In this document: positions 1 through 64,000 of the stretch, piece by piece
Layout: each line of letters opens with the position of its first letter
Position numbering within the stretch: position 1 is the first letter of the stretch
Notes under the pieces: generated by a model
The model's input: only the letters and a program-made list of their open reading frames with translations
Databases searched by the model: none
What the model was told of the DNA's origin: nothing
Assembly (NCBI GenBank): GCA_964433975.1
Contig: CAYSSS010000001.1
Location: 78,257-142,256, forward strand
DNA from: an uncultured Planctomycetia bacterium
Lineage (GTDB): Bacteria > Omnitrophota > Gorgyraeia > 2-01-FULL-45-10
Reading direction: 5' to 3'
Length of the DNA stretch: 64,000 nt
Made by a program: the position numbers and the translations under genes

Positions 1-129
1 GATCTTCCTATTCTGGTCAAGGTCGAATTTGATGAGTACTATCTAAAAAACAAATCCTTTTTAACGGATTGCAAGATCCTGCTTATGACCGTTACCAAGT
101 CAATTCGAGGAGAGGGCGTGCAGCACTAG
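1..129 (+). CDS. 3' end of a polyprenyl-phosphate sugar phosphotransferase (bacterial sugar transferase family, PglC/WbaP/WcaJ-like). The 5' end is cut off by the window edge.
   Basis: The frame-1 translation DLPILVKVEFDEYYLKNKSFLTDCKILLMTVTKSIRGEGVQH* resembles the conserved C-terminal motif (..DLYYIENWSLWLDLKILLKTV..) of Bac_transf enzymes. The stop is TAG at 127-129. Confidence 0.65.
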   Translation, partial: DLPILVKVEFDEYYLKNKSFLTDCKILLMTVTKSIRGEGVQH

Positions 130-147
130 TCTATTATCGGGGTACGG

Positions 148-2043
148 TTGACTATCCCGGTGATAAAGGATATAATCTTCACGTTATACAATATGAAGAA
201 CATACTTAATAAGCTAAGAATACCTGTGATGGTGGGCATGGACCTGATGTTAGTGAATCTGTCTATGTTCCTGGCCTTTGCAATTAGATTTGACTGGCGA
301 TTTACCAACATCATTGCATCTCCCTGTCTGTATTTTATGCTGTGGGCGGTCATTATCAGGATTACGTTATTCGCCATCTTTGGGATATATCAATGGTCAT
401 TTCGCTATGCGAGCATAAGCGAAGCAACGAATGTATTAAAGTCCATAACAATAGGTAGCTTATTACTTATTGCGGTGGCATTTTTTACACAACTCATAGA
501 GATGAGCCGGTCAGTACTGCTAATTGATTATCTGACCTGTCTTTTCCTTATAGGCATATCAAGATTCTCTCCGAGGGCTTTGATTAAATTCACGCAACTA
601 AAATCCTATAATCTCAAAAGAGTTCTTATAGTAGGAGCCGGCGCATCAGGTGAAATGGTCGTTCGTGAGATGATAAGCGCGAAAAAAAGAACTTATCAAC
701 CGGTCGGTTTTATCGACGATAACCCGACTAAGCTGCATTCCCGCATACATGGGGTAAGGGTCTTAGGTAAGATAGAAGACATTAGAGATGTGATAGGCCG
801 CCATAATGTTTCGGAAGTGATCATTGCAGTCCCATCCGCAAGCGGTAATACGATAAGGGATATTGTGTCAAAATGCGCAAAGTCGGATGTAAAGATTAAG
901 ACCGTGCCGGAGCTCCACAAGATCTTAACCGGCGAGGTAACAATAAAACAGATAAGAGACGTAAGCCCGGAAGATCTTTTAGGCAGGGAAACTGTTAGTA
1001 TAAGCATGGAAGATGTAAGTGCTTTTATCAAGGATAAAGTTGTTCTGATAACGGGCGCCGCCGGCACTATAGGGTCAGAATTATCGAGGCAGGTATCAAA
1101 ATTTAACCCGAAGCAACTGATATCATACGATCTGAATGAAAATGACGTATATTTTTTAGAGATCGAGCTCAAGTCGAGCTATCCCTATCTGAAATTTAAT
1201 ACAGTGATAGGCGATATAAAAGATATAGGACTGTTAAAAAATACATTTTCCAAGTACAGGCCCCAAATAGTTTTCCATTCCGCGGCACATAAGCACGTGC
1301 CTCTTATGGAGGGAAATCCGGTCTCTGCCATCAAGAATAATGTTATAGGCACAAGGAATCTTATTTACGCTTCGGAGCACTATATGGTAGAGAGATTTGT
1401 CATGATATCTTCGGATAAAGCGGTAAATCCTACGAATGTAATGGGGGTTTCAAAACGTATAGCGGAAATGATGATACAATCGAAAGCAAAAACAGCCAGG
1501 ACAAAATTTATGGCGGTTAGATTTGGTAATGTTATTGGTTCCAGCGGGAGCGTCGTCCCTATATTCAAGCGACAGATTGAAAGAGGAGAGCCGGTAACTG
1601 TAACCCACCCTGAGGTCAAGAGGTTTTTTATGACCGCTAAAGAGGCCGTGCAGCTTGTCATGCAAGCGGGCGCTATCGGTAAGGAAGGTGAAATCCTTAT
1701 TCTCGATATGGGCGAGCAGATAAAGATACTGGACTTGGCCAAAAGTCTCATAACTTTATCCGGACTTGAGCCCGATAAGGATGTGGGAATTAAGTTTATC
1801 GGTTTAAGACCGGGTGAAAAGATGTATGAGGAAACACTGCTTGATGTAGAGCATGATAGGGCAACCAAACATGATAAGATCTATATTGCGCAGCCAAATA
1901 ATTTTGATCCGATTCAATTGCGGGAAGATATAAAAATACTGGAAAAATTGGCTAATTTAATGGCCGAGGCCAAGATAATAGATAAAATCAAAGAGATGGT
2001 CCCAACTTACAAACCGAATGGTAAATACAATGGCAGTAAATAG
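148..2043 (+). CDS. Membrane-anchored NDP-sugar 4,6-dehydratase of the PglF/CapD/WbpM family (polysaccharide biosynthesis protein).
   Basis: 631 aa. The N-terminus is hydrophobic with multiple TM helices. There are two Rossmann motifs, LIVGAGASGEMVV and VLITGAAGTIGSEL. The SSDKAVNPTNVMGVSKRIAE motif is typical of CapD-like dehydratases. The true start may lie downstream of 148, for example the Met at 208. Confidence 0.85.
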   Translation: MTIPVIKDIIFTLYNMKNILNKLRIPVMVGMDLMLVNLSMFLAFAIRFDWRFTNIIASPCLYFMLWAVIIRITLFAIFGIYQWSFRYASISEATNVLKSITIGSLLLIAVAFFTQLIEMSRSVLLIDYLTCLFLIGISRFSPRALIKFTQLKSYNLKRVLIVGAGASGEMVVREMISAKKRTYQPVGFIDDNPTKLHSRIHGVRVLGKIEDIRDVIGRHNVSEVIIAVPSASGNTIRDIVSKCAKSDVKIKTVPELHKILTGEVTIKQIRDVSPEDLLGRETVSISMEDVSAFIKDKVVLITGAAGTIGSELSRQVSKFNPKQLISYDLNENDVYFLEIELKSSYPYLKFNTVIGDIKDIGLLKNTFSKYRPQIVFHSAAHKHVPLMEGNPVSAIKNNVIGTRNLIYASEHYMVERFVMISSDKAVNPTNVMGVSKRIAEMMIQSKAKTARTKFMAVRFGNVIGSSGSVVPIFKRQIERGEPVTVTHPEVKRFFMTAKEAVQLVMQAGAIGKEGEILILDMGEQIKILDLAKSLITLSGLEPDKDVGIKFIGLRPGEKMYEETLLDVEHDRATKHDKIYIAQPNNFDPIQLREDIKILEKLANLMAEAKIIDKIKEMVPTYKPNGKYNGSK

Positions 2044-3373
2044 GGAATGGCTTGATAGGCTGATAGTGCTGTCTTTATGCAGTATGATATTTACTCTGCC
2101 GTTTTCAAAATCAGCGGTGGAGATATGCATAATAACCGCTTTTGTGTTATGGATTTTAAAAAGATCGTTATCGTACGACCCAAAGGTCCCCCTTATACGA
2201 ATATTTAAACCGCCCAGTTCAAAATTAAATCTTCCAATATATTTATTTATTTTTGCCGGATTTTTATCGGTCGTCGCTAGCGCCTCAGTTTCGCTAAGCC
2301 TTAAAGGTATATTTTCCAAGCTGCTCAAAGAGGTGATTTTGTATTTTTTGGTGATAGAAACTATAAATAATAGAAAAAGACTGCACTTTGTTTTAATATT
2401 CATGGTACTGTCCATGCTACTTATAGGCGCGGACGGGATCTTTCAGTTCAGTACATACCGGGATTTTTTAAGGGGTTATCTGCAGGAAGGGAGGATTACG
2501 GCTTCTTTCAATACCGCCAATGGCCTAGGCGGTTGGATCACAGTTATGTTGCCGTTGGCTCTTGGCATGATCTTTACAGGAAAAGCTCCACGGCCGAAGC
2601 AGGCCTTTAAGTTTATACTATTTTTTTTATCGTGTGTTTTGTTGTTTTGTCTAGTGATGACTCGCTCGAGGGGAGCATGGGTGGGATCAGCTTTTGCCAT
2701 GATTTTTTTCATTGTATGTAAAAAAAACAGAGTATTTTTTATCGGGATGGCTATCATGTCGGTGCTGTGTATTTTTTTTCTTGCGTACTTGGTATGTGCA
2801 CATCCGGGGTTTACCGAGTTGCTCAGAGAATCTGTGAGCTTCAGCGCAAATGACGGCCATTTATCTTTTGTTAGAGATTTTTTTATCTCAGTCAAAAATT
2901 ACGCAGTCCAGATCATGCTAAAAACAGATATCGTAAGGACCCATTTATGGCGGGAGGCGCTATCGGTCATTAAAGACTTTCCTGTTTTTGGATGCGGCTT
3001 AAATACGTATTCTATTGTTGCCCCTGGTTACAAAGGTGATATTGGAGGAGAGGCCGGATTTTATCCGCACAACTCTTATCTTCAAATGGCTGCTGAAACT
3101 GGAATTGTTGGGTTGGCTTCTTTTCTTATTGTTGTGATAAGCTTATTCAGGGTCTCTATTAAGAATCTACAGAAGATCAAAGAAGCGTTTTACAACAGCA
3201 TATTGATCGGGTTATTGGCCGGATTATTCGGTTTTTTGGTGCATAGTTTTTTTGATGTTAATTTATACGCCTTGCAATTAGTTAATTTAATGTGGTTTGT
3301 CATGGGGTTGATTATTGCTGTTCAGAGAATAGCATTGAAGGAAGAAAGTAAGTCGTTAGGATATAATGCCTAA
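2018..3373 (+). CDS. O-antigen ligase / Wzy_C-domain polytopic membrane protein (WaaL or PglL-type O-oligosaccharyltransferase-like).
   Basis: 451 aa with many TM segments. The loop motif YPHNSYLQMAAETGIVGL matches the Wzy_C signature (H-N-x-Y-L-x-x-x-x-E-x-G). The start is ambiguous between 2018 and 2030. Confidence 0.7.
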   Translation: MVNTMAVNREWLDRLIVLSLCSMIFTLPFSKSAVEICIITAFVLWILKRSLSYDPKVPLIRIFKPPSSKLNLPIYLFIFAGFLSVVASASVSLSLKGIFSKLLKEVILYFLVIETINNRKRLHFVLIFMVLSMLLIGADGIFQFSTYRDFLRGYLQEGRITASFNTANGLGGWITVMLPLALGMIFTGKAPRPKQAFKFILFFLSCVLLFCLVMTRSRGAWVGSAFAMIFFIVCKKNRVFFIGMAIMSVLCIFFLAYLVCAHPGFTELLRESVSFSANDGHLSFVRDFFISVKNYAVQIMLKTDIVRTHLWREALSVIKDFPVFGCGLNTYSIVAPGYKGDIGGEAGFYPHNSYLQMAAETGIVGLASFLIVVISLFRVSIKNLQKIKEAFYNSILIGLLAGLFGFLVHSFFDVNLYALQLVNLMWFVMGLIIAVQRIALKEESKSLGYNA

Positions 3374-4178
3374 AAACAGAAAACCTCAATCGTTAAAACT
3401 TGGTTGTTTAAAGGATCCCCGTGATTTACGTGACATTCCAATGGGGCTGGTCCTGCCTCCGATACCGCTACCCGATAAAACCGATTATACGGTCAGCATG
3501 ACCCCTGTTAGAAATCAGGGCAATGAAGGAACGTGCGTGGCGTTTGCAAGTGTTGTAGGTATAAAAGAGTATCAGGATTCCAGAGAGTATAAGAAGATTA
3601 TAGATTTATCGCCGCGGTATAACTATAGCCTGTGCAAGAAAAATGACGGCAGCCCCGAAGAAGAGGGCACATATCCCAGGGTCGCAATGAAGATGCTGCT
3701 GAGCTTCGGTACGCCTCCCGAGAGATATTGGCCGTATAAGCCCCATCAAATTGATAAACCGAAACACGGTGCCGATAAGGCAGCAATGAAGTATCGCATA
3801 AAAGCCTACGCTCGTATCAAAACTAACCTTGAAATGAAACGAAGCCTGGTTATCAATGGTCCGTTCATGGCGGGCGTAGATGTGTACGAGTCGTGGTTTA
3901 CAGAGAAGGCCTCTAAAACCGGACTGATACCTATGCCTATAAAGTCCGACCAGTATCAGGGCGGTCATGCCATATGCATAGTCGGTTATGATGACAAAAG
4001 GAAGCTATTTAAATTCAAGAACTCTTGGGGTGATGATTGGGGAGATAGTGGATATGGTTATCTAACCTACGACTATATGAAACAATATTGCGTTGATGCC
4101 TGGAGCGCCACAGATTTAATTGAGAATCCGATGGCGCTGGTAAGTAAGATAGAAGAGGTTTTGGTACGGTATGCCTGA
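3366..4178 (+). CDS. Papain-like cysteine peptidase (family C1A-like), with no obvious signal peptide.
   Basis: The catalytic motifs are Q-x5-C (QGNEGTCVAFA), His (GGHAICIVGYDD) and Asn (NSWGDDWGDSGYGY). All three are spaced as in papain. Length is 270 aa. Confidence 0.8.
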   Translation: MPKNRKPQSLKLGCLKDPRDLRDIPMGLVLPPIPLPDKTDYTVSMTPVRNQGNEGTCVAFASVVGIKEYQDSREYKKIIDLSPRYNYSLCKKNDGSPEEEGTYPRVAMKMLLSFGTPPERYWPYKPHQIDKPKHGADKAAMKYRIKAYARIKTNLEMKRSLVINGPFMAGVDVYESWFTEKASKTGLIPMPIKSDQYQGGHAICIVGYDDKRKLFKFKNSWGDDWGDSGYGYLTYDYMKQYCVDAWSATDLIENPMALVSKIEEVLVRYA

Positions 4179-5765
4179 TTATATTCTGGGAATATCGGCG
4201 TTCTATAATGATTCCGCCGCCGCGCTGCTTAAAGACGGCGAGATAATAGCTGCGGCCCAGGAAGAACGCTTTACGCGTAAAAAGCACGACCCAAGTTTTC
4301 CCAAAAATGCAATATCATATTGCTTGCGCGAAGCAGGTATCGGCAAGGCAGATCTTGATCTAATGGTATTTCATGATGGCAGCTATAAAAAAGACGTAAA
4401 AAAAAACTAAAATTTCGCGGCAAGCAGCTATTTTGCAAACATCACTACGCTCAGGCGGCAAGCGCTTTTTATCCGTCCCCATTCAATAAAGCCGCGATAC
4501 TTGTAGTTGATGGATCAAATGCTCAGGTAGCGGCAGCTTTTGGCAGTGGCACAGACAATTCAATAAAAATTCACTCCTCTATAAAATTCCCGAATTCCAT
4601 AGGGTTGCTATATTCCGTATTTACGCATTATTGCGGATTCAATCCCGATGCTGATGAGTATAAGTTAATGGGGTTGGCTCCTTATGGCAAGCCGGTTTAT
4701 GTTGACCTGATTATGGAGAAGCTTATTAAGCTGAGAATCGACGGTACTTATCGTATAAATTCGAATTACTTTACTTTCCGGGCGAAGCATAAAAAATCCA
4801 ATAAGAAGTTCACAGATCTCTTCGGCGGCCCCCCAAGAAAAAAAGATGACGAGATAGAAAAAAAACATAAGGACCTCGCGCGTTCTGTCCAAGCCGTCAC
4901 GGAGATTGCTTTGATGAACATGGTGAATCGCTTGTACGGGAAAACAAGGCTGGAAAACCTTTGTATGTCAGGTGAAGTGGCGCATAATTGCGTTGCGAAT
5001 GGTAGAATATTAAGGGAAGGGCCTTTTAAGAGGGTGTGGATACAGCCAGCGCCTTCCAGCGCTGGGTGCGCTCTCGGGGCAGCATTTTTAGGTTGGCATG
5101 AATACATGGGCAAGCTCCGAAAAGTCAGCAGGGCCAGAGATTTGCAGAAAGCGAGCCTTCTGGGCCCATCGTTCTCCGATGAAGAAATAGAAAGCTATTT
5201 AGAAGAAAATAATATAAAATATCAAAAATTGGCGAGAGCGGCCCTTTTAGCAAAAGTTGCCGGTTTTCTGGCTGACCAAAGAATAGTTGGGTGGTTCCAG
5301 GGCAGGATGGAGTTCGGCCCCCGCGCTCTGGGGAACCGTAGTATTCTGGCGGATCCCAGGTCAAAAGATATGCGCGATATTATTAATTCAAAAATCAAAT
5401 TCAGGGAAAGTTTCAGGCCATTTGCGCCAAGCGTGCTTCTGGAAAAATCACGGAACTTCTTTGATCTGGAATACGAAAGCCCATACATGCTTTTTGTGTC
5501 AACGGTTAAAAGGAGCGGATTTCCGGCCATAACACATGTTGACGGCTCAGCTAGGGTGCAAACAGTAAAGCATGAAGACAACCCTCTTTTTTATGATTTA
5601 ATAGGGCAGTTTTATAAAGACCACGGTTGCCCCATGGTTATAAATACATCTTTTAACAGGATGGGGGAGCCGATAGTCTGCACGCCTGAGGATGCTTACG
5701 GATGTTTTATGAATACCGAAATGGATTATTTAGTTATGGGTTCATTTATTATTGGAAAGGTTTAG
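4171..5765 (+). pseudogene. NodU/CmcH-family carbamoyltransferase split by a frameshift at an A9 homopolymer (4398-4406). It is either a phase-variable or inactivated gene, or a homopolymer sequencing error.
   Basis: ORF 4171-4410 encodes the family N-terminus (MPDYILGISAFYNDSAAALLKDGEIIAAAQEERFTRKKHD..DLDLMVFHDGS). The adjacent frame continues without a gap with LKFRGKQLFCKHHYAQAASAFYPSPFNKAAILVVDGS..EYKLMGLAPYGKP..., running into the annotated ORF 4605-5765, which carries the C-terminal NodU motifs (GRMEFGPRALGNRSIL, NTSFN). A single +1 change (A10) in the A-run would restore one ~530 aa ORF. Confidence 0.6.
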
Positions 5766-7491
5766 TATGAGAACAATAGAAAAAATTGTTGTCGCAGTAT
5801 TGCTTCTATCATTTCTAATAGGCGGATTATATTATGCCGCCACGAATTCCATAACGTCCGATGAAAAAACGCATATGGCGGTAGGGTATATGAACCTGCG
5901 CTTTCATGATTACAGGTTCAATATCGAGCATCCGCCTCTCGTTAAACAGCTCGCTGCGCTGCCGCTTTTATTCCTGAAGCTGAATTTTCCTTTTGATGTT
6001 TACAGCGTATCGGTCCCGGACGATATCGTAAAGATCCAGAACTTATTCCTGTTCAAGCTCGGGAACAACCTCGATTTTATGCTCTTTCTCTCCCGCATAC
6101 CGAATCTACTCATAGCCCTTATTTTAGGGTTCTTCATATACCTGTACTCAAGAAGGCTCAACGGCACATTCGCCGGGCTGATCTCATTGTCGTTATTCGT
6201 ATTCTCACCCATATTCTTAGCCCACTCCTCTTTGGTCACCATGGATACTACTATAACCTGCTTCTATTTCGCGGCTATCTATTTTTTGATGAGGTATTTT
6301 GAAACGGAAAAAGAGGGATTTTTGATCGGTGTGGCGCTCTTTACGGGATTAAGCTTTATGTCGAAGTTCAGCGGCCTGCTTTTGATACCGGTAATTTATT
6401 TACTTATTTTCATGAGGAGTTTATACCCGGTCCAGGAACCGAAAAAAATTACTTTGAAGAAGTGGATAGTAAACCTGGTCATATTTTTGCCTTTTCTGTT
6501 ATTTGCCGCATCTTATAAGAAGTCTTTCAGACTAATACTTCCGGCCCTCGCCATATACGCCATCTCTTATCTCTTTTATAACAAGAAGACTCTCTTCTCA
6601 AAGATAAATTTTGTAGGTAGGTCGCTACTCTTCATCATGGTAGTGGCGTTTGTCATGGTAATACTTGATTATACCGACTATTCATGGTTCCCGTTTCATA
6701 GCGCTACAAAGGCTTATTTCAAAGGCTTTGCCTATTTTGAGGGTCACGCGCAATATGGGCAGGAGTCTTATCTATTGGGGGCCAGCTCAAAGGCAACGGG
6801 GTGGTGGTATTATTTTCCTCTCGCTATTTTATTCAAGGAGCCATTTATTACCTCAATATTCCTCTTCCTGGGGGTAATAGGGTTATGCATAAAAAGAGAG
6901 AAGATATTAACTAAAGCCGTTCTTGTGATACCGGCTTTCGTATATCTTTTTATAGCGATGTTCATCAACAATTTGAACATAGGCATCCGCCATATATTGC
7001 CGGTATATCCGTTTTTGTTTGTCATGGCCGGTTACAGCGTATCCATTATAAGAAACTCCAGGGCGGTTAAATATCTTTTATCTCTGTTGGTCATAATATT
7101 AGCCGTGGATGTGCTAAGTTCGTATCCTGCCCATCTTTCGTATTTTAACAGACTGATAGGGGGGTATAAAGATGGTTATAAGTACCTTGGTGATTCAAAT
7201 ATAGCCTGGGGTCAGGACTGGAAGAGGTTAAAAGGATACGTTGAAAAGCATAATATAGCCACAATAGGTGCGGACGGAGCTTTCAGCTATGATAAAGTGT
7301 GCGATTATTATCGTATACCGTATAGGTATCTAACGAAAGATGAAGAATTGCGTCCGAGGGAAGGATATTATGTTATCGAGACTACCGCTTTCCCGGCCAA
7401 AAGAATAAAATGGCTGGATAAGATAAAGCCTGTTGAATGGGTGGGAGGATCCTTGCTGATATATAATATTACAAAGGAAGATGCCAAATGA
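5752..7491 (+). CDS. GT-C fold membrane glycosyltransferase, ArnT/PMT_2-like (polyprenyl-phosphate-sugar dependent).
   Basis: 579 aa polytopic. The first periplasmic loop has a D-E motif (ITSDEKTH) followed by HPPL (EHPPLVKQLAALPL), as in ArnT/PMT-family enzymes. It is a paralog of the 19538-21205 protein, sharing the C-terminal motif YFN..IGG...GYKYL.DSN..WGQD. Confidence 0.65.
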   Translation: MERFSMRTIEKIVVAVLLLSFLIGGLYYAATNSITSDEKTHMAVGYMNLRFHDYRFNIEHPPLVKQLAALPLLFLKLNFPFDVYSVSVPDDIVKIQNLFLFKLGNNLDFMLFLSRIPNLLIALILGFFIYLYSRRLNGTFAGLISLSLFVFSPIFLAHSSLVTMDTTITCFYFAAIYFLMRYFETEKEGFLIGVALFTGLSFMSKFSGLLLIPVIYLLIFMRSLYPVQEPKKITLKKWIVNLVIFLPFLLFAASYKKSFRLILPALAIYAISYLFYNKKTLFSKINFVGRSLLFIMVVAFVMVILDYTDYSWFPFHSATKAYFKGFAYFEGHAQYGQESYLLGASSKATGWWYYFPLAILFKEPFITSIFLFLGVIGLCIKREKILTKAVLVIPAFVYLFIAMFINNLNIGIRHILPVYPFLFVMAGYSVSIIRNSRAVKYLLSLLVIILAVDVLSSYPAHLSYFNRLIGGYKDGYKYLGDSNIAWGQDWKRLKGYVEKHNIATIGADGAFSYDKVCDYYRIPYRYLTKDEELRPREGYYVIETTAFPAKRIKWLDKIKPVEWVGGSLLIYNITKEDAK

Positions 7492-8795
7492 AGGTTTGTC
7501 TCATACATCCGCCGCAGCCCAATTCACTGGACGATAGGCTCGATATCCCGCTTGGGCAGCTATATCTGGCCACCGTGCTAAAGGAAGCGGGCTACGAAAC
7601 CAGGGTAGTTGACCTCTCTTCCGTGCCAATGGAGCGTTGGGCCGACCTCATCGGATGGGCGGATGTCTACGGCTTCACGGTGTATACTCCGTCGTATTAT
7701 ATATGCAAAGAGATACTGAAGCTTGCCAAGCAGAATAACCCCCGCGCCATAAGCGTCGCCGGAGGCGCGCATCCATCCGCTCTTCCGGAAGAGACTTTAA
7801 AAGATTTTGATTATGTAGTTATCGGCGAGGGGGAATTTGCCATGCGTGATCTAGTCGATAACTTAGCGAAGGCCAGGCCGATGGAGTCCAGGATCATCAG
7901 GTATCCTCTCATCGCGAATTTAGATGAACTGCCATATCCAGACCTTGACTTGATCGACATACATTCATACCATAGAAAGGTGGATGGTCAGCCGAGCTTG
8001 AGCTTTGTTACGAGCCGGGGGTGCCCCAATACGTGTGCGTTCTGCTGTAACTTCATGTTCGGCAAAAAGATCAGGTTCAGGCACCTTGATAACGTTGTCA
8101 ACGAGTTATCGTCGATAAAATCGAAATATGGCGTGAGGAATTTTATTTTTTATGACGATACGATGACCCTGGACAAAAACCGGGTTAAAGAGATGTCTGA
8201 GAAGTTTAAGCGGCTTGACATACGTTTCCGGGCTAATGGCACAGTAAAGGTGAATGATCCGGAAGTTTATGAGGATCTTTACGTCGCGGGCTGCAGGAAT
8301 ATCGCGTTTGGCGTTGAGACCGGCTCTCAGGAATTACTGCGCAAGATGAAGAAGCACACAACGGTAGACCAGATAAAAAAAGCTGTTAAAAACGCCAAGG
8401 CCGCCGGATTAATAGTTAAAGTATTCCTCATAGTCGGCTTTCCCGGAGAGACCTATCAGACCATACAGGAGACCGCCGATCTGATGCTTGAGTGCCGGCC
8501 GAACCAATATACGCTCTTTAACTTCGTCCCGTTTCCCGGCTGTGATGTTTGGCACAATCCCAAGAATTACGGCGTTACCTATTTTGAAAAGAACTACGAG
8601 CAGTACTTCAACATAGCCGGGTACCAGGAGGGAGGGCTCACGGTAGATACGGAGACTATGAAGAGGGCCGATGTCAAAGATATGAGGGAAAAACTGCTCG
8701 AATCCCTGTGCCGGTTAGACTGGTCCGGTGACGTACAGAATTACCAGTATAAGCTGCAACCTAAATACACCCCCCACACCCGCCAGTCCCCATAA
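7488..8795 (+). CDS. B12-binding-domain radical SAM enzyme (class B radical SAM, candidate C-methyltransferase).
   Basis: The N-terminus MKVCLIHPPQP...LATVLKEAGYE is typical of the cobalamin-binding domain. The CxxxCxxC cluster is at TSRGCPNTCAFCC. Length is 435 aa. Confidence 0.8.
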   Translation: MKVCLIHPPQPNSLDDRLDIPLGQLYLATVLKEAGYETRVVDLSSVPMERWADLIGWADVYGFTVYTPSYYICKEILKLAKQNNPRAISVAGGAHPSALPEETLKDFDYVVIGEGEFAMRDLVDNLAKARPMESRIIRYPLIANLDELPYPDLDLIDIHSYHRKVDGQPSLSFVTSRGCPNTCAFCCNFMFGKKIRFRHLDNVVNELSSIKSKYGVRNFIFYDDTMTLDKNRVKEMSEKFKRLDIRFRANGTVKVNDPEVYEDLYVAGCRNIAFGVETGSQELLRKMKKHTTVDQIKKAVKNAKAAGLIVKVFLIVGFPGETYQTIQETADLMLECRPNQYTLFNFVPFPGCDVWHNPKNYGVTYFEKNYEQYFNIAGYQEGGLTVDTETMKRADVKDMREKLLESLCRLDWSGDVQNYQYKLQPKYTPHTRQSP

Positions 8796-8868
8796 AACTA
8801 AATAATCCGTAGAAATACACTCCCCATAATGATATACTACTAGGCTACAAGCAAAGGAGACTAAGAAT

Positions 8869-9843
8869 ATGAAGAGAGCCGTTATAACGGGCATAACAGG
8901 CCAGGATGGATCATATATGGCCGAATTTTTGGTTAAAAAAGGCTATGAGGTTCATGGCCTGGTAAGGCGGGTTGCTCTGGAGGACCCGGAACACAGGCTG
9001 TGGAGAATAAGACACCTTTTAGGCAAGATCAAGATACACGCGGCTTCGCTCGAAAGCTACGCGAGTTTATTCAATATAATAGAAAAAATACAGCCGCACG
9101 AATGCTATCATCTGGCCGCCCAGACGTTTGTCAGCTATTCCTTCGAAGACGAATTCTCTACCATAAATACCAATATAAACGGCACTCACTATGTGCTGTC
9201 GGCTATAAAACAGAGAGCCCCTAAATGCAGGTTCTACTTCGCCGCTTCCAGCGAGATGTTCGGCAGCGTGAAAAAAACGCCGCAGAACGAGTTGACGCCT
9301 TTTCACCCGCGCTCCCCGTACGGTATTTCAAAACTTGCCGGGTTTGAGCTGACCAGAAATTATCGCGAAGCTTATAATCTATTTGCCTGCAATGGTATAT
9401 GTTTTAACCATGAAAGTCCGACCAGAGGGTTTGAGTTCGTTTCAAGAAAGATCTCGTACGCCGTAGCGGAGATAAAATTAGGCTTATCTAAAAAACTGCC
9501 TCTGGGGAACCTTAAAGCCAAGAGAGATTGGGGCTTCGCCGGCGATTATGTAAAAGCCATGTGGCTCATGCTGCAGAGCGATAGAGCGGACGATTATGTA
9601 GTCGCGACGGGTGAAACGCATACGGTCAGAGAATTCGCGGAACTTGCCTTCGATCATTTGAAACTTGACTGGAAAAAGTACGTGGTAATCGACAAGGAGC
9701 TGTACAGGCCCGCCGAGGTCAATATCCTGGAAGGGGATTACAGTAAGGCAAAAAAGGACCTGGGATGGAAACCTTTGATCAGGTTCCCGGAATTAGTCAA
9801 GATGATGGTGGATGCGGATCTGAAGCGGTTAAAAAGCAAGTAG
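8869..9843 (+). CDS. gmd: GDP-mannose 4,6-dehydratase.
   Basis: The N-terminus MKRAVITGITGQDGSYMAEFLVKKGYEVHGLVRR is the Gmd signature. An RBS, AAGGAG, lies 8 nt upstream. Confidence 0.85.
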   Translation: MKRAVITGITGQDGSYMAEFLVKKGYEVHGLVRRVALEDPEHRLWRIRHLLGKIKIHAASLESYASLFNIIEKIQPHECYHLAAQTFVSYSFEDEFSTINTNINGTHYVLSAIKQRAPKCRFYFAASSEMFGSVKKTPQNELTPFHPRSPYGISKLAGFELTRNYREAYNLFACNGICFNHESPTRGFEFVSRKISYAVAEIKLGLSKKLPLGNLKAKRDWGFAGDYVKAMWLMLQSDRADDYVVATGETHTVREFAELAFDHLKLDWKKYVVIDKELYRPAEVNILEGDYSKAKKDLGWKPLIRFPELVKMMVDADLKRLKSK

Positions 9844-9858
9844 AGAATCATATAAGAC

Positions 9859-10557
9859 ATGGTCTCCATAGTTTTACCGACCTATAATGAAAGCGAAAAC
9901 ATAGTAACTCTCATCGACGCGTTATCCCGCAATATAAAAGAGCCTCTCGAGGTGATCGTCGTAGATGACGACTCTCCCGACATGACCTGGAGGGTTGCCG
10001 AGGAGCACAAGGCTAACGGGGTAAGGGTTATCCGGCGCAATGAAAGAGGCTTGCCTTCGGCAATAGAGAGGGGCTTAAAAGAATCTAAAGGAGATATAGT
10101 GGGGTGGATGGACGCCGACATGAGCATGCCGGCATCCGCGCTGCCGGAGATGTTAAAGAGTCTCGATCAATATGATATTGCGATCGGGTCGAGGTATGCC
10201 CGAGGCGGTAAAGACGCCAGGGGGGCATTCAGAGTAGTAACGAGCAGGATAATAAATTGGTTCGCTCAAGTTATGCTCGGGTTCGATATAAGAGATTATG
10301 ACAGCGGTTTCATAGTATTTAAAAAGAATGTATTGCAGAAGGTCCCGTTTCCTTCCAAAGGCGGATACGGGGACTATTTTATAGAATTTGTTTTTAAATG
10401 CAAAAAAGCGGGATATAAAATAAAGGAGATTCCCTACACCTTTCAGGATAGAAAGAAGGGGACATCCAAAACCGCCGCCAGCCTTTCGGGATTCTTTACG
10501 CTGGGATTAGGGTATTTAAAACGGATAGTCCGCATAAGATTTGCCGGGTCAAAATAA
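9859..10557 (+). CDS. GT2 polyprenyl-phosphate sugar synthase (DPM1/ArnC/GtrB-like).
   Basis: IVLPTYNESENI and VVDDDSPD motifs. The protein is short (232 aa) and soluble-type, like Dpm1. Confidence 0.8.
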   Translation: MVSIVLPTYNESENIVTLIDALSRNIKEPLEVIVVDDDSPDMTWRVAEEHKANGVRVIRRNERGLPSAIERGLKESKGDIVGWMDADMSMPASALPEMLKSLDQYDIAIGSRYARGGKDARGAFRVVTSRIINWFAQVMLGFDIRDYDSGFIVFKKNVLQKVPFPSKGGYGDYFIEFVFKCKKAGYKIKEIPYTFQDRKKGTSKTAASLSGFFTLGLGYLKRIVRIRFAGSK

Positions 10558-10574
10558 TCCAAGGAGATACTGAC

Positions 10575-10991
10575 ATGGTCGAATATATAAAATCAAAGAA
10601 AGGCAGCCTGATAGCGATAATCATGCCTCAGCATATAGATACAAAGGGGGCCACATTCTTTACTCCTCCGGAATTTTCCCAGCAGGTGGGGTTATTAAGG
10701 CACCGCAAAGGGTCAAAAGTAAGACCGCATGTCCACAAGCTGGTGAAGAGAAGGATAGAGAGAACGCAGGAAGTCCTCCATATTAAAAAAGGCAAAGTCG
10801 CGGTCTTTTTGTATGACGAGAAAGAAAAGTACCTTGGAACGCGCCTACTGAAGAAAGGCGATACGATACTTCTGGCAAGCGGAGGCCATGGGATAGAGGT
10901 CCTGGAAAACAGCTTGATCCTCGAGATCAAGCAGGGCCCGTATGCCGGAGTGGATGACAAGGAATATTTAAAAGAGAAAAAGGCGCGATGA
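10575..10991 (+). CDS. Small cupin-fold protein, possibly an NDP-hexose ketoisomerase or epimerase (WxcM/FdtA/RmlC-like).
   Basis: 138 aa with cupin motifs (PHVHK...E....G and GDTILLASGGHGIEV). It sits between gmd and a DegT aminotransferase. I cannot resolve its function further from the sequence. Confidence 0.35.
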   Translation: MVEYIKSKKGSLIAIIMPQHIDTKGATFFTPPEFSQQVGLLRHRKGSKVRPHVHKLVKRRIERTQEVLHIKKGKVAVFLYDEKEKYLGTRLLKKGDTILLASGGHGIEVLENSLILEIKQGPYAGVDDKEYLKEKKAR

Positions 10992-12118
10992 TCCCCGTAA
11001 ACGAACCTTTAATAGGAAAAGAAGAGCTAAAAAATATCACCGATTGCGTGAAGTCCGGATGGATATCTTCGAAGGGGAGGTACATAAAAGAGTTTGAAGT
11101 GAAATTTGCCGAATTTTGCGGTGTCCGGTATGGTATTTCCACGACGAGTGGAACAACGGCGCTGCATCTTGCCCTTGCTTGTTTGGGGATAAGAAAAGGC
11201 GACGAAGTCATCATGCCCACCTTCACGATGATCGCGACAGCTTACGCCGTCATGTATCTTGGCGCCAAACCGGTATTTATCGACAGCGAAGAGAGGACAT
11301 GGAATATGGATGTGTCCAAGGTTGAAGAATCGATCAACCCCAAGACCAAAGTGCTGCTTCCCGTGCATATATACGGCCATCCTGTCGATATGGATCCCAT
11401 CATGGCCTTGGCAAAAAAACATGATCTTTTTGTAATAGAGGACGCCGCTGAGGCTCATGGCGCGAAATATAAGGGCAAGGTTTGCGGCTCGATGGGCGAT
11501 ATCAATTGTTTTTCGTTCTACGCGAACAAGGTGATAACGACGGGCGAGGGGGGTATGGTGGTTACCGATGACAAAAAATTATCCGAAAAGGCGAGGCTGC
11601 TGAAAGACCTTTCCCATTCCCCGAAACAGCGCTTTTTGCATACAGCGCTTGCTTATAACTATCGTATGACAAATATGCAGGCGGCGATAGGGCTTGCCCA
11701 GACCGAAAAGGCAAGAGCTCTTATTGAGAAAAAAAGGCGCATAGCCGGCCTCTATAATGATAACCTGAAAGATATTGAAGGGTTAAGATTGCCGATAGAG
11801 GAGAAGTGGGCGAAGAGCGTATACTGGATGTATTCAATTCTGGTTGAAAAAGATTTCGGACTGGATAGAGACCGATTTAGGTCAGAATTATTGAAAGAAG
11901 GGGTCGAGACGCGTTCATTCTTCGTTCCTATGCACCGGCAGCCGGTGATACAAAAGATGGGGCTCGCGGGCAAAAAGAGGAGATATCCCGTTTCCGATTA
12001 TATTTCCGACCATGGCCTCTATCTGCCTACCGGACTTGCTCTTAAACATAAAGATGTATTGCTTGTCTGCGAAAAGATAAGAAAGATACAGAAGAGATAT
12101 GCGTCCAGAACGCGATAA
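10988..12118 (+). CDS. DegT/DnrJ/EryC1/StrS-family PLP-dependent sugar aminotransferase (candidate GDP-perosamine synthase).
   Basis: PLP-lysine region FSFYANKVITTGEGGMVVTDD. Length 376 aa. Located downstream of gmd. Confidence 0.85.
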   Translation: MIPVNEPLIGKEELKNITDCVKSGWISSKGRYIKEFEVKFAEFCGVRYGISTTSGTTALHLALACLGIRKGDEVIMPTFTMIATAYAVMYLGAKPVFIDSEERTWNMDVSKVEESINPKTKVLLPVHIYGHPVDMDPIMALAKKHDLFVIEDAAEAHGAKYKGKVCGSMGDINCFSFYANKVITTGEGGMVVTDDKKLSEKARLLKDLSHSPKQRFLHTALAYNYRMTNMQAAIGLAQTEKARALIEKKRRIAGLYNDNLKDIEGLRLPIEEKWAKSVYWMYSILVEKDFGLDRDRFRSELLKEGVETRSFFVPMHRQPVIQKMGLAGKKRRYPVSDYISDHGLYLPTGLALKHKDVLLVCEKIRKIQKRYASRTR

Positions 12119-13508
12119 AATAAATTTTATCCTGTCGCACCTGGTATTTCTCTTATCGATCATCGTAATATTCTATATCCCCCGATTCTATCCCGTAGTC
12201 CATGAAAATTTTTTGCCTCCCATGGATAGGGTTTTGCGTTTCTATATCATAGGGGTATTCTCCGTATCATTTCTGGCGTATTATCTGTGCGTCCATTTCT
12301 ATAAAAAATCCGGGATATCGGTCTTTAAGCCGGGCTCTCTATCGGTATATTTCTGGATAAGTACGATAGCCGTATTTCTAGTGCTCTGCAGCTCTTCCGC
12401 GCTATTGTCTCATGATCTGTTCGAGTATTCCGTAAGAGGCCGCATGCTCAGTATCTATAAGCTAAATCCGTACCTTCATGTGCCATTGGAGATCAAGAGT
12501 GATATCTTCTTTCCGTTGATATTCTGGAAAAGTACTCCGGAGTGTTATGGGCCGTTATGGGTGGCTATAGGGGCGGTGCATACTCTCTTTTTTAAAAACA
12601 GCGTAGCCCTGACCTCATTCATGCATAAGCTGGTGCTTCTGGCTTTTTTAGGCATGACTTCATCTGTTTTTTACAGACTATGCAAGGACAATATCTCCGA
12701 GGACGCCGGAACGATGACTTTAGCCTTTTTACTAAACCCTTTAGTCCTGGTAATGACGCTGATAGACGGCCATAACGAGATCGCCATGGCTTTTTTTATA
12801 CTTTCGGCCTTTTATCTTCTGGTTAATTCGAAATATAAGCTTTCATCTGCGTTTCTCGCGCTTGCCATAGCCGTCAAGTTCGTCTATATACTGTTCATTC
12901 CTTTATTTATCCTTCATCTCTTATCCCGCAAGGAGGTGCAGGGTTTTGGATGGAAAGTCTATACCTTGATAATGGGAGGCGCCGTCTTTCTGTTTACCAC
13001 GGCAGTCATGTGGCTTCCGTTCGGCAGGGAGAGCGTCAAAGCCATTATTTACTATTACAGCGAATTAAGTAAAAATTTCTGGGTCGATTCGATCCCTTAC
13101 GCCGTATATTTTGTTTCGGAAAAGATGGGGTTCGCGATCTCGAAAGACCTGCTCGCGAATATTTTCTTTGCACTCTTTATAGCGGCCTATCTCTGTATAT
13201 TGGGATATTTCCTGAAGAGGACGAAGATGGACAAACAGGCATTATTCACATCATCCGCTCTAATATTGCTCGCGCTGCTATTTACCAATTCATCGCCGTT
13301 CCAGACCTGGTACTTGATATGGGTGATCCCTTTCATTTTATTAAGCAGTATAAGACTGAAGTTCCAGCTCGTATTTCTCCTGTCCTATTTCTTAATAATG
13401 ACCTTCTGGAAACGCATGTTTGTACTGGCCGTGCCGATGATGGCTGTATGGCTTAGCATGTATTTAGTTGACAAAAAATTTCATAGATTCCCGCTTGCGC
13501 GGGAATGA
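12099..13508 (+). CDS. Polytopic membrane protein, GT-C-like (DUF2029/GT87-type mannosyltransferase-like).
   Basis: 469 aa with more than 10 TM helices. The loop motif HDLFEYSVRGRMLSIYKLNPY resembles the DUF2029 D-D-x-Y-R-Y...G-x-NPY signature. Confidence 0.45.
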   Translation: MRPERDKINFILSHLVFLLSIIVIFYIPRFYPVVHENFLPPMDRVLRFYIIGVFSVSFLAYYLCVHFYKKSGISVFKPGSLSVYFWISTIAVFLVLCSSSALLSHDLFEYSVRGRMLSIYKLNPYLHVPLEIKSDIFFPLIFWKSTPECYGPLWVAIGAVHTLFFKNSVALTSFMHKLVLLAFLGMTSSVFYRLCKDNISEDAGTMTLAFLLNPLVLVMTLIDGHNEIAMAFFILSAFYLLVNSKYKLSSAFLALAIAVKFVYILFIPLFILHLLSRKEVQGFGWKVYTLIMGGAVFLFTTAVMWLPFGRESVKAIIYYYSELSKNFWVDSIPYAVYFVSEKMGFAISKDLLANIFFALFIAAYLCILGYFLKRTKMDKQALFTSSALILLALLFTNSSPFQTWYLIWVIPFILLSSIRLKFQLVFLLSYFLIMTFWKRMFVLAVPMMAVWLSMYLVDKKFHRFPLARE

Positions 13509-14929
13509 CAGAAGTGAAAATACGCGAGGCTATTTTGAAGGATCGTGAGGCTATTTTGAAGGATAGGGTATTCTGGCTGCTTCTGGTATTTGCCGCTCTT
13601 TATATACTGGGTAATATAGGCACGGGAAGCCTTTCGACGTTCGACGAGGCGATTTACGCCAATATATCAAAAAACATCGTCAAAACAGGCGACTGGCTGG
13701 TAATGCGCCAGGGTGTTAAGCCATGGTTCGATAAGCCGCCCCTATATATGTGGTGTACGGCCGTTCTTTACAAAATATTGGGAGTGAGCGAATTTTCTAC
13801 AAGGCTGACATCGGGCATACTTGGCATAGCGGCGGTTATGATCCTGTATCTCTTCGCAAAAAAAATGACAGATAAGATCACGGCCTCTCTGGCCGGCCTG
13901 ATACTCTTGGCTCTGCCGCACTATATCCATTTTTCCAAGATGGGTATGATGGATGTCCCGATAACCTTTTTTACGCTGCTTACGCTTTATCTCTTTTGGC
14001 TTGGAATGGAGAGGGAAAAATATCTATTTTATTCAGGGGCGATACTCTGTGTAGCATATTTAATGAAAGGCTTTGCGGCATTTTTGCCTTTATTCATAAT
14101 CATCGTTTATGCGGTACTATCCAAAAATGTCCGCTTTCTGCTTAAGCGGCAATTCCTGCTTGGCACGGCGCTGGCTCTTTCAGTGATCTTTGTATGGCAT
14201 CTGGCACAACTTATGCTCTTGGGGCCGACCGCCCTTAAAGAATATTTTGGTTTTCATATATTTCAAAGGGCGACTTCCGTGCTCGAGGGACACAAAGGGG
14301 GATTCGATTACTATATACGGGTAATTTTTAAGAAGAACATCCCCTGGTCAATTTTGATCTTCTCCTCTATTTTTTACGCGGCTTATAGATATTTTAAAGA
14401 CAAGGACAAAAGGCTGTTGTTTTTGTTGAGCTGGGTATTTGTCACATTCTTTCTGTATAGCGCGGTAAGGACCAAATTGCAATGGTATATCATGCCTATA
14501 TATCCGGCCCTCGCGCTATTGTCGGCGTTTTTGCTGAAGGGATTTTTAAGAAAGAATCTCATTTATATCGCGTTTGTCGTTATCCTGGCAGGGATGCTGG
14601 TCCAGGTCCCGCTATCGTGGGCATTTAGGCTGGACTATACCCCTGATATAAAGAATGTTTCGCAGATAGGGAGAGGTCTTCATACAGACGGAAATGATAT
14701 ATATATGATAAGCGGGAACGACTCCGAGATATTCTATTACGACTTCGCTATAGAGCTTGATAAAGAAGTATATCGGTCCCTTATGTCGCAAGGCAAGGGG
14801 AAGATCTATTGCATAATACTGCCGGGCATGTTTAAAGATAAGAAGGAAGATTATAATTTTGACGCGGAGCCAATTTATGAGTCAAACAGGACTTCCTTTT
14901 ACAGAATAAAATTTAAGGACAGGAAATAA
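13505..14929 (+). CDS. GT-C fold membrane glycosyltransferase, ArnT/PMT_2-like.
   Basis: GSLSTFDEAIYANISKNIVKTGDWLV...FDKPPLYMW matches the ArnT D-E...KPPL loop signature. The ATGA start/stop overlap with the upstream gene indicates translational coupling. Confidence 0.7.
   Translation: MTEVKIREAILKDREAILKDRVFWLLLVFAALYILGNIGTGSLSTFDEAIYANISKNIVKTGDWLVMRQGVKPWFDKPPLYMWCTAVLYKILGVSEFSTRLTSGILGIAAVMILYLFAKKMTDKITASLAGLILLALPHYIHFSKMGMMDVPITFFTLLTLYLFWLGMEREKYLFYSGAILCVAYLMKGFAAFLPLFIIIVYAVLSKNVRFLLKRQFLLGTALALSVIFVWHLAQLMLLGPTALKEYFGFHIFQRATSVLEGHKGGFDYYIRVIFKKNIPWSILIFSSIFYAAYRYFKDKDKRLLFLLSWVFVTFFLYSAVRTKLQWYIMPIYPALALLSAFLLKGFLRKNLIYIAFVVILAGMLVQVPLSWAFRLDYTPDIKNVSQIGRGLHTDGNDIYMISGNDSEIFYYDFAIELDKEVYRSLMSQGKGKIYCIILPGMFKDKKEDYNFDAEPIYESNRTSFYRIKFKDRK
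13523..13564 (+). repeat. Perfect-but-one tandem duplication of a 21 bp unit (cgcgaggctattttgaaggat, then cgtgaggctattttgaaggat) within the 5' end of the GT-C gene.
   Basis: Read directly from the sequence. It encodes REAILKD REAILKD in frame. Confidence 0.85.
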
Positions 14930-14931
14930 AT

Positions 14932-15645
14932 ATGTCTGTTTACTTATCGATAATAATACCTGCTTATAACGAAGAAAAGAGGATAGGCCCGACCCTTTCC
15001 AATGTGTGCGGCTTTTTTAAAACAAAAAATTATGAGTACGAAGTTATTCTTGTCGATGACGGCAGCAGCGACAGGACCGTCTCGGAAGCCGAAGATAGCG
15101 AGCTGGCGAATACAGGTAAGCTGAAGATAGTCAAAAACAGCGTGAATAAGGGTAAGGGGTTCTCCGTAAAGAACGGCATATTAAAGAGCTTAGGTGAGTA
15201 CGTGCTCTTCAGCGACGCGGACTTATCTACGCCTATAGAGGAGGCGGATAAGCTCTTCGATCACATAGGCAAAGGTTACGATATAGTGATCGGCTCGCGC
15301 AGTATCGCCGGATCCAACGTAAAGGTACGCCAGCCTTTCTATAGGGAGAAGATGGGCAGGATATTCAATTATTTTATAAATAGCCTCTTGATGGGCGGGT
15401 TTATCGATACGCAATGCGGTTTTAAGCTTTTCAAGGGCAGTGTGGCCAGGCAGATCGGTAAAGAGCTTACAATAAACGGTTTTTGTTTTGATGTCGAGAT
15501 GCTCTATCTAGCCAGGAAAGAGGGCTATAAGATCGCGGAGGTAGGTATCACGTGGGAGAATTCACCTCAAAGCAAGGTGCGCGTCTTTAGCAGCTCTCTT
15601 TCTATGTTTATAGATCTTCTAAAGATAAAGAGAAGGCACGGATGA
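14932..15645 (+). CDS. GT2 polyprenyl-phosphate sugar synthase (DPM1-like).
   Basis: IIIPAYNEEKRIGPTL and LVDDGSSD motifs. 237 aa. Confidence 0.8.
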   Translation: MSVYLSIIIPAYNEEKRIGPTLSNVCGFFKTKNYEYEVILVDDGSSDRTVSEAEDSELANTGKLKIVKNSVNKGKGFSVKNGILKSLGEYVLFSDADLSTPIEEADKLFDHIGKGYDIVIGSRSIAGSNVKVRQPFYREKMGRIFNYFINSLLMGGFIDTQCGFKLFKGSVARQIGKELTINGFCFDVEMLYLARKEGYKIAEVGITWENSPQSKVRVFSSSLSMFIDLLKIKRRHG

Positions 15646-17363
15646 GATTTCATAAATCAAATTACCCGATATTAGTCATCATAGCCATAGGATTGTCTCT
15701 TCGTATATGGGGAATCAATTTTGGTCTGCCATACCAATTTCACCAGGATGAACCGATCATAGTCAATCATGCCCTCGCATACGGGACGGGGGACCTAAAC
15801 CCGCATTTTTTCATAATTCCACCACTCGCTTCTTATCTACTGTTCGGTTTTTATGTCCTTTATTTTTTTATAGGCAGCATATCCGGCATATTCACAGGCG
15901 TGGAACAGTTCTCCTTAAGTTTCTTCAGAGATCCAACGCCTTTTTATATTATCGGGAGGGTTATCCTTGGCGTATTGCCGAGTATCTTGAGCGTATATTT
16001 AATATATAAGCTGGCGATAAGGTTTTTTTCAAAGAAAGCTGCGCTTTACGCGTCGCTTATCATGGCCGTTACATTTTTAAACGTTATCAACGCGCATTAC
16101 GCGTATGCCGACAACCTGCTCGTATTTTTTGTGCTACTGGCCTATCTGGCAATGTCGATGCTTATGGACAGTCCAAAAATATCCAATTATGTTATTGCGG
16201 GGATATTAACCGGTCTGGCTATTGCCACGAAATATAATGCCGTATTGCTTGTTGTGCCATTGCTTGTTGCTCACATCGTAACTTTCCGTCATTGCGAGGA
16301 GTCCCGCCGCTTTTTGGCGGGACGACGAAGCAATCTCATTAACCTAAATTTGCTGATATTCGGCGCAACGGCCGTCTTTACGTTTATCATATGCAATCCC
16401 TACTCTCTTCTCGATGCAGGCTTCTTCTGGGAGTCACTGACCCACAGGATAAGGGGCGGCTACAGGGGGATGGGACATCACCTTACATATTCATTATTTG
16501 AAGGCGCTGGAGCTGCTCCGGTCATATTGGGAATCATAGGATTGGGCTGGCTCTTAAAAAAAGATCTTAAGAAAGGGATCTTTCTCATCTCTTTTCCGGC
16601 TATTTTTTATCTGCACCTTATTTTCAAAAGCCAGTCGTTCCCGAGGTATGCGCTGCCCGTGATCCCTTTTTTGGCCATCGGACTATCGTTTTTACTCTTC
16701 GGTCTATACGAAAGACTGAAGACGAACGCTTTAAAGGCGGCCATAGTCGCCGTCTCGTTGATTCTTGTTATGCCTACGGCCGCGAAGTCTATCAAGGCGG
16801 ACATGCTCTTTGCGGGCAAAGATACGCGTATAGAGGCAAAGGAGTGGATGGAGAAGAATATACGGCCCCGGACGCGTATAGCGCTTGCCCACACGTTCTT
16901 CAGTCCTCCGCTTGAACAGACGACGGAACAGTTGAAAGAGAAAGAGGGCATACTTTCAGGGCAGCCGGAACTGAAGGATCTGAAGAGCAAAAAACTGGAA
17001 CTTCTCATAAAAGGCCGTAAGGCCCCCATTACATATCAGGTATACTACTTAAGGGGTGACAATGAAGCTCCCGGCCAATTCCTGAATTTCTGGCCGGTGA
17101 TAGAGAATTCAGTGAACGATCTACGGAAAAATGATATCACTTACGTAATCTTTAATAATACGGACCCGTCCGAAGCGTTAAAAGAGTTGCAAAAGGAAGC
17201 GGGTAGTATATTTAAGCCGGTTGCCGTATTCAGCCCTTATGTGGATGATAAATTCAGGCTTCCATACGACCCGATAGAGCTTACATGCTTGCCCGCGGGG
17301 ACTAAAGAGCTCTTCTCAAGGCGCGCCGCGGGGCCATATCTGGTCATCTATAAAATAAAATGA
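15642..17363 (+). CDS. GT-C fold membrane glycosyltransferase, ArnT/PMT_2-like. It carries an in-frame hairpin repeat insertion.
   Basis: 573 aa polytopic, with the loop YQFHQDEPIIVNHALAYGTGDLNPHFFIIPPL (D-E...PPL). Confidence 0.6.
   Translation: MRFHKSNYPILVIIAIGLSLRIWGINFGLPYQFHQDEPIIVNHALAYGTGDLNPHFFIIPPLASYLLFGFYVLYFFIGSISGIFTGVEQFSLSFFRDPTPFYIIGRVILGVLPSILSVYLIYKLAIRFFSKKAALYASLIMAVTFLNVINAHYAYADNLLVFFVLLAYLAMSMLMDSPKISNYVIAGILTGLAIATKYNAVLLVVPLLVAHIVTFRHCEESRRFLAGRRSNLINLNLLIFGATAVFTFIICNPYSLLDAGFFWESLTHRIRGGYRGMGHHLTYSLFEGAGAAPVILGIIGLGWLLKKDLKKGIFLISFPAIFYLHLIFKSQSFPRYALPVIPFLAIGLSFLLFGLYERLKTNALKAAIVAVSLILVMPTAAKSIKADMLFAGKDTRIEAKEWMEKNIRPRTRIALAHTFFSPPLEQTTEQLKEKEGILSGQPELKDLKSKKLELLIKGRKAPITYQVYYLRGDNEAPGQFLNFWPVIENSVNDLRKNDITYVIFNNTDPSEALKELQKEAGSIFKPVAVFSPYVDDKFRLPYDPIELTCLPAGTKELFSRRAAGPYLVIYKIK
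16288..16335 (+). repeat. Small MITE/RPE-like palindromic element inserted in-frame in a GT-C gene (copy 1).
   Basis: gtcattgcgaggagtcccgccgctttttggcgggacgacgaagcaatc. The hairpin is GTCCCGCC-N8-GGCGGGAC. The termini gtcattgcgaggagtcccgccg and gggacgacgaagcaatc are shared exactly with copy 2 at 20170-20237. Confidence 0.7.
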
Positions 17364-19534
17364 CGACACTTAAAAATCATATAGGGTTCGTAGCGTTTTT
17401 TTCTTTCATAATAGCGGTATTCTTATACCCCCTCATAACCATGCGGGGAGGATTTATATGGGGAGATTCATTCGTTCAATTCTATCCTTGGTCGAAGGTT
17501 TACGCCGAAAGCATAAAATCTTTTTCATTTCCCTACTGGATAAGAGCAATGGGCAGCGGATTTCCTCTCATGGCCGAAGGCCAGGTGGGAGGTTTTTATC
17601 CGCTTAATATATTGTTATTCTTTATCCTGCCGTTCAAGATCGCGTATAACTATTCGGTCGTCCTTCACTTCGTAATGGGGGGTATTTTTACTTATCTCTA
17701 CAGCCGTAAGTTGGGCGCGGATCAATCCGGCGGCAGCCTCGCTGCGCTGCTCTTCTGTTTCGGTAGCGCTTACGCCGGATGTTTTTATAATATAGTTACG
17801 CTACGCACTCTGGCGTGGTTCCCTCTGGTTCTACTACTGATAGAGCGCTATTTTGAGAAGGAAGAGCCAAGATATATATTGTTCGGCGGTGTAATACTGG
17901 GATTGCAGTTTCTTGCGGGATTCGTGCAGATGGCCGCATACAGCGCTATTTTCTATTTAGCGTATTTTATTTATAAGGCGATAATAGAGAAGAAGAGCCT
18001 ATGGAAGATCGCAAGGTCTTTATCAGTCTTTTTTACCACAGCCATTTTGATAGCATTGCCTCAACTTTTGCTTACCTATCAATTGGTCGGATTATCGAAC
18101 AGGGAAGGGGCCACAGCGGGATTTGCGCTATGGGGATCGGTCTTTCCTTCGGGATTATTGGGAACCGTCTTTCCTTACTCCTTCTCTTTTAAGGGAGATC
18201 TTTATGTAGGCATATTGAGCCTTTTATTTGTTATATTCAGTGCCTACTCACTAAAAAAATATAAAAATACAAGGCCGCTTGTGTTGATCCTGATACTGTC
18301 TCTCTTCATGGCTCTCGGGAGGTACAACCCTATTTATTTTGCGTTAATAAAGATCACCAAATTATATATCTTCAGGAATCCGTCCAAGTTCTTATTTTTC
18401 GCCTCCTTTTCATTATCGGTCCTGGCCGGGATAGGGTTGACCCGGTATTTTAATGCCAAAGATGCCGCACCAAAACGAAAAAGTAATTTTTTATTTTTCA
18501 TTACTCTAACCACAGCGGGAATTGCGTTTTTTGCGGTAAAACTTTCACTGATCTTGTTCAGGCGCAATATTATCAGTTTTGGAGATTATTTTGTACGCAA
18601 TTTTATATACAATAAACCGCATCACCGTTACAGCCTGGAATTTTATATAGATAAGTTCAGGATGTCGTATGACGCGATATTGGGCAATTTTTCCTTCTCG
18701 AGCGTTTTCGTGATTTTGTCATGGGTTGTGTTTATTGCAGCGTTTTTATTCTGTTTGATACGTTTAGGGAGAAAGTCGAAGTATATTGCTATCGCGTTGA
18801 TATTTATCGATATCTTTATATTCAGTCTTTACGGAAAAGGTTTTAGCCATAATATAAAGCCATTTTCATATTTGGCTGCGGAAGATAGGGTCTTTCTGGA
18901 ATACCTTAAGAGGGACCGCGATATATATAGAGTGCTCCCATTTAATATAAGGTCCGGAAGATTGCCCAATTGGGCCATGCCTAATTCGAATATCATTCAT
19001 GGAATAGATAGCGTCGCGTGCTACACGCCGCTTGTAACCAGGGCCTATAGAGATAAGCTTCTTGATCTTGGGGCAATAGATGATTCTCTGGGGTTTGTTA
19101 ACGCCAAAGAAGGCGCGATAAGCGCCGATACCCAGATGCTGCGGTTACTGAACGTTAAGTATATAATATCGCCGGATGAGTTGAATGATCAAGTGCTGGA
19201 AAAGGTATATGCGGATAACAGTCTATTCCTGTACAGGATGAAGGGGTCTTATCCACGGCTATTCTTTTCCTCTAGTATAGCGCCAGATGTAAGGCAGTCG
19301 CCTTTAGCGAGCACTAAAATATTAACATATAGAGATGGATTTATCGAAGCTGAGATAACGGCATATGATGATGGATTTGTAGTCTTTTCTGAAAACTACT
19401 ATCCGGGATGGCGCGTGTTTATCGACGGGAAAAAGAAAGATATAATAAAAGTAATGGATATCCTGCAGGCCGTTGCGATAGACAAAGGATATCATAAAGT
19501 TTTGTTCATCTACAGACCACGGTTTTTAGGATAA
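17360..19534 (+). CDS. YfhO-family GT-C membrane glycosyltransferase.
   Basis: 724 aa. The N-terminus ...GGFIWGDSFVQFYPWSKVYAESIKSFSFPYWIRAMGSGFPLMAEGQVGGFYPLN resembles the YfhO signature (…QHYPF…WNPY…G.P). There are many TM helices and a large C-terminal domain. Confidence 0.6.
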   Translation: MTTLKNHIGFVAFFSFIIAVFLYPLITMRGGFIWGDSFVQFYPWSKVYAESIKSFSFPYWIRAMGSGFPLMAEGQVGGFYPLNILLFFILPFKIAYNYSVVLHFVMGGIFTYLYSRKLGADQSGGSLAALLFCFGSAYAGCFYNIVTLRTLAWFPLVLLLIERYFEKEEPRYILFGGVILGLQFLAGFVQMAAYSAIFYLAYFIYKAIIEKKSLWKIARSLSVFFTTAILIALPQLLLTYQLVGLSNREGATAGFALWGSVFPSGLLGTVFPYSFSFKGDLYVGILSLLFVIFSAYSLKKYKNTRPLVLILILSLFMALGRYNPIYFALIKITKLYIFRNPSKFLFFASFSLSVLAGIGLTRYFNAKDAAPKRKSNFLFFITLTTAGIAFFAVKLSLILFRRNIISFGDYFVRNFIYNKPHHRYSLEFYIDKFRMSYDAILGNFSFSSVFVILSWVVFIAAFLFCLIRLGRKSKYIAIALIFIDIFIFSLYGKGFSHNIKPFSYLAAEDRVFLEYLKRDRDIYRVLPFNIRSGRLPNWAMPNSNIIHGIDSVACYTPLVTRAYRDKLLDLGAIDDSLGFVNAKEGAISADTQMLRLLNVKYIISPDELNDQVLEKVYADNSLFLYRMKGSYPRLFFSSSIAPDVRQSPLASTKILTYRDGFIEAEITAYDDGFVVFSENYYPGWRVFIDGKKKDIIKVMDILQAVAIDKGYHKVLFIYRPRFLG

Positions 19535-19537
19535 ATA

Positions 19538-21205
19538 ATGAAGATAAAAATATTTGTAATAATTCTACTGTCGATATTCGCCGTATTAACGATATCGAGT
19601 ATGCGGCAAAATTCGGCTACTTGCGACGAGATAGCGCATCATATACCCGTAGGATATGTTTTATTGAATAAATGGGATTTCAAGATGGATACATCGCAAC
19701 CGCCACTGCCGCGATATATAGTAGCTTTACCGTTGAAACTATTTATGAATATAAATATGCCCGATGACAGGGCTCTTTGGAGGGTGCAAGACCGGTCTAT
19801 TTTCGGCAGGGATTTTTTCTACAAATATAATCGTGATCAGATCAAGATGGTCTTTTTTGCCAGGATGGCCGTTGTTTTTATAGGTATGTTATGCGGTCTG
19901 CTGCTATTTATATGGGCAAAGTCACTTTGGGGCGAAAGAGCCGCTCTATTTAGCCTGTTTTTTTACGCTCTTTCTCCAAATATATTGGCTCATGCCGGTC
20001 TTGCCACCACTGATATGGTAGCGACGTTTTTTATACTCCTCTCTTGTTATTCATTCTGGCTCTTCCTGAAGAATGCTTCAATCACAAATATCATATTCGC
20101 GGCTGTCTGTCTTGGGCTGGCTGAGCTCTCTAAATACACGGCCATCCTGCTTTATCCGATATTCTTACTGTCATTGCGAGGAGTCCCGCCGAAGACCCTC
20201 GACCTCGCCGAGAGGCGAGCGGGACGACGAAGCAATCCCACAATTTCAAAGTTCCTGTCCGTTATCTTTTTATCTTTGATCGTTGTGTGGGCCGCCTATG
20301 GATTTGAATTTCAACCATTACTTAAAGATTCGATGCGCCTCGATGAAAAACTTCAGATCGCACACAATATCGCTAAAAAAGTATACCCGCATATCAGCCC
20401 GGCGGCAATTGACCGCCTGGACGATTTTTTACTGAAGGTCCCGGTGCCGTTGGGCAGCCACATTCTCGGGATAATGGGCGTGTTTCGTCACGGTTACGAA
20501 GGGCATAGTACTTATTTTTTGGGGAGGTGGTCAAGTCACGGCGATCCGCTCTATTTTTTAGTCGCTTTTTTGATAAAGACACCCATACCGCTAATCATTT
20601 TTTTGCTCATTGGTATTTTCATATTTTTGAAGCAGAGATCGCAGATGGGAGAGAGGTTTATTTTTATCGTAGCGGCCGTATTCTTTGTGGCGTCATCTTT
20701 AAGCGGGCTGAAGTTGGGGTTAAGGCACATATTGCCCCTTTACCCGTTCTGTTTCATGATATGCGGCGGTGCCGTAGTGCTATTGAAGAAGAAATATGTT
20801 AATATACTATTGTATAGTCTAATGGCATGGTATGCGTTTATATCGGTCAAAACATGGCCGCATTATTTGGGCTACTTTAATGAAGCGATAGGCGGTCCGG
20901 CAAACGGATATAAATACCTCAGGGATTCAAACGTTGATTGGGGGCAGGACCTGCCGTCACTATCGCGGTATATGGAGAAAAACGGTATAAAAGAGATAGC
21001 GCTTGAATATTTCGGACAGGCGGACCCGGTTGTTTACGGCGTTCATTACAGAAAGTTTATGCCGGATGAATTTGAAAAGCCGCATGACGCGGTTTATGCC
21101 GTAAGCGCCCAATATCTGGAGGGTGTCAAATGGACGAAGGATCATAAACCTGCGGCAGCCGCAGGCTATTCTATATTTATCTATGATTTTGCCAAGGAAA
21201 AATAG
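19538..21205 (+). CDS. GT-C fold membrane glycosyltransferase, ArnT/PMT_2-like. It is a paralog of 5752-7491 and carries an in-frame hairpin repeat insertion.
   Basis: ATCDEIAHHIPVGY...QPPLPRYIVALPL, and the C-terminal YFNEAIGGPANGYKYLRDSNVDWGQD, shared with the 5752 gene. Confidence 0.65.
   Translation: MKIKIFVIILLSIFAVLTISSMRQNSATCDEIAHHIPVGYVLLNKWDFKMDTSQPPLPRYIVALPLKLFMNINMPDDRALWRVQDRSIFGRDFFYKYNRDQIKMVFFARMAVVFIGMLCGLLLFIWAKSLWGERAALFSLFFYALSPNILAHAGLATTDMVATFFILLSCYSFWLFLKNASITNIIFAAVCLGLAELSKYTAILLYPIFLLSLRGVPPKTLDLAERRAGRRSNPTISKFLSVIFLSLIVVWAAYGFEFQPLLKDSMRLDEKLQIAHNIAKKVYPHISPAAIDRLDDFLLKVPVPLGSHILGIMGVFRHGYEGHSTYFLGRWSSHGDPLYFLVAFLIKTPIPLIIFLLIGIFIFLKQRSQMGERFIFIVAAVFFVASSLSGLKLGLRHILPLYPFCFMICGGAVVLLKKKYVNILLYSLMAWYAFISVKTWPHYLGYFNEAIGGPANGYKYLRDSNVDWGQDLPSLSRYMEKNGIKEIALEYFGQADPVVYGVHYRKFMPDEFEKPHDAVYAVSAQYLEGVKWTKDHKPAAAAGYSIFIYDFAKEK
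20170..20237 (+). repeat. Small MITE/RPE-like palindromic element inserted in-frame in a GT-C gene (copy 2, the longer variant).
   Basis: gtcattgcgaggagtcccgccgaagaccctcgacctcgccgagaggcgagcgggacgacgaagcaatc. It has the same 22 bp and 17 bp termini as copy 1. Relative to the element it is read in a different frame (SLRGVPP... versus HCEESRR...). Confidence 0.7.
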
Positions 21206-21229
21206 GAGAGAAATAGATCAGGCTATTTT

Positions 21230-22804
21230 ATGAAGATATTGCTGATATATCCTAATAAAACGATGACTACCCGCATACCTATAGGGATAGGTTATTTAAT
21301 CGCTTACTTGAAACATGCGGGGCATGAAATAGATATTTTTGATACGACTTTCATGGATTGCGGCAGCGGAGTAAGCGATGATAATTTGCGCGCCGCTTCA
21401 CTTCAAGTGCGTAACCCTGATTTCGCTCAATATAATCTGGTTACAAAAAAAACTGATATAACGAATGAATTATACGAAAAAGTAGAAGTTTTTAAGCCTG
21501 ATATAGTCGCGGTAAGTGTGGTCGACCCAAACTATCGCTTTGGTTTAGTGCTAGCAAAAAAAATAAAAGAAATAAATAAAAATATTTTTGTAATTTTTGG
21601 CGGTCCTACTGCTACATTTTCTCCCGAAGAGGTGATCATAGAAGATGTTGTCGACGCGATTTGTGTGGGCGAAGGAGAGCAGGCCTTGCCCGAATTATGT
21701 GCCGCTATTGAGAAAGGCTGGGAAATAAAGAATATAAAAAATATTTGGTGTAAGGAGAAGGGGGGTATTTATCGTAATGATGTCCGTCCATTGATCGATC
21801 TGGATACGCTTCTGCCTCCGGACTGGAGCATGTTCGATGAGCGTCACCTTATACGCCCTTTTGGCGGCAAGATGTACCGCATGGGTGTTTTTGCCATTAC
21901 CAGGGGGTGTCTGTTCCGATGTACGTATTGCGCTAATTTTGCCTTGTCAAGTATTTACAAAGGAAAAGGATCCCTTTATCGTATTCAGGACCCGGAAAAG
22001 ATGGTAAACCAAATAGCGGAGTTTAAGCACCGTTATAATTTAAACTTTGTTTTTTTTGTAGATGATATTTTCCCATTACATAAGCCGGATGTTTTAGATA
22101 AATTTTGCTCGCTCTATAAAGAAAAAGTACGCCTTCCGTTTAATGTCAGTTTGCATGCCGAGCTTGTCAATGAAGCACAGTTTGCTAAGCTGGTTGATGC
22201 GGGATGCCGTAACGTTTGTTTAGGTTTAGAATCGGGCAGTCCCAGGATAAGAGAAGCGATCTTTGATCGAAAATGCAGCGATGCCCAGATTATAGAGGCT
22301 TTCCGTCTGGCGCATAAATATAAAATACGAAGTTCGACATTTAATATTATCGGCATACCCGGAGAGTCCAGAAAAGATATTTTTCAAACCATTGATTTAA
22401 ATCGCAAGGCAAACCCCGCCACCGCTACCCTTACTTTTTTACATCCTTATCGCGGCACTAAAGTCAGAGATATTTGCATAAAAGAATCAATATTTGATAT
22501 TGGTAAAGAAAAGGAGCATGAGGACGGTTACCGGACAGATTCTTGTTTAAATCTCAAAAATATTTCCGCCAAAGAATTAAAAGGTATTTTTAAAACATTC
22601 CAGATGTATTTGAAAATGCCAAAAATATGCTACATTTTTATACGTCTGGCCGAAGGCGAATCAATTTTTTCTAAAATAATTTTTTCTTTTTTAAAGAAGA
22701 TATTTTACTGTATTACCTACAAAGAAGCGGTATGGGATTTTAGTAATGATCTTGCATTTTCTTCGAATAATTATGATAAATCGGCAGAAGGAACCCAAAA
22801 ATGA
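21230..22804 (+). CDS. B12-binding-domain radical SAM enzyme.
   Basis: N-terminus MKILLIYPNK...IGYLIAYLKHAGHE. CxxxCxxC at ITRGCLFRCTYCAN. 524 aa. Confidence 0.8.
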   Translation: MKILLIYPNKTMTTRIPIGIGYLIAYLKHAGHEIDIFDTTFMDCGSGVSDDNLRAASLQVRNPDFAQYNLVTKKTDITNELYEKVEVFKPDIVAVSVVDPNYRFGLVLAKKIKEINKNIFVIFGGPTATFSPEEVIIEDVVDAICVGEGEQALPELCAAIEKGWEIKNIKNIWCKEKGGIYRNDVRPLIDLDTLLPPDWSMFDERHLIRPFGGKMYRMGVFAITRGCLFRCTYCANFALSSIYKGKGSLYRIQDPEKMVNQIAEFKHRYNLNFVFFVDDIFPLHKPDVLDKFCSLYKEKVRLPFNVSLHAELVNEAQFAKLVDAGCRNVCLGLESGSPRIREAIFDRKCSDAQIIEAFRLAHKYKIRSSTFNIIGIPGESRKDIFQTIDLNRKANPATATLTFLHPYRGTKVRDICIKESIFDIGKEKEHEDGYRTDSCLNLKNISAKELKGIFKTFQMYLKMPKICYIFIRLAEGESIFSKIIFSFLKKIFYCITYKEAVWDFSNDLAFSSNNYDKSAEGTQK

Positions 22805-23532
22805 GCGAGAGTATCCTTTTAACAATTGTTATACCGGCTTATAACGAAGAAAGAACCATTGGCAATACGCTTGAAGAAATAGCCGGTTATTTGGATAAGA
22901 GAGGCTTTTCTTATGAAATGATCGTTGTGGACGACGGATCTACAGACGGGACGTTTGAAAACGCTCAAAGTTGCGCAAAGCTTTTCGGTGATTTGAAAGT
23001 TTTGAAAAATAATATCAACATGGGCAAGGGTTATTCGGTAAAAAGGGGCATTCTTTCCGCGCGCGGGGAATATACGCTTTTCATGGATGCGGACAATTCC
23101 ACGTCAATCTATGAATTTGACAAATTCTTACCTTATCTTAAAGACAGGTGCGATGTGGTGATCGCTTCAAGGCGTCTAAAAAATTCAGACGTTAAAGAGC
23201 CGCAGCCGTTCTTAAGAGCAATCATGGGATTATTCTATATAATCCTGTCAAAGATCATGCTGGGCATGCAGATCAACGATTTCAATTGCGGATTTAAAGC
23301 ATACCTGAGCAAGGCGGCAAAGTTTTTATGCGAAAAACAAAAAATGGATGACTGGAGCTTTGATACGGAGCTATTATTTATCGCAAAAAAGCATGGTTTC
23401 AGGATAAAAGAGGTGCCTGTCAGATGGGTCCATAAAAGCGGCTCCAAGGTAAACCCCTTCAAGGACGGCGTAGGATCTTTCCTGAGCCTTATAAAAATAA
23501 AACGGAACGATACAAGTCGCAAATATGACTAA
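22801..23532 (+). CDS. GT2 polyprenyl-phosphate sugar synthase (DPM1-like).
   Basis: IVIPAYNEERTIGNTL and VVDDGSTDGT motifs. 243 aa. Confidence 0.8.
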   Translation: MSESILLTIVIPAYNEERTIGNTLEEIAGYLDKRGFSYEMIVVDDGSTDGTFENAQSCAKLFGDLKVLKNNINMGKGYSVKRGILSARGEYTLFMDADNSTSIYEFDKFLPYLKDRCDVVIASRRLKNSDVKEPQPFLRAIMGLFYIILSKIMLGMQINDFNCGFKAYLSKAAKFLCEKQKMDDWSFDTELLFIAKKHGFRIKEVPVRWVHKSGSKVNPFKDGVGSFLSLIKIKRNDTSRKYD

Positions 23533-25576
23533 GCATAAGAGCAGGGAAAATTGCCTGATATATTTAGCCGACCTCGTGCATAATTATGCCTCGAAGGGCC
23601 CTTATACCTTCCCCATTAATATAGGGTATCTGGCTTCTTACGCAAAGAAACTATACGGTGGTAAAGTCCGGATAAAACTTTTTAAATTCCCGCTTGATTT
23701 AATAAATGCTATAAAAAAACAGAGGCCCGACATCGTTGCCCTCAGCAATTATACCTGGAACATAGATATCAACAATAAAATAATTTCCTGGGTCAAAGCG
23801 GCTTACGAAGGCATAGTAACGGTATTCGGCGGCCCGGATTACCCTGTTACATACGGGGAATCGCTGGATTATTTGAAAAGAACCAAAGACCTTGATTTTT
23901 ACGTCCTTCAGCAGGGCGAAAAAGGCTTTGTCAATATTATTCAAAGATATTTTGAAAGCCCGTCTTTAAACGATATGAAGGAAAAAGTATTGGAAAATTG
24001 CTCTTTTTATAATAGGCGCACGGGCAAGCTTGTTGTTTCTGAGAGGTATAATTGGATAGAGGATATAGGAGAAATACCGTCTCCATATCTGACAGGTGTC
24101 CTGGATGATTTTTTCAAGGATAATCTCATACCGTTAATCGAGACTAACAGGGGCTGTCCTTATTCATGTATTTATTGCGCATGGGGCAAAGCGAGCCAAA
24201 AAAAAGTATTTCGGTTTCCGGCCAAAAGAATAAAGGAAGAGCTTGAATATATCTCAAAAAAAATAGACAATGTCAGTCTTCTTATGATAGCGGATGCGAA
24301 TTTTGGAATATTCGAGAGCGACGCGGATATCGCTAAATTTTTGAAGCATGTCAACAGGAAGTACGGATATCCTAAAGATATTAATCTTACATGGGCGAAG
24401 ACCAATCCTAATCGTGTCGTTAAAATCGCAGAGATATTGGGTGACATGATCAGCGCATCCAGCGCTTTCGGATCATTTCAGACTACAGACCCGGAGGTAA
24501 TGGCTAATATCAAGAGGACAAATTTTACCCTGGAGCAATTTAAAAAAATTCAGGATGTCTTTATTAAAAAAAATATTTCCACGTCCTCAGAATTAATACT
24601 GGCACTGCCGGGCGAAACCAAAAAATCGCATTTGAACGGCTTAAAAGAAATGTTTGAATGCGATACCAACGCTATAGTTAACTACAATTTGCGTCTTTTA
24701 GGCGGGAGCGAATTGAACACAGCCGCAAGCAGGGAAAGATTCGGTATTAAGACAAAATTTAGGCTGATAGACGGCGGATTCGGCAAGTATGGTGACATCC
24801 TTTCTATAGAAAGCGAAGAGATGGTGCTCGGCAATAATACTATGTCCATGGATGATATTCTGTATTTCAGGCCGGCGCATTTTCTGATACAATTTTTATG
24901 GAATTACGGATATTATAAAGAGCCGCTATTCTATCTGAAATCGAAAGAGATTAATCCCATCGATCTTATAATTTCTTTGATCGAAAATAGAAAAAAAGCA
25001 CCCTTATCCATAAAAACAATCCTGGATGACTTCATAAATGAATCATATGGTGAGTGGTTTGACTCAAAGGAGGGGCTATTTAAGCACTACGCCATGCCGG
25101 ATAATTTTGAAAAGTTGAAAAAAGGCGGCTTTGGCAAACTGAACTATAAGTATACATACAAAATATTATTAGAGCGAAAAAATGATTTTGACGAATATCT
25201 ATATGGCATGCTGCGGAATATGCTTGAGGCAAGGAGGCCGGTAACATCCGATGTCAAAGAACAGATAGATGATTTATTTAGCTATACCCGCAATATATTC
25301 ATAGATTTCGAAGATCTTGTTAATGATCGTACCGAGGACAAGGTGATAGGACTTAGATATGATATTTTGGCATGGAAAAAAGAACGCTATAAAAAGGCGT
25401 TGGGAGAATTTAAGTCTGCCGGCCTAAAATTAAGATTTTACCTGCCTGAAGAACAGGCGCTGGCTCTGAAAAAGCTTTGTTTGCAATTTCAGGGGATAGA
25501 TCTCAACCAGACCTTGCGAAAGATGTCGGAATATATCAACGAAAAAGACCTCACTAATAAAGTAGACTACGCATAA
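23525..25576 (+). CDS. Large B12-binding-domain radical SAM enzyme.
   Basis: CxxxCxxC at ETNRGCPYSCIYCAW. The N-terminal region before the cluster is consistent with a cobalamin-binding domain. 683 aa, with a long C-terminal extension. Confidence 0.75.
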   Translation: MTKHKSRENCLIYLADLVHNYASKGPYTFPINIGYLASYAKKLYGGKVRIKLFKFPLDLINAIKKQRPDIVALSNYTWNIDINNKIISWVKAAYEGIVTVFGGPDYPVTYGESLDYLKRTKDLDFYVLQQGEKGFVNIIQRYFESPSLNDMKEKVLENCSFYNRRTGKLVVSERYNWIEDIGEIPSPYLTGVLDDFFKDNLIPLIETNRGCPYSCIYCAWGKASQKKVFRFPAKRIKEELEYISKKIDNVSLLMIADANFGIFESDADIAKFLKHVNRKYGYPKDINLTWAKTNPNRVVKIAEILGDMISASSAFGSFQTTDPEVMANIKRTNFTLEQFKKIQDVFIKKNISTSSELILALPGETKKSHLNGLKEMFECDTNAIVNYNLRLLGGSELNTAASRERFGIKTKFRLIDGGFGKYGDILSIESEEMVLGNNTMSMDDILYFRPAHFLIQFLWNYGYYKEPLFYLKSKEINPIDLIISLIENRKKAPLSIKTILDDFINESYGEWFDSKEGLFKHYAMPDNFEKLKKGGFGKLNYKYTYKILLERKNDFDEYLYGMLRNMLEARRPVTSDVKEQIDDLFSYTRNIFIDFEDLVNDRTEDKVIGLRYDILAWKKERYKKALGEFKSAGLKLRFYLPEEQALALKKLCLQFQGIDLNQTLRKMSEYINEKDLTNKVDYA

Positions 25577-25807
25577 TCACCCCATCCTAATGATAACGAA
25601 TAACTAGTAATGATTTTTGTTGCATTCATAGCGATATGGGGTAAACTGTGAGGCAGCGATAACGTCAAATAACGCTTGACTTCGCATAATGTTTCTATAA
25701 AATGCTATATACGGTTGACAAGCTTATCAAAATTTAGAGGCATACCGGTTGTAAAAATTGAGGACTGTCATTTGATTAAACAAGAAAAATCGACAAAAGG
25801 ATAGAAT

Positions 25808-26539
25808 ATGAAATTAAACTTAACATCCATAAACAACAGGCTAAAATCCTGTTTGGCAAGAATCTTATCGAACATACAGATTAAGCATAAGATACCCGTA
25901 AACAATGGCTATGTATATTTGAATGATGGCTGCTTCCTGGACGCCTACAAGGCAGAAACATTCATGGTGGACTGGATAAACTCAATAGGCGGTGGTGTAG
26001 TTTACGACATAGGCGCGAATGTAGGAACCTATTCGATCCTTTTGGCGAAGAAATGCAAAGTATACTCCATAGAACCCTCCATAAAAACGCTTAATATACT
26101 ACAGAAAAATCTCGTATCTAACAACGTGTTTGACAAGGTAACCATACTACCTTTCGCGGTATCCGATAGCTGTAAAGTACAGAAATATGGCCATTATGCT
26201 ACGGTTGTTAATATTGACGCAAGAGGATATACCGAAGATTCTAAATACTTCACGGACAGAAAAATGACGCAAACCCACGATCTATTGTCGTTTGACCTCG
26301 ATACATTAGTCAAATTATTTAATCTCCCATATCCTGACTATATAAAAATTGACGTAGACGGCGCCGAACTTAACGTATTAAAAGGCGCCAAGGAAACTAT
26401 GAAGCATGCCAAGGTTATGATAGTAGAAATAAATGACAAAGAGGCGCTAAGCCTATTAAAGGATTTCTCGGTTACACGGTTGACCAATTACGATAACGAA
26501 CATGACTATTATCTATGCAAAAACAAACAAGTAGAATGA
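25808..26539 (+). CDS. FkbM-family SAM-dependent methyltransferase.
   Basis: VYDIGANVGTYSILLAKKC motif I, typical of the Methyltransf_21/FkbM family. 243 aa. An RBS, AAAGGA, lies upstream. It is preceded by a 231 bp intergenic gap. Confidence 0.75.
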   Translation: MKLNLTSINNRLKSCLARILSNIQIKHKIPVNNGYVYLNDGCFLDAYKAETFMVDWINSIGGGVVYDIGANVGTYSILLAKKCKVYSIEPSIKTLNILQKNLVSNNVFDKVTILPFAVSDSCKVQKYGHYATVVNIDARGYTEDSKYFTDRKMTQTHDLLSFDLDTLVKLFNLPYPDYIKIDVDGAELNVLKGAKETMKHAKVMIVEINDKEALSLLKDFSVTRLTNYDNEHDYYLCKNKQVE

Positions 26540-26717
26540 GTATAACCTATATTCAAGCGTTCTGAACCCGACATCAAAAGGCAATCTATCAAGATCGTGT
26601 CTTAACCCTACCATAAATGATGTAACTCTCTACGCCACATACAGAGGCCTCTTCAGCGTATTCGCCAAATGGACCTCTCGTCACAATTGGCTCCTCTTTT
26701 AGTGTGATTCAGCAACT

Positions 26718-26757
26718 CTAATGACTACTAATGACTAGTAATTACTAGTAATGAATT
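26718..26757 (+). repeat. Four tandem imperfect 10 bp repeats (ctaatgacta / ctaatgacta / gtaattacta / gtaatgaatt) immediately upstream of a promoter. Candidate operator or iteron-like site.
   Basis: Read directly from the sequence. The related motif ctaatgata...actagtaatga recurs at 25588-25614. Confidence 0.6.
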
Positions 26758-26760
26758 CAG

Positions 26761-26789
26761 TTGACATTTGCAATGATCTGGGGTATCAT
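26761..26789 (+). promoter_or_regulatory. Near-consensus sigma70-type promoter, TTGACA-N17-TATCAT.
   Basis: -35 TTGACA at 26761-26766, a 17 bp spacer, and -10 TATCAT at 26784-26789. The RBS AAAGG at 26801-26805 lies 7 nt before the ATG at 26813. Confidence 0.55.
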
Positions 26790-26812
26790 AAGTCAAAAAG
26801 AAAGGTGTGATC

Positions 26813-27052
26813 ATGGAAATAAACCCGCATGAGGTGTACACCACCGAAGAGGCTCAGCGCATTCTTAAGATAAGCCCTTCTACTACAATGAGGCTGATTA
26901 AGAAAGGGATGATACGAACTGCTAAGGTCGGCAAACAATATCGTATTCTTGGTAAGGAGCTATTGAGGGTGGTCTCTCCTAAGCTTGAGGATAAGGTTGG
27001 CAGGATCTATAATAAAGGACGGAAGTGGGTCCACGAGGGCATTGAGGAGTAA
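26813..27052 (+). CDS. Small helix-turn-helix DNA-binding protein (excisionase/MerR-like HTH_17 family). Putative transcriptional regulator.
   Basis: EVYTTEEAQRILKISPSTTMRLIKKGMIRTAKVGKQYRILGKELL matches the excisionase-family HTH pattern. The six-frame track starts at the GTG at 26807, but the ATG at 26813 has the better RBS. Confidence 0.65.
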   Translation: MEINPHEVYTTEEAQRILKISPSTTMRLIKKGMIRTAKVGKQYRILGKELLRVVSPKLEDKVGRIYNKGRKWVHEGIEE

Positions 27053-27060
27053 GGATATTT

Positions 27061-28044
27061 ATGTCTAAAGTCTTGATTACCGGCGGTGCCGGATACATAG
27101 GATCTGTTATGAGTAATTTTTTTCTACTGAACGGATACGATGTAAAAGTGGCAGACCTGCTATGGTTTAAAAAAGATGCGCCTTCTCTTTATCGGGGCAA
27201 CCCGCGATACTCGTTTGTTAAGGGCGACATATGCGACGCTGCTTTTAGAGATAGCCTTTTAGAAGATATAGATTTTGTGGTCCATGCCGCGGCGGTTGTA
27301 GGCGATCCCGCAAGCAAAAAATTTCCGGATTTAACATATAAGATCAATTACGAAGCCTCTATTAAACTTATCGATAAAGCGAGAAATTCCAGCGTAAAAG
27401 GTTTTATATTTCTTTCGACATGCTCAAATTATGGTATTTCGGAAGGCCTGGCAAATGAAGAATCGCCCCTTAAGCCGCTCTCTCTGTACGCCGAGACCAA
27501 GGTTGACGTGGAGCGGTACCTGATAGACAAGGTTAGCGACCTGGATTGGGTTATTTGCAGGCTGTCTACTGTGTACGGAGTATCACCAAGAATGAGGTTT
27601 GATCTCACGGTGAATGATTTCGTATTAAATGCTCTTACCACTAAATACCTCAATATATTCCTGCCTTATACATACAGGCCATATATACATGTTTCTGACG
27701 CGGGCCGGGTAATTTCGGAGATTGTAAAAAAATTTGATAAAACAAAAAGAAATATTTTTAATATAGGCTTTGATGGCGAGAATTACCAGAAGATAGAGAT
27801 CGCAAACGCGATCTCCGGATTTATCCCGGACGTCAAGATCAGCGTTACGGAGAAGGGCGCCGATAGCAGGGACTACCAGGTTGATTTTTCTAAACTGCAA
27901 AAATATGTAGATTTAAAAAATTCCTTCAGAGTGGAAAGTGGCATCAAGGAAGTCCTGGGTTTGTTGAATTCCGGCAAAATTACGGATCCTAAAGAGGATA
28001 TTTATTATAACACCTCACCGGACACAGGAGGTCTAACGGGATGA
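27061..28044 (+). CDS. NAD-dependent epimerase/dehydratase (SDR). Candidate LegB/PseB-type NDP-HexNAc 4,6-dehydratase.
   Basis: ITGGAGYIGS Rossmann motif and the YAETK catalytic Y-x-x-x-K. It is first in a nonulosonic-acid gene set. Confidence 0.7.
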   Translation: MSKVLITGGAGYIGSVMSNFFLLNGYDVKVADLLWFKKDAPSLYRGNPRYSFVKGDICDAAFRDSLLEDIDFVVHAAAVVGDPASKKFPDLTYKINYEASIKLIDKARNSSVKGFIFLSTCSNYGISEGLANEESPLKPLSLYAETKVDVERYLIDKVSDLDWVICRLSTVYGVSPRMRFDLTVNDFVLNALTTKYLNIFLPYTYRPYIHVSDAGRVISEIVKKFDKTKRNIFNIGFDGENYQKIEIANAISGFIPDVKISVTEKGADSRDYQVDFSKLQKYVDLKNSFRVESGIKEVLGLLNSGKITDPKEDIYYNTSPDTGGLTG

Positions 28045-29132
28045 AGCTTGAGCTGGATGCCCCCAACGTAGGAGAGCTGGAAAAGCAGTATATTAACGAC
28101 GCTATTGATAGGGGTTTTGTCTCTACGTTCGGGCCCCTGGTAGCCGAATTCGAAGAAAAATTTGCGGCTTTATTAAATATCAAAAATGGAGTTTCAGCGC
28201 AGAGTGGTACGGCAGCCATCCACATAGCTTTGCATGAGCTTGGAATAGGCAAGGACGACGAAGTAATAGTCCCCGCGTCAACATTTATAGCAACGGTTAA
28301 CCCTATTATTTATGTCGGCGCAAAGCCGGTTTTCGTTGACGCGGATTTAAATACATGGAACATGGATCCGTGGGCCATAGAAAAAAATATTACAAAAAAG
28401 ACAAAAGCCATACTCCTGGTCCATCTTTATGGTAATCCCTGTGATATGGATGCGATAATGAAGATAGCTAAAAAAAATAAGTTATTTGTGATCGAAGACG
28501 CGACCGAGAGCCTGGGTTCAAAATATAAGGGAAAATATACGGGAACATTTGGCGATCTCGGATGCTTCAGTTTCAACGGCAATAAGACGATTACCACGGG
28601 TGGCGGTGGCATGGTGGTCGGAAACGATGAAGAAAGGATGGCCCACATAAAATTTCTTGTAAACCAGGCCAGGGAAGATAAGAAGGGGTATTATCACCCG
28701 GAGGTCGGGTTCAACTACAGGATGACTAATATAGAAGCGGCATTAGGCCTTGCTCAGCTGGAAAGGCTGGGAGCTTTCCTGTCCAAAAAGAGATCTTTTG
28801 TTCAGATATATAGGAGCGAACTTAAAAAAGTACCGGCTATACGTTTCCAGGAAGAATGTGACGGCGCAGAATCAATCCCGTGGCTTACTTGCGCGACTTT
28901 TGAGAGCATAACCGATATGGATTTATTGCAGAAAAAATTAAAAGAAAAAGGGATACCGACAAGGAGGGTTTTTATGCCTATAACTAATTTCCCTCCTTAT
29001 AAAAAGTTTAAAATTGAAGAATGCGCCAATGCCGAGCATATCTATGAAAAAGGGCTATGCCTGCCAGGCTCCACCGTGAACAGCGAAGATGATATAAGGT
29101 ATGTATGCAGAACAATAAAAGAGGTAATGTAA
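28041..29132 (+). CDS. DegT/DnrJ/EryC1-family PLP-dependent aminotransferase (LegC/PseC-like).
   Basis: GCFSFNGNKTITTGGGGMVV with the PLP lysine. It is a paralog of the 10988 protein. Confidence 0.85.
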   Translation: MKLELDAPNVGELEKQYINDAIDRGFVSTFGPLVAEFEEKFAALLNIKNGVSAQSGTAAIHIALHELGIGKDDEVIVPASTFIATVNPIIYVGAKPVFVDADLNTWNMDPWAIEKNITKKTKAILLVHLYGNPCDMDAIMKIAKKNKLFVIEDATESLGSKYKGKYTGTFGDLGCFSFNGNKTITTGGGGMVVGNDEERMAHIKFLVNQAREDKKGYYHPEVGFNYRMTNIEAALGLAQLERLGAFLSKKRSFVQIYRSELKKVPAIRFQEECDGAESIPWLTCATFESITDMDLLQKKLKEKGIPTRRVFMPITNFPPYKKFKIEECANAEHIYEKGLCLPGSTVNSEDDIRYVCRTIKEVM

Positions 29133-29134
29133 AG

Positions 29135-29731
29135 ATGAAGAAGATCGTGCTGGTGGGTGGCGGTGGGCATTGTAAGGTTGTCATTGATGCGATAGAATCC
29201 TCCGGCGAATTCGACATATGCGGAATCGTAGATCCTTCGCTTTCCAAAGGAAAATCGGTTTTAAATATAGCGGTATTAGGGAAAGATGATATTTTGCCGG
29301 AATTATTCAGGAAAGGAATAGCACATGCTTTTATAAGCGTCGGTTCTATCGGTAATTGCGATATAAGGAAGAAGATATATAAGGATCTGAAGGATACAGG
29401 GTTTAAATTACCGGTTATTGTACACCCGAAGGCAGCGGTCTCTAAGTATGTCGAATTTGGCGAAGGCGCCTTTGTTGCTGCCGGAGCAGTTATTAACGCC
29501 GATACGAAGATCGGCAAGAACGCGATCATAAATACCTCGTCTTCTGTAGATCATGATTGTGAAATAGGCGATTTCGTGCATATTGCGCCCGGAGCAATCT
29601 TAAGCGGAGGAGTTAAGATTGGCGACGGGGCCCATGTTGGTGTCGGCGCGAGGATAGTTCAGTGTTTAAGCATAAAGGAAAATTCTTTTATCAAGGCCGG
29701 CGCGTTAATCACAGAAAGTACCCTTAAGTAA
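29135..29731 (+). CDS. Hexapeptide-repeat N-acetyltransferase of the NeuD/PglD/LegH family.
   Basis: MKKIVLVGGGGHCKVVIDAIE N-terminal Rossmann-like region, then a left-handed beta-helix repeat region. Confidence 0.75.
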   Translation: MKKIVLVGGGGHCKVVIDAIESSGEFDICGIVDPSLSKGKSVLNIAVLGKDDILPELFRKGIAHAFISVGSIGNCDIRKKIYKDLKDTGFKLPVIVHPKAAVSKYVEFGEGAFVAAGAVINADTKIGKNAIINTSSSVDHDCEIGDFVHIAPGAILSGGVKIGDGAHVGVGARIVQCLSIKENSFIKAGALITESTLK

Positions 29732-30738
29732 TGAATAACAGAACGCTTATTATAGCTGAGGCCGGCGTAAATCACAACGGAAGCGTAAAAACGGCCAAGA
29801 AGCTGGTGGACGCGGCGTTAAGGTCCGGCGCTGATGCCGTGAAATTCCAGACTTTCAGGGCCCAAGACCTTGTTGGCAAATTGGCTTCCAAGGCTCCTTA
29901 TCAGAATAGGACAACCTGCCGGAATGAAACACAACTTGAGATGCTGAGAAGATTAGAGTTAAATGCGGACGATCACAGAACGCTTATAGGCTACTGCAAA
30001 AAAAAGCGCATACAATTCTTATCATCTCCTTTCGATCTATTTGGCGTAGAAATGCTTGATGGCCTGGGGCTTAATATTTTCAAGATCCCATCTGGTGAAA
30101 TTACCAACTTGCCATATCTTCGTAAAATAGGGGGTCTAAACAAAAAGATAATCATGTCAACAGGTATGGCGGACTTGCGCGAGATCAATGACGCCCTGAG
30201 CGCATTAGTGAAGGCAGGAACAAAAAAAGAGAATATAACAATATTGCATTGCAACACAGAATACCCGACTCCGTCGGAAGACGTTAACCTTTTAGCCATG
30301 CTCAGCATAAAAAAACACTTTAATACAGATGTTGGTTATTCGGACCATACGCTTGGCATAGAAGTTCCCGTCGCGGCAGTAGCCTTAGGGGCAAAGATCA
30401 TAGAAAAACACTTAACGCTTGATAGGAATATGAAGGGCCCGGACCATAAAGCGTCATTAGAACCGCATGAATTTGCCATGATGGTAAGAGCCATAAGGAA
30501 CGTGGAAAAAGCGCTAGGGAGCGGGGTAAAGAGGATATCCCGCTCAGAGCTTAATAATATAAAAGTTGTCCGTAAAAGCATAGTCGCAACAAGGCCTATT
30601 AAAAAAGGAGAGATCTTTACAAGCGAAAATCTCGGCGTCAAAAGGCCGGGGACCGGATTAAATCCGATGGAATGGGACAGGGTGATAGGCGGTATAGCAA
30701 AAAAAGATTTTGTCGCGGATGAATGGATCGTATTATGA
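29731..30738 (+). CDS. NeuB-family nonulosonic acid synthase (N-acetylneuraminate / legionaminic / pseudaminic acid synthase-like).
   Basis: LIIAEAGVNHNGS N-terminus and a C-terminal SAF/antifreeze-like domain. 335 aa. Confidence 0.85.
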   Translation: MNNRTLIIAEAGVNHNGSVKTAKKLVDAALRSGADAVKFQTFRAQDLVGKLASKAPYQNRTTCRNETQLEMLRRLELNADDHRTLIGYCKKKRIQFLSSPFDLFGVEMLDGLGLNIFKIPSGEITNLPYLRKIGGLNKKIIMSTGMADLREINDALSALVKAGTKKENITILHCNTEYPTPSEDVNLLAMLSIKKHFNTDVGYSDHTLGIEVPVAAVALGAKIIEKHLTLDRNMKGPDHKASLEPHEFAMMVRAIRNVEKALGSGVKRISRSELNNIKVVRKSIVATRPIKKGEIFTSENLGVKRPGTGLNPMEWDRVIGGIAKKDFVADEWIVL

Positions 30739-31913
30739 GAAAAAAAATATGTATTATTACCGGCAGCAGGGCAGAATGGGGGCTCTTTTATCCGCTTGCG
30801 AAGGAGATAAGGCGCCAAAAAAGCGACTTCGCGCTCCAGATAATAGCTACCGGAGCGCATTTTTCTCAAAGACACGGTCTTACATATAAAGAGATATGCC
30901 GCGATGGCTTCAAAATAACCAAAGCAGTTCCATTGACGGTATCGCAGGATACAGAACAGGGTATATTAAGGGCCTTTGGCGGCGCCGTGATCAGTTTAGG
31001 TAAAGCGCTAAGGTCAGCGAGGCCCGATTTGGTCATTCTGCTGGGGGACAGGTTCGAGACATTTGCCGCGGCCGTAGCGTGCCTTTTTGAGAAGATACCC
31101 GTGGCGCACATACACGGCGGCGAATTAACGGAGGGATCCCTTGATGACATGATGAGGCATTCGGTTACTAAGCTGGCGCATATACATTTTACGTCCCATG
31201 AAGAGCATAAAAAAAGGGTCATTCAGATGGGGGAGGATCCTTCAAGGGTATTCTGCGTCGGGGCGCTTGCCCTTGATAATATCAACGGCAGAAAATTATT
31301 GAGTAAAAAAACTTTGGAAGACAAGCTGCGTTTTAAATTGGGAAAAGACACGCTAATGGTCACATTCAATCCGCCTACAGCCAGCGGAAAACTTAAGATC
31401 GAACGCCAGTTTAAAAATTTACTGGATGCTCTTGATGAATTAAAAAGCATAAAGGTGATATTTACAAAATCTAGTCCCGACATCCATTCAAAAACCATTG
31501 CGCGCCTATCAGACAGATATATATCCTCCAGGTCGAAAAAATGCATAGTGCGGTCTTCGCTGGGGCGAGAAGTTTATTTAAGCCTTTTAAAATACACGGC
31601 TGCAGTCGTGGGAAATTCATCGAGCGGCCTGATTGAAGCGCCTTCGTTGGGCGTACCTACGGTTAATATAGGCGACAGACAGAAAGGGAGATTGTGCGCG
31701 AGATCAGTGATCAATTGCGAACCTGAAAAACTATTGATATTAAAGTCCATAAGAAAAGCGCTCGGCAAGAATTTCAGAGAAGAATGCAAAAAAGTCAAAA
31801 ATCCTTATGACAAGGGAAGCGCCTCTAGATCGATAGTTTCAGTCTTAAAAAGGACACGCATAGACAGTGATTTTATAAAGAAGAGATTTCATGACCTATG
31901 GCGATACGAATAA
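30723..31913 (+). CDS. Hydrolysing UDP/GDP-N-acetylhexosamine 2-epimerase (NeuC/LegG-like).
   Basis: KICIITGSRAEWGLFYPL and HIHGGE motifs of NeuC-type 2-epimerases. Confidence 0.8.
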   Translation: MDRIMRKKICIITGSRAEWGLFYPLAKEIRRQKSDFALQIIATGAHFSQRHGLTYKEICRDGFKITKAVPLTVSQDTEQGILRAFGGAVISLGKALRSARPDLVILLGDRFETFAAAVACLFEKIPVAHIHGGELTEGSLDDMMRHSVTKLAHIHFTSHEEHKKRVIQMGEDPSRVFCVGALALDNINGRKLLSKKTLEDKLRFKLGKDTLMVTFNPPTASGKLKIERQFKNLLDALDELKSIKVIFTKSSPDIHSKTIARLSDRYISSRSKKCIVRSSLGREVYLSLLKYTAAVVGNSSSGLIEAPSLGVPTVNIGDRQKGRLCARSVINCEPEKLLILKSIRKALGKNFREECKKVKNPYDKGSASRSIVSVLKRTRIDSDFIKKRFHDLWRYE

Positions 31914-33217
31914 TACCAAGATTGGATATTAAAGGACCCAACCTCGTGAAGGGTATTCATCTTGAGGGTTTGAGGGTGTTAGGGAAGCCCGAAGATTTTG
32001 CGCGGTATTACTACGAACACGGCGCCGATGAATTGATATACATGGACGTTGTCGCCAGTCTTTACGGAAGAAACAGTGTTTTAGAAATAGTGCGGCGGGC
32101 CTCAAAAGAGATCTTCATACCTTTGACGGTCGGCGGGGGCTTAAGGACTCTCGACGACATCCGCAAGGCGTTGCACGCGGGTGCTGATAAAGTTTCTCTG
32201 AATACCGCGGCAATACAGGATCCCCAGCTCATAAGAAGGGCCGCGCGTAGGTTCGGTTCATCTACTATTGTAGTATCCATCGAGGCTATAAAAAAAGAAG
32301 AAGGTATCTATGAAGCGTACACTAATAATGGCCGCGAAGAAACGGGTGTCGATGCCCTGAATTGGGCTATGCGCGCAGCTGAACTGGGCGCCGGAGAGAT
32401 GCTCGTAACCTCTATCGACAAGGAAGGGACCGGAGAAGGTTTTGATATAGAATTGACAAGAAAGATAGCCGAATCGGTGCCGATCCCTGTCATCGCCTGC
32501 GGAGGCGCGGGGAAGATCAGCCATATACACGATGTCATACAAAAGGGAAAGGCTGACGCGGTAAGCATAGCGTCTATCCTCCACTATAAATTTATTCAGG
32601 GAGCCACAAAACATGGGGATTTTTCGGAAGAAGGGAATGTCGAATATCTTAAAAGCGGGCGCATGTTTTCAAGCATTCAGGGGGCTTCTCTTGATAGTAT
32701 TAAAAAAAATTTGATCGAAAGAAACATTTTTTGCAGGTTCGAAGAAATTGATGTTTTATGCGACTCGATGAAACTTTCAAAACCTTTTTTGGGCATATGC
32801 CTGGGAATGCAGCTTCTGATGAGCGACAGCGATGAATTTGGAATCCACAAGGGATTGAATATCATAGATGGGCACGTAAAGAGGTTTCCGGATTTTAACG
32901 ATAAGAAAGAGCGTATTAAGGTTCCCCATATAGAATGGAACAAGTTATTTTTTAACGAAAGCATTGGCGTTGAGGGGTCGATTTTGCGCAACTTTCGTAA
33001 CGGGGAATTTATGTATTTTGTGCACTCTCATTTTGTAAAACCAGATGCGGAAGATATCACTATAACATATACCGATTATTGCGGGATCCTTTATTGTTCC
33101 GGCATAAGGAAGGATAATCTCATGGCATTTCAATTTCATCCGGAAAAGAGCGGGTCGCGCGGCGTACAAATATACAAAAACTTCAAAGAGATTATATTAA
33201 AAGGGAGGGCGCAATGA
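31898..33217 (+). CDS. Fused imidazole-glycerol-phosphate-synthase-like protein. An N-terminal HisF-like cyclase (WbuZ-like) is joined to a C-terminal HisH-like glutamine amidotransferase (WbuY-like).
   Basis: The N-terminus MAIRIIPRLDIKGPNLVKGIHLEG...GADELIYMDV is HisF-like. The C-terminus has LGICLGMQLL (the GATase nucleophile Cys) and VHSHF...FQFHPEKS (His/Glu). The domain order is HisF then HisH. Confidence 0.8.
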   Translation: MAIRIIPRLDIKGPNLVKGIHLEGLRVLGKPEDFARYYYEHGADELIYMDVVASLYGRNSVLEIVRRASKEIFIPLTVGGGLRTLDDIRKALHAGADKVSLNTAAIQDPQLIRRAARRFGSSTIVVSIEAIKKEEGIYEAYTNNGREETGVDALNWAMRAAELGAGEMLVTSIDKEGTGEGFDIELTRKIAESVPIPVIACGGAGKISHIHDVIQKGKADAVSIASILHYKFIQGATKHGDFSEEGNVEYLKSGRMFSSIQGASLDSIKKNLIERNIFCRFEEIDVLCDSMKLSKPFLGICLGMQLLMSDSDEFGIHKGLNIIDGHVKRFPDFNDKKERIKVPHIEWNKLFFNESIGVEGSILRNFRNGEFMYFVHSHFVKPDAEDITITYTDYCGILYCSGIRKDNLMAFQFHPEKSGSRGVQIYKNFKEIILKGRAQ

Positions 33218-34371
33218 TTGAAGCAAAGGATCTTCTGACGATGTATAATTTGCCGTCTACGGTTAAGTTTTGTAAAAAATGCACGATGTCCAACCAAAGA
33301 CCTCGGATCACTTTTAACGAAGAAGGGGTTTGCTCAGCCTGTCAATTTTCCGATTATAAGAAATCGAAAGTCGATTGGTCCCAGAGAGAGGCCGAATTAC
33401 AGGCGCTTTTAAAGAAGCATAAAAGAGATGATGGAGGATACGAGATATTGGTCCCTTCAAGCGGCGGGAAAGACAGTGTCCGCGTTGCCCACGAATTAAA
33501 ATATAAATACGGGATGAACGTCTTGACGGTAACTTGGTCGCCGCATCTTTACACCGATATAGGGTTTAAAAACTTTCAGTCCATGATACACGTAGGCGGT
33601 TTCGATAATATTTTAGGGACTCCCAATGGAGTTATTCATCGTAAACTGACCAAATTATCGTTTGAGATTCTAGGTGAACCATTTCAGCCTTTTGTATATG
33701 GGCAGACTAATTTCCCCTTACAGATCGCGGTTAGGTACAAGATCCCGCTCATAATGTATGGTGAGAACGGAGAAGTCGAATACGGCGGAGACATGAAAAA
33801 CGCCTTTAAGCCAACTCGGGATTATAGATCTGACCACAAGAAACACTATTTTTCCGGTATTGCCCCCGAAGATTTTGTACATTTCGGTATTAAAGAATCG
33901 GATTTAGCGCCTTATAAGGCCCCGCCAAACGAAGAATTGGACGCATTAGGCGCCCAGATCCACTTTTACAGTTATTATCGTAAATGGATACCGCAGGAAA
34001 ATTTTTATTATGCCGTAGAGCATACGAACTTTATCCCCAATACCATAAGAAACGAAGGCACGTATTCCAAATATGCTTCTATTGACGATAAGATAGACGG
34101 ATTTCATTACTATCTCTCATTCATAAAATTCGGTATAGGAAGGGCTACGTCAGATTCGGCCCATGAAATCCGCGACGGGCATCTGACAAGAGAAGAGGGC
34201 GTAAAGCTCGTAAGAAAATTTGACGGGGAATTTCCACAAAAATATTTCGATGTTTTTTTGGAATATTGCGGGATTGATGAAAAATATTTTTGGGAAGCTA
34301 TAGATGCCTGGCGTTCTCCGCATATCTGGAAAAAAGAAGGCATGAAATGGATGCTGCGCTGTCAGATTTAA
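33214..34371 (+). CDS. PP-loop ATPase N-acetyl-sugar amidotransferase (WbuX/WbpG/PseA-like).
   Basis: N-terminal zinc ribbon (CKKCTMSNQRP...CSAC) and the PP-loop SGGKDS. Confidence 0.8.
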   Translation: MIEAKDLLTMYNLPSTVKFCKKCTMSNQRPRITFNEEGVCSACQFSDYKKSKVDWSQREAELQALLKKHKRDDGGYEILVPSSGGKDSVRVAHELKYKYGMNVLTVTWSPHLYTDIGFKNFQSMIHVGGFDNILGTPNGVIHRKLTKLSFEILGEPFQPFVYGQTNFPLQIAVRYKIPLIMYGENGEVEYGGDMKNAFKPTRDYRSDHKKHYFSGIAPEDFVHFGIKESDLAPYKAPPNEELDALGAQIHFYSYYRKWIPQENFYYAVEHTNFIPNTIRNEGTYSKYASIDDKIDGFHYYLSFIKFGIGRATSDSAHEIRDGHLTREEGVKLVRKFDGEFPQKYFDVFLEYCGIDEKYFWEAIDAWRSPHIWKKEGMKWMLRCQI

Positions 34372-34402
34372 TGAATCCCGGACTAAAAAGAGAGGAAGGA
34401 AT

Positions 34403-35509
34403 ATGGAGAAAAAAGACTTAATTAATGTCATCGTTAAAGAAGGCACATCTATTAAGACGGCCATGAAGCAAATGGACTCCACGGGACTCAAGATACTCTT
34501 TGTAGTCGATTCATCAGGCAGTCTCATAGGTGCGATGACTGACGGGGATTTCCGCAGGTGGATCCTGGATGGTAAAAGTTGTAACGAGGACGTACGAAAC
34601 CCGTGCAACAAAAATCCAATAACATTTTCATCTGAAGATTATGACATAGAAAAGATAAAACAGATAATGATAAAGGAGAGATTGGAATGCGTCCCCATAA
34701 TTGACGGCAACCGGACGATTACGGACGCGCTTTTCCGGGAAGATGTTTTCGGGAATAAATATAAGAAGGCAAAGAAAGCGCTGACGGTCCCAGTTGCCAT
34801 AATGGCAGGCGGAGAGGGATCCAGGCTGTCACCCTTTACAAAGATATTGCCGAAACCTCTCATACCGTTAAACGAAAAGCCTATTGCAGAAGTTATCATG
34901 GACCGTTTTGCCGAATTTGGTTGCGACGAGTTTTATCTTCTTCTGGGATATAAGGGCGTGATGATACAGTCGTATTTTGACAATGCCAAGAGTGGCCATA
35001 AGCCCATATATATGTATGAGAAGGAGCCCAGCGGGACAGCGGGCTCGCTCAAGCTGCTGTCCGACAAGCTCTCGACCGACTCTCTTTTTGTTTCCAATTG
35101 CGACATCCTGATCGAGGCCGACTATGCTAATATGTATGAATCTCACCTGAAGAATAACTGCGACATAACCATAGTAGGGGCCATGAGGCATTTTGTCATT
35201 CCTTACGGCGTTATAGATATGGGACCAGGCGGTAATATAGGTAAGTTAATCGAAAAACCGGAGTACGATTTTCTTGTGAACACAGGAATGTATATATTGA
35301 ATAAAAACACACTTTCCTATATTCCTAAAAAAGGAAAGTTTGATTTTACGGAGCTTATTAAAAAAACGCGGGAAAAAGGCGGTAAGATCAGCGTGTATCC
35401 CGTCAGTGAAAAATCATGGTTAGATATAGGTCAGATTGAATTACTGGAGGAGGCTGTTTCGGGAACGCTTGGAGAGAAATGGAGCCGCATGAAAAGAGGG
35501 GCCGCATGA
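34403..35509 (+). CDS. CBS-domain-pair plus sugar-phosphate nucleotidyltransferase (PtmE-like).
   Basis: The N-terminus has paired CBS repeats. The nucleotidyltransferase motif is VAIMAGGEGSRLSPFTKILPKPL. Confidence 0.75.
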   Translation: MEKKDLINVIVKEGTSIKTAMKQMDSTGLKILFVVDSSGSLIGAMTDGDFRRWILDGKSCNEDVRNPCNKNPITFSSEDYDIEKIKQIMIKERLECVPIIDGNRTITDALFREDVFGNKYKKAKKALTVPVAIMAGGEGSRLSPFTKILPKPLIPLNEKPIAEVIMDRFAEFGCDEFYLLLGYKGVMIQSYFDNAKSGHKPIYMYEKEPSGTAGSLKLLSDKLSTDSLFVSNCDILIEADYANMYESHLKNNCDITIVGAMRHFVIPYGVIDMGPGGNIGKLIEKPEYDFLVNTGMYILNKNTLSYIPKKGKFDFTELIKKTREKGGKISVYPVSEKSWLDIGQIELLEEAVSGTLGEKWSRMKRGAA

Positions 35510-36231
35510 TCGAGAATAAAAAAATATTGGCCCTCATACCAGCCCGCGGCGGCTCAAAAGGGATTCCCGGAAAGAACATAAAGAACTTTAATGGAAAGCC
35601 TTTGATAGCCTGGACCATAGAAGAAGCTAAAAAGAGTAAATATCTGGATAAGATAGTGGTTAGCACCGACTCCGGCGCAATAGCCGATATCGCAGTTAAA
35701 TATGGCGCCGAAGCCCCTTTCATTAGGCCCGGAGGACTGGCAAGTGATAATGCCAATATGATGGATGTCGTTCTTCACTGCATCAATTTTTTTCAAGATA
35801 CAGGCGACAACTATGACATCATTGTTCTGCTCCAGCCCACTTCTCCGCTTAGAAGGGCGGATGATATTGACGGAGCAATTGAATTTTTCATTGAAAAAAA
35901 TGCGAATGCTGTCTTAGGCGTTGTAGCGTGTGACCACCCCCCGCAACTTGCAGGGATATTGCCGAAAGACTTAAGTATGAATAATTTTGTTCAGGGAAAT
36001 AGCGGGAATAAAAACCGCCAGGAACTGAGGGCCTATTACAGAGTCAATGGCGCGCTTTATTTAGCCGACATAGATTTCATTTTGCGTAAACGGGACTGGT
36101 ATGGAGCAAAAACATTTGCCTATATCATGAAAAAAGAACGCTCAGCGGATATAGACGATCTTTTCGATTTTATGTTAGCGGAATTCGTTATGAAGGCACA
36201 GGGTCCTCTAGGTATGGGGGATGGCTTATGA
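35506..36231 (+). CDS. CMP-nonulosonic acid synthetase (acylneuraminate cytidylyltransferase family, NeuA/LegF-like).
   Basis: ILALIPARGGSKGIPGKNIK motif. The ATGA overlap with the upstream stop puts the likely start at 35506, not at the track start 35479. Confidence 0.8.
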   Translation: MIENKKILALIPARGGSKGIPGKNIKNFNGKPLIAWTIEEAKKSKYLDKIVVSTDSGAIADIAVKYGAEAPFIRPGGLASDNANMMDVVLHCINFFQDTGDNYDIIVLLQPTSPLRRADDIDGAIEFFIEKNANAVLGVVACDHPPQLAGILPKDLSMNNFVQGNSGNKNRQELRAYYRVNGALYLADIDFILRKRDWYGAKTFAYIMKKERSADIDDLFDFMLAEFVMKAQGPLGMGDGL

Positions 36232-38075
36232 TCTTGGCAGTGATATCTGACATGGAGCAATATTGGTTATTGGCGGATGCGGTCCCCGACATAAAACAAG
36301 TGCGCATCTTGTGTGATAACCCGGGAATCCATGATTTTTTGGAGGAAAAGAGAATATCATTTGATGCTTTAGATGAAGAGATATTGCGGAAAGAATGGAA
36401 TTCTATAAATATGTGGGCTTGCGAAAAGGCGCTCCTATTTGATCTTTCGGCCGGCGACAGGTCTATTCTGAATGGCATAGAGCTTAACAAAGCCTTGAAC
36501 GCCTATTTTTCCTTTTATCTGGTCAGTTTTTTGAAAAATTATCTTTTTTCGATATACGTAATAGACCGGTATAAGCCGAGCGAAATGTTTATATTCGAGA
36601 ATATCCATTGTCCGCCATTCCCCGCTTTTAATGGAAATTATTTTTTAAATAGTTTCCTGAAAGGACTAGCCCAAAAGAACGGCATCAAGGTGAACCAGCT
36701 AAAGTGCGGTACGCGCAAAGAAGAGAAGGCGTCCATGAAAGACCGCCTCAGAGTATTATTGCAGAAATCCTATGGTGGATTACCGGTTGCGGTAGATAAG
36801 AAAAAGATACTTATTGCATGCGGAGATGCAGGCCATCTGGGCCCGGTTCTTAAAAAACTTAAATATAAGGAGAAAGATATATTTGTTTATAATGATGAAT
36901 TTCGTTTTGGCCAGCTCAAATCCTGCTTAAAGGAAAAGATGCACTATGTGATTTCCGATTCTTTCCTCAAAAAAAGCCGGCAAGTAGAAGACGGCCCTGA
37001 TCACAAGAAAGAGTTTACGGACATGATAAAGCATTTATGCGGCGATAAATGGTTCACCTACGAAGGATATGATTTAAATCGCCGTATAGAAAATGCCATC
37101 CTGGATAACATAAATCCATATATCGACAATGTCCGCCAATGGACACGGATATATTCTGAAATGGTAAATAAATTGGATGTCTGTGGGGTCATCATGAACC
37201 AGGACGAGATGCCGGACAGGGCGTTCATGGCAGCCTTTTTCAAGTCCCGGAAAATCCCCGTATTCTGTATTTCACACGGTTACGGCACCGTACGGTTTTC
37301 TTTACCTATTTCAAATCGACGCTTTGACCTTTCGTATACATTTCTGCATTCCGAGCTTGAAAAACATGTCTTTACATCCAGGGGCTGGGATGAAAAAAAT
37401 ATAAGGGTCATGGGTATACCCAGGTATGACAGGCTAATGAAACTAATGGATGAAAAAAACAGGAATAAAACAAAACCGGAAAGAATGAGGATCCTGTATT
37501 CCGGTGGAATGATGCCTTATTATACTCCCTCCGTACCCTCATGGATAGGTGTATGCAAATATTCATTTGGAACTACGATGAGGAGGGATTTGAAGTTTGT
37601 AATGAAGGCATTAGAAGGCTATCCGGTTGAACTTGTAATAAAACCGCGTTATCTTGTAGATGAGGGCCCGCTGGCAGATTTTGTTATGAAGCATAAGGGC
37701 AAAAGCAATGTCACCATAGCAAAAGCTAAAACGGATTTTTTTAAACTTTTATCGGGCTGTCAGGCCATATTTTTGGCGCACTGGTCGACCGCGGTCATGG
37801 AAGGGATCATCGCACGGATTCCCACGGTCGTCTTGAATTACAACGGGATAGAAGATGATTTTCCGTTCGCCGATCACGACCTGTGCACCGTTACCCGGGA
37901 TCCGCGTGAACTCAAAGATATAATAGCGGAAATATATTCGGCTTTTATTTCCGGCAAAAAGTCCGCTCATGCACCTGTTTTTGGCAAGGACAAGGCGTTC
38001 TATACGGGCATTAATGACAGCCTGAATACTGAAAGAGTGACGGACTGTATAATGGAGACGATTGGGGCAAGATGA
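36228..38075 (+). CDS. Hypothetical protein. Possible TagF/Capsule_synth-like (CDP/CMP-activated donor) transferase. Paralog of 39550-40836.
   Basis: 615 aa with no TM helices. The C-terminal region ...RILYSGGMMPYYTPS...ELVIKPRY parallels KILYICPNLE...LLIKPHPRY in the 39550 protein. Both resemble the ...LYAPT.R ... K.HP pattern of glycerophosphotransferase/KpsS-type enzymes. Confidence 0.3.
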   Translation: MILAVISDMEQYWLLADAVPDIKQVRILCDNPGIHDFLEEKRISFDALDEEILRKEWNSINMWACEKALLFDLSAGDRSILNGIELNKALNAYFSFYLVSFLKNYLFSIYVIDRYKPSEMFIFENIHCPPFPAFNGNYFLNSFLKGLAQKNGIKVNQLKCGTRKEEKASMKDRLRVLLQKSYGGLPVAVDKKKILIACGDAGHLGPVLKKLKYKEKDIFVYNDEFRFGQLKSCLKEKMHYVISDSFLKKSRQVEDGPDHKKEFTDMIKHLCGDKWFTYEGYDLNRRIENAILDNINPYIDNVRQWTRIYSEMVNKLDVCGVIMNQDEMPDRAFMAAFFKSRKIPVFCISHGYGTVRFSLPISNRRFDLSYTFLHSELEKHVFTSRGWDEKNIRVMGIPRYDRLMKLMDEKNRNKTKPERMRILYSGGMMPYYTPSVPSWIGVCKYSFGTTMRRDLKFVMKALEGYPVELVIKPRYLVDEGPLADFVMKHKGKSNVTIAKAKTDFFKLLSGCQAIFLAHWSTAVMEGIIARIPTVVLNYNGIEDDFPFADHDLCTVTRDPRELKDIIAEIYSAFISGKKSAHAPVFGKDKAFYTGINDSLNTERVTDCIMETIGAR

Positions 38076-39553
38076 CGCATAAGAAAAGGATAATAAAAGA
38101 CAGCTTCAATCTCACCTCTGCGCGATATGCGTCGCAGTTCATAGGTTTTTTTACTTCGATAGCCATGAAGAGATTCCTCGGCCCGTTTTATACGGGAATC
38201 TGGAGCCTGTTAAATATAATATCGGATAACGCCTCTTACTTATTATTGGGTATTGGCGAAGGAGTGTGCTACAAGATTCCGTTTTTGTTGGGAGAAAAAA
38301 AAGAACAGGAGGCGGAAGAGGTAAAGGACGTAGCTTTTAATTTTGTATTCGCGGTGTCATGCCTGACAAGCCTCGCGGTGCTGGTTGCGGCCGTAATATT
38401 ACGCCACAGATATCCTGTCGAAGTCATCGTGGGTCTTTGCGCCGTTTCCCTTTATATGCTGGTAGACAGGATATGCGGTTATTACATGACGCTTTTAAGG
38501 GCCAGGAAGAATTTTTCAGTATTAAGCCTTTCCATTATATTCGACGCCGTGGTCAATCTCTGCCTTGTCATATTGCTGGTAAAGAATTTCAGGATATACG
38601 GCCTCTACGCCGCACTGATAATACTGACCGTACTCAATGTAATCTTCGTGCACCTTTTTGTGCGCTACAGGCTTTGTTTTAATTTCAAGTTTAAAGGCGC
38701 CGGCGGCCTAATCAAGATCGGTTTTCCGTTGTCCTTTTTGGGTTTCCTGCAGGGTGTGGCGCCAATCCTGGATACGATAATGATAACAAAGATGATAGGC
38801 GTGACTTTCGTGGGGTATTACAGCGTATCGGTCATGACAAAAAATTATATATCCCAGCTCTCAAGCTTCGGCACCGTGTTATATCCCTGGCTACTGGAGA
38901 CTTTTGGCAGAAATCAGAGTATTGAAGACATAAAGAAGTACGCTATTATACCTCCGAAGGTCAATGCGTACCTGCTCCCGTTGTTATTGGGCTGGATATT
39001 CTTTATCGTGCCCGTTTTGATAAAGGCGGTGTTGCCTAAGTTCATACCCGGAATCCTTGCGATACAGATCCTTCTGATCGACATGTTTTTCCGCTCATGC
39101 TACCCCCAGGCCATGCATTTTCTTATTGCGTTAAAGAAGCAGACGAAGATGATGACGATCATGATACTGTCGATCATTTTGACGGCATTATTAAATTATG
39201 CGCTGATAAAGGCGGGGTACGGGATATACGGCGTAGCTTGCGCTGCGTCGGCGGTCTCTTTTATCATGTTCTTTTTAATGCAGACATATGCGATGCGCCA
39301 TTTTGCCGGCGGGAGGGAAATCGCCTTGTTTTTCTTAGAAGTAATAGCGCCTTTTTTATATACCACCCTGTTCGTATTGTTGATAGAGAATTTTATAAGG
39401 CTTCCCAATATGTATGTCAATGCCGCGGTTAAATGCTTCACTCTGTTTATCTTCTCAATACCGCTGCTTATATATATTGATAGCCGGACACAAGTTGTGC
39501 GCCTCGTGCTTGATATGGTAAAAGGCGCCATTTTGCGAAAGGCCGATCGATGA
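38072..39553 (+). CDS. Wzx-like oligosaccharide flippase (MOP superfamily polysaccharide biosynthesis protein).
   Basis: 493 aa with about 12-14 TM helices. The N-terminal region ...SFNLTSARYASQFIGFFTSIAMKRFLGPFYTGIW is typical of Wzx/PST family members. Confidence 0.6.
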   Translation: MTHKKRIIKDSFNLTSARYASQFIGFFTSIAMKRFLGPFYTGIWSLLNIISDNASYLLLGIGEGVCYKIPFLLGEKKEQEAEEVKDVAFNFVFAVSCLTSLAVLVAAVILRHRYPVEVIVGLCAVSLYMLVDRICGYYMTLLRARKNFSVLSLSIIFDAVVNLCLVILLVKNFRIYGLYAALIILTVLNVIFVHLFVRYRLCFNFKFKGAGGLIKIGFPLSFLGFLQGVAPILDTIMITKMIGVTFVGYYSVSVMTKNYISQLSSFGTVLYPWLLETFGRNQSIEDIKKYAIIPPKVNAYLLPLLLGWIFFIVPVLIKAVLPKFIPGILAIQILLIDMFFRSCYPQAMHFLIALKKQTKMMTIMILSIILTALLNYALIKAGYGIYGVACAASAVSFIMFFLMQTYAMRHFAGGREIALFFLEVIAPFLYTTLFVLLIENFIRLPNMYVNAAVKCFTLFIFSIPLLIYIDSRTQVVRLVLDMVKGAILRKADR

Positions 39554-40836
39554 AAGATGCGCCGCGATATGATGTGATTTTTTGGGGCCATATAAGCAAT
39601 GGAATCGAGAGGTGTCTCCCCTTGATGGTTAGTTTAAAAGAGAAGGGCCTGAAGCCGCTTTTGTTTTATCAAAATTATAATTTTAGAGACGGGCTCTCCG
39701 GGTTGCAGATCAGGATCGTCCAGGCATACGGCCTTGATGTCATGGATTATTCCCATTTCCTTAAACGCGACCTACTATTAAGAATCATAACTTTTTTTGT
39801 TAATATGTTCAAGCACACGGCCAGATGCATGTTTTTTTATAACAAGTTCATAGGGCTCCGCTCAAAATTACTGCAATTGCGTATTAATGAGGGTTTTATA
39901 GGGCGGATGCTCGGCGAATTAAGGCCGAGGATCGGTTTTTTTGATAATATTTCATTGATAGAATACTGCGCGTATCCTTATGGCAGCTACTATATAAAAA
40001 AAGTATCGGATAAAATGGGTATTAAGAGTTTTGATATCTTTAACGGCATGCCCAATCATCCGCTTAAACTTGAGAGAAAGTACATAGATTTTGACAGGTA
40101 TTATGTCCCGCATGAATATGAGAGGCAAAAATACTATGCCGAGCACATCGAAAGAGACGCACCTATACTTGTATTTGGAGATCCGCGTTTTGACACAAAC
40201 TGGAAGGAAAATATCAAAAGAATTTTCTCGGAAGATATCAGGGCCGGAATAAAACGGCTCGGCATCGGGTCCAAGAGAAAAATATTGTATATATGCCCGA
40301 ACCTTGAATGCATCGGGGGTGATTCCGAAAAATACAGGAATATCGCGGATGTTGCAAGGGCGGCGAAAGCATTAGGCAATACGGCGCTGCTTATCAAGCC
40401 CCACCCCAGATACCGCTATGAAGAGAAGATAAGGCTTGTTATGAAGAAGAATAGTTTTAAAGATTTCTTTATTTTAGAAGATGACCCGCTGATATGTTAT
40501 TTGGAGCACGTGGATTTTATAGTATCGTTGGCAACGGCCGCGTTCTTTGACCTTCTGCCGGAAGGCCATAAAAAGATAGTCATATATGACAGAGGCGATT
40601 TTTGCCAATCCACGACTCTTATAAATATATTCAAGGAGGGTTTTAATTATTTTACTGGATATGACGACTTCCTGGCTTTTTTGAACGGAAAGAACGCGGC
40701 AGGAAGCGCGCATCCGGATATTGAGGGATTCTGCAGACAATGGATAGCCGGCGGAAACGGGCTTGATACCGTGGTGGAAAACATGTCAAGCGATATTTTG
40801 AACGAGTTCGATAAATTGAGAAAGGGGCAAATATGA
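39550..40836 (+). CDS. Hypothetical protein. Possible TagF/Capsule_synth-like transferase with a K-P-H-P motif. Paralog of 36228-38075.
   Basis: 428 aa, soluble. It has LLIKPHPRY and ILVFGDPRFD motifs. I cannot confirm the family assignment. Confidence 0.3.
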   Translation: MKDAPRYDVIFWGHISNGIERCLPLMVSLKEKGLKPLLFYQNYNFRDGLSGLQIRIVQAYGLDVMDYSHFLKRDLLLRIITFFVNMFKHTARCMFFYNKFIGLRSKLLQLRINEGFIGRMLGELRPRIGFFDNISLIEYCAYPYGSYYIKKVSDKMGIKSFDIFNGMPNHPLKLERKYIDFDRYYVPHEYERQKYYAEHIERDAPILVFGDPRFDTNWKENIKRIFSEDIRAGIKRLGIGSKRKILYICPNLECIGGDSEKYRNIADVARAAKALGNTALLIKPHPRYRYEEKIRLVMKKNSFKDFFILEDDPLICYLEHVDFIVSLATAAFFDLLPEGHKKIVIYDRGDFCQSTTLINIFKEGFNYFTGYDDFLAFLNGKNAAGSAHPDIEGFCRQWIAGGNGLDTVVENMSSDILNEFDKLRKGQI

Positions 40837-41594
40837 ATTTAAAAAAGAAGCTTGCGGAAGGCAGCATGACGATTGGATCATGGATTACCCTGGGCGACTA
40901 TGCTGCGACGGAGATCATGGCAAAGGCCGGTTTCGACTGGCTTGTTATAGATATGGAGCACAGCGCTATAGAGCTGGAGCGGGCGCAGAATCTCATCAGG
41001 ATAATAGAGTTAAGCGGATGCGTGCCACTGGTCCGGGTTTCTGAAAACAACGCCAACATTATTAAGAGGGTTATGGATGCGGGTTCGCACGGAGTGATTG
41101 TACCTATGGTTAACAACAGAGAGGATGCGTTACGCGCGGTAAGCGCGGTAAAATATCCGCCCAGGGGGACGAGAGGCGTAGGGCTCGGCCGCGCCCAGAA
41201 TTACGGCCTGGACTTCGAAAAATATAACAGGTGGCAGGAGAAGAGCTCCGTAGTCATCGTCCAAATAGAGCATATAGATGCTGTAAATAATCTGGAGGAG
41301 ATACTCGAAGTAGAAGGTGTCGACGGTTTCATGATCGGCCCGTACGATCTGTCCGCTTCTTTAGGGAGGCCGGGCGGGTTTGGCCACACGGACTTTAAAA
41401 AGGCGCTTGCCAAGGTCACTGCCGTTTCCAGGCGCATCGACAAAGCCCGCGGCATTCATGTTGTCCAGCCCGACAGTATTGAGGTTGATAGAAGGATAAA
41501 GGAAGGATATAATTTCATCGTATTCAGCTTTGACGCGCTTTTTTTGGGCAGCTGCTGCGCAGACAAGCTTTCAAGGGTAAGGAGAAGAAAATAA
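40833..41594 (+). CDS. HpcH/HpaI-family class II pyruvate aldolase.
   Basis: GSWITLGDYAATEIMAKAGFDWLVIDMEHSAIE...VRV..........GSHGVIVPMV...ED.......KYPPRG.RG matches the HpcH/HpaI aldolase core. 253 aa. Confidence 0.75.
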   Translation: MNLKKKLAEGSMTIGSWITLGDYAATEIMAKAGFDWLVIDMEHSAIELERAQNLIRIIELSGCVPLVRVSENNANIIKRVMDAGSHGVIVPMVNNREDALRAVSAVKYPPRGTRGVGLGRAQNYGLDFEKYNRWQEKSSVVIVQIEHIDAVNNLEEILEVEGVDGFMIGPYDLSASLGRPGGFGHTDFKKALAKVTAVSRRIDKARGIHVVQPDSIEVDRRIKEGYNFIVFSFDALFLGSCCADKLSRVRRRK

Positions 41595-43090
41595 TGAAGG
41601 GTAGCGACTTTAAGGTATTGTTTATATATCCCAATGCAATGATGGCAACGCTCGTGCCGCTCAGCATATCATCGCTTTACGCGAGTCTTAAATCGAAAGG
41701 TTTCAATACGGATATATTTGATACCACGTATTACAAGACCGAAGATATAAGCTTTGAGCAGAGGAAGGTGGACCTTCTGATGGTAAAGCCGTTCAGTTTT
41801 AATGACCAGGGTATCAAAATAAAGGAAAATGATATCTATAAGGACCTCGCCAAGAAGGTCTCCGAGTATAGGCCTGATCTTATAGCTATTACGATAGTAC
41901 AGGACATGCAGGAGCTTTCCCAGTCGTTATTGGAAAGCATAAAGGATTTTGATATACCGGTTGTGGCCGGAGGGGTATTTGTGAGCCTTTCGCCGGAAGA
42001 GGTTATCGCTGATGAGAACATAGATATTATATGTATCGGAGAAGGCGAGGAGCCTTTGACGGAGCTTTGCAAAAAGATGTCAAAGGGCGAGGACTATTCC
42101 GGGATAAAGAACCTGTGGGTTAAGCAGCAAGGCAGGCTTATAAAGAATAGCTTAAGGCCCCTCATGGATATAAACAAGCTACCATTCATAGATTATGATA
42201 TATTCGACAAGGATCGCCTTTACAGGCCGATGTTCGGCAAGGTCTACACCATGATACACGTGGAACTGGACCGGGGATGCCCATACACGTGCACCTTTTG
42301 CTGCGCTCCGGCCCTGAAAGAGGTGTACCGCAGAAATAATTGCGGACAGTATTACCGACGCAAGTCCGTTGACCGGATAATGGCTGAGATGAGGCACCTT
42401 GTAAAAAAATACAAGCCCGATTATGTAAATTTCAATTCCGAGACGTTCCTGGCGAAGCCTATGTCGGAGCTTAGGGAGTTCGCCAAAAGATATAAGAAGA
42501 TAGCTGTGCCTTTCTGGTGCCAGACGCGACCTGAAACCGTGACCGAAGAGAAGATAAAATTATTAAAAGAGATGAACTGTAATAGCTTGCAATTCGGCAT
42601 AGAGGTAGGCAACGAAGAATTCAGGAACAGGGTCCTCAACCGCAAAGACACCAACAAGCAGATGCTGAAGGCCTTCAAGCTGGTAGAGAAGTATAAAATA
42701 CCATATACCGCGAACAATATAATAGGGTTCCCGGACGAGACGAGAGACCTGATCTTTGAGACGATAGAATTTAATCGTAAGATTAATCCGCGCACGATGA
42801 ACTGTAATATAATGGCGCCGTATAAAGGCACCACGATATACAAATGTTGCATGGACAAAGGATACCTTGACAAGGACAGCAAGGTGCACCAGGTAATAGA
42901 CGGGGCGGAGCTAAATATGGATTCCATAAGTTATAAGGAATTAAAGGGGCTTCAGAGAACGTTCGCGTTATACGCAAGATCCCCTAAAACAGAATGGCCG
43001 AAGATCAAGATAGCAGAAAATTTTGACGAGGAGGGCAATCGCATGTTCGAGGAATTAAAACAGGCATATCAGAAGAAATACTTTTCATGA
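41594..43090 (+). CDS. B12-binding-domain radical SAM enzyme.
   Basis: N-terminus MKGSDFKVLFIYPNAMMATLVPLSISSLYASLKSKGF (B12-binding domain). CxxxCxxC at LDRGCPYTCTFCCA. 498 aa. Confidence 0.8.
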   Translation: MKGSDFKVLFIYPNAMMATLVPLSISSLYASLKSKGFNTDIFDTTYYKTEDISFEQRKVDLLMVKPFSFNDQGIKIKENDIYKDLAKKVSEYRPDLIAITIVQDMQELSQSLLESIKDFDIPVVAGGVFVSLSPEEVIADENIDIICIGEGEEPLTELCKKMSKGEDYSGIKNLWVKQQGRLIKNSLRPLMDINKLPFIDYDIFDKDRLYRPMFGKVYTMIHVELDRGCPYTCTFCCAPALKEVYRRNNCGQYYRRKSVDRIMAEMRHLVKKYKPDYVNFNSETFLAKPMSELREFAKRYKKIAVPFWCQTRPETVTEEKIKLLKEMNCNSLQFGIEVGNEEFRNRVLNRKDTNKQMLKAFKLVEKYKIPYTANNIIGFPDETRDLIFETIEFNRKINPRTMNCNIMAPYKGTTIYKCCMDKGYLDKDSKVHQVIDGAELNMDSISYKELKGLQRTFALYARSPKTEWPKIKIAENFDEEGNRMFEELKQAYQKKYFS

Positions 43091-43824
43091 CCATGAAATT
43101 CAACGCAGAATCTTTAAAAAACAGGCTTAAATCTTATTTGTCGGACGTGATAAAAAAGATAAGGATAATCCACAGGCTGGATTATGATAAATATCCCATA
43201 TATCTGCATGACAATATAAGGTTGGGCGCCTGCGGGAAAGAACCGGATACGGTAAAATGGATAGAAAGTTTTGATAAAAGCGATACAGCCTTTGACATAG
43301 GCGCCAACATAGGCGCGTATTCGTTGATAATGGGGAAATATGCGAAGATGGTTTTTGCCTTTGAGCCATCAGTATTTACATTCAGTACTCTGGTTAAAAA
43401 CATATATACAAATACAGCTTCGAATGTCATGCCGGTCAACATGGCGTTATCGGAACGTAAAAAAATAGGGGAATTTGCTTATTCATCAATTGATTTAGGA
43501 AGTTCCGTGCATGGTTTAGACGTGAAATTAGAAAAAGAGGCGCATAGACAAAAAATCTTATCCTATAGCATAGACGATTTTATTACCGATTTTGGCATAG
43601 AGAGCCCAAATCATATTAAACTTGATGTCGATGGCAATGAATTTGACATATTAAAAGGCGCGGCCAAAACCATCTCAACCAAGGCCTTTAAGTCTTTAAT
43701 GGTAGAAGCGGATGACAAGAGAAAAGATATGTTCGATTTTCTAGAGTCGCTAGGTCTTAAGCAGAAAGCCAAATATCATATCGGCGACGCGGGCATGTAT
43801 AACTGTCTTTTTGTAAGGGGATGA
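43087..43824 (+). CDS. FkbM-family SAM-dependent methyltransferase. Paralog of 25808-26539.
   Basis: AFDIGANIGAYSLIMGKYAK motif. The N-terminus (NAESLKNRLKSYLSDVIKKIRI) parallels the 25808 protein. Confidence 0.75.
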   Translation: MTMKFNAESLKNRLKSYLSDVIKKIRIIHRLDYDKYPIYLHDNIRLGACGKEPDTVKWIESFDKSDTAFDIGANIGAYSLIMGKYAKMVFAFEPSVFTFSTLVKNIYTNTASNVMPVNMALSERKKIGEFAYSSIDLGSSVHGLDVKLEKEAHRQKILSYSIDDFITDFGIESPNHIKLDVDGNEFDILKGAAKTISTKAFKSLMVEADDKRKDMFDFLESLGLKQKAKYHIGDAGMYNCLFVRG

Positions 43825-43828
43825 CATT

Positions 43829-44596
43829 ATGAGGATCATAGGTATTGTACCTGCAAGGATGGCATCGACGAGATTTCCGGGCAAACCGCTTGCCAAAATA
43901 CTCGGCAAGCCCATGATAGAGCATGTCTATTCGAGGAGCATGCTTTGCAAAAAATTGAACTTTGTTTACATAGCTACTCCGGATAAAGAAATACAAGACT
44001 ACTGCAAAAATAACAATATGAATGTTGTAATGACTCGCGATACCCACGAGAGGGCATCGGACAGGGCTGCCGAGGCAGTGCTCAAGATAGAAAAAAAAAG
44101 CGGAAAAAAAATAGAAATAGTCGTCATGATACAGGGCGACGAGCCGATGCTGCAGTATGAGATGATAGATAGGGTTATAAGGCCCATGATAAGCGATAGA
44201 AGTATCAACGCGGTTAATCTGACGGCGCCGCTGAAATCTAAACAGGAGCAGAACGACCCCAACCAGGTCAAAGTAGTCGTGGATAAAAAAGGTTTCGCGC
44301 TCTATTTTTCAAGAGAGCCGATCCCATCGCGGAAGAAGGGCGCCAAGGATGTGCCGATGCAAAGACAGATAGGCCTTATTGCTTTCAGAAGAGATTTTCT
44401 TATAAAGTTCAATGAACTTGCCCCAACACCGCTCGAAAAGATAGAATCAGTTGATATGCTCAGGATATTGGAGCACGGGTACAGGCTCAAGATGGTACCC
44501 GGCGCGTTTAATGCCTATGGCGTGGACACACCGCAAGACTTAAAAAAAGTGGAGCGATTGATGAAAGCTGAGGTGAGAAGCAATGCGCAAAAATAA
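43829..44596 (+). CDS. kdsB: 3-deoxy-manno-octulosonate cytidylyltransferase (CMP-Kdo synthetase family).
   Basis: MRIIGIVPARMASTRFPGKPLAKILGKPMIEHV...IQGDEPM...VKVVVDKKGFALYFSREPIP...GVDTPQDL aligns motif for motif with KdsB. Confidence 0.85.
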   Translation: MRIIGIVPARMASTRFPGKPLAKILGKPMIEHVYSRSMLCKKLNFVYIATPDKEIQDYCKNNNMNVVMTRDTHERASDRAAEAVLKIEKKSGKKIEIVVMIQGDEPMLQYEMIDRVIRPMISDRSINAVNLTAPLKSKQEQNDPNQVKVVVDKKGFALYFSREPIPSRKKGAKDVPMQRQIGLIAFRRDFLIKFNELAPTPLEKIESVDMLRILEHGYRLKMVPGAFNAYGVDTPQDLKKVERLMKAEVRSNAQK

Positions 44597-45635
44597 GATC
44601 TTACGTGTAGGTATAGCGGGATATGGAGTAGTGGGCCAGCGCCGCAGGCAATTTATCGATGCGCACCCAAATTTGCGCACGCAGGCTGTTTGTGACCAAA
44701 AGTTCGGCAAGTCGTATGTTATGCCGGACGGCGTTAAATGCTTCAACAATTACAAGGAACTGCTGGAGGAAGAGCTTGACGTGCTGTTTGTATCCCTGCC
44801 CAATTATTTAGCCGCTGATGTGACCATTGCCGGATTAGAAAAAGGATTGAATGTATTCTGCGAAAAACCTCCGGGCCGGGACGTGGCCGATATAGAGAGA
44901 GTGATAAAAGTTGAAAAGAAGCACCCTCGCCAGGTGTTAAAATACGGGTTTAATCACCGTTATCACTATTCCGTACGTGATGCTTTAAAGATGGCAAGAT
45001 CCGGAGAACTTGGGGAGATCGTTAATCTGCGCGGGGTATACGGCAAAAGCAAGATTCATCATTTTTCCGGCCCCGGAGCCTGGCGCGCGGAGAGAAAATA
45101 CGCGGGCGGAGGCATATTACTTGATCAGGGCATTCATATGGTGGATCTGATGCGGCTATTTTGCGGAGATTTCAAGGAAGTTAAAAGCTTTATATCGAAT
45201 AAACACTGGAACCATGATGTAGAGGATAATGCATATTCTATCATGTGTGATGATAAGGGCCGCATAGCCATGCTGCATTCAAGCGCGACGCAATGGCAGC
45301 ACAAGTTTAATCTGCACATAGCGCTTACTCAAGGTTATCTTGAGCTGCGCGGCATACTTTCAGGTTCTAAAAGTTACGGCGAGGAGAAGCTTGCCATAGG
45401 CAGGCGAATAGATGAGTCAGATGTGGGTAGCTTGCACGAAGAGGTTGTATCTTATTTTGAAGATGACTCTTGGCGTGATGAAATTAATGAGTTCGTGGAT
45501 ATTATAATTAACGGAGGCAGGATAAAGCACGGCGGAAGCGCCGATGCTCTTGAGACCATGAAGCTGGTCTACCGCATATATTACGCCGATCAGAAATGGC
45601 GCAAGAGCTATAATATTGTTGATCCTGATAAATAA
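44583..45635 (+). CDS. Gfo/Idh/MocA-family NAD(P)-dependent oxidoreductase.
   Basis: LRVGIAGYGVVGQRR Rossmann N-terminus, with a C-terminal alpha/beta domain typical of the family. Confidence 0.75.
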   Translation: MRKNKILRVGIAGYGVVGQRRRQFIDAHPNLRTQAVCDQKFGKSYVMPDGVKCFNNYKELLEEELDVLFVSLPNYLAADVTIAGLEKGLNVFCEKPPGRDVADIERVIKVEKKHPRQVLKYGFNHRYHYSVRDALKMARSGELGEIVNLRGVYGKSKIHHFSGPGAWRAERKYAGGGILLDQGIHMVDLMRLFCGDFKEVKSFISNKHWNHDVEDNAYSIMCDDKGRIAMLHSSATQWQHKFNLHIALTQGYLELRGILSGSKSYGEEKLAIGRRIDESDVGSLHEEVVSYFEDDSWRDEINEFVDIIINGGRIKHGGSADALETMKLVYRIYYADQKWRKSYNIVDPDK

Positions 45636-45658
45636 GCAGCAAGAACACGAGGAGAATC

Positions 45659-46270
45659 ATGGAAAATATAGAAAAGATTTTTAAAAACTCAGCAGATATA
45701 CAACAATTTAGCAAAGGTTATTTCAGGTACCTCTGTGGATTGATGAACTGTATCGATACAAAACAGATTGAAAGTGTTGTCAGCGAATTTAGCAAGGCGC
45801 AAAAAAATCGGAATACGGTTTTTTTTATTGGAAACGGCGGTTCGGCATCTACCGCTTCACACATGGCCAATGATTTTGGATTAGGCACGCGAAAGGACGA
45901 GAAGCTGCCTTTTCGCGCCATATCTCTTACCGACAATGTCGCGTCTATGACCGCTATTGCTAATGATTGTAGTTACGACGATATTTTTATCAGACAGCTT
46001 AATCTCTATTTTAAGAAAGGTGATAAGCTGGTGGCTATCTCGGCAAGCGGCAATTCACTAAATGTGGTAAATGCCGCCAATTGGGTCAAGAAACGTGGCG
46101 GAAAGGTCATAGGCCTTGTCGGTTTTGACGGAGGAAAATTAAAAAAGATAAGCGACGTTTGCATACATGTAAAAACACCCAGAGGCGAATACGGCCCCGT
46201 TGAGGACATCCATATGATAATGGATCACCTTATATACACGTGGCTATGGTTTAAAAAACGAAAAGGATAA
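45659..46270 (+). CDS. SIS-domain sugar-phosphate isomerase, GmhA-like (sedoheptulose-7-phosphate isomerase family).
   Basis: FFIGNGGSASTASHMANDF...ISASGNS...VIGLVGFDGGKL...VEDIHMIMDH parallels E. coli GmhA motifs. Confidence 0.75.
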   Translation: MENIEKIFKNSADIQQFSKGYFRYLCGLMNCIDTKQIESVVSEFSKAQKNRNTVFFIGNGGSASTASHMANDFGLGTRKDEKLPFRAISLTDNVASMTAIANDCSYDDIFIRQLNLYFKKGDKLVAISASGNSLNVVNAANWVKKRGGKVIGLVGFDGGKLKKISDVCIHVKTPRGEYGPVEDIHMIMDHLIYTWLWFKKRKG

Positions 46271-46277
46271 AGCCGGG

Positions 46278-47201
46278 ATGAAGTCTCTTTGCGGAGAAAA
46301 TATACTCATAAGCACCTCTTCATTTGCCGCTTCTGACAAAGGGCCGCTGGAGATGCTTAAAGAGGCGGGCTGTGAAGTGATAAACAACCCCTATAAACGA
46401 AAGCTTACAAAGCCCGAGTTAACCGAGTTATTATCGAATAGTGTAACGGGCCTGATAGCAGGATTAGAAATTTTAGACAAAGAGGTGCTGTCTAAGTCTA
46501 AATTAAAGATTATATCCAGATGCGGTTCCGGGTTGTCTAATGTAGATATTGAGGCCGCCAAGGAACTGGGGATCATTGTATGTTCGACTCCGGATGCTCC
46601 GGTGGATTCAGTTGCCGAGCTTACGCTGGCAGCCATGCTGAGCCTTTTAAGAGCGATGCCCGCCATGGACAGAGAGCTTCATGATGGCAGATGGACCAAG
46701 CGAACAGGTCTTTTACTGGAAGGTAAAACCGTGGCGATCATAGGCTTTGGGCGTATCGGTAAAAAGTTGAGTCAGCTATTAGCGCCTTTTAAGGTCAGGC
46801 TATTGGTAGTAGATCCGTCTATAAAGAGCGGAGATGTTAAAACGGTTACTGTATCGCTTGAAAAAGCATTGTCAGAAGCCGATATTATCAGCATACATTC
46901 CAGCGGTAATGCTTGCCTGATGGGCGAAAGCGAATTGCGGAAAATAAAAAAAGGCGCATTTATTCTTAACGCGGCACGTGGTGGAGCTATAAATGAAGAC
47001 GCCCTCGTAAAGGCGCTGGAAGAAAAACGCGTTGCCGGGGCATGGCTTGACGTATTTGAAGAAGAGCCGTATATGGGGCCGCTGACAAAATATCCTCAAG
47101 TCATACTTACACCGCACGCGGGTTCGTACACGGTTGAGTGCAGAAAGCAGATGGAGATGGAAGCGGTCAAAAACCTTATCGGGGCTTTAAGGAAATATTA
47201 A
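46278..47201 (+). CDS. D-isomer-specific 2-hydroxyacid dehydrogenase (NAD-binding).
   Basis: GKTVAIIGFGRIGKKLSQLL NAD-binding motif and the catalytic R/E/H region ...ARGG...TPHAGSYT. Confidence 0.8.
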   Translation: MKSLCGENILISTSSFAASDKGPLEMLKEAGCEVINNPYKRKLTKPELTELLSNSVTGLIAGLEILDKEVLSKSKLKIISRCGSGLSNVDIEAAKELGIIVCSTPDAPVDSVAELTLAAMLSLLRAMPAMDRELHDGRWTKRTGLLLEGKTVAIIGFGRIGKKLSQLLAPFKVRLLVVDPSIKSGDVKTVTVSLEKALSEADIISIHSSGNACLMGESELRKIKKGAFILNAARGGAINEDALVKALEEKRVAGAWLDVFEEEPYMGPLTKYPQVILTPHAGSYTVECRKQMEMEAVKNLIGALRKY

Positions 47202-47968
47202 TGGCCAGGGAAATGCGTGAGTTAGAGAAATTGTTATTTGTTGCTGAAAAAGCGGCATGCCGCGCCGGCGCGTTCTTATCCCGGACGAAAATAAAAGATA
47301 ATAAAATACTGACCGATCTTGGAAAAGACGTAAAGATTTCCGCTGATCTACATTCGGAAAAGATCATCATAAATATGTTAAGAGCTAAATCTGAATTTGA
47401 TATTCTTACGGAGGAGAGCGGGTTTCTGCCGGGAGCTTCCGGAAAGCATTTACTTTGGATCGTTGACCCGATTGACGGAACGATGAATTTTTTACGCGGG
47501 ATCCCGATAAACTGCGTTTCTATAGGGCTATGGAGAGGCAATGAGCCTTTGCTCGGGGTAATTTATGACTTCAATAAAAATGAACTTTTTTCCGGCATAG
47601 CCCGTAAAATCGCGTACTTGAACAAAAAACGTATAAAAGTGAGCGCTCTTTCCAAAGAAGCCAGCGCCGTACTTTGCACGGGTTTTCCGGTAAATACAGA
47701 TTTTTCATCGAGAGGGCTATTAAGATTTACAAAGCAAATCCAAAACTATAAAAAGGTCCGGCTGATCGGGTCCGCTGCTTTGTCGCTCGCCTATGTTGCG
47801 GCGGGTAGAGCTGATGTTTATCGTGAAAACAATATAATGCTCTGGGATGTTGCCGCCGGCGCAGCAATTATTACCGGGGCCGGCGGAAATGTTCAGATGC
47901 TGCCTTTGGCAAAAGAAAATGCTTTTTCGGTATACGCTTCTAATAGGCGGTTATTCAGGCAGAGGTAA
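47201..47968 (+). CDS. Inositol-monophosphatase-family sugar phosphatase.
   Basis: WIVDPIDGTMNFLRGIP and ...WD.AAG motifs. The start was moved to the ATG at 47201, which overlaps the upstream stop (TAATG). Confidence 0.75.
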   Translation: MAREMRELEKLLFVAEKAACRAGAFLSRTKIKDNKILTDLGKDVKISADLHSEKIIINMLRAKSEFDILTEESGFLPGASGKHLLWIVDPIDGTMNFLRGIPINCVSIGLWRGNEPLLGVIYDFNKNELFSGIARKIAYLNKKRIKVSALSKEASAVLCTGFPVNTDFSSRGLLRFTKQIQNYKKVRLIGSAALSLAYVAAGRADVYRENNIMLWDVAAGAAIITGAGGNVQMLPLAKENAFSVYASNRRLFRQR

Positions 47969-47971
47969 AGA

Positions 47972-48766
47972 ATGGTCGTTCAAAGGGAACTGTATAAAAA
48001 GATAGAATCGAATACAAAGAAATCCTGGGAGCTCAACTGGAGCAGGGTGGACCAGAAGTCCATTACCGAAATATTTGATTACCCGAGGGTCAGAAAGCTC
48101 GCGGCGGACTATCTTAGATATCTGCCCAGAGAGGGGATCGCTCTGGAGGCAGGTTGCGGGCTGGGGCAATGGATGGAATATTTTCGCTCCAATGGTTACA
48201 ACATGGTAGGAGTGGATTACAATGAAGCTACTATCTTTCAGGCGAAGAGTTATGGTGCCGGCCTCTCTTTGGCTACCGCCGATGTGAGGGCATTGCCGTT
48301 TAAGAACGAAAGTGTTGATACGTATATCTCCTTTGGAGTGATCGAGCATTTTATAGAAGGCCCTGAGGTGGCGTTAAGCGAGGCGTACAGGGTGCTGAAA
48401 AAAGGCGGGACAGCACTTATAACGGTCCCCCACAGAAACATCTTCACCGTTATCAAAAGTCCGGTAGAGTGGCTGAAGAGATCTTCTCTTTTAAGAAGGA
48501 TCTTTTCAAAAGAAAAAAGGATATATTATTATCAGAAATATTTTGAGCCGAAGAGATTGATGGCAAAATTCCGGGATGCGGGGTATGAGGTAATGCTACA
48601 TAAGCCGGTAGACCACACATTCTCTTTGGTGGAATTTTCAGGTATCTTCAGGGATAAAAAGACGTATGACGGTGAAAATGCTTTTGCTGTAAAGTTAGGT
48701 GGCGTGCTGGAAAAATTTTTCCCGCATATGTGCGCCGGAAGTAACTTATTTGTCCTTAAAAAGTAG
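47972..48766 (+). CDS. Class I SAM-dependent methyltransferase.
   Basis: LEAGCGLGQWMEYF (motif I), ...VDTYISFGVIEHF (motif II) and LKKGGTALITVP (motif III). Confidence 0.75.
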   Translation: MVVQRELYKKIESNTKKSWELNWSRVDQKSITEIFDYPRVRKLAADYLRYLPREGIALEAGCGLGQWMEYFRSNGYNMVGVDYNEATIFQAKSYGAGLSLATADVRALPFKNESVDTYISFGVIEHFIEGPEVALSEAYRVLKKGGTALITVPHRNIFTVIKSPVEWLKRSSLLRRIFSKEKRIYYYQKYFEPKRLMAKFRDAGYEVMLHKPVDHTFSLVEFSGIFRDKKTYDGENAFAVKLGGVLEKFFPHMCAGSNLFVLKK

Positions 48767-48790
48767 GAACGCTAAATAAAGAGGTGAGAA

Positions 48791-49738
48791 ATGAGATTAA
48801 TAGTCCAGATACCCTGTTATAACGAGGAAAAGACATTGCCGCTTGTTTTGAATAGCATACCCAGAAAGATAAACGGCATAGATGACGTAAAGATCCTGGT
48901 AATAAACGACGGGAGCAGTGACAAGACCGTAGAGGTGGCGAAGAAGTTGGGAGTCGACCATATAGTAGATATGCCTTTTCACCGGGGTTTAGCCGAGGCG
49001 TTCAGGAAGGGTCTCGATAAAAGTCTGGAATTGGGGGCCGATATCATAGTGAATACTGATGGGGATAATCAGTATAAAGGAGAGGACATACCGCGGCTGG
49101 TAGAGCCTATCCTCAATAAAAGAGCCGAGATAGTTATAGGGTGCAGAGATATCTTCGCGATCTCCCACTTCTCTGTTTTAAAGAAGCTGCTTCAGGGAGT
49201 GGGTAGCTATATCGTAAGGAAATTTTCCAACACCGCGATACCCGACACTACAAGTGGTTTCAGGGCCTACTCCAGGGACGCCGCGCTGCGCCTGAATATC
49301 TTTTCAGCCTACACGTATACCCTTGAAACTATTATACAGGCGGGGAGAAAAGAGATCCCGTTAGCGCATATCGACATCAAGACAAACGAAAAGACGAGAG
49401 AGTCCAGACTGATAAAGAGCATAACATCCTATATCAGAAGGTCAATAGCGACTATCTTGCGCATATATCTCATGTATGAGCCGATGAAGTTCTTTGTAAA
49501 GATAGGATCGGTCTTTTTAGCGCTCGCGGCAATATTAGGCGGGCGCTATGTCTATTTCTTTTTCTTTGGCGCGAAGCGAGGCGGACATGTACAATCGCTT
49601 ATCCTGGCGATCATCCTGACCATAATAGGCGCTCAGCTGGTCTTTACCGGATTTTTGGCGGACATAATAGCCGCTAACAGGAAACTGGCGGAAGAGAACC
49701 TGTACAGGCAGAGGAAGGAGCAGCTTAAGGTAAAATAG
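48791..49738 (+). CDS. GT2 polyprenyl-phosphate sugar synthase with C-terminal TM helices (GtrB/ArnC/DPMS-like).
   Basis: IVQIPCYNEEKTL and VINDGSSDKT motifs. The C-terminal 90 aa contain two hydrophobic helices, as in GtrB. Confidence 0.8.
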   Translation: MRLIVQIPCYNEEKTLPLVLNSIPRKINGIDDVKILVINDGSSDKTVEVAKKLGVDHIVDMPFHRGLAEAFRKGLDKSLELGADIIVNTDGDNQYKGEDIPRLVEPILNKRAEIVIGCRDIFAISHFSVLKKLLQGVGSYIVRKFSNTAIPDTTSGFRAYSRDAALRLNIFSAYTYTLETIIQAGRKEIPLAHIDIKTNEKTRESRLIKSITSYIRRSIATILRIYLMYEPMKFFVKIGSVFLALAAILGGRYVYFFFFGAKRGGHVQSLILAIILTIIGAQLVFTGFLADIIAANRKLAEENLYRQRKEQLKVK

Positions 49739-49746
49739 AGCCCATC

Positions 49747-50853
49747 ATGAAAATTTTATATATAACACGCAAATTCCCCCCCACTATAGGCGGGATGCAG
49801 ACCCAAAGCAGGCAATTTTACGAAAATATCAGTAAGCGTAATGATGTTTTTCTGATAGCCTGGGGCCATTCTCAATTTTTTCTGCCGTTTTTCATTATTT
49901 ACGCTTTTGTAAGGGCGGCCATAATATTATCAACAAAAGATGTCGAGATAATTCAGCTGGGGGACTTTGTACTCTCGCCCCTGGGGTCATTGCTGAAAAC
50001 TTTATTCAAAAAACCTGTTCTGACCATATCACACGGCAGGGACTCTGTTTACACTAGTCCGTTTTATGATCATTTCATACTGGGCTCCGCAAAAAAACTG
50101 GACAGGGTCATATGTGTAAGCCGCAATAACATGAAGACGCTTGCCTCCAGGGGCATCCCGGAAGATAAGCTGAGAGTTATACCTAACGGGATAAACTTAG
50201 GTGATGCAAACATCAATGATCTAAATAGAGAGCAGTCTCTCGATCTGATAGAAAAAAGATTCGGTATCAATTTGAGGGAGAAGAATAATATTCTTTCGGT
50301 ATCCCGGCTCGTTCCCAAGAAGGGCATAAGGGAGTTCGTAGAAGACGTGCTGCCTTCGATCAGCAAAAGAGTGGATAACGCGTGCTTTGTGATAGCGGGC
50401 GACGGATGCGAAAAGGAGAGGATCTATCAGGCGGTGAACAGGCTCAATCTTAAGGATAGGGTCTATCTGCTGGGAAACGTTGAGCACGGTTCTGCCATAT
50501 ACAGAGCGTTATTTTCGGTGAGTAATGTATTCGTTATGCCGAACATACGGGTCAGTGATGACGCCGAGGGTTTCGGTGTAGTGGCGTTGGAGGCGGCTGT
50601 CAACAAAACGCCTCTTGTCGCTTATGATGTAGATGGCATAAGCGAGGCGGTGCACGACAAAGAGAACGGCATCCTGATCAAAGAAAAGAACGCGGAGCTT
50701 TTTTCGGACGCCGTGTGCGGTTTTTTAAAAGACAGCGTATTGCGCCAGAATTTTACGAACAGGGCAAGAGAATATGTCGCAAAAAAATTCTCCTGGGATC
50801 GCATCATAGGCATGTATGAAGAGGAATACCTTCAGCTTTTAAAAAGAGGATGA
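49747..50853 (+). CDS. GT4-family glycosyltransferase (GT-B fold).
   Basis: N-terminus KILYITRKFPPTIGGMQT. The C-terminal EX7E region is EGFGVVALEAAVNKTPLVAYDVDGISEAV. Confidence 0.8.
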   Translation: MKILYITRKFPPTIGGMQTQSRQFYENISKRNDVFLIAWGHSQFFLPFFIIYAFVRAAIILSTKDVEIIQLGDFVLSPLGSLLKTLFKKPVLTISHGRDSVYTSPFYDHFILGSAKKLDRVICVSRNNMKTLASRGIPEDKLRVIPNGINLGDANINDLNREQSLDLIEKRFGINLREKNNILSVSRLVPKKGIREFVEDVLPSISKRVDNACFVIAGDGCEKERIYQAVNRLNLKDRVYLLGNVEHGSAIYRALFSVSNVFVMPNIRVSDDAEGFGVVALEAAVNKTPLVAYDVDGISEAVHDKENGILIKEKNAELFSDAVCGFLKDSVLRQNFTNRAREYVAKKFSWDRIIGMYEEEYLQLLKRG

Positions 50854-50856
50854 TAT

Positions 50857-51543
50857 ATGGCCGGGACCGCATATACGAAGACTACCGAAAAGAACAAAGA
50901 GTTCTATAACAAGCTTTATAAAAAGTCCAGAGTCAAGAGGGCGTATTTTGGGGAATTGAAGTACTTCCTCGACATGGCGGGCGACACAATGGGTAAGGTC
51001 GTAGTATCGATAGGGAACGGAGATAACGAGCCTCTATTTCAGAAGCAGATAGTTTCCGATATATCTTTGGAGGGCATGAGGAATGTGCGATCCGGGCCCA
51101 AGTGCGTTATTGACGCGCACAACATGCCCTTTAAGCAGGATTCGGTAGACCTTATTTACGGTTGGCAGGTTGCCCATCACCTGGATGTTAACAGGTTCCT
51201 CGCGCAGTTGAAATATGTGCTTAAGGCCGGCGGCAAGGCTATCTTTGTGGATAATGCCTACTCTCCGCAATGGAGGTACTTAAGAAAGCTGTTACCCAAA
51301 AGTAAAGTAGACCCCAAAGAGGATCTCGGAGAAGAGTACCTGTCCGAGAAGGCCGGTGAATACGGTTTTTCGCATTTCAGTTCGAAGAGGTTCAATTTTT
51401 TCGCGTATCTCGTGAATAAATTAATGAGAAACGCAGGCCTGAATGTAAAGCTGGATTTTCTTGAGCATCTGGACAATTATTGTTCCAGATGGAAAATATT
51501 CCGGGATAACCTGAGGAATATGGTATGGAGCCTGGAAAAATGA
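50857..51543 (+). CDS. Probable class I SAM-dependent methyltransferase (degenerate motif I).
   Basis: Motif-II-like DAHNMPFKQDSVDLIYGWQVAHHL and motif-III-like LKAGGKAIFVDN. Motif I is atypical (VVVSIGNGD). Confidence 0.4.
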   Translation: MAGTAYTKTTEKNKEFYNKLYKKSRVKRAYFGELKYFLDMAGDTMGKVVVSIGNGDNEPLFQKQIVSDISLEGMRNVRSGPKCVIDAHNMPFKQDSVDLIYGWQVAHHLDVNRFLAQLKYVLKAGGKAIFVDNAYSPQWRYLRKLLPKSKVDPKEDLGEEYLSEKAGEYGFSHFSSKRFNFFAYLVNKLMRNAGLNVKLDFLEHLDNYCSRWKIFRDNLRNMVWSLEK

Positions 51544-51559
51544 GAGGCAGTCTACCGCT

Positions 51560-52684
51560 ATGAGGATATTTTCTGTTACAATGGCGCCGATAAGCCCTCC
51601 TTATGACGACGGGCCGAAGAATATTGTGATGGCGCTGGCGAAAAAACTGCCCATGCACGATTATTATTTTGTTTCATCGCGCAAACGAAGCTTTCCGCAC
51701 ACAGCTAATACCATATTTATCAAATCCCCTTTTCAAAGAACAGGGCGGCACAGCATGGCGTTATTTCAAAAAATTTATATATTCTTCCTGACCGTTCTTT
51801 ACAAGAGCAGGATGGACCTCTTCCAGTTCTTCTTTACGCCGCAGCCATATTTTTCGTTTATCTTCAGAAGGCTCCTAAAGAATAAGAGGTCAATACAGAT
51901 AGTCTCATCGATACATACATTATTGGAAAAAAATGGAGAGGACGCGATCGGCTCTCTCTTCTTTTCGGATTATGTAGTGGTGCATTCCGAATATGCCAGG
52001 CAAAAACTTGCCGAAAAGAATGTAAAGAATATAGTAAAGATCTATCCGGCCATAGAAGAAGAGCGTTTTAACGGCGTAACGGCGCCGGATTCCTGCGGAG
52101 AGGTAAGAATAGTATACCCGGGGACATATAAAGTGCTGGCCGATGCTTATTCGCTGGGGGATTTCTGTAAAATAGCTCTGCGCGTGAAAGACGAGGTAAG
52201 CAACGCGAGGTTTGTTATGGCCTGCCGGATAAGGACAAGGGAAGACTCAGGTCTTGAGAAGAGATTCAAGTCGCTGGTAAGAGAATGCGGTCTTGAGAGA
52301 TCGTTTACTTTTCTTAATACCATAGACGAGATGCCGTCATTTTTAAAAGGATGCTCCATTGGTATAATGCCGGCCAGGCGTCCGATGAGCGGTATACTGG
52401 AGATTCCACTCGTTCTGCTCGAACTCGCGATCCTCGGTAAGCCGGTAGTCTACGGGAACGTTCCGCCGCTTGGGGAACTTGACAGCAGGGGGCTGGGCAT
52501 AATGGTATCCGATGATTCGTGCGAATCTTACGCTAAAGCGATTATAAAGTGCGTCAACGACGGCGGTTATGCTTCGATGGTTGGCGAAAGGTCAAGGAAT
52601 GCCGTAAGGGTGGATTTCACAATAGATATCGCCGCAGGCGAGTATCAACGATTATATAAAGTACTTCAGGATAAAGATGAATAG
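51560..52684 (+). CDS. GT4-like glycosyltransferase (GT-B fold).
   Basis: The C-terminal region GIMPARRPMSGILEIPLVLLELAILGKPVVYGNV...GIMVSDDS resembles the GT4 donor-binding domain. Confidence 0.55.
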   Translation: MRIFSVTMAPISPPYDDGPKNIVMALAKKLPMHDYYFVSSRKRSFPHTANTIFIKSPFQRTGRHSMALFQKIYIFFLTVLYKSRMDLFQFFFTPQPYFSFIFRRLLKNKRSIQIVSSIHTLLEKNGEDAIGSLFFSDYVVVHSEYARQKLAEKNVKNIVKIYPAIEEERFNGVTAPDSCGEVRIVYPGTYKVLADAYSLGDFCKIALRVKDEVSNARFVMACRIRTREDSGLEKRFKSLVRECGLERSFTFLNTIDEMPSFLKGCSIGIMPARRPMSGILEIPLVLLELAILGKPVVYGNVPPLGELDSRGLGIMVSDDSCESYAKAIIKCVNDGGYASMVGERSRNAVRVDFTIDIAAGEYQRLYKVLQDKDE

Positions 52685-54179
52685 CGATCAAAGAGTACGT
52701 CTGATAACGCACGACTCCTATCCGCCGGATGCCAGGACTAAAAGAGCGCTCTCCGGAATGGCCGATGTGGAGGGCGTGGTAAAACCCATTGTGGCCCTTC
52801 CCGACATTCATTTTAAGCACTCGTACCACACGCCGACGGGCGTCGTTGTAATGACAAGAGACAGAATAATACCGAAATTTGTCAACGCAAATTGCGGCAT
52901 GTCTTTTATTAAAACGCCATTCTTCGAGCGCGATATAAACAACGATACCCTGGACACGATATTCAATCACTTGCGAAATAATATAGCGGTCTCTGCCAGG
53001 AGTGCGCCTATTATCAGCAGTTCCGATCTTAAAGATATAGTAAGAAGAGGCGCAGAGTGGTCTATTGAAAAGTACGGACTCTCTCCCGACGACCTTGGCA
53101 GTTTTGAAAATAACGGCTCACTCTTAAAGGATGACACAAGAAGCATAGACGAGATCATGTCATATATACCCCAGGCCTGTCAGCAGATGGGGCTGTTGAG
53201 TTGGGGGGTCTTGGGATACGGCAATCATTTTGTGGAGCTTCATGTTGTGGAAGAGATAGTTAATGCCGAGATAGCGCAACAATTCAATATATCAAAAGGT
53301 CAGATCTGTTTTATGATCCACGGGGACTCACGCGCCTTCGGGCAGTCCATATTTGACTTTTACTCCGGCAAAGCGAAGAAGCTGTTCGGGCTGCAGCAGG
53401 TCTACAAGAAGCTGCACTATAAAATATTTTCTTCGCCGCACAGCTCACCAATAATGAAAAGTGTTCTCGATAAGCTTAATTATTATCTCAACAGGGCGAA
53501 GTCGACGGTCTATTGGAAGATGGATGGATGGAAGAAGAACGGACGCGCCTCCTTCGGCGGCTTTGACGCCCAGAGCGAGGAGGGGGTGGCTTATCTGACG
53601 AGCACTTACTCGGCCATAGATTACGGTTATGCTAACAGGGCCTACATGGCCTCCATAATCCGGGACTCCTTAAAACATGCGTTCAAAGATGATTCGGCAG
53701 AGGTGAATATTCTGTACGACGGGAACCACGATGCCCTGCAGAAGGAGGTCGTTGATGGCGTTGAATTCTATGCGCACAGGAACGGAGCGAGCAGGGCATT
53801 GCCTGCCGGTTATTTTAAGGACCATCCCGTATTTTCACAGACCGGACAGCCGATATTACTGCCAAGCTCTCTGGGAAGCCCCTCTTTTTTATGCGCCGTT
53901 ACAAAGGGATGCAAGGACTCCTATTACTCCTCCTGCCACGGTACGGGCAGGATAGTGGACAGGGGCCAGGCGAGGCAGCTCTTCACGGCAAAAGATATAT
54001 TCGAGGATATGAAGAGCAAGAATGTCAGGATATACGATTATGGAAAAGGCAACGCGTCGGAAGAGGCGCCCGGCGCTTTTAAGGACGTGGAAAAGATCCT
54101 CGAGTCTGTGATAAAGCACGGGATCGCGGAGCCGGTGGCAAGGTTAAAGCCTCTGGCGTCCCTTAAAGGTTGGAGGTAA
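52677..54179 (+). CDS. Divergent RtcB-family protein (3'-phosphate/5'-hydroxyl nucleic acid ligase superfamily).
   Basis: The RtcB metal- and GTP-binding motifs are conserved: ALPDIH (as MPDVH), NCGM (as GCGM), GYGNHFVELH (as GTGNHFIE), HGDSRAFG (as HSGSRGIG), NHDALQKE (as HHNYVQKE) and SSCHGTGR (as SCSHGAGR). Length is 500 aa. Its start overlaps the upstream GT4 gene by 8 bp. Confidence 0.75.
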   Translation: MNSDQRVRLITHDSYPPDARTKRALSGMADVEGVVKPIVALPDIHFKHSYHTPTGVVVMTRDRIIPKFVNANCGMSFIKTPFFERDINNDTLDTIFNHLRNNIAVSARSAPIISSSDLKDIVRRGAEWSIEKYGLSPDDLGSFENNGSLLKDDTRSIDEIMSYIPQACQQMGLLSWGVLGYGNHFVELHVVEEIVNAEIAQQFNISKGQICFMIHGDSRAFGQSIFDFYSGKAKKLFGLQQVYKKLHYKIFSSPHSSPIMKSVLDKLNYYLNRAKSTVYWKMDGWKKNGRASFGGFDAQSEEGVAYLTSTYSAIDYGYANRAYMASIIRDSLKHAFKDDSAEVNILYDGNHDALQKEVVDGVEFYAHRNGASRALPAGYFKDHPVFSQTGQPILLPSSLGSPSFLCAVTKGCKDSYYSSCHGTGRIVDRGQARQLFTAKDIFEDMKSKNVRIYDYGKGNASEEAPGAFKDVEKILESVIKHGIAEPVARLKPLASLKGWR

Positions 54180-54180
54180 T

Positions 54181-54801
54181 TTGATAATAGCATTTTCCGG
54201 CATTGACGGCTCAGGCAAGACCACATACGCGGTCTCGGTGGTCGAATACATAAGGGGTAAGAGCCTGAAGGCCAGGTACAGGCACAATGTAAGAGATACT
54301 TTCTATCACCTGATCCTTCATAAGGGTATAGGAGGCGTTTCGGAATCATCCAGGGCGTCCATAGAAACGGCCTTAAGAAACAAAAAGAACAGGGCGTATT
54401 TTTCTTTTGCCGGGTCCATAAAAAAAATCCTCCTTCTTATGGACCTAATCTTCTTTAATATCAGGTACGGAAGCTACAAAGGGTCCAGGGCGAAGACGCT
54501 GGTTTGCGACAGGTATTTTTATGACGAAATCGTGCAGATGAGATATCTTGGCCTTTCGCGGGAAAAGTTCATCCGTTTTTATGAGAGCCTTATAATAAGT
54601 CCGGATACGCTATTCTTCGTAAAGAGCGATCCGATGGTCGCGTACGAAAGAAAGAGCGAGTACGACAAAGAATATTTTCTGAAAAAAACGGATCTCTATT
54701 CGGACGCGTATAAGACGATAGGACACGTGGAGATAGAAGACAGCGATCTTAAAGTTAATGAGCGCTCCATAAAGGCCAAGATCGACAGGGTGATATGTTA
54801 A
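54181..54801 (+). CDS. Thymidylate-kinase-like P-loop nucleotide/sugar kinase.
   Basis: Walker A IAFSGIDGSGKTTYA and a DRY motif (VCDRYFYDE), as in dTMP kinases. It has a TTG start immediately after the RtcB-like stop. Confidence 0.6.
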   Translation: MIIAFSGIDGSGKTTYAVSVVEYIRGKSLKARYRHNVRDTFYHLILHKGIGGVSESSRASIETALRNKKNRAYFSFAGSIKKILLLMDLIFFNIRYGSYKGSRAKTLVCDRYFYDEIVQMRYLGLSREKFIRFYESLIISPDTLFFVKSDPMVAYERKSEYDKEYFLKKTDLYSDAYKTIGHVEIEDSDLKVNERSIKAKIDRVIC

Positions 54802-55745
54802 ATATGACAAAAAAACGTTTTTTACAGAAATTGCTTATAGTGATCATTACGCTGGCGTTCGCCTTTTATATCAAAAAGAACTTTCATCATCTTAGGGATA
54901 CGGTCTCTATACGGCCTTCATTTCTTATATTCCTGGTCCTGCTGAATCTGCTGAATAAGCTATTTCTCGGTTTCAAGACACGCAGAATAATGGAGTCGTT
55001 CGGCATACGCCTTTCGTTCAAAGAATGGTTCGGCATGTCATGTGTAGGTAATTTTTATAATTATCTCGTACCAAAAAGCGGCACGGCGGTCTGCGGCGTA
55101 TATATGAAGAATAAGTATGGCCTTAACTATCATAAGTACCTTAGCGTGCTGATAACCACGGGATTGATCACGATATTTACTTCCGGGCTGGTAGGCCTGG
55201 TGGTCAGCCTATTTTTCCGCTTACCTCATTTTATGGACACGGTGATCTTTATGATATTGTTCACGGGCATGATCGCGGGGCCGTCCGCTCTCTTTCTCCT
55301 GCCGAGGATCAGGCTTCCCGAAAAAGGTCTCTTTATAAAAATAAATGAATTTTTCGAAGGGTGGGAGATATTGCGCAAGGATCTTAAGACAATTATAGCG
55401 ATCTCCATGGTAGATCTTCTGGTTCTGTTATCTGTGGCGGCGCGCTACTTTATCATATTCAAGATCTTCTCCTTGCCGATCGCTTTCGCGTCTTGTGTAC
55501 TGCTTTCACCGTTTAATATAATCACTCATTTCGCCACGATAATTCCGGGTGGTTACGGTATAAAAGAGGCTACGGTAGGGGCCGTCTCAACCTTGACCAA
55601 TATATCATTTGCGGCCGGGGCGCTGGCTACTCTTACCGACAGGGTGGTCATGATGGCGGTCGCATTTATTCTGGGCCCGATCTTCAGCTTTATCCTGCTA
55701 AAGCATAGTTTTAAAGATAACAAAGGGGGAGCGCTTCATGAATAA
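54795..55745 (+). CDS. Polytopic membrane protein, possibly flippase-like (UPF0104/MprF-TM-like).
   Basis: 316 aa with about 8 predicted TM helices and no catalytic motifs I recognise. Confidence 0.3.
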   Translation: MLNMTKKRFLQKLLIVIITLAFAFYIKKNFHHLRDTVSIRPSFLIFLVLLNLLNKLFLGFKTRRIMESFGIRLSFKEWFGMSCVGNFYNYLVPKSGTAVCGVYMKNKYGLNYHKYLSVLITTGLITIFTSGLVGLVVSLFFRLPHFMDTVIFMILFTGMIAGPSALFLLPRIRLPEKGLFIKINEFFEGWEILRKDLKTIIAISMVDLLVLLSVAARYFIIFKIFSLPIAFASCVLLSPFNIITHFATIIPGGYGIKEATVGAVSTLTNISFAAGALATLTDRVVMMAVAFILGPIFSFILLKHSFKDNKGGALHE

Positions 55746-57306
55746 TCAAGGCTCATGCGCCGTAGCAATAGCCGTATTTTTTATATCGCTGTACTCTCTA
55801 TTCTGTATAGGCCATTACGGTGGTGACGGTTACGAGGATTTTCTGACGGCCAAAAGTATTGTGCTGCATCGTAGTCTGGCGCTCGGCGGCGGCCCTGATA
55901 GCGTCGGGCATGGCGATATGGACGAGTTAAATTATAAAAAAGACGCAGGAATAGAAGGACGGGATGGAAGAAAGTACAGCTCACGGGGAGGCCTTATAAT
56001 TCCGGCAATACTCTCCTTCTTTTATCTCGCGGGGCATGTCGTGTCCGGATTTTTCAAGAATATACCGCATGACTTTATAACGATCTTCTTTGTTTCGTTT
56101 TCAAACCCTGTTATTTCCGCCGTCAACTGCTTATTAATATTTCTTATTTCTTTGGGTCTCTCTTTTTCAAGGCGTACATCTATAGCGTTGACCATGATAT
56201 ACGGCCTCGCTACGATGGTGCCGGTATATTCAAGGACGGGATTCGGAGAGCCGGCAATGACATTATTCATTCTTCTGGCGGTATATTTTGCCTTAAGGTT
56301 TCAAAATACTGCTAAAATAGGATATCTCGCCGCCGCAGGCGCCGCGATAGGGCTAGCCGTTTTTACAAGATCAACGGCTATAATATTTTTACCGGCTCTT
56401 ATTTTTTATATCGGATGGATTATATTGTCAGGCAGGAAAGAGAGGGGAGGCCTCCTTAAAGAAATGGCGACGTTTGCTGTGCCATTGCTTGTTATTCTGG
56501 TCGCGGTAATCGGATGCAATTATTTCATATACGGGAAGATACTGAAGTTTGGCGGCAGGGAGGCGTTAGGCGTTACGGGACGCGTCATGGAAGCGCCTCA
56601 TCTTTTAAAAGGTTTGTACTATTATCTATTCAGCACGGGTAAAGGTTTTTTCCTGTTCAATCTTCCGCTGGTACTTTCATTCGCCGGGTTATTATTGGTA
56701 CCTTTAAAGAGAAAAAAAGAGGCGGCGCTTTTTATCCTGATATTTATCTGCAACCTTCTATTCTTCAGCATGTCCTTCAGGCGGGGGTCTCTTTTCGCGT
56801 GGGGCCCAAGGTATCTTTATCCTTCGGTTGCCGCGCTTGTGCTTTTGGCGGGATTTTTTATCGACAACAATAGAAGTCTTAAAGGCAAATTAAGTACGGC
56901 CGTTCTTTCTATAGTGGGATTTTTGATCATGGCGCCCTGCATGTTTATCAATCAATCGAAGTTCTATTTTTTTGTTAAGGAAAAGCTTAATCTGCCGGAA
57001 TATATGATCAACTTTATCCCGGATCTTTCGCCCATTCTTGGCGCATGGAAGATGTTTATATCGCGCCTGGTTTTTATCGCGAAGGGCGTGGAAGCGCCTT
57101 TCATATACAATCCTGATTACAGGCTCGTATCTCCGATAAGCGCCAGCATGGCCGAATATAATGATTTCGATTTTTGGTTTACTAAGGTGTTCTATTACAA
57201 TAGCGAATACGCTCCCGCGGTATATGGAGCTGTGTTCGCGCTTACGGCTGCAGCGTTAATATCGCTTGCCTTTATTTTAAGAGAAGCGCGCAAGAGGAGC
57301 GTTTAA
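55738..57306 (+). CDS. GT-C fold membrane glycosyltransferase-like protein (ArnT/PMT_2-like).
   Basis: 522 aa polytopic. The first loop has an acidic GDGYED motif after TM1. Confidence 0.5.
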   Translation: MNNQGSCAVAIAVFFISLYSLFCIGHYGGDGYEDFLTAKSIVLHRSLALGGGPDSVGHGDMDELNYKKDAGIEGRDGRKYSSRGGLIIPAILSFFYLAGHVVSGFFKNIPHDFITIFFVSFSNPVISAVNCLLIFLISLGLSFSRRTSIALTMIYGLATMVPVYSRTGFGEPAMTLFILLAVYFALRFQNTAKIGYLAAAGAAIGLAVFTRSTAIIFLPALIFYIGWIILSGRKERGGLLKEMATFAVPLLVILVAVIGCNYFIYGKILKFGGREALGVTGRVMEAPHLLKGLYYYLFSTGKGFFLFNLPLVLSFAGLLLVPLKRKKEAALFILIFICNLLFFSMSFRRGSLFAWGPRYLYPSVAALVLLAGFFIDNNRSLKGKLSTAVLSIVGFLIMAPCMFINQSKFYFFVKEKLNLPEYMINFIPDLSPILGAWKMFISRLVFIAKGVEAPFIYNPDYRLVSPISASMAEYNDFDFWFTKVFYYNSEYAPAVYGAVFALTAAALISLAFILREARKRSV

Positions 57307-57312
57307 ATATAG

Positions 57313-58923
57313 ATGGACGAACTCGTCAATATACAGGTTGGCCTATTAGGCAGGTCGTTTGAGATCTCTTCTATGCTCAAACAAGAGGGCGTTCCGTATT
57401 TTGAGCACGACCCCAGGGTGTCCGGTAGCCTGGATGGCATCGGGTCTATGCTTATCATAGACAAGGTGACCGGCCGCGATACTGAGTTATTGAAAGTCTA
57501 TCTGCGCAAAAAGGGCGCGATCATATGCGATGTTCTGAACAAGGAGTTAATATCCGCTCTTTGCGCTAAAAGGCTGGATCGCGGCGATAACGCACATGAT
57601 GAGTGCATCGAGCTTTACGAATCAGGGGGCGGCCATGTTATATATGTAAGCAAATATCTGCGTAGGTCGGCCGGGGACAGGAACGCTGTCGTTAAAGAGT
57701 TTTACACATCAGCCGGGATAGTAAGGGAAAGAGTGGCGTTGTTTCCCGGGTATAGAGACAGGGATATTCTGTCGCGCGCTCTGATGATGTCGTTTCACGT
57801 GCGTGGCCTGCCATTCGTCAGGCTATGGTATTATCCCAAAAGCTGCAAGTCCGTCTTTAATTTTCGGTTTGATCTGGACGAAGATACCGGCAATGACCTG
57901 GAACATATAGCGGAGGCCTCGAAAGAATTCAAAGATTGCACGACGTGGTTTGTCTCATGCGCGTCTTTCGAAAAGAATGCTCACAAAATAAAGAGGCTGA
58001 TCGATGACGGGTTTGATGTGCAATCGCATGGCTACTACCATCACACTTACGGTGACAGAAGTCAGAATGAATTAAATATAAGAAAATCGATAGATTATAT
58101 TGCCGGCCTTAGCGGGTTGGTCGAGGGCTTTGCCGCGCCCATGGGAAGATGGAACGAAGGCCTTCAGCTTGTACTGGAAAGGCTTGGGCTTCTATATAGT
58201 TCCGAGTTCTCGCTCGATTACGATGATTTGCCGTTTTATCCTGTATTGCATGGCAGGCCTTCAAGTGTATTGCAGATACCCATCCACCCTATATGCTGGG
58301 GCATTTATAAGGATGCCGGAATAGGGGATGACAATGCCATAAAAGAATACATGCAGAAAGTCATAATTAACAAACATTATGCCCGGTTGCCAGTGCTTAT
58401 TTACGGGCATCCGAGCGAAAGTATAGGCAAGAACCCTGCTTTGTTAAAGGCGATATATAAAACAGCCGGTTCTCTGTCAGATGTAAGTCGGGTGAGGTTG
58501 TCCGATCTGGCGAAATGGTGGCGCAACAGAGATAAGGTAAGATTTAAGGACGTTGTATTCAATGCCTCTAAAAAGACAATCAGCTATGCTATCAAAGGGG
58601 GCACCCATATTTCAGATCTTTGTCTCAATATACAGATAAAACCGGATAAAGTATCCTATCATAGTATTGCCGGGCCTTGCGGTGAAATATGTCTGGACGG
58701 GCTTAAATATGAAGAGATACGCAATCTCAAGGCGGATCCGGACCTGTATAGAGAGGCTGTCTGTAAGAAAAGTCGGCTGAAGAGGCTGAAAGAAGGCGTC
58801 GTTGCCATGCTCGACTGGGAAGAGTGCACACCATTAGGCGAAATAAAAAGAAATTCAATAGCGTCTAATCTAAAGTATGTGCTTAGAAGATGCGGTTTTG
58901 ATAAAGTAAAATTAAACGTCTAG
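57313..58923 (+). CDS. Polysaccharide deacetylase-like (NodB/CE4 homology) protein with N- and C-terminal extensions.
   Basis: NodB-like motifs: FRFDLDED (as TFDDG), SHGYYHH (as H-S/T-x-x-H) and AAPMGRW (as R-P-P-x-G). Confidence 0.55.
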   Translation: MDELVNIQVGLLGRSFEISSMLKQEGVPYFEHDPRVSGSLDGIGSMLIIDKVTGRDTELLKVYLRKKGAIICDVLNKELISALCAKRLDRGDNAHDECIELYESGGGHVIYVSKYLRRSAGDRNAVVKEFYTSAGIVRERVALFPGYRDRDILSRALMMSFHVRGLPFVRLWYYPKSCKSVFNFRFDLDEDTGNDLEHIAEASKEFKDCTTWFVSCASFEKNAHKIKRLIDDGFDVQSHGYYHHTYGDRSQNELNIRKSIDYIAGLSGLVEGFAAPMGRWNEGLQLVLERLGLLYSSEFSLDYDDLPFYPVLHGRPSSVLQIPIHPICWGIYKDAGIGDDNAIKEYMQKVIINKHYARLPVLIYGHPSESIGKNPALLKAIYKTAGSLSDVSRVRLSDLAKWWRNRDKVRFKDVVFNASKKTISYAIKGGTHISDLCLNIQIKPDKVSYHSIAGPCGEICLDGLKYEEIRNLKADPDLYREAVCKKSRLKRLKEGVVAMLDWEECTPLGEIKRNSIASNLKYVLRRCGFDKVKLNV

Positions 58924-58940
58924 AGCGCGGGAGCCGGAAG

Positions 58941-60839
58941 ATGAAAGAGATTGCCGATAAATTTATCGCGTTGGCCGCGAACAAAAAAAAGAACGAAGAA
59001 GCGAGGTCGTTTTTTTTGAAAGAGATAGAAGGCGAATATAATCCGCTTCTATGGAAATGTTATATATCCCATATGACAGAAAAAAGGGATAGATTTAAAA
59101 AGAAGGAGCGAATAGCTCTTCTCGGCTCATCCAACATAACGCCCGTAAAGAACATGTTGCGGTCGGTTTTTGACGCGAATAAGATCTCGACAGATTACTT
59201 CGTAGGGGAATATGGCAATTATCTTCAGGAGCTGATGCTGGATGGGTCGAAGCTCTATTCGTTTAATCCCACGATGACGATCATCCTGCTTAGCCTTCCA
59301 GATATCATGCCGTCAGTTTATGAATATCCCTTTTCGCATAACAAGAAGAGCGTTGACGATCTGCTGGCGAAGCTGTCCCGGGACTTGAGGACGGCTCTGG
59401 GCAAATATTCTTCCGCTCTTGCGAAGAACACCACTTATGTGGCCATTGTCCCATCTTATGAGGAGCCGTGCAACTACGTCTACTCTCCCGGGAGTTCGTT
59501 CAAAAGCGATAACTACTTAATGAAACTGCAGGATGCCGTTGAAAGTCTGGAGAAAGAAAAGAATAACATTGTGATGATGAATGGCAGAAGATGCGTCAGC
59601 AAGCATCCGGCCCGCAGGATCGAGGACAAGCGATACTGGTACCTTGGGAGGATCCGCTATACGGACCTATTCTTCTCTGAGGTCGCCAAAGAACTCATGG
59701 GGCTCTACAGGATCATCAATACGCCCTCAAAAAAATGTTTAATACTGGACCTCGATAATACACTGTGGGGGGGAGTGATAGGACAAGACGGCTTTGAGAA
59801 TATAGAGCTTGGCCAGGATGGCATCGGCAGGGCATATCAGGACTTTCAAAGAGAGGCCTTAAAATTGCACAAAAAAGGGATTATACTCGCGATCTGCAGT
59901 AAAAATAACGAATCGGACGCTATGGAATTCTTTAAAACGCACACGGAGATGATACTGAAGCCGGAGCATTTCGCGGCAAAGCGGATAAACTGGAGTGACA
60001 AGGCCTCCAACATAAAAGATATCGCCAGGGAGATCAATATCGGGCTGGACTCCGTGGTCTTTTTTGACGATGATCCGGCGGAGAGAAAGTGGGTGAGGGA
60101 TAGCCTGCCGCAGGTCACCGTTCCGGAGCCACCGCAGGATCAATTTTTATACGCTGAATTTCTAAAAAACTCCGAATGGTTTAAGTCCTATAAGCTTAGC
60201 GAGGAGGACCTTTCCAGAAATATTACTTATGAAGCTATTGCCAGAACGAAAGGCCTGAAAAGTTCCTCGAGTAACGAAGGCGCCTTCTTAAAGAGCCTCG
60301 CTCAATCCTTGACAATTGAACGTGTTGATGCGTCAACGGTTTCGAGAGCCGTTCAGCTTTGCCAAAAGACGAACCAATTTAACCTGACCACCAGGAGATA
60401 TCAGTTGGCGGATATTAAGGATGTTATGTCTTACAAACTTAATCATGTCTATACGATAAGGGCCAAAGACTGTTTTTGTGACTACGGTATCGTCGGCGTC
60501 TTGATCCTGAAGGGGCAGGCCTCAGACAGGTCTCTAACGATAGACACGTTTCTATTGAGCTGCAGGATCATAGGGAGAAAGATAGAGAACGTTCTATTGG
60601 ACTGGGTTAAGAGCAAGGCCAAGGCCGAAGGATACGCCAGGTTATACGGCGTATATTCAAAAACAGAAAAAAATGCCGTTTGCGCAAATATCTATAAGGA
60701 CAGCGGCTTCACTGTCGTCTACAGGCGCGGTAGAGATATTAAATACGAATGCTCCCTTGATAAAAGATTGGGGCTTTATCCGTTTGGGAAATTCGTCAAA
60801 GTAGAACTGAAGAAGAGTAGAGATGGAAAAAAAACTTAA
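58941..60839 (+). CDS. FkbH-like HAD-superfamily (subfamily IIIC) phosphatase / acyl-ACP-forming enzyme.
   Basis: LILDLDNTLWGGVIGQDG (the DxDxT HAD motif I) and ...VFFDDDPAE (motif IV). A C-terminal domain is present. It is immediately followed by an ACP gene. Confidence 0.75.
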   Translation: MKEIADKFIALAANKKKNEEARSFFLKEIEGEYNPLLWKCYISHMTEKRDRFKKKERIALLGSSNITPVKNMLRSVFDANKISTDYFVGEYGNYLQELMLDGSKLYSFNPTMTIILLSLPDIMPSVYEYPFSHNKKSVDDLLAKLSRDLRTALGKYSSALAKNTTYVAIVPSYEEPCNYVYSPGSSFKSDNYLMKLQDAVESLEKEKNNIVMMNGRRCVSKHPARRIEDKRYWYLGRIRYTDLFFSEVAKELMGLYRIINTPSKKCLILDLDNTLWGGVIGQDGFENIELGQDGIGRAYQDFQREALKLHKKGIILAICSKNNESDAMEFFKTHTEMILKPEHFAAKRINWSDKASNIKDIAREINIGLDSVVFFDDDPAERKWVRDSLPQVTVPEPPQDQFLYAEFLKNSEWFKSYKLSEEDLSRNITYEAIARTKGLKSSSSNEGAFLKSLAQSLTIERVDASTVSRAVQLCQKTNQFNLTTRRYQLADIKDVMSYKLNHVYTIRAKDCFCDYGIVGVLILKGQASDRSLTIDTFLLSCRIIGRKIENVLLDWVKSKAKAEGYARLYGVYSKTEKNAVCANIYKDSGFTVVYRRGRDIKYECSLDKRLGLYPFGKFVKVELKKSRDGKKT

Positions 60840-61062
60840 ATTTCTGATAGCGAACTGCTGCCAGATAGAGCCATCGGATGTGGGAGACGATGCCGGTGTA
60901 AATGCCACACCTAACTGGGATTCTTTCGGGCACCTTCAGATAATGGTATGTGTCGAGCAGGAGTTTGGCGTCGTATTGGATACAAAGACCATAGCGCAGC
61001 TGACATCGTATAAAGATATTATCAGATACTTGAAAGCGACCAGGAAGAAGAATGGAAAGTAG
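60823..61062 (+). CDS. Acyl carrier protein.
   Basis: 79 aa. The phosphopantetheine attachment motif is WDSFGHLQIMV (DS). Confidence 0.75.
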   Translation: MEKKLKFLIANCCQIEPSDVGDDAGVNATPNWDSFGHLQIMVCVEQEFGVVLDTKTIAQLTSYKDIIRYLKATRKKNGK

Positions 61063-62176
61063 TGTAAGGATTCGTGGTTATGAGGCGCAGGACAAAGGCG
61101 CGGTATTCTCCCTTCTGTCCTCGTTTTACGCCAACATGGATAGCGAGGCAAGCTGGGAGCGCCTTTATATGGACAATCCATCCGGCAGGGCAATAATATC
61201 CGTAGTTCAAGAGCCGCTTAAAAAAAATATAATCGGCCACTATTCCGTGATAAAAATGCCAATGACCGTATTTGGCAAAGAACGCATGGGGGGTAAAGGG
61301 GAAGGAGAGATAGTCGACTTTTCCGTAGTTAAGCAGCTGCTGCGCGACAGAAGCATACCGAATCGCTCTTTTTCCGCGGAGTTATTGAGTCACACCGTTA
61401 TGGAGTCGCTCAATGAAGGACTGAAGCTTATATGTACAAATCCCAGCAACTTGGCCCTTAAATCACATCTGGAGGCGGGATTTAAGGCCATCAAGCAAAG
61501 ATTCGACATATTCATATTCGTATTAAGCGCGAAATATTTTGCGCATCTACTGTCAGAAAAGTCCCGGTTAAAAGTTCTTAGCGCCGCAGCAGGTTTTGCT
61601 TTATGCGCAATATATAAATTATTCCACGCGATCACTATCCTGTATTACAGAGACAGTTCTATATCTCTTGAGCCATTCGAATCATTTGGCGATGTGACGG
61701 ATGAGCTGTACGAAAAGTTTTCCAGGAGCTATACGTTCATAGCTATAGAAAGAAAGCGCGCCCATCTGAACTGGAGGTTTGGCGCGAATGAGTACAGCAA
61801 ATTCATAATAAAGATCGGTGAAGAAGCGGTCGGCTACATGGTCCTGCATATATTTGTAAATCCTAACGGCTTTAAAGAAGCTAATATCGTGGACTATATC
61901 CTGCTGCCGCGATCCTGGGGCAAGTTCGCGGCGATCGTCGTGGAGGCGCTGAGAATCGCGAGGAAAAACAGCTGCGATTTTATAAGATTAAATTATATGT
62001 ACGACATGAAAGAAAAGTTTATGCTTTCAAAGCTTATAAAGAAGCTTCGTTTTATCGGCCGGGAAGATAAGAGAAATATCGTCGTATTCTTATCACCGGA
62101 GCTTAAGCAATTGGAAGCGAAGATTCTGGATGTGGATAATTGGTATTTTACGGACCTGTATTTTGAGAACTACTGA
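61052..62176 (+). CDS. Putative acyltransferase (GNAT / FemAB-like fold).
   Basis: 374 aa with no TM helices. Its position after the FkbH-like and ACP genes suggests an acyl-transfer role. I did not identify a definitive motif. Confidence 0.3.
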   Translation: MESSVRIRGYEAQDKGAVFSLLSSFYANMDSEASWERLYMDNPSGRAIISVVQEPLKKNIIGHYSVIKMPMTVFGKERMGGKGEGEIVDFSVVKQLLRDRSIPNRSFSAELLSHTVMESLNEGLKLICTNPSNLALKSHLEAGFKAIKQRFDIFIFVLSAKYFAHLLSEKSRLKVLSAAAGFALCAIYKLFHAITILYYRDSSISLEPFESFGDVTDELYEKFSRSYTFIAIERKRAHLNWRFGANEYSKFIIKIGEEAVGYMVLHIFVNPNGFKEANIVDYILLPRSWGKFAAIVVEALRIARKNSCDFIRLNYMYDMKEKFMLSKLIKKLRFIGREDKRNIVVFLSPELKQLEAKILDVDNWYFTDLYFENY

Positions 62177-62178
62177 AA

Positions 62179-63141
62179 ATGGATAAGAAAAAAGTAAATA
62201 TAATAGTATTGAATTATAACGGGAGGCAGCTTCTCGAAAAATATATACCGTCGATCATCGAGGCAGGGAGACACTCCGATCATCTTTGCAGGGTTTCGGT
62301 GGTAGATAATAAAAGCACGGACGGCAGCGCAGAGTTTCTAAAAGCAAATTATAATGGCCTCGATGTTTATGAGGCCAAAGAAAACAGGGTGCTGTGTTCG
62401 CAGAACGACTATCTCTCTTCCATCGATGACGATATTGTTATATTTCTTAATAATGACATCAGGGTTGACCGCAATTTTGTAGATCCTTTAATTGGCCATT
62501 TTCATGACGAGAACCTGCTATTCGTAGCTCCAAAAGAACTGAGCCCGGAAGGTAAATATCAGGGAAATCTTAATAAGCTGTCATTCAGGCTCGGGCTTAT
62601 TTCTACCTCGGTCATGAGAGAAGGACGGGATAGCGTACAATATGACAGCTCGATAGGGGGCGGCGCGTTTGACAGAAAAAAGCTCGTGTATTTAGGCGGT
62701 TTTGACGATCTGTACCTACCCGGAATATTTGAGGACCTGGATGTGTGCTATCGAGGCTGGAAGCATGACTGGAAAGGGATATACGAGCCGGCAAGTTTTT
62801 ATTACCACGAGCAGGGGACAAGCTTCAGGGCAAAATACGGCGACGAGGGAAAGGCGATACTTGCCCACAGAAACGCATTCTTGTTTTTCTGGAAAAATGT
62901 GACGTCCAAGAGGATGCTTTTTATCCACATAATGTTTATACCTGTTTTATTGGCATGGAATCTTTTGAGGGGCAGAACGCTTTTTATAAAGGGTTTTTTT
63001 CAGGCGCTTGACAAATTAGGAATAGCTATAAATAAAAGGGCTTCGGTAAAAAAACAATTTCGCATCACGGATGAAGAGGTGTTACGAAGGCCGCGGATGC
63101 CGTATCAGATCATTACTGATCCGCCGCATACGAGCATCTGA
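62179..63141 (+). CDS. GT2-family glycosyltransferase (GT-A fold).
   Basis: VNIIVLNYNGRQLLEKYIPSI...VVDNKSTDGS...DDDIVIFLNNDIRVD (DxD). Confidence 0.8.
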   Translation: MDKKKVNIIVLNYNGRQLLEKYIPSIIEAGRHSDHLCRVSVVDNKSTDGSAEFLKANYNGLDVYEAKENRVLCSQNDYLSSIDDDIVIFLNNDIRVDRNFVDPLIGHFHDENLLFVAPKELSPEGKYQGNLNKLSFRLGLISTSVMREGRDSVQYDSSIGGGAFDRKKLVYLGGFDDLYLPGIFEDLDVCYRGWKHDWKGIYEPASFYYHEQGTSFRAKYGDEGKAILAHRNAFLFFWKNVTSKRMLFIHIMFIPVLLAWNLLRGRTLFIKGFFQALDKLGIAINKRASVKKQFRITDEEVLRRPRMPYQIITDPPHTSI

Positions 63142-63887
63142 TTGCCTATGACATAATCTGTGTAGTGCGACGCCATTACAAGTACTGTCTTGGCGATGTC
63201 TATGGGCTCGGCGTTCCTTTTTTGTGGAACTTCGGTTGCCAGTTTGCTCTTTAGCCAGGCAGGTATGTGCGCGCCCAGATCGGTCTCTGTTAAACCCGGC
63301 GATACAACATTGAAAAATATGTTCTTGGAGGCATACTCCACAGCAAGCGCTCTGGTAAATCCTAACAACGCGGTCTTGGCTGTGACGTATTTGGTAAATC
63401 CGGGAGGCGGCGTGCTGTTCGAATAGACGGTTGTAATATTTATTATCTTCCCATATCCGTTCTTTAACATTATTGGTAGTACGGCTTTTGTGGTATTAAA
63501 GGCGCCCTTTAAGGCGACATCGATGTCTTTTTGCATGTCATCCCACTCTATTTTTTCGAACGGGACAGGCAATGCGTCGCTCATGGCGTTATTGACTATG
63601 ATGTCTATCTTTCCGAATTTTTGGACGACTTTTTTTATCATTGCGTTGACATCGGATATTCTTCCGACATCGGCTTTTATTGCAATGGCTCTTTTCCGGC
63701 AGCTCTTTATATCAGCGACCACATTTACAGCGTCTTTTTCGCCGTGGTTATAGTTGACTATAACGGTGGCTCCGTGGGACGCGAAGAGTTTTGCAGTTGC
63801 GGCGCCTATGCCGCGGCTTGCGCCGGTAACAAGTACTATTTTGCCGCTAAAGTCGATACCGTGAGTCATTTTTTTTATATCGCTCAT
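63105..63887 (-). CDS. Short-chain dehydrogenase/reductase, FabG-like (3-oxoacyl-ACP reductase family).
   Basis: KIVLVTGASRGIGAATAKLFASHGATV, ...NNAM..., and the Y-x-x-x-K catalytic motif at YVTAKTA. The track extends the ORF to 63983, but the internal Met (MSDIKK) at 63887 is the more plausible start. This is the only − strand gene. Its 3' end overlaps the GT2 gene convergently. Confidence 0.7.
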   Translation of the reverse strand: MSDIKKMTHGIDFSGKIVLVTGASRGIGAATAKLFASHGATVIVNYNHGEKDAVNVVADIKSCRKRAIAIKADVGRISDVNAMIKKVVQKFGKIDIIVNNAMSDALPVPFEKIEWDDMQKDIDVALKGAFNTTKAVLPIMLKNGYGKIINITTVYSNSTPPPGFTKYVTAKTALLGFTRALAVEYASKNIFFNVVSPGLTETDLGAHIPAWLKSKLATEVPQKRNAEPIDIAKTVLVMASHYTDYVIGNQMLVCGGSVMI

Positions 63888-64000
63888 GTCTATCCCTTTC
63901 TTTGGAGGAGGGTTTACCATGACAGTGATAGTTCCGTCAGTCACGGTTTCGCCTCTTTGGTTTGTTATAGAAATATTCAGCACGATCTTGCCTAAAAGTG

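Follow-up and report, generated by a model that had tools for sequence, protein, structure and literature searches.

The segment of 68 nt at positions 20170-20237 (plus strand) of the window, by which we mean the whole 64-kb stretch of DNA that was analysed, is probably a palindromic repeat of the REP/RPE type, small, non-autonomous and present as a solo copy, and we regard this explanation as likely as a whole, including its state as a passenger in its host gene and the way in which it spread. It lies in frame in a gene for a membrane glycosyltransferase of the GT-C class in an uncultured Omnitrophota bacterium (gene 2; 19538-21205, plus strand), where it would supply residues ~212-234, read as (L)SLRGVPPKTLDLAERRAGRRSNP. 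A companion copy (copy 1; 16288-16335, plus strand; GT tag + 46 nt, that is 48 nt) is found in a paralogous gene (gene 1; 15642-17363, plus strand), where it is read as (R)HCEESRRFLAGRRSNL. An earlier note on this DNA had described a hairpin-forming, repeated mini-element that is read through in frame, present here as a 68-bp copy with an inner ctcgcc/ggcgag repeat and running in different frames through its two hosts; coordinates, sequence and translation (HCEESRRFLAGRRSNL vs SLRGVPPKTLDLAERRAGRRSNP) bear out this description, and what the note missed is the membership of the element in a large REP/RPE-like class.

The full sequence of copy 2 is GTCATTGCGAGGAG TCCCGCC GAAGACCCTCGACCTCGCCGAGAGGCGA GCGGGA CGACGAAGCAATC. 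Its 5' conserved block (20170-20183, plus strand), which is identical in copy 1, comprises the GT(C) tag, the outer stem strand ATTGC and the purine-rich internal-loop strand GAGGAG. The variable apical hairpin (20184-20224, plus strand) places the inner stem TCCCGC(C)/GCGGGA around an apex of 28-29 nt, within which CTCGCC (20204-20209) and GGCGAG (20214-20219) form a small inverted repeat with the loop GAGA. The 3' conserved block (20225-20237, plus strand), CGACGAAGCAATC, consists of a doubled CGA unit followed by the outer stem strand GCAAT and a C, and is read as RRSN. The two copies have the same ends (GTCATTGCGAGGAGTCCCGCC ... GCGGGACGACGAAGCAATC) and the same inner stem; the loop of copy 1 is 7 nt long (GCTTTTT), and the tag is CGTC at copy 1 and TGTC at copy 2. 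The 14-mer CATTGCGAGGAGTC occurs twice in the 64 kb, as does the 15-mer GACGACGAAGCAATC, in both cases at these copies only, and a covariance model of the family, run on the window with filters off, likewise returns the two copies only (E = 1e-10 and 0.025; next match E = 0.86). As RNA, copy 2 has a predicted fold of -31.4 kcal/mol (z = -3.3), and an Rfam 15 search of window positions 15500-21500 at E <= 10 gave no relevant match. Peptides predicted to span the insert include GVPPKTLDLAER and FLAGR. An assembly artefact can be rejected: the exact 555-aa protein, insert included, is encoded on four contigs, one of them from the Logan assembly of SRR8437217.

These two copies belong to a much larger family, whose core can be written as yGTC-ATTGC-GAG-(variable, covarying hairpin)-CGAA-GCAAT-Cy: an unpaired yGTC tag, a 5-bp ATTGC/GCAAT outer stem, a GAG/CGAA internal loop (doubled to GAGGAG/CGACGAA in the window copies), a hypervariable apical hairpin and a Cy(C/A) tail. 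Among 150 aligned members GTCATTGCGAG is invariant or nearly so, and the 3' core CGAAGCAATC is conserved family-wide. Scored over 133 copies, the tag has T (67) or C (51) at position -3, G (128) at -2 and T (130) at -1, after which comes C; the outer-stem pairs are A-U in 147/149, U-A in 149/149 and U-A in 147/149. The inner stem covaries strongly, 132 cells being changed on both sides vs 40 in shuffles, with the observed value reached in 0/500 shuffles. GCAAT is followed by C, then by a pyrimidine (C 56, T 75), then by C (79) or A (29), with CCAG tails in alphaproteobacterial copies and CTC or CCC elsewhere. The inner segment ranges from ~5 to 62 nt and the solo half-element from 26 to 68 nt; the inner stem of the window copies recurs with apices of 5-35 nt in >119 metagenome stretches. 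The usual arrangement is a tail-to-tail inverted doublet with perfect GTCATTGCGAG termini: 275 copies in 120 genome loci include 93 convergent doublets vs 6 divergent and 8 tandem pairs, with a median spacer of 23 nt. Most copies are intergenic, and a minority lie within genes with the frame open. Compared by eye with the internal loop, the K-turn, loop E, the hammerhead core, SRP domain IV and attC were each rejected as a motif, since none fits.

Pattern scans match genomes from at least 14 groups of phylum rank as well as viral contigs and metagenomes, with >120 genome stretches, >120 viral stretches and >119 metagenome stretches (the last of the same inner-stem subfamily). The groups include Chloroflexota, Patescibacteria, Omnitrophota, Alpha- and Gammaproteobacteria, Zixibacteria, Ignavibacteriota, Bacteroidota, Gemmatimonadota, Verrucomicrobiota, Acidobacteriota, Nitrospirota, Desulfobacterota and Bacillota, and others. 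Copies unannotated in every case are carried by plasmids of Methylosinus, Methylocystis, Novosphingobium, Calothrix, Legionella and Halomonas; examples are pOB3b1 of Methylosinus trichosporium OB3b (at 100,183) and pNL2 of Novosphingobium aromaticivorans (at 154,840). Bradyrhizobium is also among the culturable hosts with plasmid copies, and the genome of a member of the Rickettsiaceae (Tisiphia; L016, L035) holds copies as well. Other genic copies in frame occur in a LeuRS-like ORF of 926 aa from a Parcubacteria MAG (L073), in a PurQ-like ORF (L041) and in an ORF of 2666 aa that contains two doublets (L113). These matches point to one family whose ends are strikingly constant from phylum to phylum, on phage contigs and on plasmids from bacteria that can be cultured, and which, from the point of view of annotation, accounts for numerous small ORFs that are spurious and for odd inserts in MAG proteins (SLRG..RRSN, HCEE.., VIAR..TKQS, LLAMT, PRND).

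Both host genes match PMT_2/PMT in Pfam and their products are 26% identical; gene 2 encodes a GT39/ArnT-like protein of 555 aa with orthologs in Omnitrophota, and gene 1 a protein of 573 aa. The AF2 model of the gene 2 protein is a confident one (pTM 0.93, mean pLDDT 93.6), and its sole low-confidence stretch is the insert (pLDDT 72 and 51, residues 211-230), which the model places between helices 200-215 and 234-253. The native loops are rich in K and R (KKERA and GRVKEGRAGF, for example). The element fills a loop between two transmembrane helices, a loop that is probably cytoplasmic, and displaces most of a short basic native sequence; its translation product would be a disordered, arginine-rich linker; we infer that the copy in gene 2 is a tolerated passenger and not a functional domain. 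It had been proposed that both copies sit at the same topological position. They do share the inter-helix loop, but not an identical site, the distance from the KY.A.LL motif to the insert being 13 residues for copy 1 and 6 for copy 2. The paralog at 5752-7491 indeed lacks the element, as seen both in the paralog alignment and in the covariance-model scan, and so does a fourth PMT_2 paralog (13505-14929).

Open frames suggest that the element is translated. A mini-intron or hop element, which is spliced out of the mRNA or skipped during translation and contributes no residues, would give a different account of the same genes. The stable hairpin would suit it, as would element lengths that are not multiples of three (46, 66 and 34 nt). 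However, the frame is open through every genic copy and continues into the conserved downstream frame, net length changes are multiples of three, the nested indels of the related copy in L367 (-3, -3, +21 nt) are all in frame, and five of the six frames through the conserved blocks are free of stop codons; we therefore regard excision or bypass as very improbable. With the element read as a translated insert, selection would spare only insertions in frame whose 3' arm encodes the basic RRSN, and this may be why AGRRSN is shared by the two copies and why the GT-C loop is filled repeatedly.

The loop is empty in most relatives. No element is present at the gene 2 site in 58/60 of the best aligned orthologs, to which a broader scan adds only one case (P0082), bearing a doublet of a sister family; in all, carriers amount to 3/120 homologs of gene 2 and 2/120 homologs of gene 1. 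Orthologs without the insert are thus available for each host gene, both sites being empty in the syntenic relative L121 and the gene 1 site in L123. The occupied loops are those of window gene 1 (with the same allele in L367), of window gene 2, of L123 gene 2 and of L363, which holds a doublet of the sister family, that is four genes on four contigs, reached through three to five gain events. In three singlets the 3' arm is read as RRSN, and at every insert host codons were replaced, with net gains of +9, +7 and +8 aa. Such replacement and recurrence fit either a permissive basic loop or a replacement anchored on homology. Of the site-preferring insertion that had been claimed, the repeated occupancy of the loop stands, whereas a preference belonging to the element itself cannot be told from selection for a permissive loop. 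Target-site duplications, for which the loop comparisons were searched, were seen at none of the insert sites, the inserts replacing host codons instead. A comparison of filled/empty pairs, made to find duplications or clean boundaries, yielded one phage case, in which L126 differs from four relatives by ~11 extra bases with no clear duplication; a second candidate pair proved to be a false match.

The same comparisons bear on the idea that the window copies are identical through gene conversion between the GT-C paralogs, or that the segment was once present in the paralog at 5752-7491 and then lost. The copies do lie only 3.9 kb apart, in paralogous genes, and have the inner stem TCCCGCC/GGCGGGA in common. 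But identity among these paralogs is 26% and 18%, their DNA is dissimilar everywhere beyond the element, the copies are unlike in length and frame, and the same ends recur at hundreds of unrelated loci. Gene conversion between the paralogs is excluded because most orthologs of each host gene lack the insert, and we attach next to no probability to this scenario, which the earlier note had named as the one that would overturn its view. The unrelated flanks of the two copies and the empty sites of the syntenic relatives point the same way. The recency that the note deduced from identical ends is not supported: the same ends are found in at least 14 groups of phylum rank, and on phage contigs and plasmids too, so that they carry no information on age.

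Copy 1, for its part, sits on an old allele. L367 is filled at the same two junctions, and 44/46 element positions match between it and the window, including all third codon positions, although the flanks within the patch are only ~80% identical and four-fold sites of gene 1 only 56%. L367 is itself a recombinant, with a patch of ~300 bp centred on the element in a gene that is otherwise ~99% identical to that of L373. (L363, L367, L368, L370 and L373 come from sequencing runs between SRR22387853 and SRR22388342.) A single ancient vertical insertion as the whole history of the gene 1 site can be rejected on this account, and also on the finding that the filled alleles fall apart in a loop-masked tree.

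As for the spread of the element, we propose that it may move as a single-stranded DNA hairpin that an enzyme of HUH/Y1 type, or a similar one, recognises in trans, that recombination of copies over short homologies may act in place of this route or beside it, and that element-bearing alleles may then have passed between related strains by homologous recombination. In the fetched loci and the filled/empty comparisons we saw neither a transposition event nor a mobilising enzyme. All-against-all ORF clustering in 120 loci revealed no linked gene, the shared neighbours being housekeeping genes only, with no transposase. A phmmer search of ~3 Mb with IS200 TnpA and an E. coli RAYT as queries detected two RAYT-like ORFs, neither of them flanked by the element; one clear REPtron (L346) consists of a RAYT-like ORF flanked by GTAG REPs.

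A different mode of entry can be imagined, in which the loop receives the element from another copy by short-homology template switching or gene conversion, anchored on the last codons of the loop where these resemble the 3' block CGAAGCAATC. It would explain why host codons are replaced and why neither the 3' junction nor the RRSN frame varies. Empty gene 1 loops do end in CGAAGTAATC (L368, 9/10), CGAGGCAATC (L369, 9/10), CGCGGCAATT (L371) and TTAAGTAATC (L370), and these resemblances sit exactly at the junction; the gene 2 copies of the window and of L123 agree at the 3' junction and differ at the 5' junction and in the apex; the empty allele L372 has TCCCGCC at the insert site; all insertions are net replacements; and the recombination patch that distinguishes L367 from L373 is centred on the element. 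On the other hand, such resemblances may just as well be what is left of older, decayed copies, the sister allele of the window in L121 shows little similarity (CGCGCTGGTT), homology at gene 2 is weak, and the cases are few. We therefore consider homology-anchored entry possible but somewhat unlikely.

The passenger reading itself meets a difficulty. Copies found at the same place in two diverged genomes are 94% identical vs 76% for their flanks (pooled over 20 pairs, chosen for intact ends and to that extent biased), and a purely neutral passenger should not outlast its flanks in this way. The hairpin could then be an element selected within the gene or mRNA and maintained at the nucleotide level, for instance a signal for translational pausing or for stability, placed behind a transmembrane helix, or a site bound by a conserved factor. 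The match of 44/46 at the gene 1 site against 20% divergence of the flanks (P about 0.003) speaks for it, together with the pooled pairs, the covariation of the apical stem and a sense strand that folds slightly better than the antisense one (163 vs 90). Against it, few of the gene 1 and gene 2 homologs are filled, the apex is hypervariable, and intergenic singlets show only a weak orientation bias relative to neighbouring genes (78 same, 56 opposite); the pooled comparison favours pairs with intact ends; and homogenisation between copies gives the same pattern, the apex GCATTTT being common to both copies of L367. We judge selection for such a role in the host gene to be unlikely. It is slightly less doubtful, though still a tentative view, that the GTCATTGCGAG...CGAAGCAATC hairpin is an actively maintained module, more than decaying selfish DNA. 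This would account for ends and inner stem that are nearly unchanged at the same site despite flanks diverged by 20-25%, for the same 21 nt in phages and in over a dozen phyla, and for the lack of a linked transposase. It would require either a host factor that is conserved and acts in trans, or a homology-anchored copying by which the copies homogenise themselves; under the latter, certain protein loops, that of the GT-C proteins among them, would be heritable landing pads at which copies are repeatedly gained, replaced and exchanged by recombination.

The reading that we prefer, that of a solo palindromic repeat carried as a passenger, leads to a comparison with several known systems. The architecture recalls integron attC sites, with a conserved outer stem, an unpaired centre, an inner stem and a variable tip on a folded single strand, but inspection of the sequence reveals neither GTTRRRY/RYYYAAC core sites nor a cassette array, and the context is not that of an integrase. 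Bacterial MITEs that lengthen or break ORFs, such as those of Coxiella burnetii or the Correia elements of Neisseria, are likewise small and non-autonomous, have terminal inverted repeats and can add coding sequence; here, however, no target-site duplication is seen, the solo half measures 26-68 nt, and there is no related full-length IS. Closer are the GTAG REPs and REPINs mobilised by RAYT (Y1 HUH), which are also short, imperfect, tagged hairpins, dispersed and non-autonomous, with inverted doublets foldable into a long hairpin. They differ in that the tag here is yGTC, that no RAYT flanked by the element is found in ~3 Mb, and that REPIN families are lineage-specific whereas the present family has the same ends across phyla.

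Translated palindromic repeats within genes were first described in Rickettsia, and RPEs are the classic case of innovation in protein loops. In the work of Ogata and colleagues from 2000 and 2002, RPEs are reportedly palindromic repeats translated in frame, in varied frames and at surface-exposed or permissive positions. The present element is likewise a palindromic repeat lying in frame in ORFs, its translation being read from the open frames, and would extend this phenomenon to Omnitrophota and candidate-phyla bacteria. RPE-1, by comparison, is ~100-150 bp long and restricted to Rickettsia; and RPE insertions in general are described as simple additions, whereas here host codons are replaced and the same loop is refilled. 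An NCBIfam scan of the host proteins and of the element-encoded peptides gave no RPE-type match.

The closest relatives are the CGTC REPs, and the architecture suggests that the family belongs to the CGTC superfamily. As defined in the article text of Di Nocera et al. 2013 (BMC Genomics 14:522; PMC3733652), CGTC REPs carry a CGTC/TGTC tag (with variants including CCTC), A-T at the first two stem positions and mostly a CCA tail, with an uninterrupted stem of 8-9 bp closed by a loop of 4-5 nt; HH dimers predominate, there is no dedicated transposase, translated intragenic copies are known (RPE-4 and RPE-6 included), dRS3 of Neisseria belongs to the superfamily too, and bulged members may have escaped the search. 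The exact sequence of our element does not occur in the text or supplements of that article (Figure 2 aside), and a full-text literature search returned only unrelated primer-type matches, so that it is absent from the REP literature examined. The likeness is nevertheless extensive: an unpaired CGTC/TGTC tag, a stem that opens with A-T followed by T-A, a predominance of inverted dimers with no linked transposase, a mostly intergenic location with translated genic copies, a spread over several phyla and, according to the same text, dimer peptides that run through the sense arm and then the antisense arm, as in the present doublets. The tail, short and C-rich, resembles CCA in alphaproteobacterial copies (CCAG) and departs from it elsewhere (CTC or CCC). 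In contrast, the stem here has 5 contiguous pairs, an internal loop and a variable apex in place of the 8-9 bp stem and 4-5 nt loop, and the host range is far wider (CPR, Chloroflexota, Omnitrophota, phage contigs).

A canonical REP of the CGTC-1 type is present in the window itself, at 13482-13511 on the minus strand (cTGTC ATTCCCGC GCAA GCGGGAAT CTa), where it matches our family model weakly (E = 0.86) and has the perfect 8-bp stem, 4-nt loop and TGTC tag of the CGTC-1 definition. It lies antisense over the junction of genes 12099-13508 and 13505-14929, and its AATGAC end provides the overlapping ATG start of the second and TGA stop of the first. Its plus strand, GAT TCC CGC TTG CGC GGG AAT GAC, reads DSRLRGND, which is not in the frame of the upstream gene and is one of the CGTC-1 peptides in the table of Di Nocera et al. 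2013 (PMC3733652). The termini GTCATT...AATC of CGTC-1 as printed there (GTCATTCCCGCGAAAGCGGGAATC) are literally shared with the present family. The culturable hosts of this family, together with the near-isogenic filled and empty alleles of L367 and L373, provide concrete material for the question, posed since 2013, of how CGTC-type REPs are mobilised.

The segment 20170-20237 (copy 2, GTCATTGCGAGGAG-TCCCGCC-GAAGACCCTCGACCTCGCCGAGAGGCGA-GCGGGA-CGACGAAGCAATC) is a solo REP/RPE-like palindromic repeat lying in a GT-C loop of gene 2 (19538-21205), a permissive loop in which it is tolerated and almost certainly translated; the mobile, translation-tolerant mini-element proposed in the earlier note is broadly borne out, as a solo repeat with an open frame. 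This class of repeat is already known; what is new is the structural variant that the family represents and its breadth, together with hints that the element is maintained at the nucleotide level and turned over specifically in this loop. Copy 1 (16288-16335, GTCATTGCGAGGAG-TCCCGCC-GCTTTTT-GGCGGGA-CGACGAAGCAATC) lies in the paralogous gene 1 (15642-17363). Both host genes are long ORFs matching PMT_2/PMT (GT-C glycosyltransferases), and their proteins share 26% identity. The end words of 14 and 15 nt each occur twice in the 64 kb, solely in copies 1 and 2, and these are also the sole convincing matches in the window to a covariance model of family members run with filters off. A weak degenerate look-alike (TGTCATTGCCGGCTCTCCGAATCCC, 56234-56265, minus strand; tag and AT..AT ends, poor pairing, model E = 0.9) is probably a chance match or a decayed copy. 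The window holds other repeats as well: AT-rich direct repeats, CTAATGA(C/T)TA(C/G)TAATGA..., occupy both intergenic gaps around the ORF 25808-26539 (25587-25622 and 26718-26763), and the 73-78% identity of segments 26006-26388 and 43294-43661 indicates paralogous genes.

The same loop is occupied in few relatives. Besides the protein of this Omnitrophota genome, an element is found in the loop of only two of the best 120 gene-2 homologs, P0006 (locus L123; a short form, read SLRGAKRRSNL) and P0082 (locus L363; a sister-family doublet, GTCATCCTGA..GAAGGATC / GCCATTCTGAG..CGAAGAATC), and among the best 120 gene-1 homologs in two, the window protein and P0123 of locus L367. In the L363 doublet (gene-2 ortholog, 1717-3531) the outer stems carry compensatory changes, ATCCT/GGAT and ATTCT/GAAT for ATTGC/GCAAT, with GAG/CGAA kept, and a DDE_Tnp_1 transposase gene (3710-5236) lies just downstream. 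Conversion between the two paralogs is excluded because the syntenic locus L121 lacks the element at both sites and L123 lacks it in gene 1. An assembly artefact is unlikely, since the exact insert-bearing protein recurs on four contigs, one of them from a Logan assembly of a sequencing run.

In each filled loop, host codons have given way to the insert: hardly any of the native 10-codon loop of gene 1 is left (net +9 aa), the 68-nt element of gene 2 gives a net +7 aa, and the 36-nt element of L123 gene 2 a net +8 aa. No target duplication is visible at these three sets of junctions. The AlphaFold model of the gene-2 protein (mean pLDDT 93.6, pTM 0.93) is confident save for residues 211-230, which are the insert, between helices 200-215 and 234-253; helix order would place this loop in the cytoplasm. 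Native loops are rich in lysine and arginine, and the RRSN reading of the 3' arm appears to suit a basic cytoplasmic loop better than DEAI or TKQS, which may be why all three singlets share the same 3' frame. The different frames noted earlier for copies 1 and 2 are confirmed for the 5' arms, the 3' arms being read in the same frame (GRRSN). As to position, the two copies do lie in the same loop, but are offset by about 7 residues; likewise, the loop is filled repeatedly, as "site-preferring" insertion would have it, but the cause may lie in selection or in short homology instead of targeting.

The earlier note also took the identical ends as a sign of recent insertion. This does not stand: the ends are identical across phyla, so that their identity is uninformative on age, and copy 1 is not recent, because both its junctions recur in L367 (AACTTCC/GTCATTGC ... 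GCAATC/CCATTAA). The apices, GCATTTT in L367 and GCTTTTT in copy 1, are of the same rare type; in the L367 copy the GAG/CGA unit is not doubled, and a 21-nt palindrome, CCTGCCTTGCCGGCAGGCAGG, is nested in frame in its 3' conserved block (~5170-5190), all indels being in frame. Apices similar to this nested palindrome (GCCTGCC..GGCAGGC) occur in locus L048. L367 (4501-6237) and the empty locus L373 (1127-2821) form a near-isogenic filled/empty pair, ~99% identical outside a patch of ~300 bp that has the loop at its centre and is only 56-67% identical; the filled allele was therefore acquired from a diverged relative through homologous recombination (the nearest sequences to the patch are just ~80% identical), and such movement accounts for the scatter of filled alleles on the loop-masked tree. 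Within the patch the element is identical to copy 1 at 44/46 positions, exceeding its flanks (P ~0.003) and far above the 56% identity of four-fold sites between window and L367. In 20 other pairs of diverged loci, each locus with a copy, the element is 94% identical against 76% for the flanks, a figure biased upward because the pairs were chosen for intact ends. A second, antisense copy in L367 (~3735-3776) replaces the junction of a 472-aa PMT gene and the next GT2 gene; at this junction L373 (~330-420) has an extra 34 nt between 8-nt direct repeats (AATGACGG), and the window and L121 have no antisense copy. The apex variant GCATTTT common to both L367 copies suggests that copies have been homogenised, or were recently copied, within a genome.

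"Empty" alleles are not featureless. The gene-1 loop ends CGAAGTAATC, CGAGGCAATC, CGCGGCAATT and TTAAGTAATC resemble the 3' block of the element, CGAAGCAATC, exactly at the junction, and an empty gene-2 allele has TCCCGCC at the site. These resemblances may be what is left of older copies, in which case turnover in the GT-C loop would be long-term, or they may be microhomology that was there beforehand and anchored replacement through template switching or gene conversion; the latter would account for the fixed 3' junction of the window and L123 gene-2 copies and for the loss of host codons.

A model search of the fetched loci doubled the copy number and revealed the true core of the family, yGTC / ATTGC / GAG / variable hairpin / CGAA / GCAAT / C-y, of which the window form GAGGAG/CGACGAA is a common subtype with the GAG/CGA unit doubled; the smallest members have 26 nt (GTCATTGCGAGCGAAGCGAAGCAATC). 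The outer stem shows no variation. Covariation is strong in the apical stem (doubly changed cells number 132 versus 40 in shuffles, with 0/500 shuffles reaching the observed value). Since apices span 5 to 35 nt within the TCCCGC/GCGGGA subfamily of the window, the extra 29 nt of copy 2 are ordinary variation. It follows from the sequence that five of the six frames of the conserved blocks lack stop codons. No Rfam family matches the element.

Copies lie mainly between genes or at gene ends. Among 275 copies in genome loci there are 93 convergent inverted doublets (median spacer 23 nt), 6 divergent and 8 tandem pairs, and 70 solo copies; intergenic singlets share the orientation of neighbouring genes only slightly more often than not (78 versus 56). 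In-frame intragenic copies occur in a LeuRS-like ORF of a Parcubacteria MAG (one singlet, HCEESEGRRSNP, and one doublet), a 2666-aa ORF (two doublets) and a PurQ-like ORF. The neighbourhoods compared have no gene in common. The fetched DNA has a single clear RAYT (REP-associated transposase) gene, and the repeats next to it are GTAG REPs rather than copies of the present element. This RAYT-like ORF (L346, ~6800-7560; GTAGGGACAGACC... on both sides) forms a classical REPtron, and copies of the present element on its contig are not associated with it.

Scanning one genome per species for CATTGCGAGGAG-N10-40-GACGAAGCAATC gave at least 120 stretches; hosts among the matches listed are Chloroflexota, three Patescibacteria groups, Omnitrophota, Bradyrhizobium and other Alphaproteobacteria (including a Rickettsiaceae symbiont), Gammaproteobacteria, Zixibacteria, Ignavibacteriota, Bacteroidota, Gemmatimonadota, Verrucomicrobiota, Acidobacteriota, Nitrospirota, Desulfobacterota and Bacillota. 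The element is also in at least 120 viral and at least 119 metagenome stretches, and, unannotated, on plasmids of cultured Methylosinus, Methylocystis, Novosphingobium, Calothrix, Aulosira, Legionella and Halomonas. In one viral contig (L169, 2693-2820) a minimal 25-nt form (GTCATTGCGAGCCTGCGAAGCAATCTGGTCGTC) stands four times in a head-to-tail array with a 33-nt period, which if translated would give an 11-residue repeat.

Di Nocera et al. 2013 (PMC3733652) divide REPs into GTAG- and CGTC-tagged superfamilies. In their description, CGTC REPs have a CGTC or TGTC tag, A-T pairs opening the stem and a CCA-like tail, occur predominantly as inverted dimers, lack a dedicated transposase and include translated intragenic copies, among them Rickettsia RPE-4 and RPE-6; in the text and supplements consulted the sequence of our element was not found, and the authors state that bulged members may have been missed by their own search (PMC3733652). 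The window itself holds a textbook CGTC-1 REP, TGTC-ATTCCCGC-GCAA-GCGGGAAT-C (13482-13511, minus strand), antisense over the stretch where gene 12099-13508 runs into gene 13505-14929; both the stop of the former (TGA) and the start of the latter (ATG) come from its AATGAC end. The present family departs from CGTC REPs in its stem of 5 bp, its GA-rich internal loop, which is conserved, and its hypervariable apex; because tag, first stem pairs, dimer habit and termini (GTCATT...AATC, literally identical to those of CGTC-1) agree, its architecture points to a place among the CGTC-type REPs as a structural variant.

Follow-up and report, generated by a model that had tools for sequence, protein, structure and literature searches.

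A putative legionaminic-type nonulosonic acid operon with an apparent in-frame wbuZ-wbuY deletion and an SDR outside the LegB family

The window considered here is the whole 64-kb stretch of DNA that was analysed. Positions 27061-36231 hold nine ORFs, all on the plus strand, and these boundaries agree exactly with the ORF ends; neighbouring ORFs overlap by 1-31 nt or are separated by a 31-nt gap. The genes code, in order, for an SDR, a LegC-type aminotransferase, a NeuD/PglD-type acetyltransferase, a NeuB-type synthase, a NeuC-type epimerase, a 439-aa protein with HisF-like and HisH-like parts, WbuX, a CBS-nucleotidyltransferase and a CMP-synthetase (Table 1). This order differs slightly from the one given in the first-pass annotation, since the NeuC gene lies 5' and the WbuX gene 3' of the HisF/HisH ORF. 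The nine co-directional genes described there are real, and profile searches agree with eight of the proposed assignments. The SDR and aminotransferase genes overlap by 4 nt. The true start of the NeuD/PglD gene is probably at 29135, because a 198-aa gene call in an independently assembled locus (L011) maps to this position; the NeuC-type and CMP-synthetase genes probably begin at 30735 and 35506, respectively.

Table 1. Features of the nonulosonate cassette and of its immediate flanks
Feature	Position	Strand	Evidence
HTH_17 small protein, 81 aa, GTG start	26807..27052	+	PF12728, 47 bits; directly 5' of cassette
Extended SDR, Cj1427-like, STCSNYG motif	27061..28044	+	PF01370, 121 bits
LegC-type PLP aminotransferase (putative C4 amination)	28041..29132	+	PF01041, 373 bits; TIGR04181 LegC, 411 bits
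NeuD/PglD-family N-acetyltransferase (putative LegH role)	29105..29731	+	TIGR03570, 200 bits (cut-off 161); PglD_N and Hexapep
NeuB-family nonulosonate synthase (putative LegI role)	29731..30738	+	TIGR03569, 496 bits (cut-off 400)
NeuC-type hydrolysing NDP-sugar 2-epimerase (putative LegG role)	30723..31913	+	TIGR03568, 429 bits (cut-off 236)
HisF/WbuZ-like (beta/alpha)8 barrel, residues 1-232 of the 439-aa ORF	31898..32593	+	His_biosynth, 224 bits
WbuZ-subfamily C-terminal extension, residues 233-282	32594..32743	+	Ends at deletion junction near ...NIFCRFEE
HisH/WbuY remnant, residues 283-439	32744..33217	+	GATase match, partial domain
WbuX amidotransferase	33214..34371	+	TIGR03573, 345 bits (cut-off 203)
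CBS-pair and sugar-1-phosphate nucleotidyltransferase, PtmE architecture	34403..35509	+	CBS, 41 bits; NTP_transferase, 116 bits
CMP-nonulosonate synthetase (putative LegF/NeuA role)	35479..36231	+	CTP_transf_3, 93 bits
615-aa protein, no assigned family	36228..38075	+	4-nt overlap with CMP-synthetase gene

Two flanking genes are conserved in the closest syntenic relatives, the loci L012 and L013. The HTH_17 protein occupies the equivalent position there with 89% identity and could possibly act as a regulator. The 615-aa protein has no Pfam match in the profile search, and its position is conserved with 55% (L012) and 38% (L013) identity; its orthologue in L012 matches Glyphos_transf weakly, and this translationally coupled gene product is a candidate transferase for the activated sugar.

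Among the closest known systems is the GDP-linked CMP-legionaminic acid pathway of C. jejuni and T. forsythia, composed of LegB, LegC, LegH/PglD, LegG, LegI, LegF and PtmE. As in that pathway, LegC-type, PglD-type, NeuC-type and NeuB-type enzymes are found together with a CMP-synthetase and a protein of PtmE architecture; conversely, the PtmA, PtmF and PgmL genes are absent from the cassette and its first enzyme belongs to a separate SDR family. The PtmE-like protein expected from the first-pass annotation is indeed present: residues 1-116 match the CBS pair of KpsF/GutQ, and the closest solved relatives of the protein include the GDP-forming HddC and ManC, so that it is presumed, from sequence, to be a guanylyltransferase. 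A PtmE homologue has been used as a marker of the GDP route (PMC5378307). This precedent, the domain architecture and the GDP-forming relatives indicate that the route is probably GDP-linked.

The acetamidino module proposed earlier is also present. The WbuX translation contains SGGKDS and a CxxC...CxxC motif (CKKC...CSAC), and its best PDB match is 8WEX (E 1e-111), the NASAT enzyme of L. pneumophila (PMC10607449). WbuX/WbuY/WbuZ systems are found in E. coli O145, in P. aeruginosa (WbpG), in C. jejuni (PseA/PtmG with the HisH/HisF-like Cj1315c/Cj1314c) and in L. pneumophila (NASAT). As in these modules, an amidotransferase of the PP-loop type, bearing SGGKDS and a Zn tetracysteine motif, adjoins HisF-like and HisH-like sequences; differently from them, the two parts here share one ORF, the first third of HisH is missing and the order is Z-(Y)-X.

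Profile searches match the 439-aa ORF (31898-33217) to His_biosynth and GATase. Its HisF part reaches 270 bits with the WbuZ model TIGR03572 (cut-off 300) and 275 bits with hisF, keeps 96 of 99 near-invariant positions and, in the AF2 model, has Foldseek TMt values of 0.90-0.95 to HisF structures. The following extension (EGNxEFLKSGR...CR; pLDDT 58-91) is common to free-standing WbuZ proteins of 283-306 aa. R4, E45, K98 and E167 of the barrel, invariant in alignment A3, are the counterparts of the tunnel-gate residues of the T. maritima HisH-HisF complex, and the HisH part shares the Cys-His-Glu triad with it. Compared with imidazole glycerol phosphate synthase (the T. maritima heterodimer or yeast His7), the ORF does not serve histidine biosynthesis and its HisH part is incomplete; moreover, His7 is an H->F fusion, the opposite domain order.

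The first-pass annotation had described the C-terminal part as a HisH-like glutaminase. A HisH domain is indeed there, but only its C-terminal two thirds: GATase HMMs match from profile position 61 onward, the tblastn alignment of intact WbuY begins at residue 55-64 and the alignment of T. maritima HisH at residue 80, which leaves its PGVGHF in the missing segment. In T. maritima HisH the 49-PGVG-52 strand forms the oxyanion hole. About 55-70 N-terminal residues are lost, including beta1 (IDYGMGN) and the PGVGAF oxyanion strand, corresponding to a gap of 80-100 columns in the alignment with full-length fusions. The junction keeps the reading frame, and tblastn with intact WbuY detected nothing of the lost segment in any frame and no second HisH in the window. 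In L012 and L013, conversely, wbuZ (290 aa) and wbuY (221 aa) are separate and intact, while the SDR (86/83%) and LegC (87/77%) are highly identical to those of the cassette. The acetamidino module itself is a divergent allele, with 41% (WbuY) and 49% (WbuX) identity to L012 compared with 64-87% for neighbouring genes. The partial HisH domain and the intact genes of the relatives identify the apparent fusion, at the level of sequence, as the product of an in-frame deletion that joined wbuZ to a wbuY deprived of its first third. The ancestral form may have been either two separate genes or a full fusion. Because the lost third includes the oxyanion strand, the glutaminase half is probably inactive.

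Contrary to the earlier proposal, neither fusion nor domain order is novel. Public data contain many full-length fusions, 460-565 aa long and in both orders; 26 F->H and 33 H->F clusters occur among the best 150 cluster representatives, and in such cassettes the genes normally follow the order wbuZ-wbuY. The F->H fusions are a close known system. One of them, P0003 (520 aa, locus L018), has the same domain order and C-terminal WbuZ extension, with 71% identity over the HisF part, and neighbours encoding NeuB, NeuC, a PglD-like protein, WbuX, a CBS-nucleotidyltransferase, an STCSNYG SDR and a DegT aminotransferase. However, P0003-type fusions have a complete HisH with IDYGMGN and PGVGAF, and the 439-aa protein is about 80 residues shorter.

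Such relatives lend some weight to the view that the 439-aa protein is a working bifunctional HisF-HisH, channelling glutamine-derived ammonia to WbuX for the synthesis of CMP-Leg5Am7Ac. The ORF is uninterrupted and was found again in four contigs, and the HisH remnant has decayed little: it keeps the triad, GICLGMQ, FHPEKSG and 32 of 34 near-invariant positions, so that it may retain some residual role, and AF2 models it confidently, though this confidence is alignment-driven. We nevertheless regard full function as improbable: the protein is about 60-70 residues short of every intact homologue, no other protein of this length occurs among the best 120 and best 150 matches, and the PH[IV]GWN motif carries a G346E change. 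That the truncation instead arose in assembly or binning, or represents a minority variant in an organism with intact wbuZ and wbuY, seems very improbable. The protein does form a single-member cluster, its allele was found in no second genome and one sample may underlie all records; yet the exact protein lies on four contigs from different sources, among them one from an independent Logan assembly (SRR8437217), in which the 7.3-kb locus L011 covers most of the cassette with 100% identity.

The identity of the sugar depends on the core enzymes and on the SDR. The aminotransferase scores 411 bits with LegC (cut-off 420) and 262 with PseC (cut-off 423), in line with the Leg rather than Pse affinity predicted for it; the NeuB-type synthase reaches 295 bits with PseI (cut-off 340) and the NeuC-type epimerase 97 with wecB (cut-off 210), and profile searches found neither PseG nor a GNAT PseH in the cassette. 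Since the LegC, NeuB and NeuC models outscore PseC and PseI, and PseG and PseH are absent, these sequences assign the pathway to the Leg type. A pseudaminic acid or another non-Leg isomer is scarcely credible: the best NCBIfam match of the CMP-synthetase is PseF (TIGR03584, 177 bits, under the cut-off of 206) and the SDR type is uncharacterised, but the SDR has only 36 bits with PseB (cut-off 408). The SDR had been called a dehydratase, and this does not hold. It scores 54 bits with LegB (TIGR04180, cut-off 475), whereas true LegB proteins in the same position of other cassettes reach 440-496; it passes none of the LegB, PseB and other dehydratase models. Where dehydratases such as LegB and GMD have Glu in the T-[SD]-E motif, it has Ser, within an invariant STCSNYG. 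The best PDB match is 6VO6/6VO8 (191 bits, 40% identity over 300 residues), compared with 70-84 bits for epimerases and at most 63 for dehydratases; we take 6VO6 to be Cj1427, a non-dehydrating GDP-heptose C4-dehydrogenase. The Cj1427 reaction has been described (PMC9978623). GGAGYIGS, T-x-S-x-YG, YxxxK and SPRMRxDLxVNDF are common to both proteins; 6VO6, however, has NTNSGYG and comes from a heptose-modification locus. By these comparisons the SDR falls outside the LegB-type dehydratases, in a large different family nearest a C4-dehydrogenase, and it is presumed to supply a 4-keto GDP-sugar. Because it lacks the dehydratase Glu, it leaves in doubt whether the product is 9-deoxy, as Leg would be. 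It is conceivable, if unlikely, that the SDR, like Cj1427, oxidises C4 of a GDP-sugar without dehydration, which would lead to a 5,7-diamino-3,5,7-trideoxy-nonulosonic acid with a 9-OH; its NADH would be recycled via 2-oxoglutarate released by the aminotransferase. Indeed, in six of seven sampled contexts the STCSNYG-type SDR is tightly coupled to an aminotransferase, and the annotation shows no further dehydratase in the vicinity. Against this, catalytic residues alone cannot settle activity, and the invariant Cys beside the catalytic Thr could serve as acid/base. A search of the accessible literature turned up no natural 9-OH sugar of this type, and the family is very common, yet published surveys mostly report 9-deoxy masses of Leg/Pse type.

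With reasonably good confidence, we read the region as an operon whose translationally coupled genes serve the synthesis of a legionaminic-type 5,7-diamino nonulosonic acid in CMP-activated form, with the wbuZ-wbuY in-frame deletion and a non-LegB SDR. The CBS-nucleotidyltransferase would form a GDP-hexosamine, to be oxidised on C-4 by the SDR and aminated there by the LegC-type enzyme; the PglD-type enzyme would acetylate the new amine, the NeuC-type enzyme would remove GDP with 2-epimerisation, NeuB would condense the sugar with PEP and the cytidylyltransferase would yield the CMP-sugar. WbuX would activate an N-acetyl carbonyl at the expense of ATP to form the acetamidino group, with ammonia normally released by WbuY and passed through the WbuZ barrel. 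A Sphingomonas colony-morphology screen recovered transposon insertions in WbuX, HisF2 and HisH genes (PMC11340318), indicating that HisH normally matters; conversely, one cassette from Verrucomicrobiota (L009) contains wbuZ-wbuX, and within 8 kb of it no wbuY was found, so the glutaminase may be dispensable or supplied in trans. After the deletion, amidination may run on free ammonia or be lost. The Leg5Am7Ac-type product predicted earlier is still plausible, but both its amidination and its 9-deoxy status are uncertain, owing to the HisH truncation and the SDR without Glu.

The same cassette type is found in Omnitrophota, Aminicenantes, Bacteroidota, Chloroflexota and Verrucomicrobiota, as well as in loci L012-L018, and in several phyla Leg-like cassettes begin with an SDR of this type. 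If it acts as a C4 oxidase, the product would keep its 9-OH and so would not be legionaminic acid. The cassette is of a known kind, a widespread but uncharacterised variant that carries here a lineage-specific lesion.

The cassette at 27061-36231 begins and ends exactly at ORF boundaries and consists of nine ORFs on the + strand, adjoining ones sharing 1-31 nt or lying 31 nt apart; they were assigned by HMM scans with Pfam and NCBIfam models, the scores of which were read against curated cut-offs (see table). Throughout its 64 kb, the window is a glycan-biosynthesis island that runs in one direction, with a GC content of 0.38-0.49. The genes that the first-pass annotation had listed for a nonulosonic acid pathway are real, with Pfam and NCBIfam scores far beyond chance, and only their order was slightly off, since NeuC sits before the HisF/HisH ORF and WbuX after it. 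NeuB, NeuC, NeuD, WbuX and the CMP-synthetase are recognised by their models, LegC and WbuZ score slightly below the curated cut-offs, and LegB and a complete WbuY, for which the cassette was also tested, are not found. LegC is by far the best family for the aminotransferase, its score being just under the cut-off. The translated WbuX contains the PP-loop VPSSGGKDS and the tetracysteine CKKC...CSAC, and matches 8WEX, the L. pneumophila N-acetyl sugar amidotransferase, with E 1e-111 (PMC10607449). Functionally, the cassette resembles the GDP-linked Leg pathway of C. jejuni and T. forsythia joined to an amidino module of the WbuXYZ type. The reference Leg cassette has seven genes (LegB/C/H/G/I/F and the GTP-specific PtmE), and its product is 5,7-diamino-3,5,7,9-tetradeoxy-D-glycero-D-galacto-nonulosonate.

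Coordinates and model scores of the cassette genes, followed by other features of the window
Feature	Position	Strand	Evidence
Extended SDR	27061-28044	+	PF01370 121 bits
DegT aminotransferase, LegC-type	28041-29132	+	TIGR04181 411.2 bits (cut-off 420); PseC 262
NeuD/PglD-type N-acetyltransferase	29105-29731	+	TIGR03570 200 bits vs 161
NeuB synthase	29731-30738	+	TIGR03569 496 bits vs 400; PseI 295, under 340
NeuC-type hydrolysing 2-epimerase	30723-31913	+	TIGR03568 429 bits vs 236
439-aa ORF, His_biosynth + GATase	31898-33217	+	224 and 53 bits
WbuX amidotransferase	33214-34371	+	TIGR03573 345 bits vs 203
CBS pair + NTP_transferase, PtmE architecture	34403-35509	+	Pfam scan
CTP_transf_3 cytidylyltransferase / CMP-nonulosonate synthetase	35479-36231	+	93 bits vs 22.6
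PglF/WbpM-like membrane UDP-GlcNAc 4,6-dehydratase, window start	148-2043		PseB model 182 bits, residues 294-584
Papain-family cysteine protease beside Wzy_C/O-antigen-ligase protein; RtcB RNA ligase	3366-4178 and 52677-54179		
Carbamoyltransferase ORF, 386 aa, TTG start	4605-5765		Carbam_trans_N, matched from profile position 190 onward
GT-C type membrane glycosyltransferases: five PMT_2, one YfhO, one GT87-like	5752-7491, 13505-14929, 15642-17363, 19538-21205, 55738-57306, 17360-19534, 12099-13508	all one strand	
B12-binding radical SAM enzymes	7488-8795, 21230-22804, 23525-25576, 41594-43090		
GMD	8869-9843		391 bits
GMD + DegT pair	8869-12118		
HTH_17 protein, 81 aa, GTG start	26807-27052		
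Second CMP-sugar sub-cluster	40833-47968		CTP_transf_3, strong (174 bits)

The model scores, together with the presence of a NeuC-type 2-epimerase, place the pathway on the Leg side; the 2-epimerase step is not part of the Pse route (PMC5378307). A Pse pathway was rejected on the scores of PseB (36 bits vs 408), PseC (262 vs 423) and PseI (295 vs 340), and HMM scanning of the cassette revealed neither PseG nor a GNAT-type PseH, the NeuC-type epimerase being found instead. On the PseF equivalog the CMP-synthetase stays below the cut-off (177 bits vs 206), which is what a non-Pse enzyme should show. The PtmE-like nucleotidyltransferase proposed earlier is borne out at the level of architecture, as both CBS and NTP_transferase domains are detected by HMM, and its nearest solved relatives include the GDP-forming HddC and ManC. 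This kinship, the PtmE architecture and the fact that the nearest relative of the SDR is a GDP-sugar enzyme all point to GDP as the predicted carrier. Poly-Leg5Am7Ac is the O-antigen of L. pneumophila serogroup 1 and, given the closeness of WbuX to the enzyme of that species, a product of the Leg5Am7Ac type, as originally predicted, would fit, with the amidino group on either nitrogen as far as sequence can tell. For L. pneumophila serogroups other than 1, a reference cited in PMC3694923 is the source for a 5-acetamidino-7-acetamido D-glycero-D-talo isomer.

The enzyme in the LegB position departs from this scheme. It had been annotated as an SDR dehydratase; however, its score is only 54 bits for the LegB model TIGR04180, against a required 475, and 36 for PseB, and it lacks the Glu of the dehydratase motif T-[SD]-E. 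This residue, present in LegB-like proteins and in the window's own GMD, is replaced by Ser both in the window SDR, whose motif reads STCSNYG, and in 6VO6. SDRs located upstream of LegC in three homologous loci (L003, L006 and L010) score 440-496 bits on TIGR04180 and carry TSTSE[TV]YG. The best solved relative of the window SDR is 6VO6/6VO8 (191 bits, E 2e-55, 40% identity), far ahead of the C4 epimerases (70-84 bits) and of the dTDP-glucose dehydratases (63 bits or less); we take these structures to be C. jejuni Cj1427. Two features of a Cj1427-like GDP-sugar C4 dehydrogenase, namely the similarity and the absence of the dehydratase acid/base pair, are found in the window SDR; enzymes of that class oxidise C4 with no dehydration, and their tightly bound NADH is recycled by 2-oxoglutarate. 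A search for a LegB elsewhere in the window returned as its only dehydratases GMD, which is paired with a DegT gene, and the PglF/WbpM-like protein, neither of them LegB by model; no GMD or PglF/WbpM-like gene lies within 9 kb of the homologous cassettes of other genomes. The pairing of GMD with DegT suggests a GDP-perosamine-like branch.

The SDR belongs to a large family, in which 7931 proteins were scored at E 1e-30 or better, the best 120 with 57% identity or more, and STCSNYG was present in all members examined. Of the seven contexts sampled, six couple the gene with those for a DegT aminotransferase, acetyl- or formyltransferase, NeuB, NeuC and CBS-nucleotidyltransferase; the seventh, from Bacteroidota, is different. 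An STCSNYG-type SDR takes the place of LegB in the window and in many environmental cassettes, from Omnitrophota, Syntrophorhabdaceae, a MAG labelled 'Proteobacteria' by NCBI and others. Against plasmids, tblastn with the SDR returned only generically named matches that do not exceed 38% identity. The enzyme could be either an unconventional 4,6-dehydratase or one that performs C4 oxidation alone, which would leave in the product the hydroxyl destined to become O9. A more specific reading, which we regard as rather unlikely, is that the STCSNYG SDR would oxidise C4 with no dehydration, in coupling with the aminotransferase, and that this widespread cassette variant would make an undescribed 5,7-diamino-3,5,7-trideoxy nonulosonic acid retaining its 9-hydroxyl, of the 7-amino-7-deoxy-neuraminic acid type and here possibly amidinated. 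A literature search returned no paper tying Cj1427-type enzymes to nonulosonate clusters and no natural 3,5,7-trideoxy diamino nonulosonate.

The second peculiarity of the cassette is the 439-aa protein, which had been described as a complete HisF-HisH fusion. HMM scans, tblastn and alignments revealed instead a truncation, with one full domain, the HisF-like part at the N-terminus, followed by a HisH part that is missing its own N-terminus. The HisF barrel is complete, with a fold TMt of 0.90-0.95 to HisF, and falls just short of the cut-offs of both WbuZ (TIGR03572, 270 bits vs 300) and hisF (275 vs 295); it is 71-76% identical to free-standing proteins in the WbuZ position of homologous cassettes, the closest loci among species-representative genomes of the GTDB collection reaching 71% or less. 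Conversely, both GATase models match the ORF solely from profile position 61 on, the tblastn alignment of intact WbuY to the window starts at WbuY residue 55-64, and in a phmmer search of PDB sequences T. maritima HisH pairs with the C-terminal part from its residue 80 on, its PGVGHF segment lying in the stretch that has no counterpart here. Alignment with full-length homologues shows one gap of 80-100 columns, which runs from the last part of the WbuZ extension through the linker into the N-terminal region of HisH and takes in the near-invariant D-Y-x-x-G-N and L-P-G-V-G-x-F columns. IDYGMGN and PGVGAF are missing and the domain begins at about residue 55-80 of the intact homologues; the Cys-His-Glu triad is kept (GICLGMQ, FHPEKSG). 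In the 64-kb window, tblastn with intact WbuY found no second HisH/WbuY, and neither tblastn nor three-frame reading revealed traces of the missing segment in a shifted frame. In IGP synthase the oxyanion hole derives from the PGVG strand, and the class I amidotransferase sheet is built around a core of beta1-beta3; since these strands are missing, glutamine hydrolysis by the remnant is unlikely. The bifunctional HisH/HisF protein of the yeast His7 type differs in having the opposite domain order, and two complete domains, as in that type, are not found here. An assembly artefact is an unlikely explanation for the truncation, because four contigs carry precisely this protein and, over a 7.3-kb locus (L011) that covers most of the cassette, an assembly made independently from SRR8437217 by Logan shows 100% identity.

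Whether the remnant is decaying or retained was considered from several sides. Its identity is below the expectation from HisF identity, with a mean residual of -0.061 that is the lowest of 35 aligned sequences and, for a pair SD of 0.046, within about 1.3 SD, so that relaxed selection is only weakly signalled. The remnant keeps 32 of 34 near-invariant positions and the HisF part 96 of 99; the two HisH losses are G346E in PH[IV]GWN and W358V. The AF2 model of the protein has a pLDDT of 86, with 85-95 in the remnant, values that are no evidence of stability because the alignment was made of intact homologues; a Foldseek search of the PDB with this model re-found HisF alone. In a Verrucomicrobiota cassette (L009, 7989-10124) wbuX comes straight after wbuZ, and wbuY is absent over a distance of 8 kb; some lineages may therefore do without the glutaminase or receive it in trans. 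Against its being dispensable, transposon insertions in WbuX, HisF2 and HisH of a Sphingomonas polysaccharide locus were all recovered in a colony-morphology screen (PMC11340318).

The origin of the truncated gene can be approached through its relatives. Among the species-representative genomes of the GTDB collection, Omnitrophota, Aminicenantes and Bacteroidota MAGs carry adjacent wbuZ (283-306 aa), wbuY (210-248 aa) and wbuX. The SDR homologue search brought in two loci, L012 and L013, that are syntenic with the window and share with it YfhO, PMT, B12-radical SAM and GT2 genes, the HTH_17 gene and the cassette, in order; identities to the window are 86/83% for the SDR and 87/77% for LegC, respectively. 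In each of them wbuZ (290 aa) and wbuY (221 aa) are intact, separate genes that overlap by 4 nt, and wbuX comes next. The window amidino module (31898-34371) is only 66% (WbuZ), 41% (WbuY) and 49% (WbuX) identical to that of L012 (14873-17612), whereas the flanking genes are 64-87% identical (SDR 86%, LegC 87%, CBS-nucleotidyltransferase 70%, CMP-synthetase 71%). The module is a divergent allele and the locus a mosaic, which suggests that the module was replaced by recombination; because the allele is different, the breakpoints are not placeable by DNA alignment to L012/L013, which gives about 60% identity at the module. The ancestral arrangement may have been either a pair of genes or a fusion of full length. 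Of such fusions there are many: 34 of the best 119 non-self matches are full-length fusions with the HisF-like part first, of 489-565 aa and with both domains, one of which (P0003, 520 aa) is located in a homologous cassette, and an exhaustive search found, among the best 150 of the 50%-identity representatives, 26 fused clusters in this order and 33 in the reverse one. The fused state and the domain order, reported at first as novel, are therefore not new, bacterial full-length fusions occurring in both orders. None of the best 150 cluster representatives has the truncated length, and the truncation is unique to the source genome. Three large proteins from this search, P0253 (707 aa), P0263 (784 aa) and P0272 (933 aa), show three matched stretches with the HisF-like part at residues 460-760; in them the amidino module may be fused threefold, or the domains may be arranged in some other way.

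Other genes of the window and of the related loci deserve mention. The HTH_17 gene, a possible regulator of the cassette, is the immediate upstream neighbour of the SDR and occupies the same place in L012 and L013, with 89% conservation. The second CMP-sugar sub-cluster, where the cytidylyltransferase is accompanied by an HpcH/HpaI aldolase, a B12-radical SAM enzyme, an FkbM methyltransferase, a GFO/IDH/MocA oxidoreductase, a SIS isomerase, a D-2-hydroxyacid dehydrogenase and a member of the inositol-monophosphatase family, has the look of a biosynthetic route to another activated keto-deoxy acid sugar. The four B12-binding radical SAM enzymes are scattered in the island, with similar ones in L012-L015 and L017, and may serve for C-methylation of sugars or other radical modifications. 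GT-C type membrane glycosyltransferases are unusually dense. The carbamoyltransferase ORF, with a gap of 427 nt before it, is possibly a second case of N-terminal truncation; the papain-family protease and the RtcB RNA ligase are unexpected neighbours within a glycan island. Finally, an Omnitrophota cassette (L002) contains two WbuX paralogues (5573-6721 and 9543-10739), which could account for two amidinations.

Nonulosonic acids are found on flagella, S-layers, capsules and LPS, where they shape phage and immune recognition. The cassette described here combines an already widespread, uncharacterised SDR variant with a lineage-specific deletion in the ammonia-supplying subunit. Its "fusion" is a lesion and not an invention, fused HisF/HisH amidino proteins being common in public data, and the truncated glutaminase offers a natural test of whether sugar amidination needs the HisH-like subunit. 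The SDR is the more useful lead: it represents a very large and well conserved family that stands in the place of LegB in Leg-like cassettes of several uncultured phyla, and the closest relative with a characterised activity performs no dehydration. If the SDR acts like that relative, annotation pipelines would be calling "legionaminic acid" what is a different sugar.

Follow-up and report, generated by a model that had tools for sequence, protein, structure and literature searches.

Two soluble GT-B proteins on either side of a Wzx-type flippase are the most likely transferases for two CMP-activated sugar acids

Which enzymes transfer the CMP-activated sugar acids of this locus? The window (the whole analysed stretch of 64,000 nucleotides) contains two large ORFs on either side of a flippase gene, and a sequence-only reading had proposed that their products are paralogous proteins of unknown family that use CMP-activated nonulosonates or ulosonates. 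We conclude that these proteins, ORF615 and ORF428, are most likely the missing transferases of a cell-surface glycan, one for a legionaminic-acid-type sugar and the other for a second CMP-activated acid.

Gene order and the two sugar-acid pathways

The features of the locus are as follows.

27061..35509, + strand: legionaminic-acid-type nonulosonate pathway (NCBIfam and Pfam matches)
35479-36231, + strand: CMP-nonulosonate synthetase (CTP_transf_3; PseF/LegF-like; PF02348 E 2.4e-26, TIGR03584 PseF E 5e-52)
36228-38075, + strand: ORF615, 615 aa, soluble LIC12162-type GT-B protein, candidate transferase for a legionaminic-acid derivative
38072-39553, + strand: Wzx-type flippase, multi-pass membrane protein (Polysacc_synt/Polysacc_synt_3; PF13440 E 3.7e-10, PF01943 E 7.5e-9)
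39550-40836, + strand: ORF428, 428 aa, soluble GT-B protein, from a rare TagF/BFO_1060-like family that has no name; proposed to transfer the second CMP-activated acid (Kdo-like)
40833..47968, + strand: downstream sub-cluster, probable maker of the second donor, conserved beside ORF428-like genes
43829-44596, + strand: KdsB-like cytidylyltransferase (NF009905, 298 bits against a cut-off of 255)

The coordinates and strand of the two ORFs and the family matches of the Wzx gene agree with the arrangement first described, as do the neighbours named there, a CMP-nonulosonate synthetase directly upstream and the KdsB-like gene downstream. From the synthetase through ORF615, Wzx and ORF428 to the aldolase, start and stop overlap by 4 nt at 4/4 junctions, which is consistent with a single operon and translational coupling. 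Neither ORF615 nor ORF428 has a 19-residue window with a Kyte-Doolittle value of at least 1.6 (Wzx has 98), so both proteins are soluble, as had been claimed.

The nonulosonate block encodes a LegB-like dehydratase, a LegC aminotransferase (TIGR04181, 411 bits), a NeuD/LegH acetyltransferase, a NeuB/LegI synthase (TIGR03569, 496 bits), a NeuC/LegG hydrolysing 2-epimerase (TIGR03568, 429 bits), a fused WbuZ-HisH (TIGR03572 WbuZ, 270 bits) and WbuX (TIGR03573, 345 bits) amidotransferase, and a CBS-NTP_transferase (PtmE-like) protein. The amidotransferase probably places an acetamidino group on the nonulosonate, and the CMP-nonulosonate synthetase is the presumed source of the donor of ORF615. 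The downstream sub-cluster encodes an HpcH/HpaI-type aldolase, a B12-radical SAM enzyme, an FkbM methyltransferase, the KdsB-like cytidylyltransferase, a Gfo/Idh/MocA oxidoreductase, a GmhA-like SIS isomerase, a 2-hydroxyacid dehydrogenase and an IMPase-like phosphatase, and it probably makes a second CMP-activated donor; the E. coli kps genes offer a parallel, with a dedicated KdsB paralog in the locus. GT2 and GT4 genes lie at 48791-52684. A scan of about 52 ORFs across the window gave no match to sialyltransferase or Capsule_synth families, in line with the claim that the locus has no other sialyltransferase, and no CDP-glycerol or CDP-ribitol genes of the TagD/TarI/TarJ type; the two unassigned ORFs of the window are unrelated to the ORF615 and ORF428 families.

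Fold, families and motifs of ORF615 and ORF428

The AlphaFold (AF2) models of ORF615 (pLDDT 89, pTM 0.90) and ORF428 (pLDDT 88.5, pTM 0.89) are confidently predicted GT-B folds, and the top Foldseek PDB matches of both are all GT-B proteins. The ORF615 model consists of an alpha/beta N-terminal domain (aa 1 to about 190), which it has in addition to what is present in ORF428, a TagF-like core of two Rossmann domains (about 191-560) and a helical tail. TagF (3l7i, E 2.6e-8) is among the matches of ORF615, along with MurG, WaaG and HepE, and a polysialyltransferase-CDP complex (5wcn, E 2e-7) is among those of ORF428; the comparison thus bears out the fold, but does not separate the two proteins from the UDP-GlcNAc 2-epimerases, which are the best matches of both models (E about 1e-9, TM about 0.6).

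BLASTP finds no match between ORF615 and ORF428 (best E=1.9), and their paralogy is therefore neither recent nor close. Their family profiles, on the other hand, are aligned by hhalign over the whole GT-B core (ORF615 191-512 with ORF428 7-340; probability 97.3%, E 2.7e-11, 292 columns, 16% identity), so the two are remote homologs; as a profile-level match this is well beyond chance and indicates an ancient divergence. The motifs said to be shared are present and are aligned by hhalign, RILY (residues 421-424) and VIKPRY (470-475) in ORF615 with KILY (244-247) and LLIKPHPRY (280-288) in ORF428, although the pattern IKP-(H/R)-PRY is inexact for ORF615, whose IKPRY is without the second P-R.

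Neither protein passes a curated cut-off in Pfam-A and NCBIfam runs (ORF615 scores 18.8 bits against TIGR04331, cut-off 225; ORF428 scores 17.2 against Glyphos_transf, PF04464, cut-off 22.1), and neither is itself matched by BFO_1060_trans (NF046086) at E<=0.1. The description "unknown family" suits ORF428, which has no family above threshold, but not ORF615, which has a precomputed Pfam match to PF27859 (LIC12162). The ORF428 family is rare, with 17 cluster representatives at E<=1e-30 among 1.84 billion. Relatives of the two proteins are more informative. TagF-like Glyphos_transf is their commonest Pfam match (10/18 for ORF615, best E 7e-9; 14/24 for ORF428, 2e-7), and BFO_1060_trans is found in 9/18 (best E 7.6e-15) and 6/24 (best E 4e-5), respectively. 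ORF615 relatives also match LIC12162 (9/18), TIGR04396 (9/18), Glycos_transf_1 (6/18, weakly), Epimerase_2 (5/18, 1.3e-7), PseG (3, weakly) and NeuC (1), and Capsule_synth is matched by 1/24 ORF428 relatives. Of the 34 remote relatives that were selected for ORF428, 11 are BFO_1060-like (2e-36), 9 match Glyphos_transf and 4 match Capsule_synth. A PDB profile search with ORF428 relatives returned KpsC beta-Kdo transferases alone (E 0.0097), and a broader profile of its neighbourhood gave KpsC at E 6.6e-6 and, weakly, WbbB (0.04). The nearest families, judged by these profiles, would be Glyphos_transf, BFO_1060, LIC12162 and TIGR04396, with KpsC more weakly; the resemblance to CDP-glycerol glycerophosphotransferases and KpsC noted from the motifs is thereby upheld, since relatives match the former and the PDB profile aligns the K-x-H-P of the latter.

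The conserved motifs lie at the following positions.

37275..37277, + strand: ORF615 His350, the histidine of an SHG motif, unchanged across the family (18/18)
37413..37430, + strand: ORF615 G-I-P-R-Y-D (396-401), with G396, P398 and D401 invariant; paired by hhalign with GDPRFD of ORF428
37641..37652, + strand: ORF615 K-P-R-Y (472-475); K/R-P-H in 15/18 relatives
40042..40047, + strand: ORF428 Asn165-Gly166; H-G in 18/24 relatives
40177..40194, + strand: ORF428 G-D-P-R-F-D (210-215), 6/6 positions invariant or nearly so
40396..40410, + strand: ORF428 K-P-H-P-R (283-287), the HP motif, with His285 in 23/24 members; aligns with K-V-H-P of KpsC

We take His350 of ORF615 to be the counterpart of the first TagF-family histidine, H444, the proposed base of TagF. 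The prevalence of K/R-P-H among its relatives means that the HP-motif histidine has been replaced by Arg474 in ORF615, and that of H-G among ORF428 relatives means that the first TagF-type histidine has been lost in ORF428 and its three closest relatives (the adjoining loop, 168-174, has low model confidence). Of the two TagF-type histidines, each window protein thus retains a single one (the other is replaced by R474 in ORF615 and by N165 in ORF428). The question had been raised whether the KPHP histidine is a catalytic base as in TagF; this residue would instead correspond to TagF H584, the phosphate-binding or leaving-group histidine, like that of the sialyltransferase HP motif, whereas the base proposed for TagF is H444.

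Neighbourhoods in other genomes and known systems

About 10 independent loci were compared. Wherever upstream DNA was available (9/9 loci), the nonulosonate/CMP-synthetase genes are separated from Wzx by a gene for an ORF615-like protein of 6xx aa; diverged homologs are counted here, and hhalign confirmed two of these at 98-99%. An ORF428-like protein follows Wzx in 10/10, and a second CTP_transf_3 cytidylyltransferase is found at most six genes downstream of the ORF428-like gene in 9/10, immediately adjacent in L022. The gene neighbourhood thus supports a tie of ORF615-like genes to CMP-nonulosonate genes and of ORF428-like genes to the second cytidylyltransferase. In locus L011 the Wzx and ORF428-like proteins are fused in frame (P0046, 925 aa; found on 10 contigs and located in ENA and JGI samples); no second cytidylyltransferase lies within 10 kb downstream of it, and its flanks contain one CTP_transf_3 gene. 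This is the only locus compared with an ORF428-like gene and no second pathway, and ORF615-like genes occur without an ORF428-like partner in L003 and L008. In L010 and L011, CDP-OH_P_transf-like genes separate the ORF615-like gene from Wzx, and the L010 counterpart of ORF615 has a precomputed Epimerase_2 match. Two ORF615 relatives at 35% identity, in Ca. Scalindua (L001/L014) and L008, have no nonulosonate genes nearby; their neighbours are instead an APS-kinase / PEP-utilizer / NTP_transferase block, with NTP_transferase/IspD-like and CDP-OH_P_transf genes.

BFO_1060 is a candidate nonulosonate transferase of Tannerella forsythia, aligned with the knock-out-tested Tanf_01245 (Pse) and TFUB4_00887 (Leg) (PMC5420450); these two transferases, validated genetically, belong to the BFO_1060 family (NF046086). 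Like ORF615 and ORF428, these are soluble GT-B/TagB-domain proteins with an HP motif, and their genes immediately follow those for CMP-Pse or CMP-Leg biosynthesis. They differ in that they are about 445 aa long, whereas ORF615 is longer by its N-terminal domain, in that Arg replaces the HP histidine in ORF615, in that the window proteins themselves escape the BFO_1060 HMM, and in their acceptor, the ManNAcA of a protein O-glycan. ORF615 resembles LIC12162 (PF27859 / TIGR04331) in length and co-linearity (TIGR04331 354-507 of 585 aligns with residues 376-536), but is far under that family's cut-off. Kin of LIC12162 and of the TIGR04396 "surface carbohydrate biosynthesis protein" occur by nonulosonate genes elsewhere, and in Herbaspirillum genes of both families likewise follow neuABC (PMC6679464); a literature search for an experimentally shown activity of the LIC12162 family found none.

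Retaining ulosonic-acid transferases, KpsC/KpsS (GT107), WbbB (GT99), KpsS1 (GT118) and KrkA (GT140), use CMP-Kdo or CMP-Pse donors (PMC12887879). The likeness of the ORF428 neighbourhood to KpsC is weak and limited to a C-terminal-domain stretch of about 77 residues, where K-V-H-P is aligned to K-P-H-P. The GT-B bacterial sialyltransferases (GT38 polysialyltransferase, GT52, GT80) share the fold, the HP motif and the use of CMP-sugar donors that we infer for the window proteins, but ORF615 and ORF428 are not members by sequence (stray sub-threshold A-2_8-polyST matches in 1/18 and 2/24 relatives, respectively).

Proposed reactions and alternatives

We favour, at a probability of roughly 0.55, the explanation that both proteins are cytidine-nucleotide-using GT-B glycosyltransferases, ORF615 transferring the legionaminic-acid derivative and ORF428 the second CMP-activated acid. 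The original proposal of CMP-nonulosonate or CMP-ulosonate transferases thus gains a fold, a family neighbourhood and conserved synteny, and it is the synteny that suggests the donors. ORF615 and ORF428 would be anciently diverged soluble members of a TagF / BFO_1060 / LIC12162 branch with cytidine-nucleotide donors, and would work from the cytoplasmic side of the membrane, on a lipid-linked oligosaccharide that Wzx has yet to flip. ORF615, coupled to the CMP-nonulosonate synthetase, would add a legionaminic-acid derivative, probably 5-acetamidino, to the growing glycan, with the CMP ester as donor; the acid transferred by ORF428, which is coupled to Wzx (and fused to it in one lineage), would be Kdo or a modified 3-deoxy-ulosonic acid that the downstream KdsB-like enzyme activates. 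The mechanism may resemble that of TagF, GT-B sialyltransferases and KpsC: the C-terminal Rossmann domain would bind CMP through the K-P-H/R motif (phosphate) and a conserved acidic residue (ORF615 E525, ORF428 D334), and the N-terminal domain would supply a base or nucleophile, for which D326 and H350 are candidates in ORF615 and D132 in ORF428, where the histidine is Asn.

It is unlikely that the two are true TagF/TagB-type phosphotransferases, which would use a CDP-activated phospho-alcohol or phospho-sugar acid and form phosphodiester (teichoic-acid-like) rather than glycosidic links. They have the GT-B core of TagF/TagB (PF04464; PDB 3L7I) and its motif order (H-G ... G-x-P-R-x-D ... I-L-Y ... 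K-x-H-P), and the prevalence of Glyphos_transf matches, the Foldseek match to TagF and the CDP-OH_P_transf genes near some ORF615-like genes fit such a role. Both, however, are sub-threshold or unmatched and one critical histidine short, the closest curated family by E-value is BFO_1060, and the locus has no CDP-polyol supply; the adjoining cytidylyltransferases are CTP_transf_3 enzymes (KdsB/NeuA/PseF type), which make CMP-ulosonates, not CDP-alcohols.

Transfer of the same nonulosonate by both proteins (to two acceptors, in two linkages, or to prime and extend), with the KdsB-like product left to the GT2/GT4 proteins, also seems improbable. The ORF615-like / Wzx / ORF428-like triad does always follow nonulosonate genes, the fusion locus shows a single CTP_transf_3 gene, and ORF428 relatives too match BFO_1060_trans; the second cytidylyltransferase nevertheless accompanies ORF428-like genes in all loci but that one, and ORF615-like genes can stand alone. 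We give slightly less credence to ordinary NDP-sugar GT-B glycosyltransferases (GT4/GT28-like) for common hexoses, with CMP/CDP-like motifs generic to the fold. The Glycos_transf_1 matches and the presence of MurG, WaaG and HepE in Foldseek lists are as expected for such enzymes, but K-P-H-P, G-x-P-R-x-D and the KpsC/BFO_1060/Glyphos_transf profile matches belong specifically to the cytidine-nucleotide branch, the locus already contains GT2 and GT4 genes as separate genes, and two CMP-activated sugars would be left without an enzyme. Least probable is that ORF615 and ORF428 are GT-B-fold nucleotide-sugar 2-epimerases or hydrolases (NeuC/PseG-like) of the sugar-acid pathways, as the Foldseek and Epimerase_2, PseG and NeuC matches might suggest, since the Leg pathway of the window is apparently complete with its own strong NeuC/LegG, Glyphos_transf and BFO_1060 matches are more numerous and higher-scoring, and a fusion to Wzx is more readily expected of a transferase working close to the membrane than of a soluble enzyme of the pathway.

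Gene organization around ORF615 and ORF428

The window carries one long glycan locus whose genes all lie on the same strand. The best-supported reading of its central part is that ORF615 is a candidate transferase of a legionaminic acid (Leg) derivative and that ORF428 is a candidate transferase of another acid, Kdo-like and likewise activated with CMP; each would work on a lipid-linked intermediate that Wzx has yet to flip. The genes concerned are as follows.

Genes around ORF615 and ORF428 in the window
upstream of 35479, + strand, complete legionaminic-acid-type pathway: LegB-like dehydratase, LegC aminotransferase, NeuD, NeuB (496 bits), NeuC (429 bits), PtmE-like CBS-nucleotidyltransferase, and WbuX and a WbuZ-HisH fusion (acetamidino-installing amidotransferases)
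35479-36231, + strand, CMP-nonulosonate synthetase (CTP_transf_3/PseF-like, E 5e-52), directly upstream of ORF615
36228-38075, + strand, ORF615 (615 amino acids)
38072-39553, + strand, Wzx-type flippase (Polysacc_synt_3, E 3.7e-10), between ORF615 and ORF428
39550-40836, + strand, ORF428 (428 amino acids)
40833-47968, + strand, sub-cluster downstream of ORF428: HpcH/HpaI-type aldolase, B12-radical SAM, FkbM methyltransferase, KdsB-like cytidylyltransferase, Gfo/Idh/MocA oxidoreductase, GmhA-like SIS isomerase, 2-hydroxyacid dehydrogenase and IMPase-like phosphatase

Both ORF615 and ORF428 are intact and begin with ATG, and neither protein has a hydrophobic segment, while Wzx has many. There is a 4-nt overlap at every junction from the CMP-nonulosonate synthetase through the aldolase (ORF615 thus overlaps the synthetase stop codon), and the GC content of this stretch shows nothing unusual. 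Within the Leg pathway the WbuZ (HisF-like)-HisH (GATase) fusion and the WbuX amidotransferase occupy 31898-34371, and their presence predicts a legionaminic acid with an acetamidino group at position 5 or 7, like those of Legionella and Campylobacter. The downstream sub-cluster, which is conserved, looks like a route that leads, by way of an aldolase rather than a KdsA/NeuB-type synthase, to the CMP ester of a 3-deoxy-ulosonic acid that is possibly methylated. It may encode a new sugar acid; its KdsB-like protein (298 bits) exceeds the NF009905 cut-off.

A scan of about 52 window ORFs bore out the sequence-only reading in that it found no canonical sialyltransferase; it found no Capsule_synth protein either. 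The same scan bears on the first of four rival explanations, all of which we consider improbable to about the same degree: that the two proteins are CDP-dependent phosphotransferases, which the Glyphos_transf matches described below would fit. Genes for CDP-glycerol or CDP-ribitol donors (TagD/TarI/TarJ) are absent among these ORFs. The second rival, in which both remotely homologous proteins transfer the same nonulosonate, has to be set beside the two CMP-activating enzymes in the window, one next to each of ORF615 and ORF428. A polymerase function (making poly-Leg, as in Legionella) is not favoured, since the pathway appears to be Wzx-dependent and a Wzy_C-like gene is present at 2018-3373. 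Two further ORFs that lack Pfam matches, 58941-60839 (632 amino acids) and 61052-62176 (374 amino acids), were considered as additional family members and are unrelated to either family.

Relationship, fold and family placement of the two proteins

ORF615 and ORF428 had been called paralogues. BLASTP finds no significant similarity between them (best E 1.9), so a recent duplication is rejected as their origin, but homology itself stands. Relatives gathered from 5.8 billion clusters (20 matches for ORF615 and 25 for ORF428, few of them with a named source, annotated as Omnitrophota) gave an ORF615-family alignment of 18 members (A1) and an ORF428-family alignment of 24 (A2), and hhalign matches these with 97.3% probability (E 2.7e-11, 292 columns, 16% identity), pairing ORF615 residues 191-512 with ORF428 residues 7-340. 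The two are therefore remote homologues that have the whole catalytic core in common. The C-terminal motifs from which the relationship was originally suspected are genuine and align in pairs (R-I-L-Y of ORF615 with K-I-L-Y of ORF428, and I-K-P-R-Y with I-K-P-H-P-R-Y), as do S-H-G with H-G and G-I-P-R-Y-D with G-D-P-R-F-D. ORF615 has in addition an N-terminal α/β domain of about 190 residues, which hhalign shows not to be a second copy of the GT-B core (probability 0.3%).

AlphaFold2 models of ORF615 and ORF428 (pLDDT 89 and 88.5, respectively) both show two Rossmann-like α/β domains with an interdomain cleft, and the Foldseek comparison that had been suggested assigns both to the GT-B fold, all of the top PDB matches being GT-B proteins (E 1e-9 to 1e-7, TM(target) about 0.55-0.65). 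The best of these are UDP-GlcNAc 2-epimerases, at 10-14% identity, and the family is better discriminated by sequence profiles. The epimerase profile (Epimerase_2, PF02350) matches neither protein, though it does match 5 of the 18 ORF615 relatives (best E 1.3e-7). Glyphos_transf (PF04464) reaches 17.2 bits with ORF428, below its gathering threshold of 22.1, and does not match ORF615; among the relatives it is found (E<=1) in 10/18 of the ORF615 family (best 7e-9) and 14/24 of the ORF428 family (best 2e-7). The LIC12162 profile TIGR04331 gives 18.8 bits with ORF615 against a cut-off of 225, and the TIGR04396 match is also weak; a precomputed PF27859 (LIC12162) match is listed for ORF615 (database handle P0001) and many relatives. 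The NCBIfam profiles BFO_1060_trans (best 7.6e-15), LIC12162 and TIGR04396 each match 9 of the 18 ORF615-family members, and BFO_1060_trans matches 6/24 in the ORF428 family (best 4e-5); neither window protein itself matches the BFO_1060 profile (NF046086) at E<=0.1. By family profile the two are not members of the canonical sialyltransferase families (GT29/38/42/52/80), with only stray PF07388 (polyST) matches among their relatives (1/18 and 2/24, respectively; E 0.013-0.078). Capsule_synth (PF05159) matches one of the 24 ORF428 relatives (E 0.032). That the two are ordinary NDP-sugar glycosyltransferases is an improbable third rival, which the Glycos_transf_1 matches in 6 of the 18 ORF615 relatives would fit and beside which stand the two neighbouring CMP-activating enzymes; epimerase- or hydrolase-like enzymes, the fourth rival, are similarly unlikely; the top Foldseek matches would fit them.

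An exhaustive A2 profile search of 1.84 billion representatives yielded no more than 136 proteins at E<=1e-3, of which just 17 remain at E<=1e-30, so the ORF428 family proper is very rare; a search of genome contigs with A1 found two loci only. We selected 34 remote neighbours of the ORF428 family for a broader profile, A3, which includes 11 BFO_1060-like (2e-36), 9 Glyphos_transf, 5 Epimerase_2, 4 Capsule_synth and 4 TIGR04396 proteins. Searches of PDB sequences with each protein (phmmer) and with A1 and A2 (hmmsearch) gave chance matches only, and a relative that NCBI names "CDP-glycerol glycerophosphotransferase family protein" (P0031) has no match there either. The neighbour-inclusive profiles match KpsC β-Kdo transferases (6mgb, E 6.6e-6 with A3 and 0.0097 with the tighter A4, over only about 77-80 residues) and otherwise only WbbB (E 0.04); in these alignments KpsC K-V-H-P falls on K-P-H-P-R-Y of the ORF428 family. 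The KpsC/KpsS enzymes (GT107) are characterized by an Asp nucleophile, an inserted α-helical sub-domain and a retaining double-displacement mechanism.

Putative catalytic residues

Two conserved histidines of TagF-like enzymes, in H-G and K-x-H-P motifs, are reportedly critical for activity. The H-G-region histidine is the proposed base, and the K-x-H-P histidine, which is homologous to that of the HP motif of sialyltransferases and KpsC, contacts the donor phosphate. Since the PDB searches gave no residue-level alignment with TagF, we matched the histidines by motif order, and the correspondence is a putative one. The first histidine (S-H-G, H350) is invariant in the ORF615 family (18/18); in the ORF428 family it is present in 18/24 and is replaced by Asn165 in the window protein and an asparagine in its three closest relatives. 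The second lies in K/R-P-H in 15 of the 18 ORF615-family members, with Arg474 in the window protein, and in an essentially invariant K-P-H-P-R in the ORF428 family (H285 in 23/24, followed by P286). Each window protein thus has one of the two TagF histidines, ORF615 H350 with R474 and ORF428 N165 with H285. G-x-P-R-x-D is conserved in the ORF615 family and G-D-P-R-F-D is invariant in the ORF428 family, and near-invariant acidic residues follow an N-domain strand in both (D326-E327 in ORF615, D132 in ORF428) but lack the Gly of a D/E-D/E-G motif. By this motif-order mapping the KPHP histidine is probably not the catalytic base that it was suggested to be; it is more likely a phosphate or leaving-group ligand, a role that Arg474 could play in ORF615. 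ORF428 would then need a different base or nucleophile, perhaps the nearly invariant D132, or D211/D215. Natural variants like these, each short of one of the two "essential" TagF histidines, should be useful for dissecting the mechanism.

Synteny and comparison with known systems

We compared 23 loci, onto which the window proteins were mapped by tblastn. ORF615 comes right after the genes for CMP-nonulosonate biosynthesis, which is the position of the BFO_1060 family. In L003, L009, L013/L019 and L015 a homologue with 38-57% identity is encoded between Wzx and the upstream nonulosonate and CMP-synthetase genes. In L004, L006, L010, L011 and L017 this slot is filled by a diverged counterpart of 627-650 amino acids; two of these, from L006 and L011, match A1 by hhalign at 98.3% and 99.1%, respectively. 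In L010 (6981-7736) and L011 (9261-10004) a protein of about 250 amino acids, weakly CDP-alcohol phosphatidyltransferase-like and with no counterpart in the window, is encoded between the ORF615-like gene and Wzx. Two homologues (35% identity), one in Ca. Scalindua (L001/L014) and one in L008, have no nonulosonate genes nearby, so the family is not exclusively nonulosonate-linked. They lie beside a different conserved block (L001/L014 10001-19473, L008 9568-20661) that encodes a methyltransferase or sulfatase, an APS-kinase-like protein, an unknown protein of 407-419 amino acids, a PEP-utilizer of about 800 amino acids, a GATase and an NTP_transferase/IspD-like protein (and, in L001 only, a CDP-OH_P_transf protein), which suggests that this clade uses a different activated donor.

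ORF428-like genes always follow Wzx, directly or one gene apart. In L011 (10001-12778), L012 and L020 the two are fused in frame into a 925-amino-acid protein, P0046 (read on 10 contigs; the places shown are ENA and JGI samples), and at the fusion locus a sulfotransferase and dTDP-sugar genes stand in place of the aldolase/KdsB-like block. A second CTP_transf_3 cytidylyltransferase is encoded within six genes downstream of the ORF428-like gene in 9 of the 10 distinct loci that extend far enough in that direction (KdsB-like in five, of another type in four, and directly adjacent in L022), the sole exception being fusion locus L011. Near these genes the HpcH aldolase is common though not universal, the 2-hydroxyacid dehydrogenase and B12-radical-SAM proteins are also frequent, and in other loci a cyclase (PF04199), HAD phosphatase, aminotransferase or SPASM radical-SAM enzyme is swapped in. 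A more elaborate proposal, which we regard as rather doubtful, is that the ORF428 family is the dedicated transferase of an undescribed CMP-sugar acid made by a pyruvate-aldolase (HpcH-type) route instead of a PEP-dependent KdsA/NeuB-type synthase, C-/O-methylated (B12-radical-SAM, FkbM) and activated by the KdsB-like enzyme, and that it would work in a complex with Wzx and with a non-TagF catalytic apparatus, the base histidine being dispensable (Asn165). The fusion provides, in one lineage, a literal instance of such a transferase-flippase complex.

The closest parallels come from Tannerella forsythia, where Tanf_01245 and TFUB4_00887 (with which BFO_1060 of the same species was aligned) are TagB-domain proteins of about 445 amino acids encoded right after the CMP-Pse (pseudaminic acid) and CMP-Leg loci; they have D/E-D/E-G and HP motifs, their deletion blocks full protein O-glycan assembly, and they were proposed as Pse and Leg derivative transferases (PMC5420450). 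In Herbaspirillum seropedicae AU14040, LIC12162-family and TIGR04396 genes are found after neuABC (PMC6679464), and GT99, GT107, GT118 and GT140 (CMP-Kdo and CMP-Pse transferases) form a related retaining group (PMC12887879). As a caution, the TagB-domain protein SpsB of B. subtilis is dispensable for Leg transfer (PMC7439481). As candidate transferases, ORF615 and ORF428 are a sensible extension of the known TagB-like nonulosonate transferases, ORF428 being a rare unnamed branch, and with them the idea, hitherto one about Bacteroidota, reaches uncultured bacteria of the Omnitrophota/Planctomycetota type. Much less is known of the transferases for Leg, Pse and related acids than of the biosynthesis of these sugars: knowledge of the cognate enzymes was called scarce in 2017 (PMC5420450), a 2020 paper stated that no enzyme moving Leg onto the cell surface had been reported to date (PMC7439481), and our literature searches on LIC12162 function and on legionaminic acid in Omnitrophota found no characterization. 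The locus supplies two candidates with clear donor predictions, in a conserved transferase-Wzx-transferase module of which a natural flippase-transferase fusion exists.

Four B12-binding radical-SAM genes are dispersed in the glycan locus (7488-8795, 21230-22804, 23525-25576 and 41594-43090), interleaved with many GT-C-type membrane glycosyltransferases (PMT_2/YfhO/GT87; 5752-7491, 12099-21205 and 55738-57306), which hints at heavily C-methylated glycans. An RtcB RNA-ligase homologue (278 bits, 52677-54179), an odd passenger in a glycan operon, lies between glycosyltransferase genes and a thymidylate-kinase-like gene. The carbamoyltransferase ORF at 4605-5765 has a TTG start, and its match to the Carbam_trans_N profile covers only the positions from 190 on; the gene may have lost its N-terminal part, be split, or have a wrongly assigned start.
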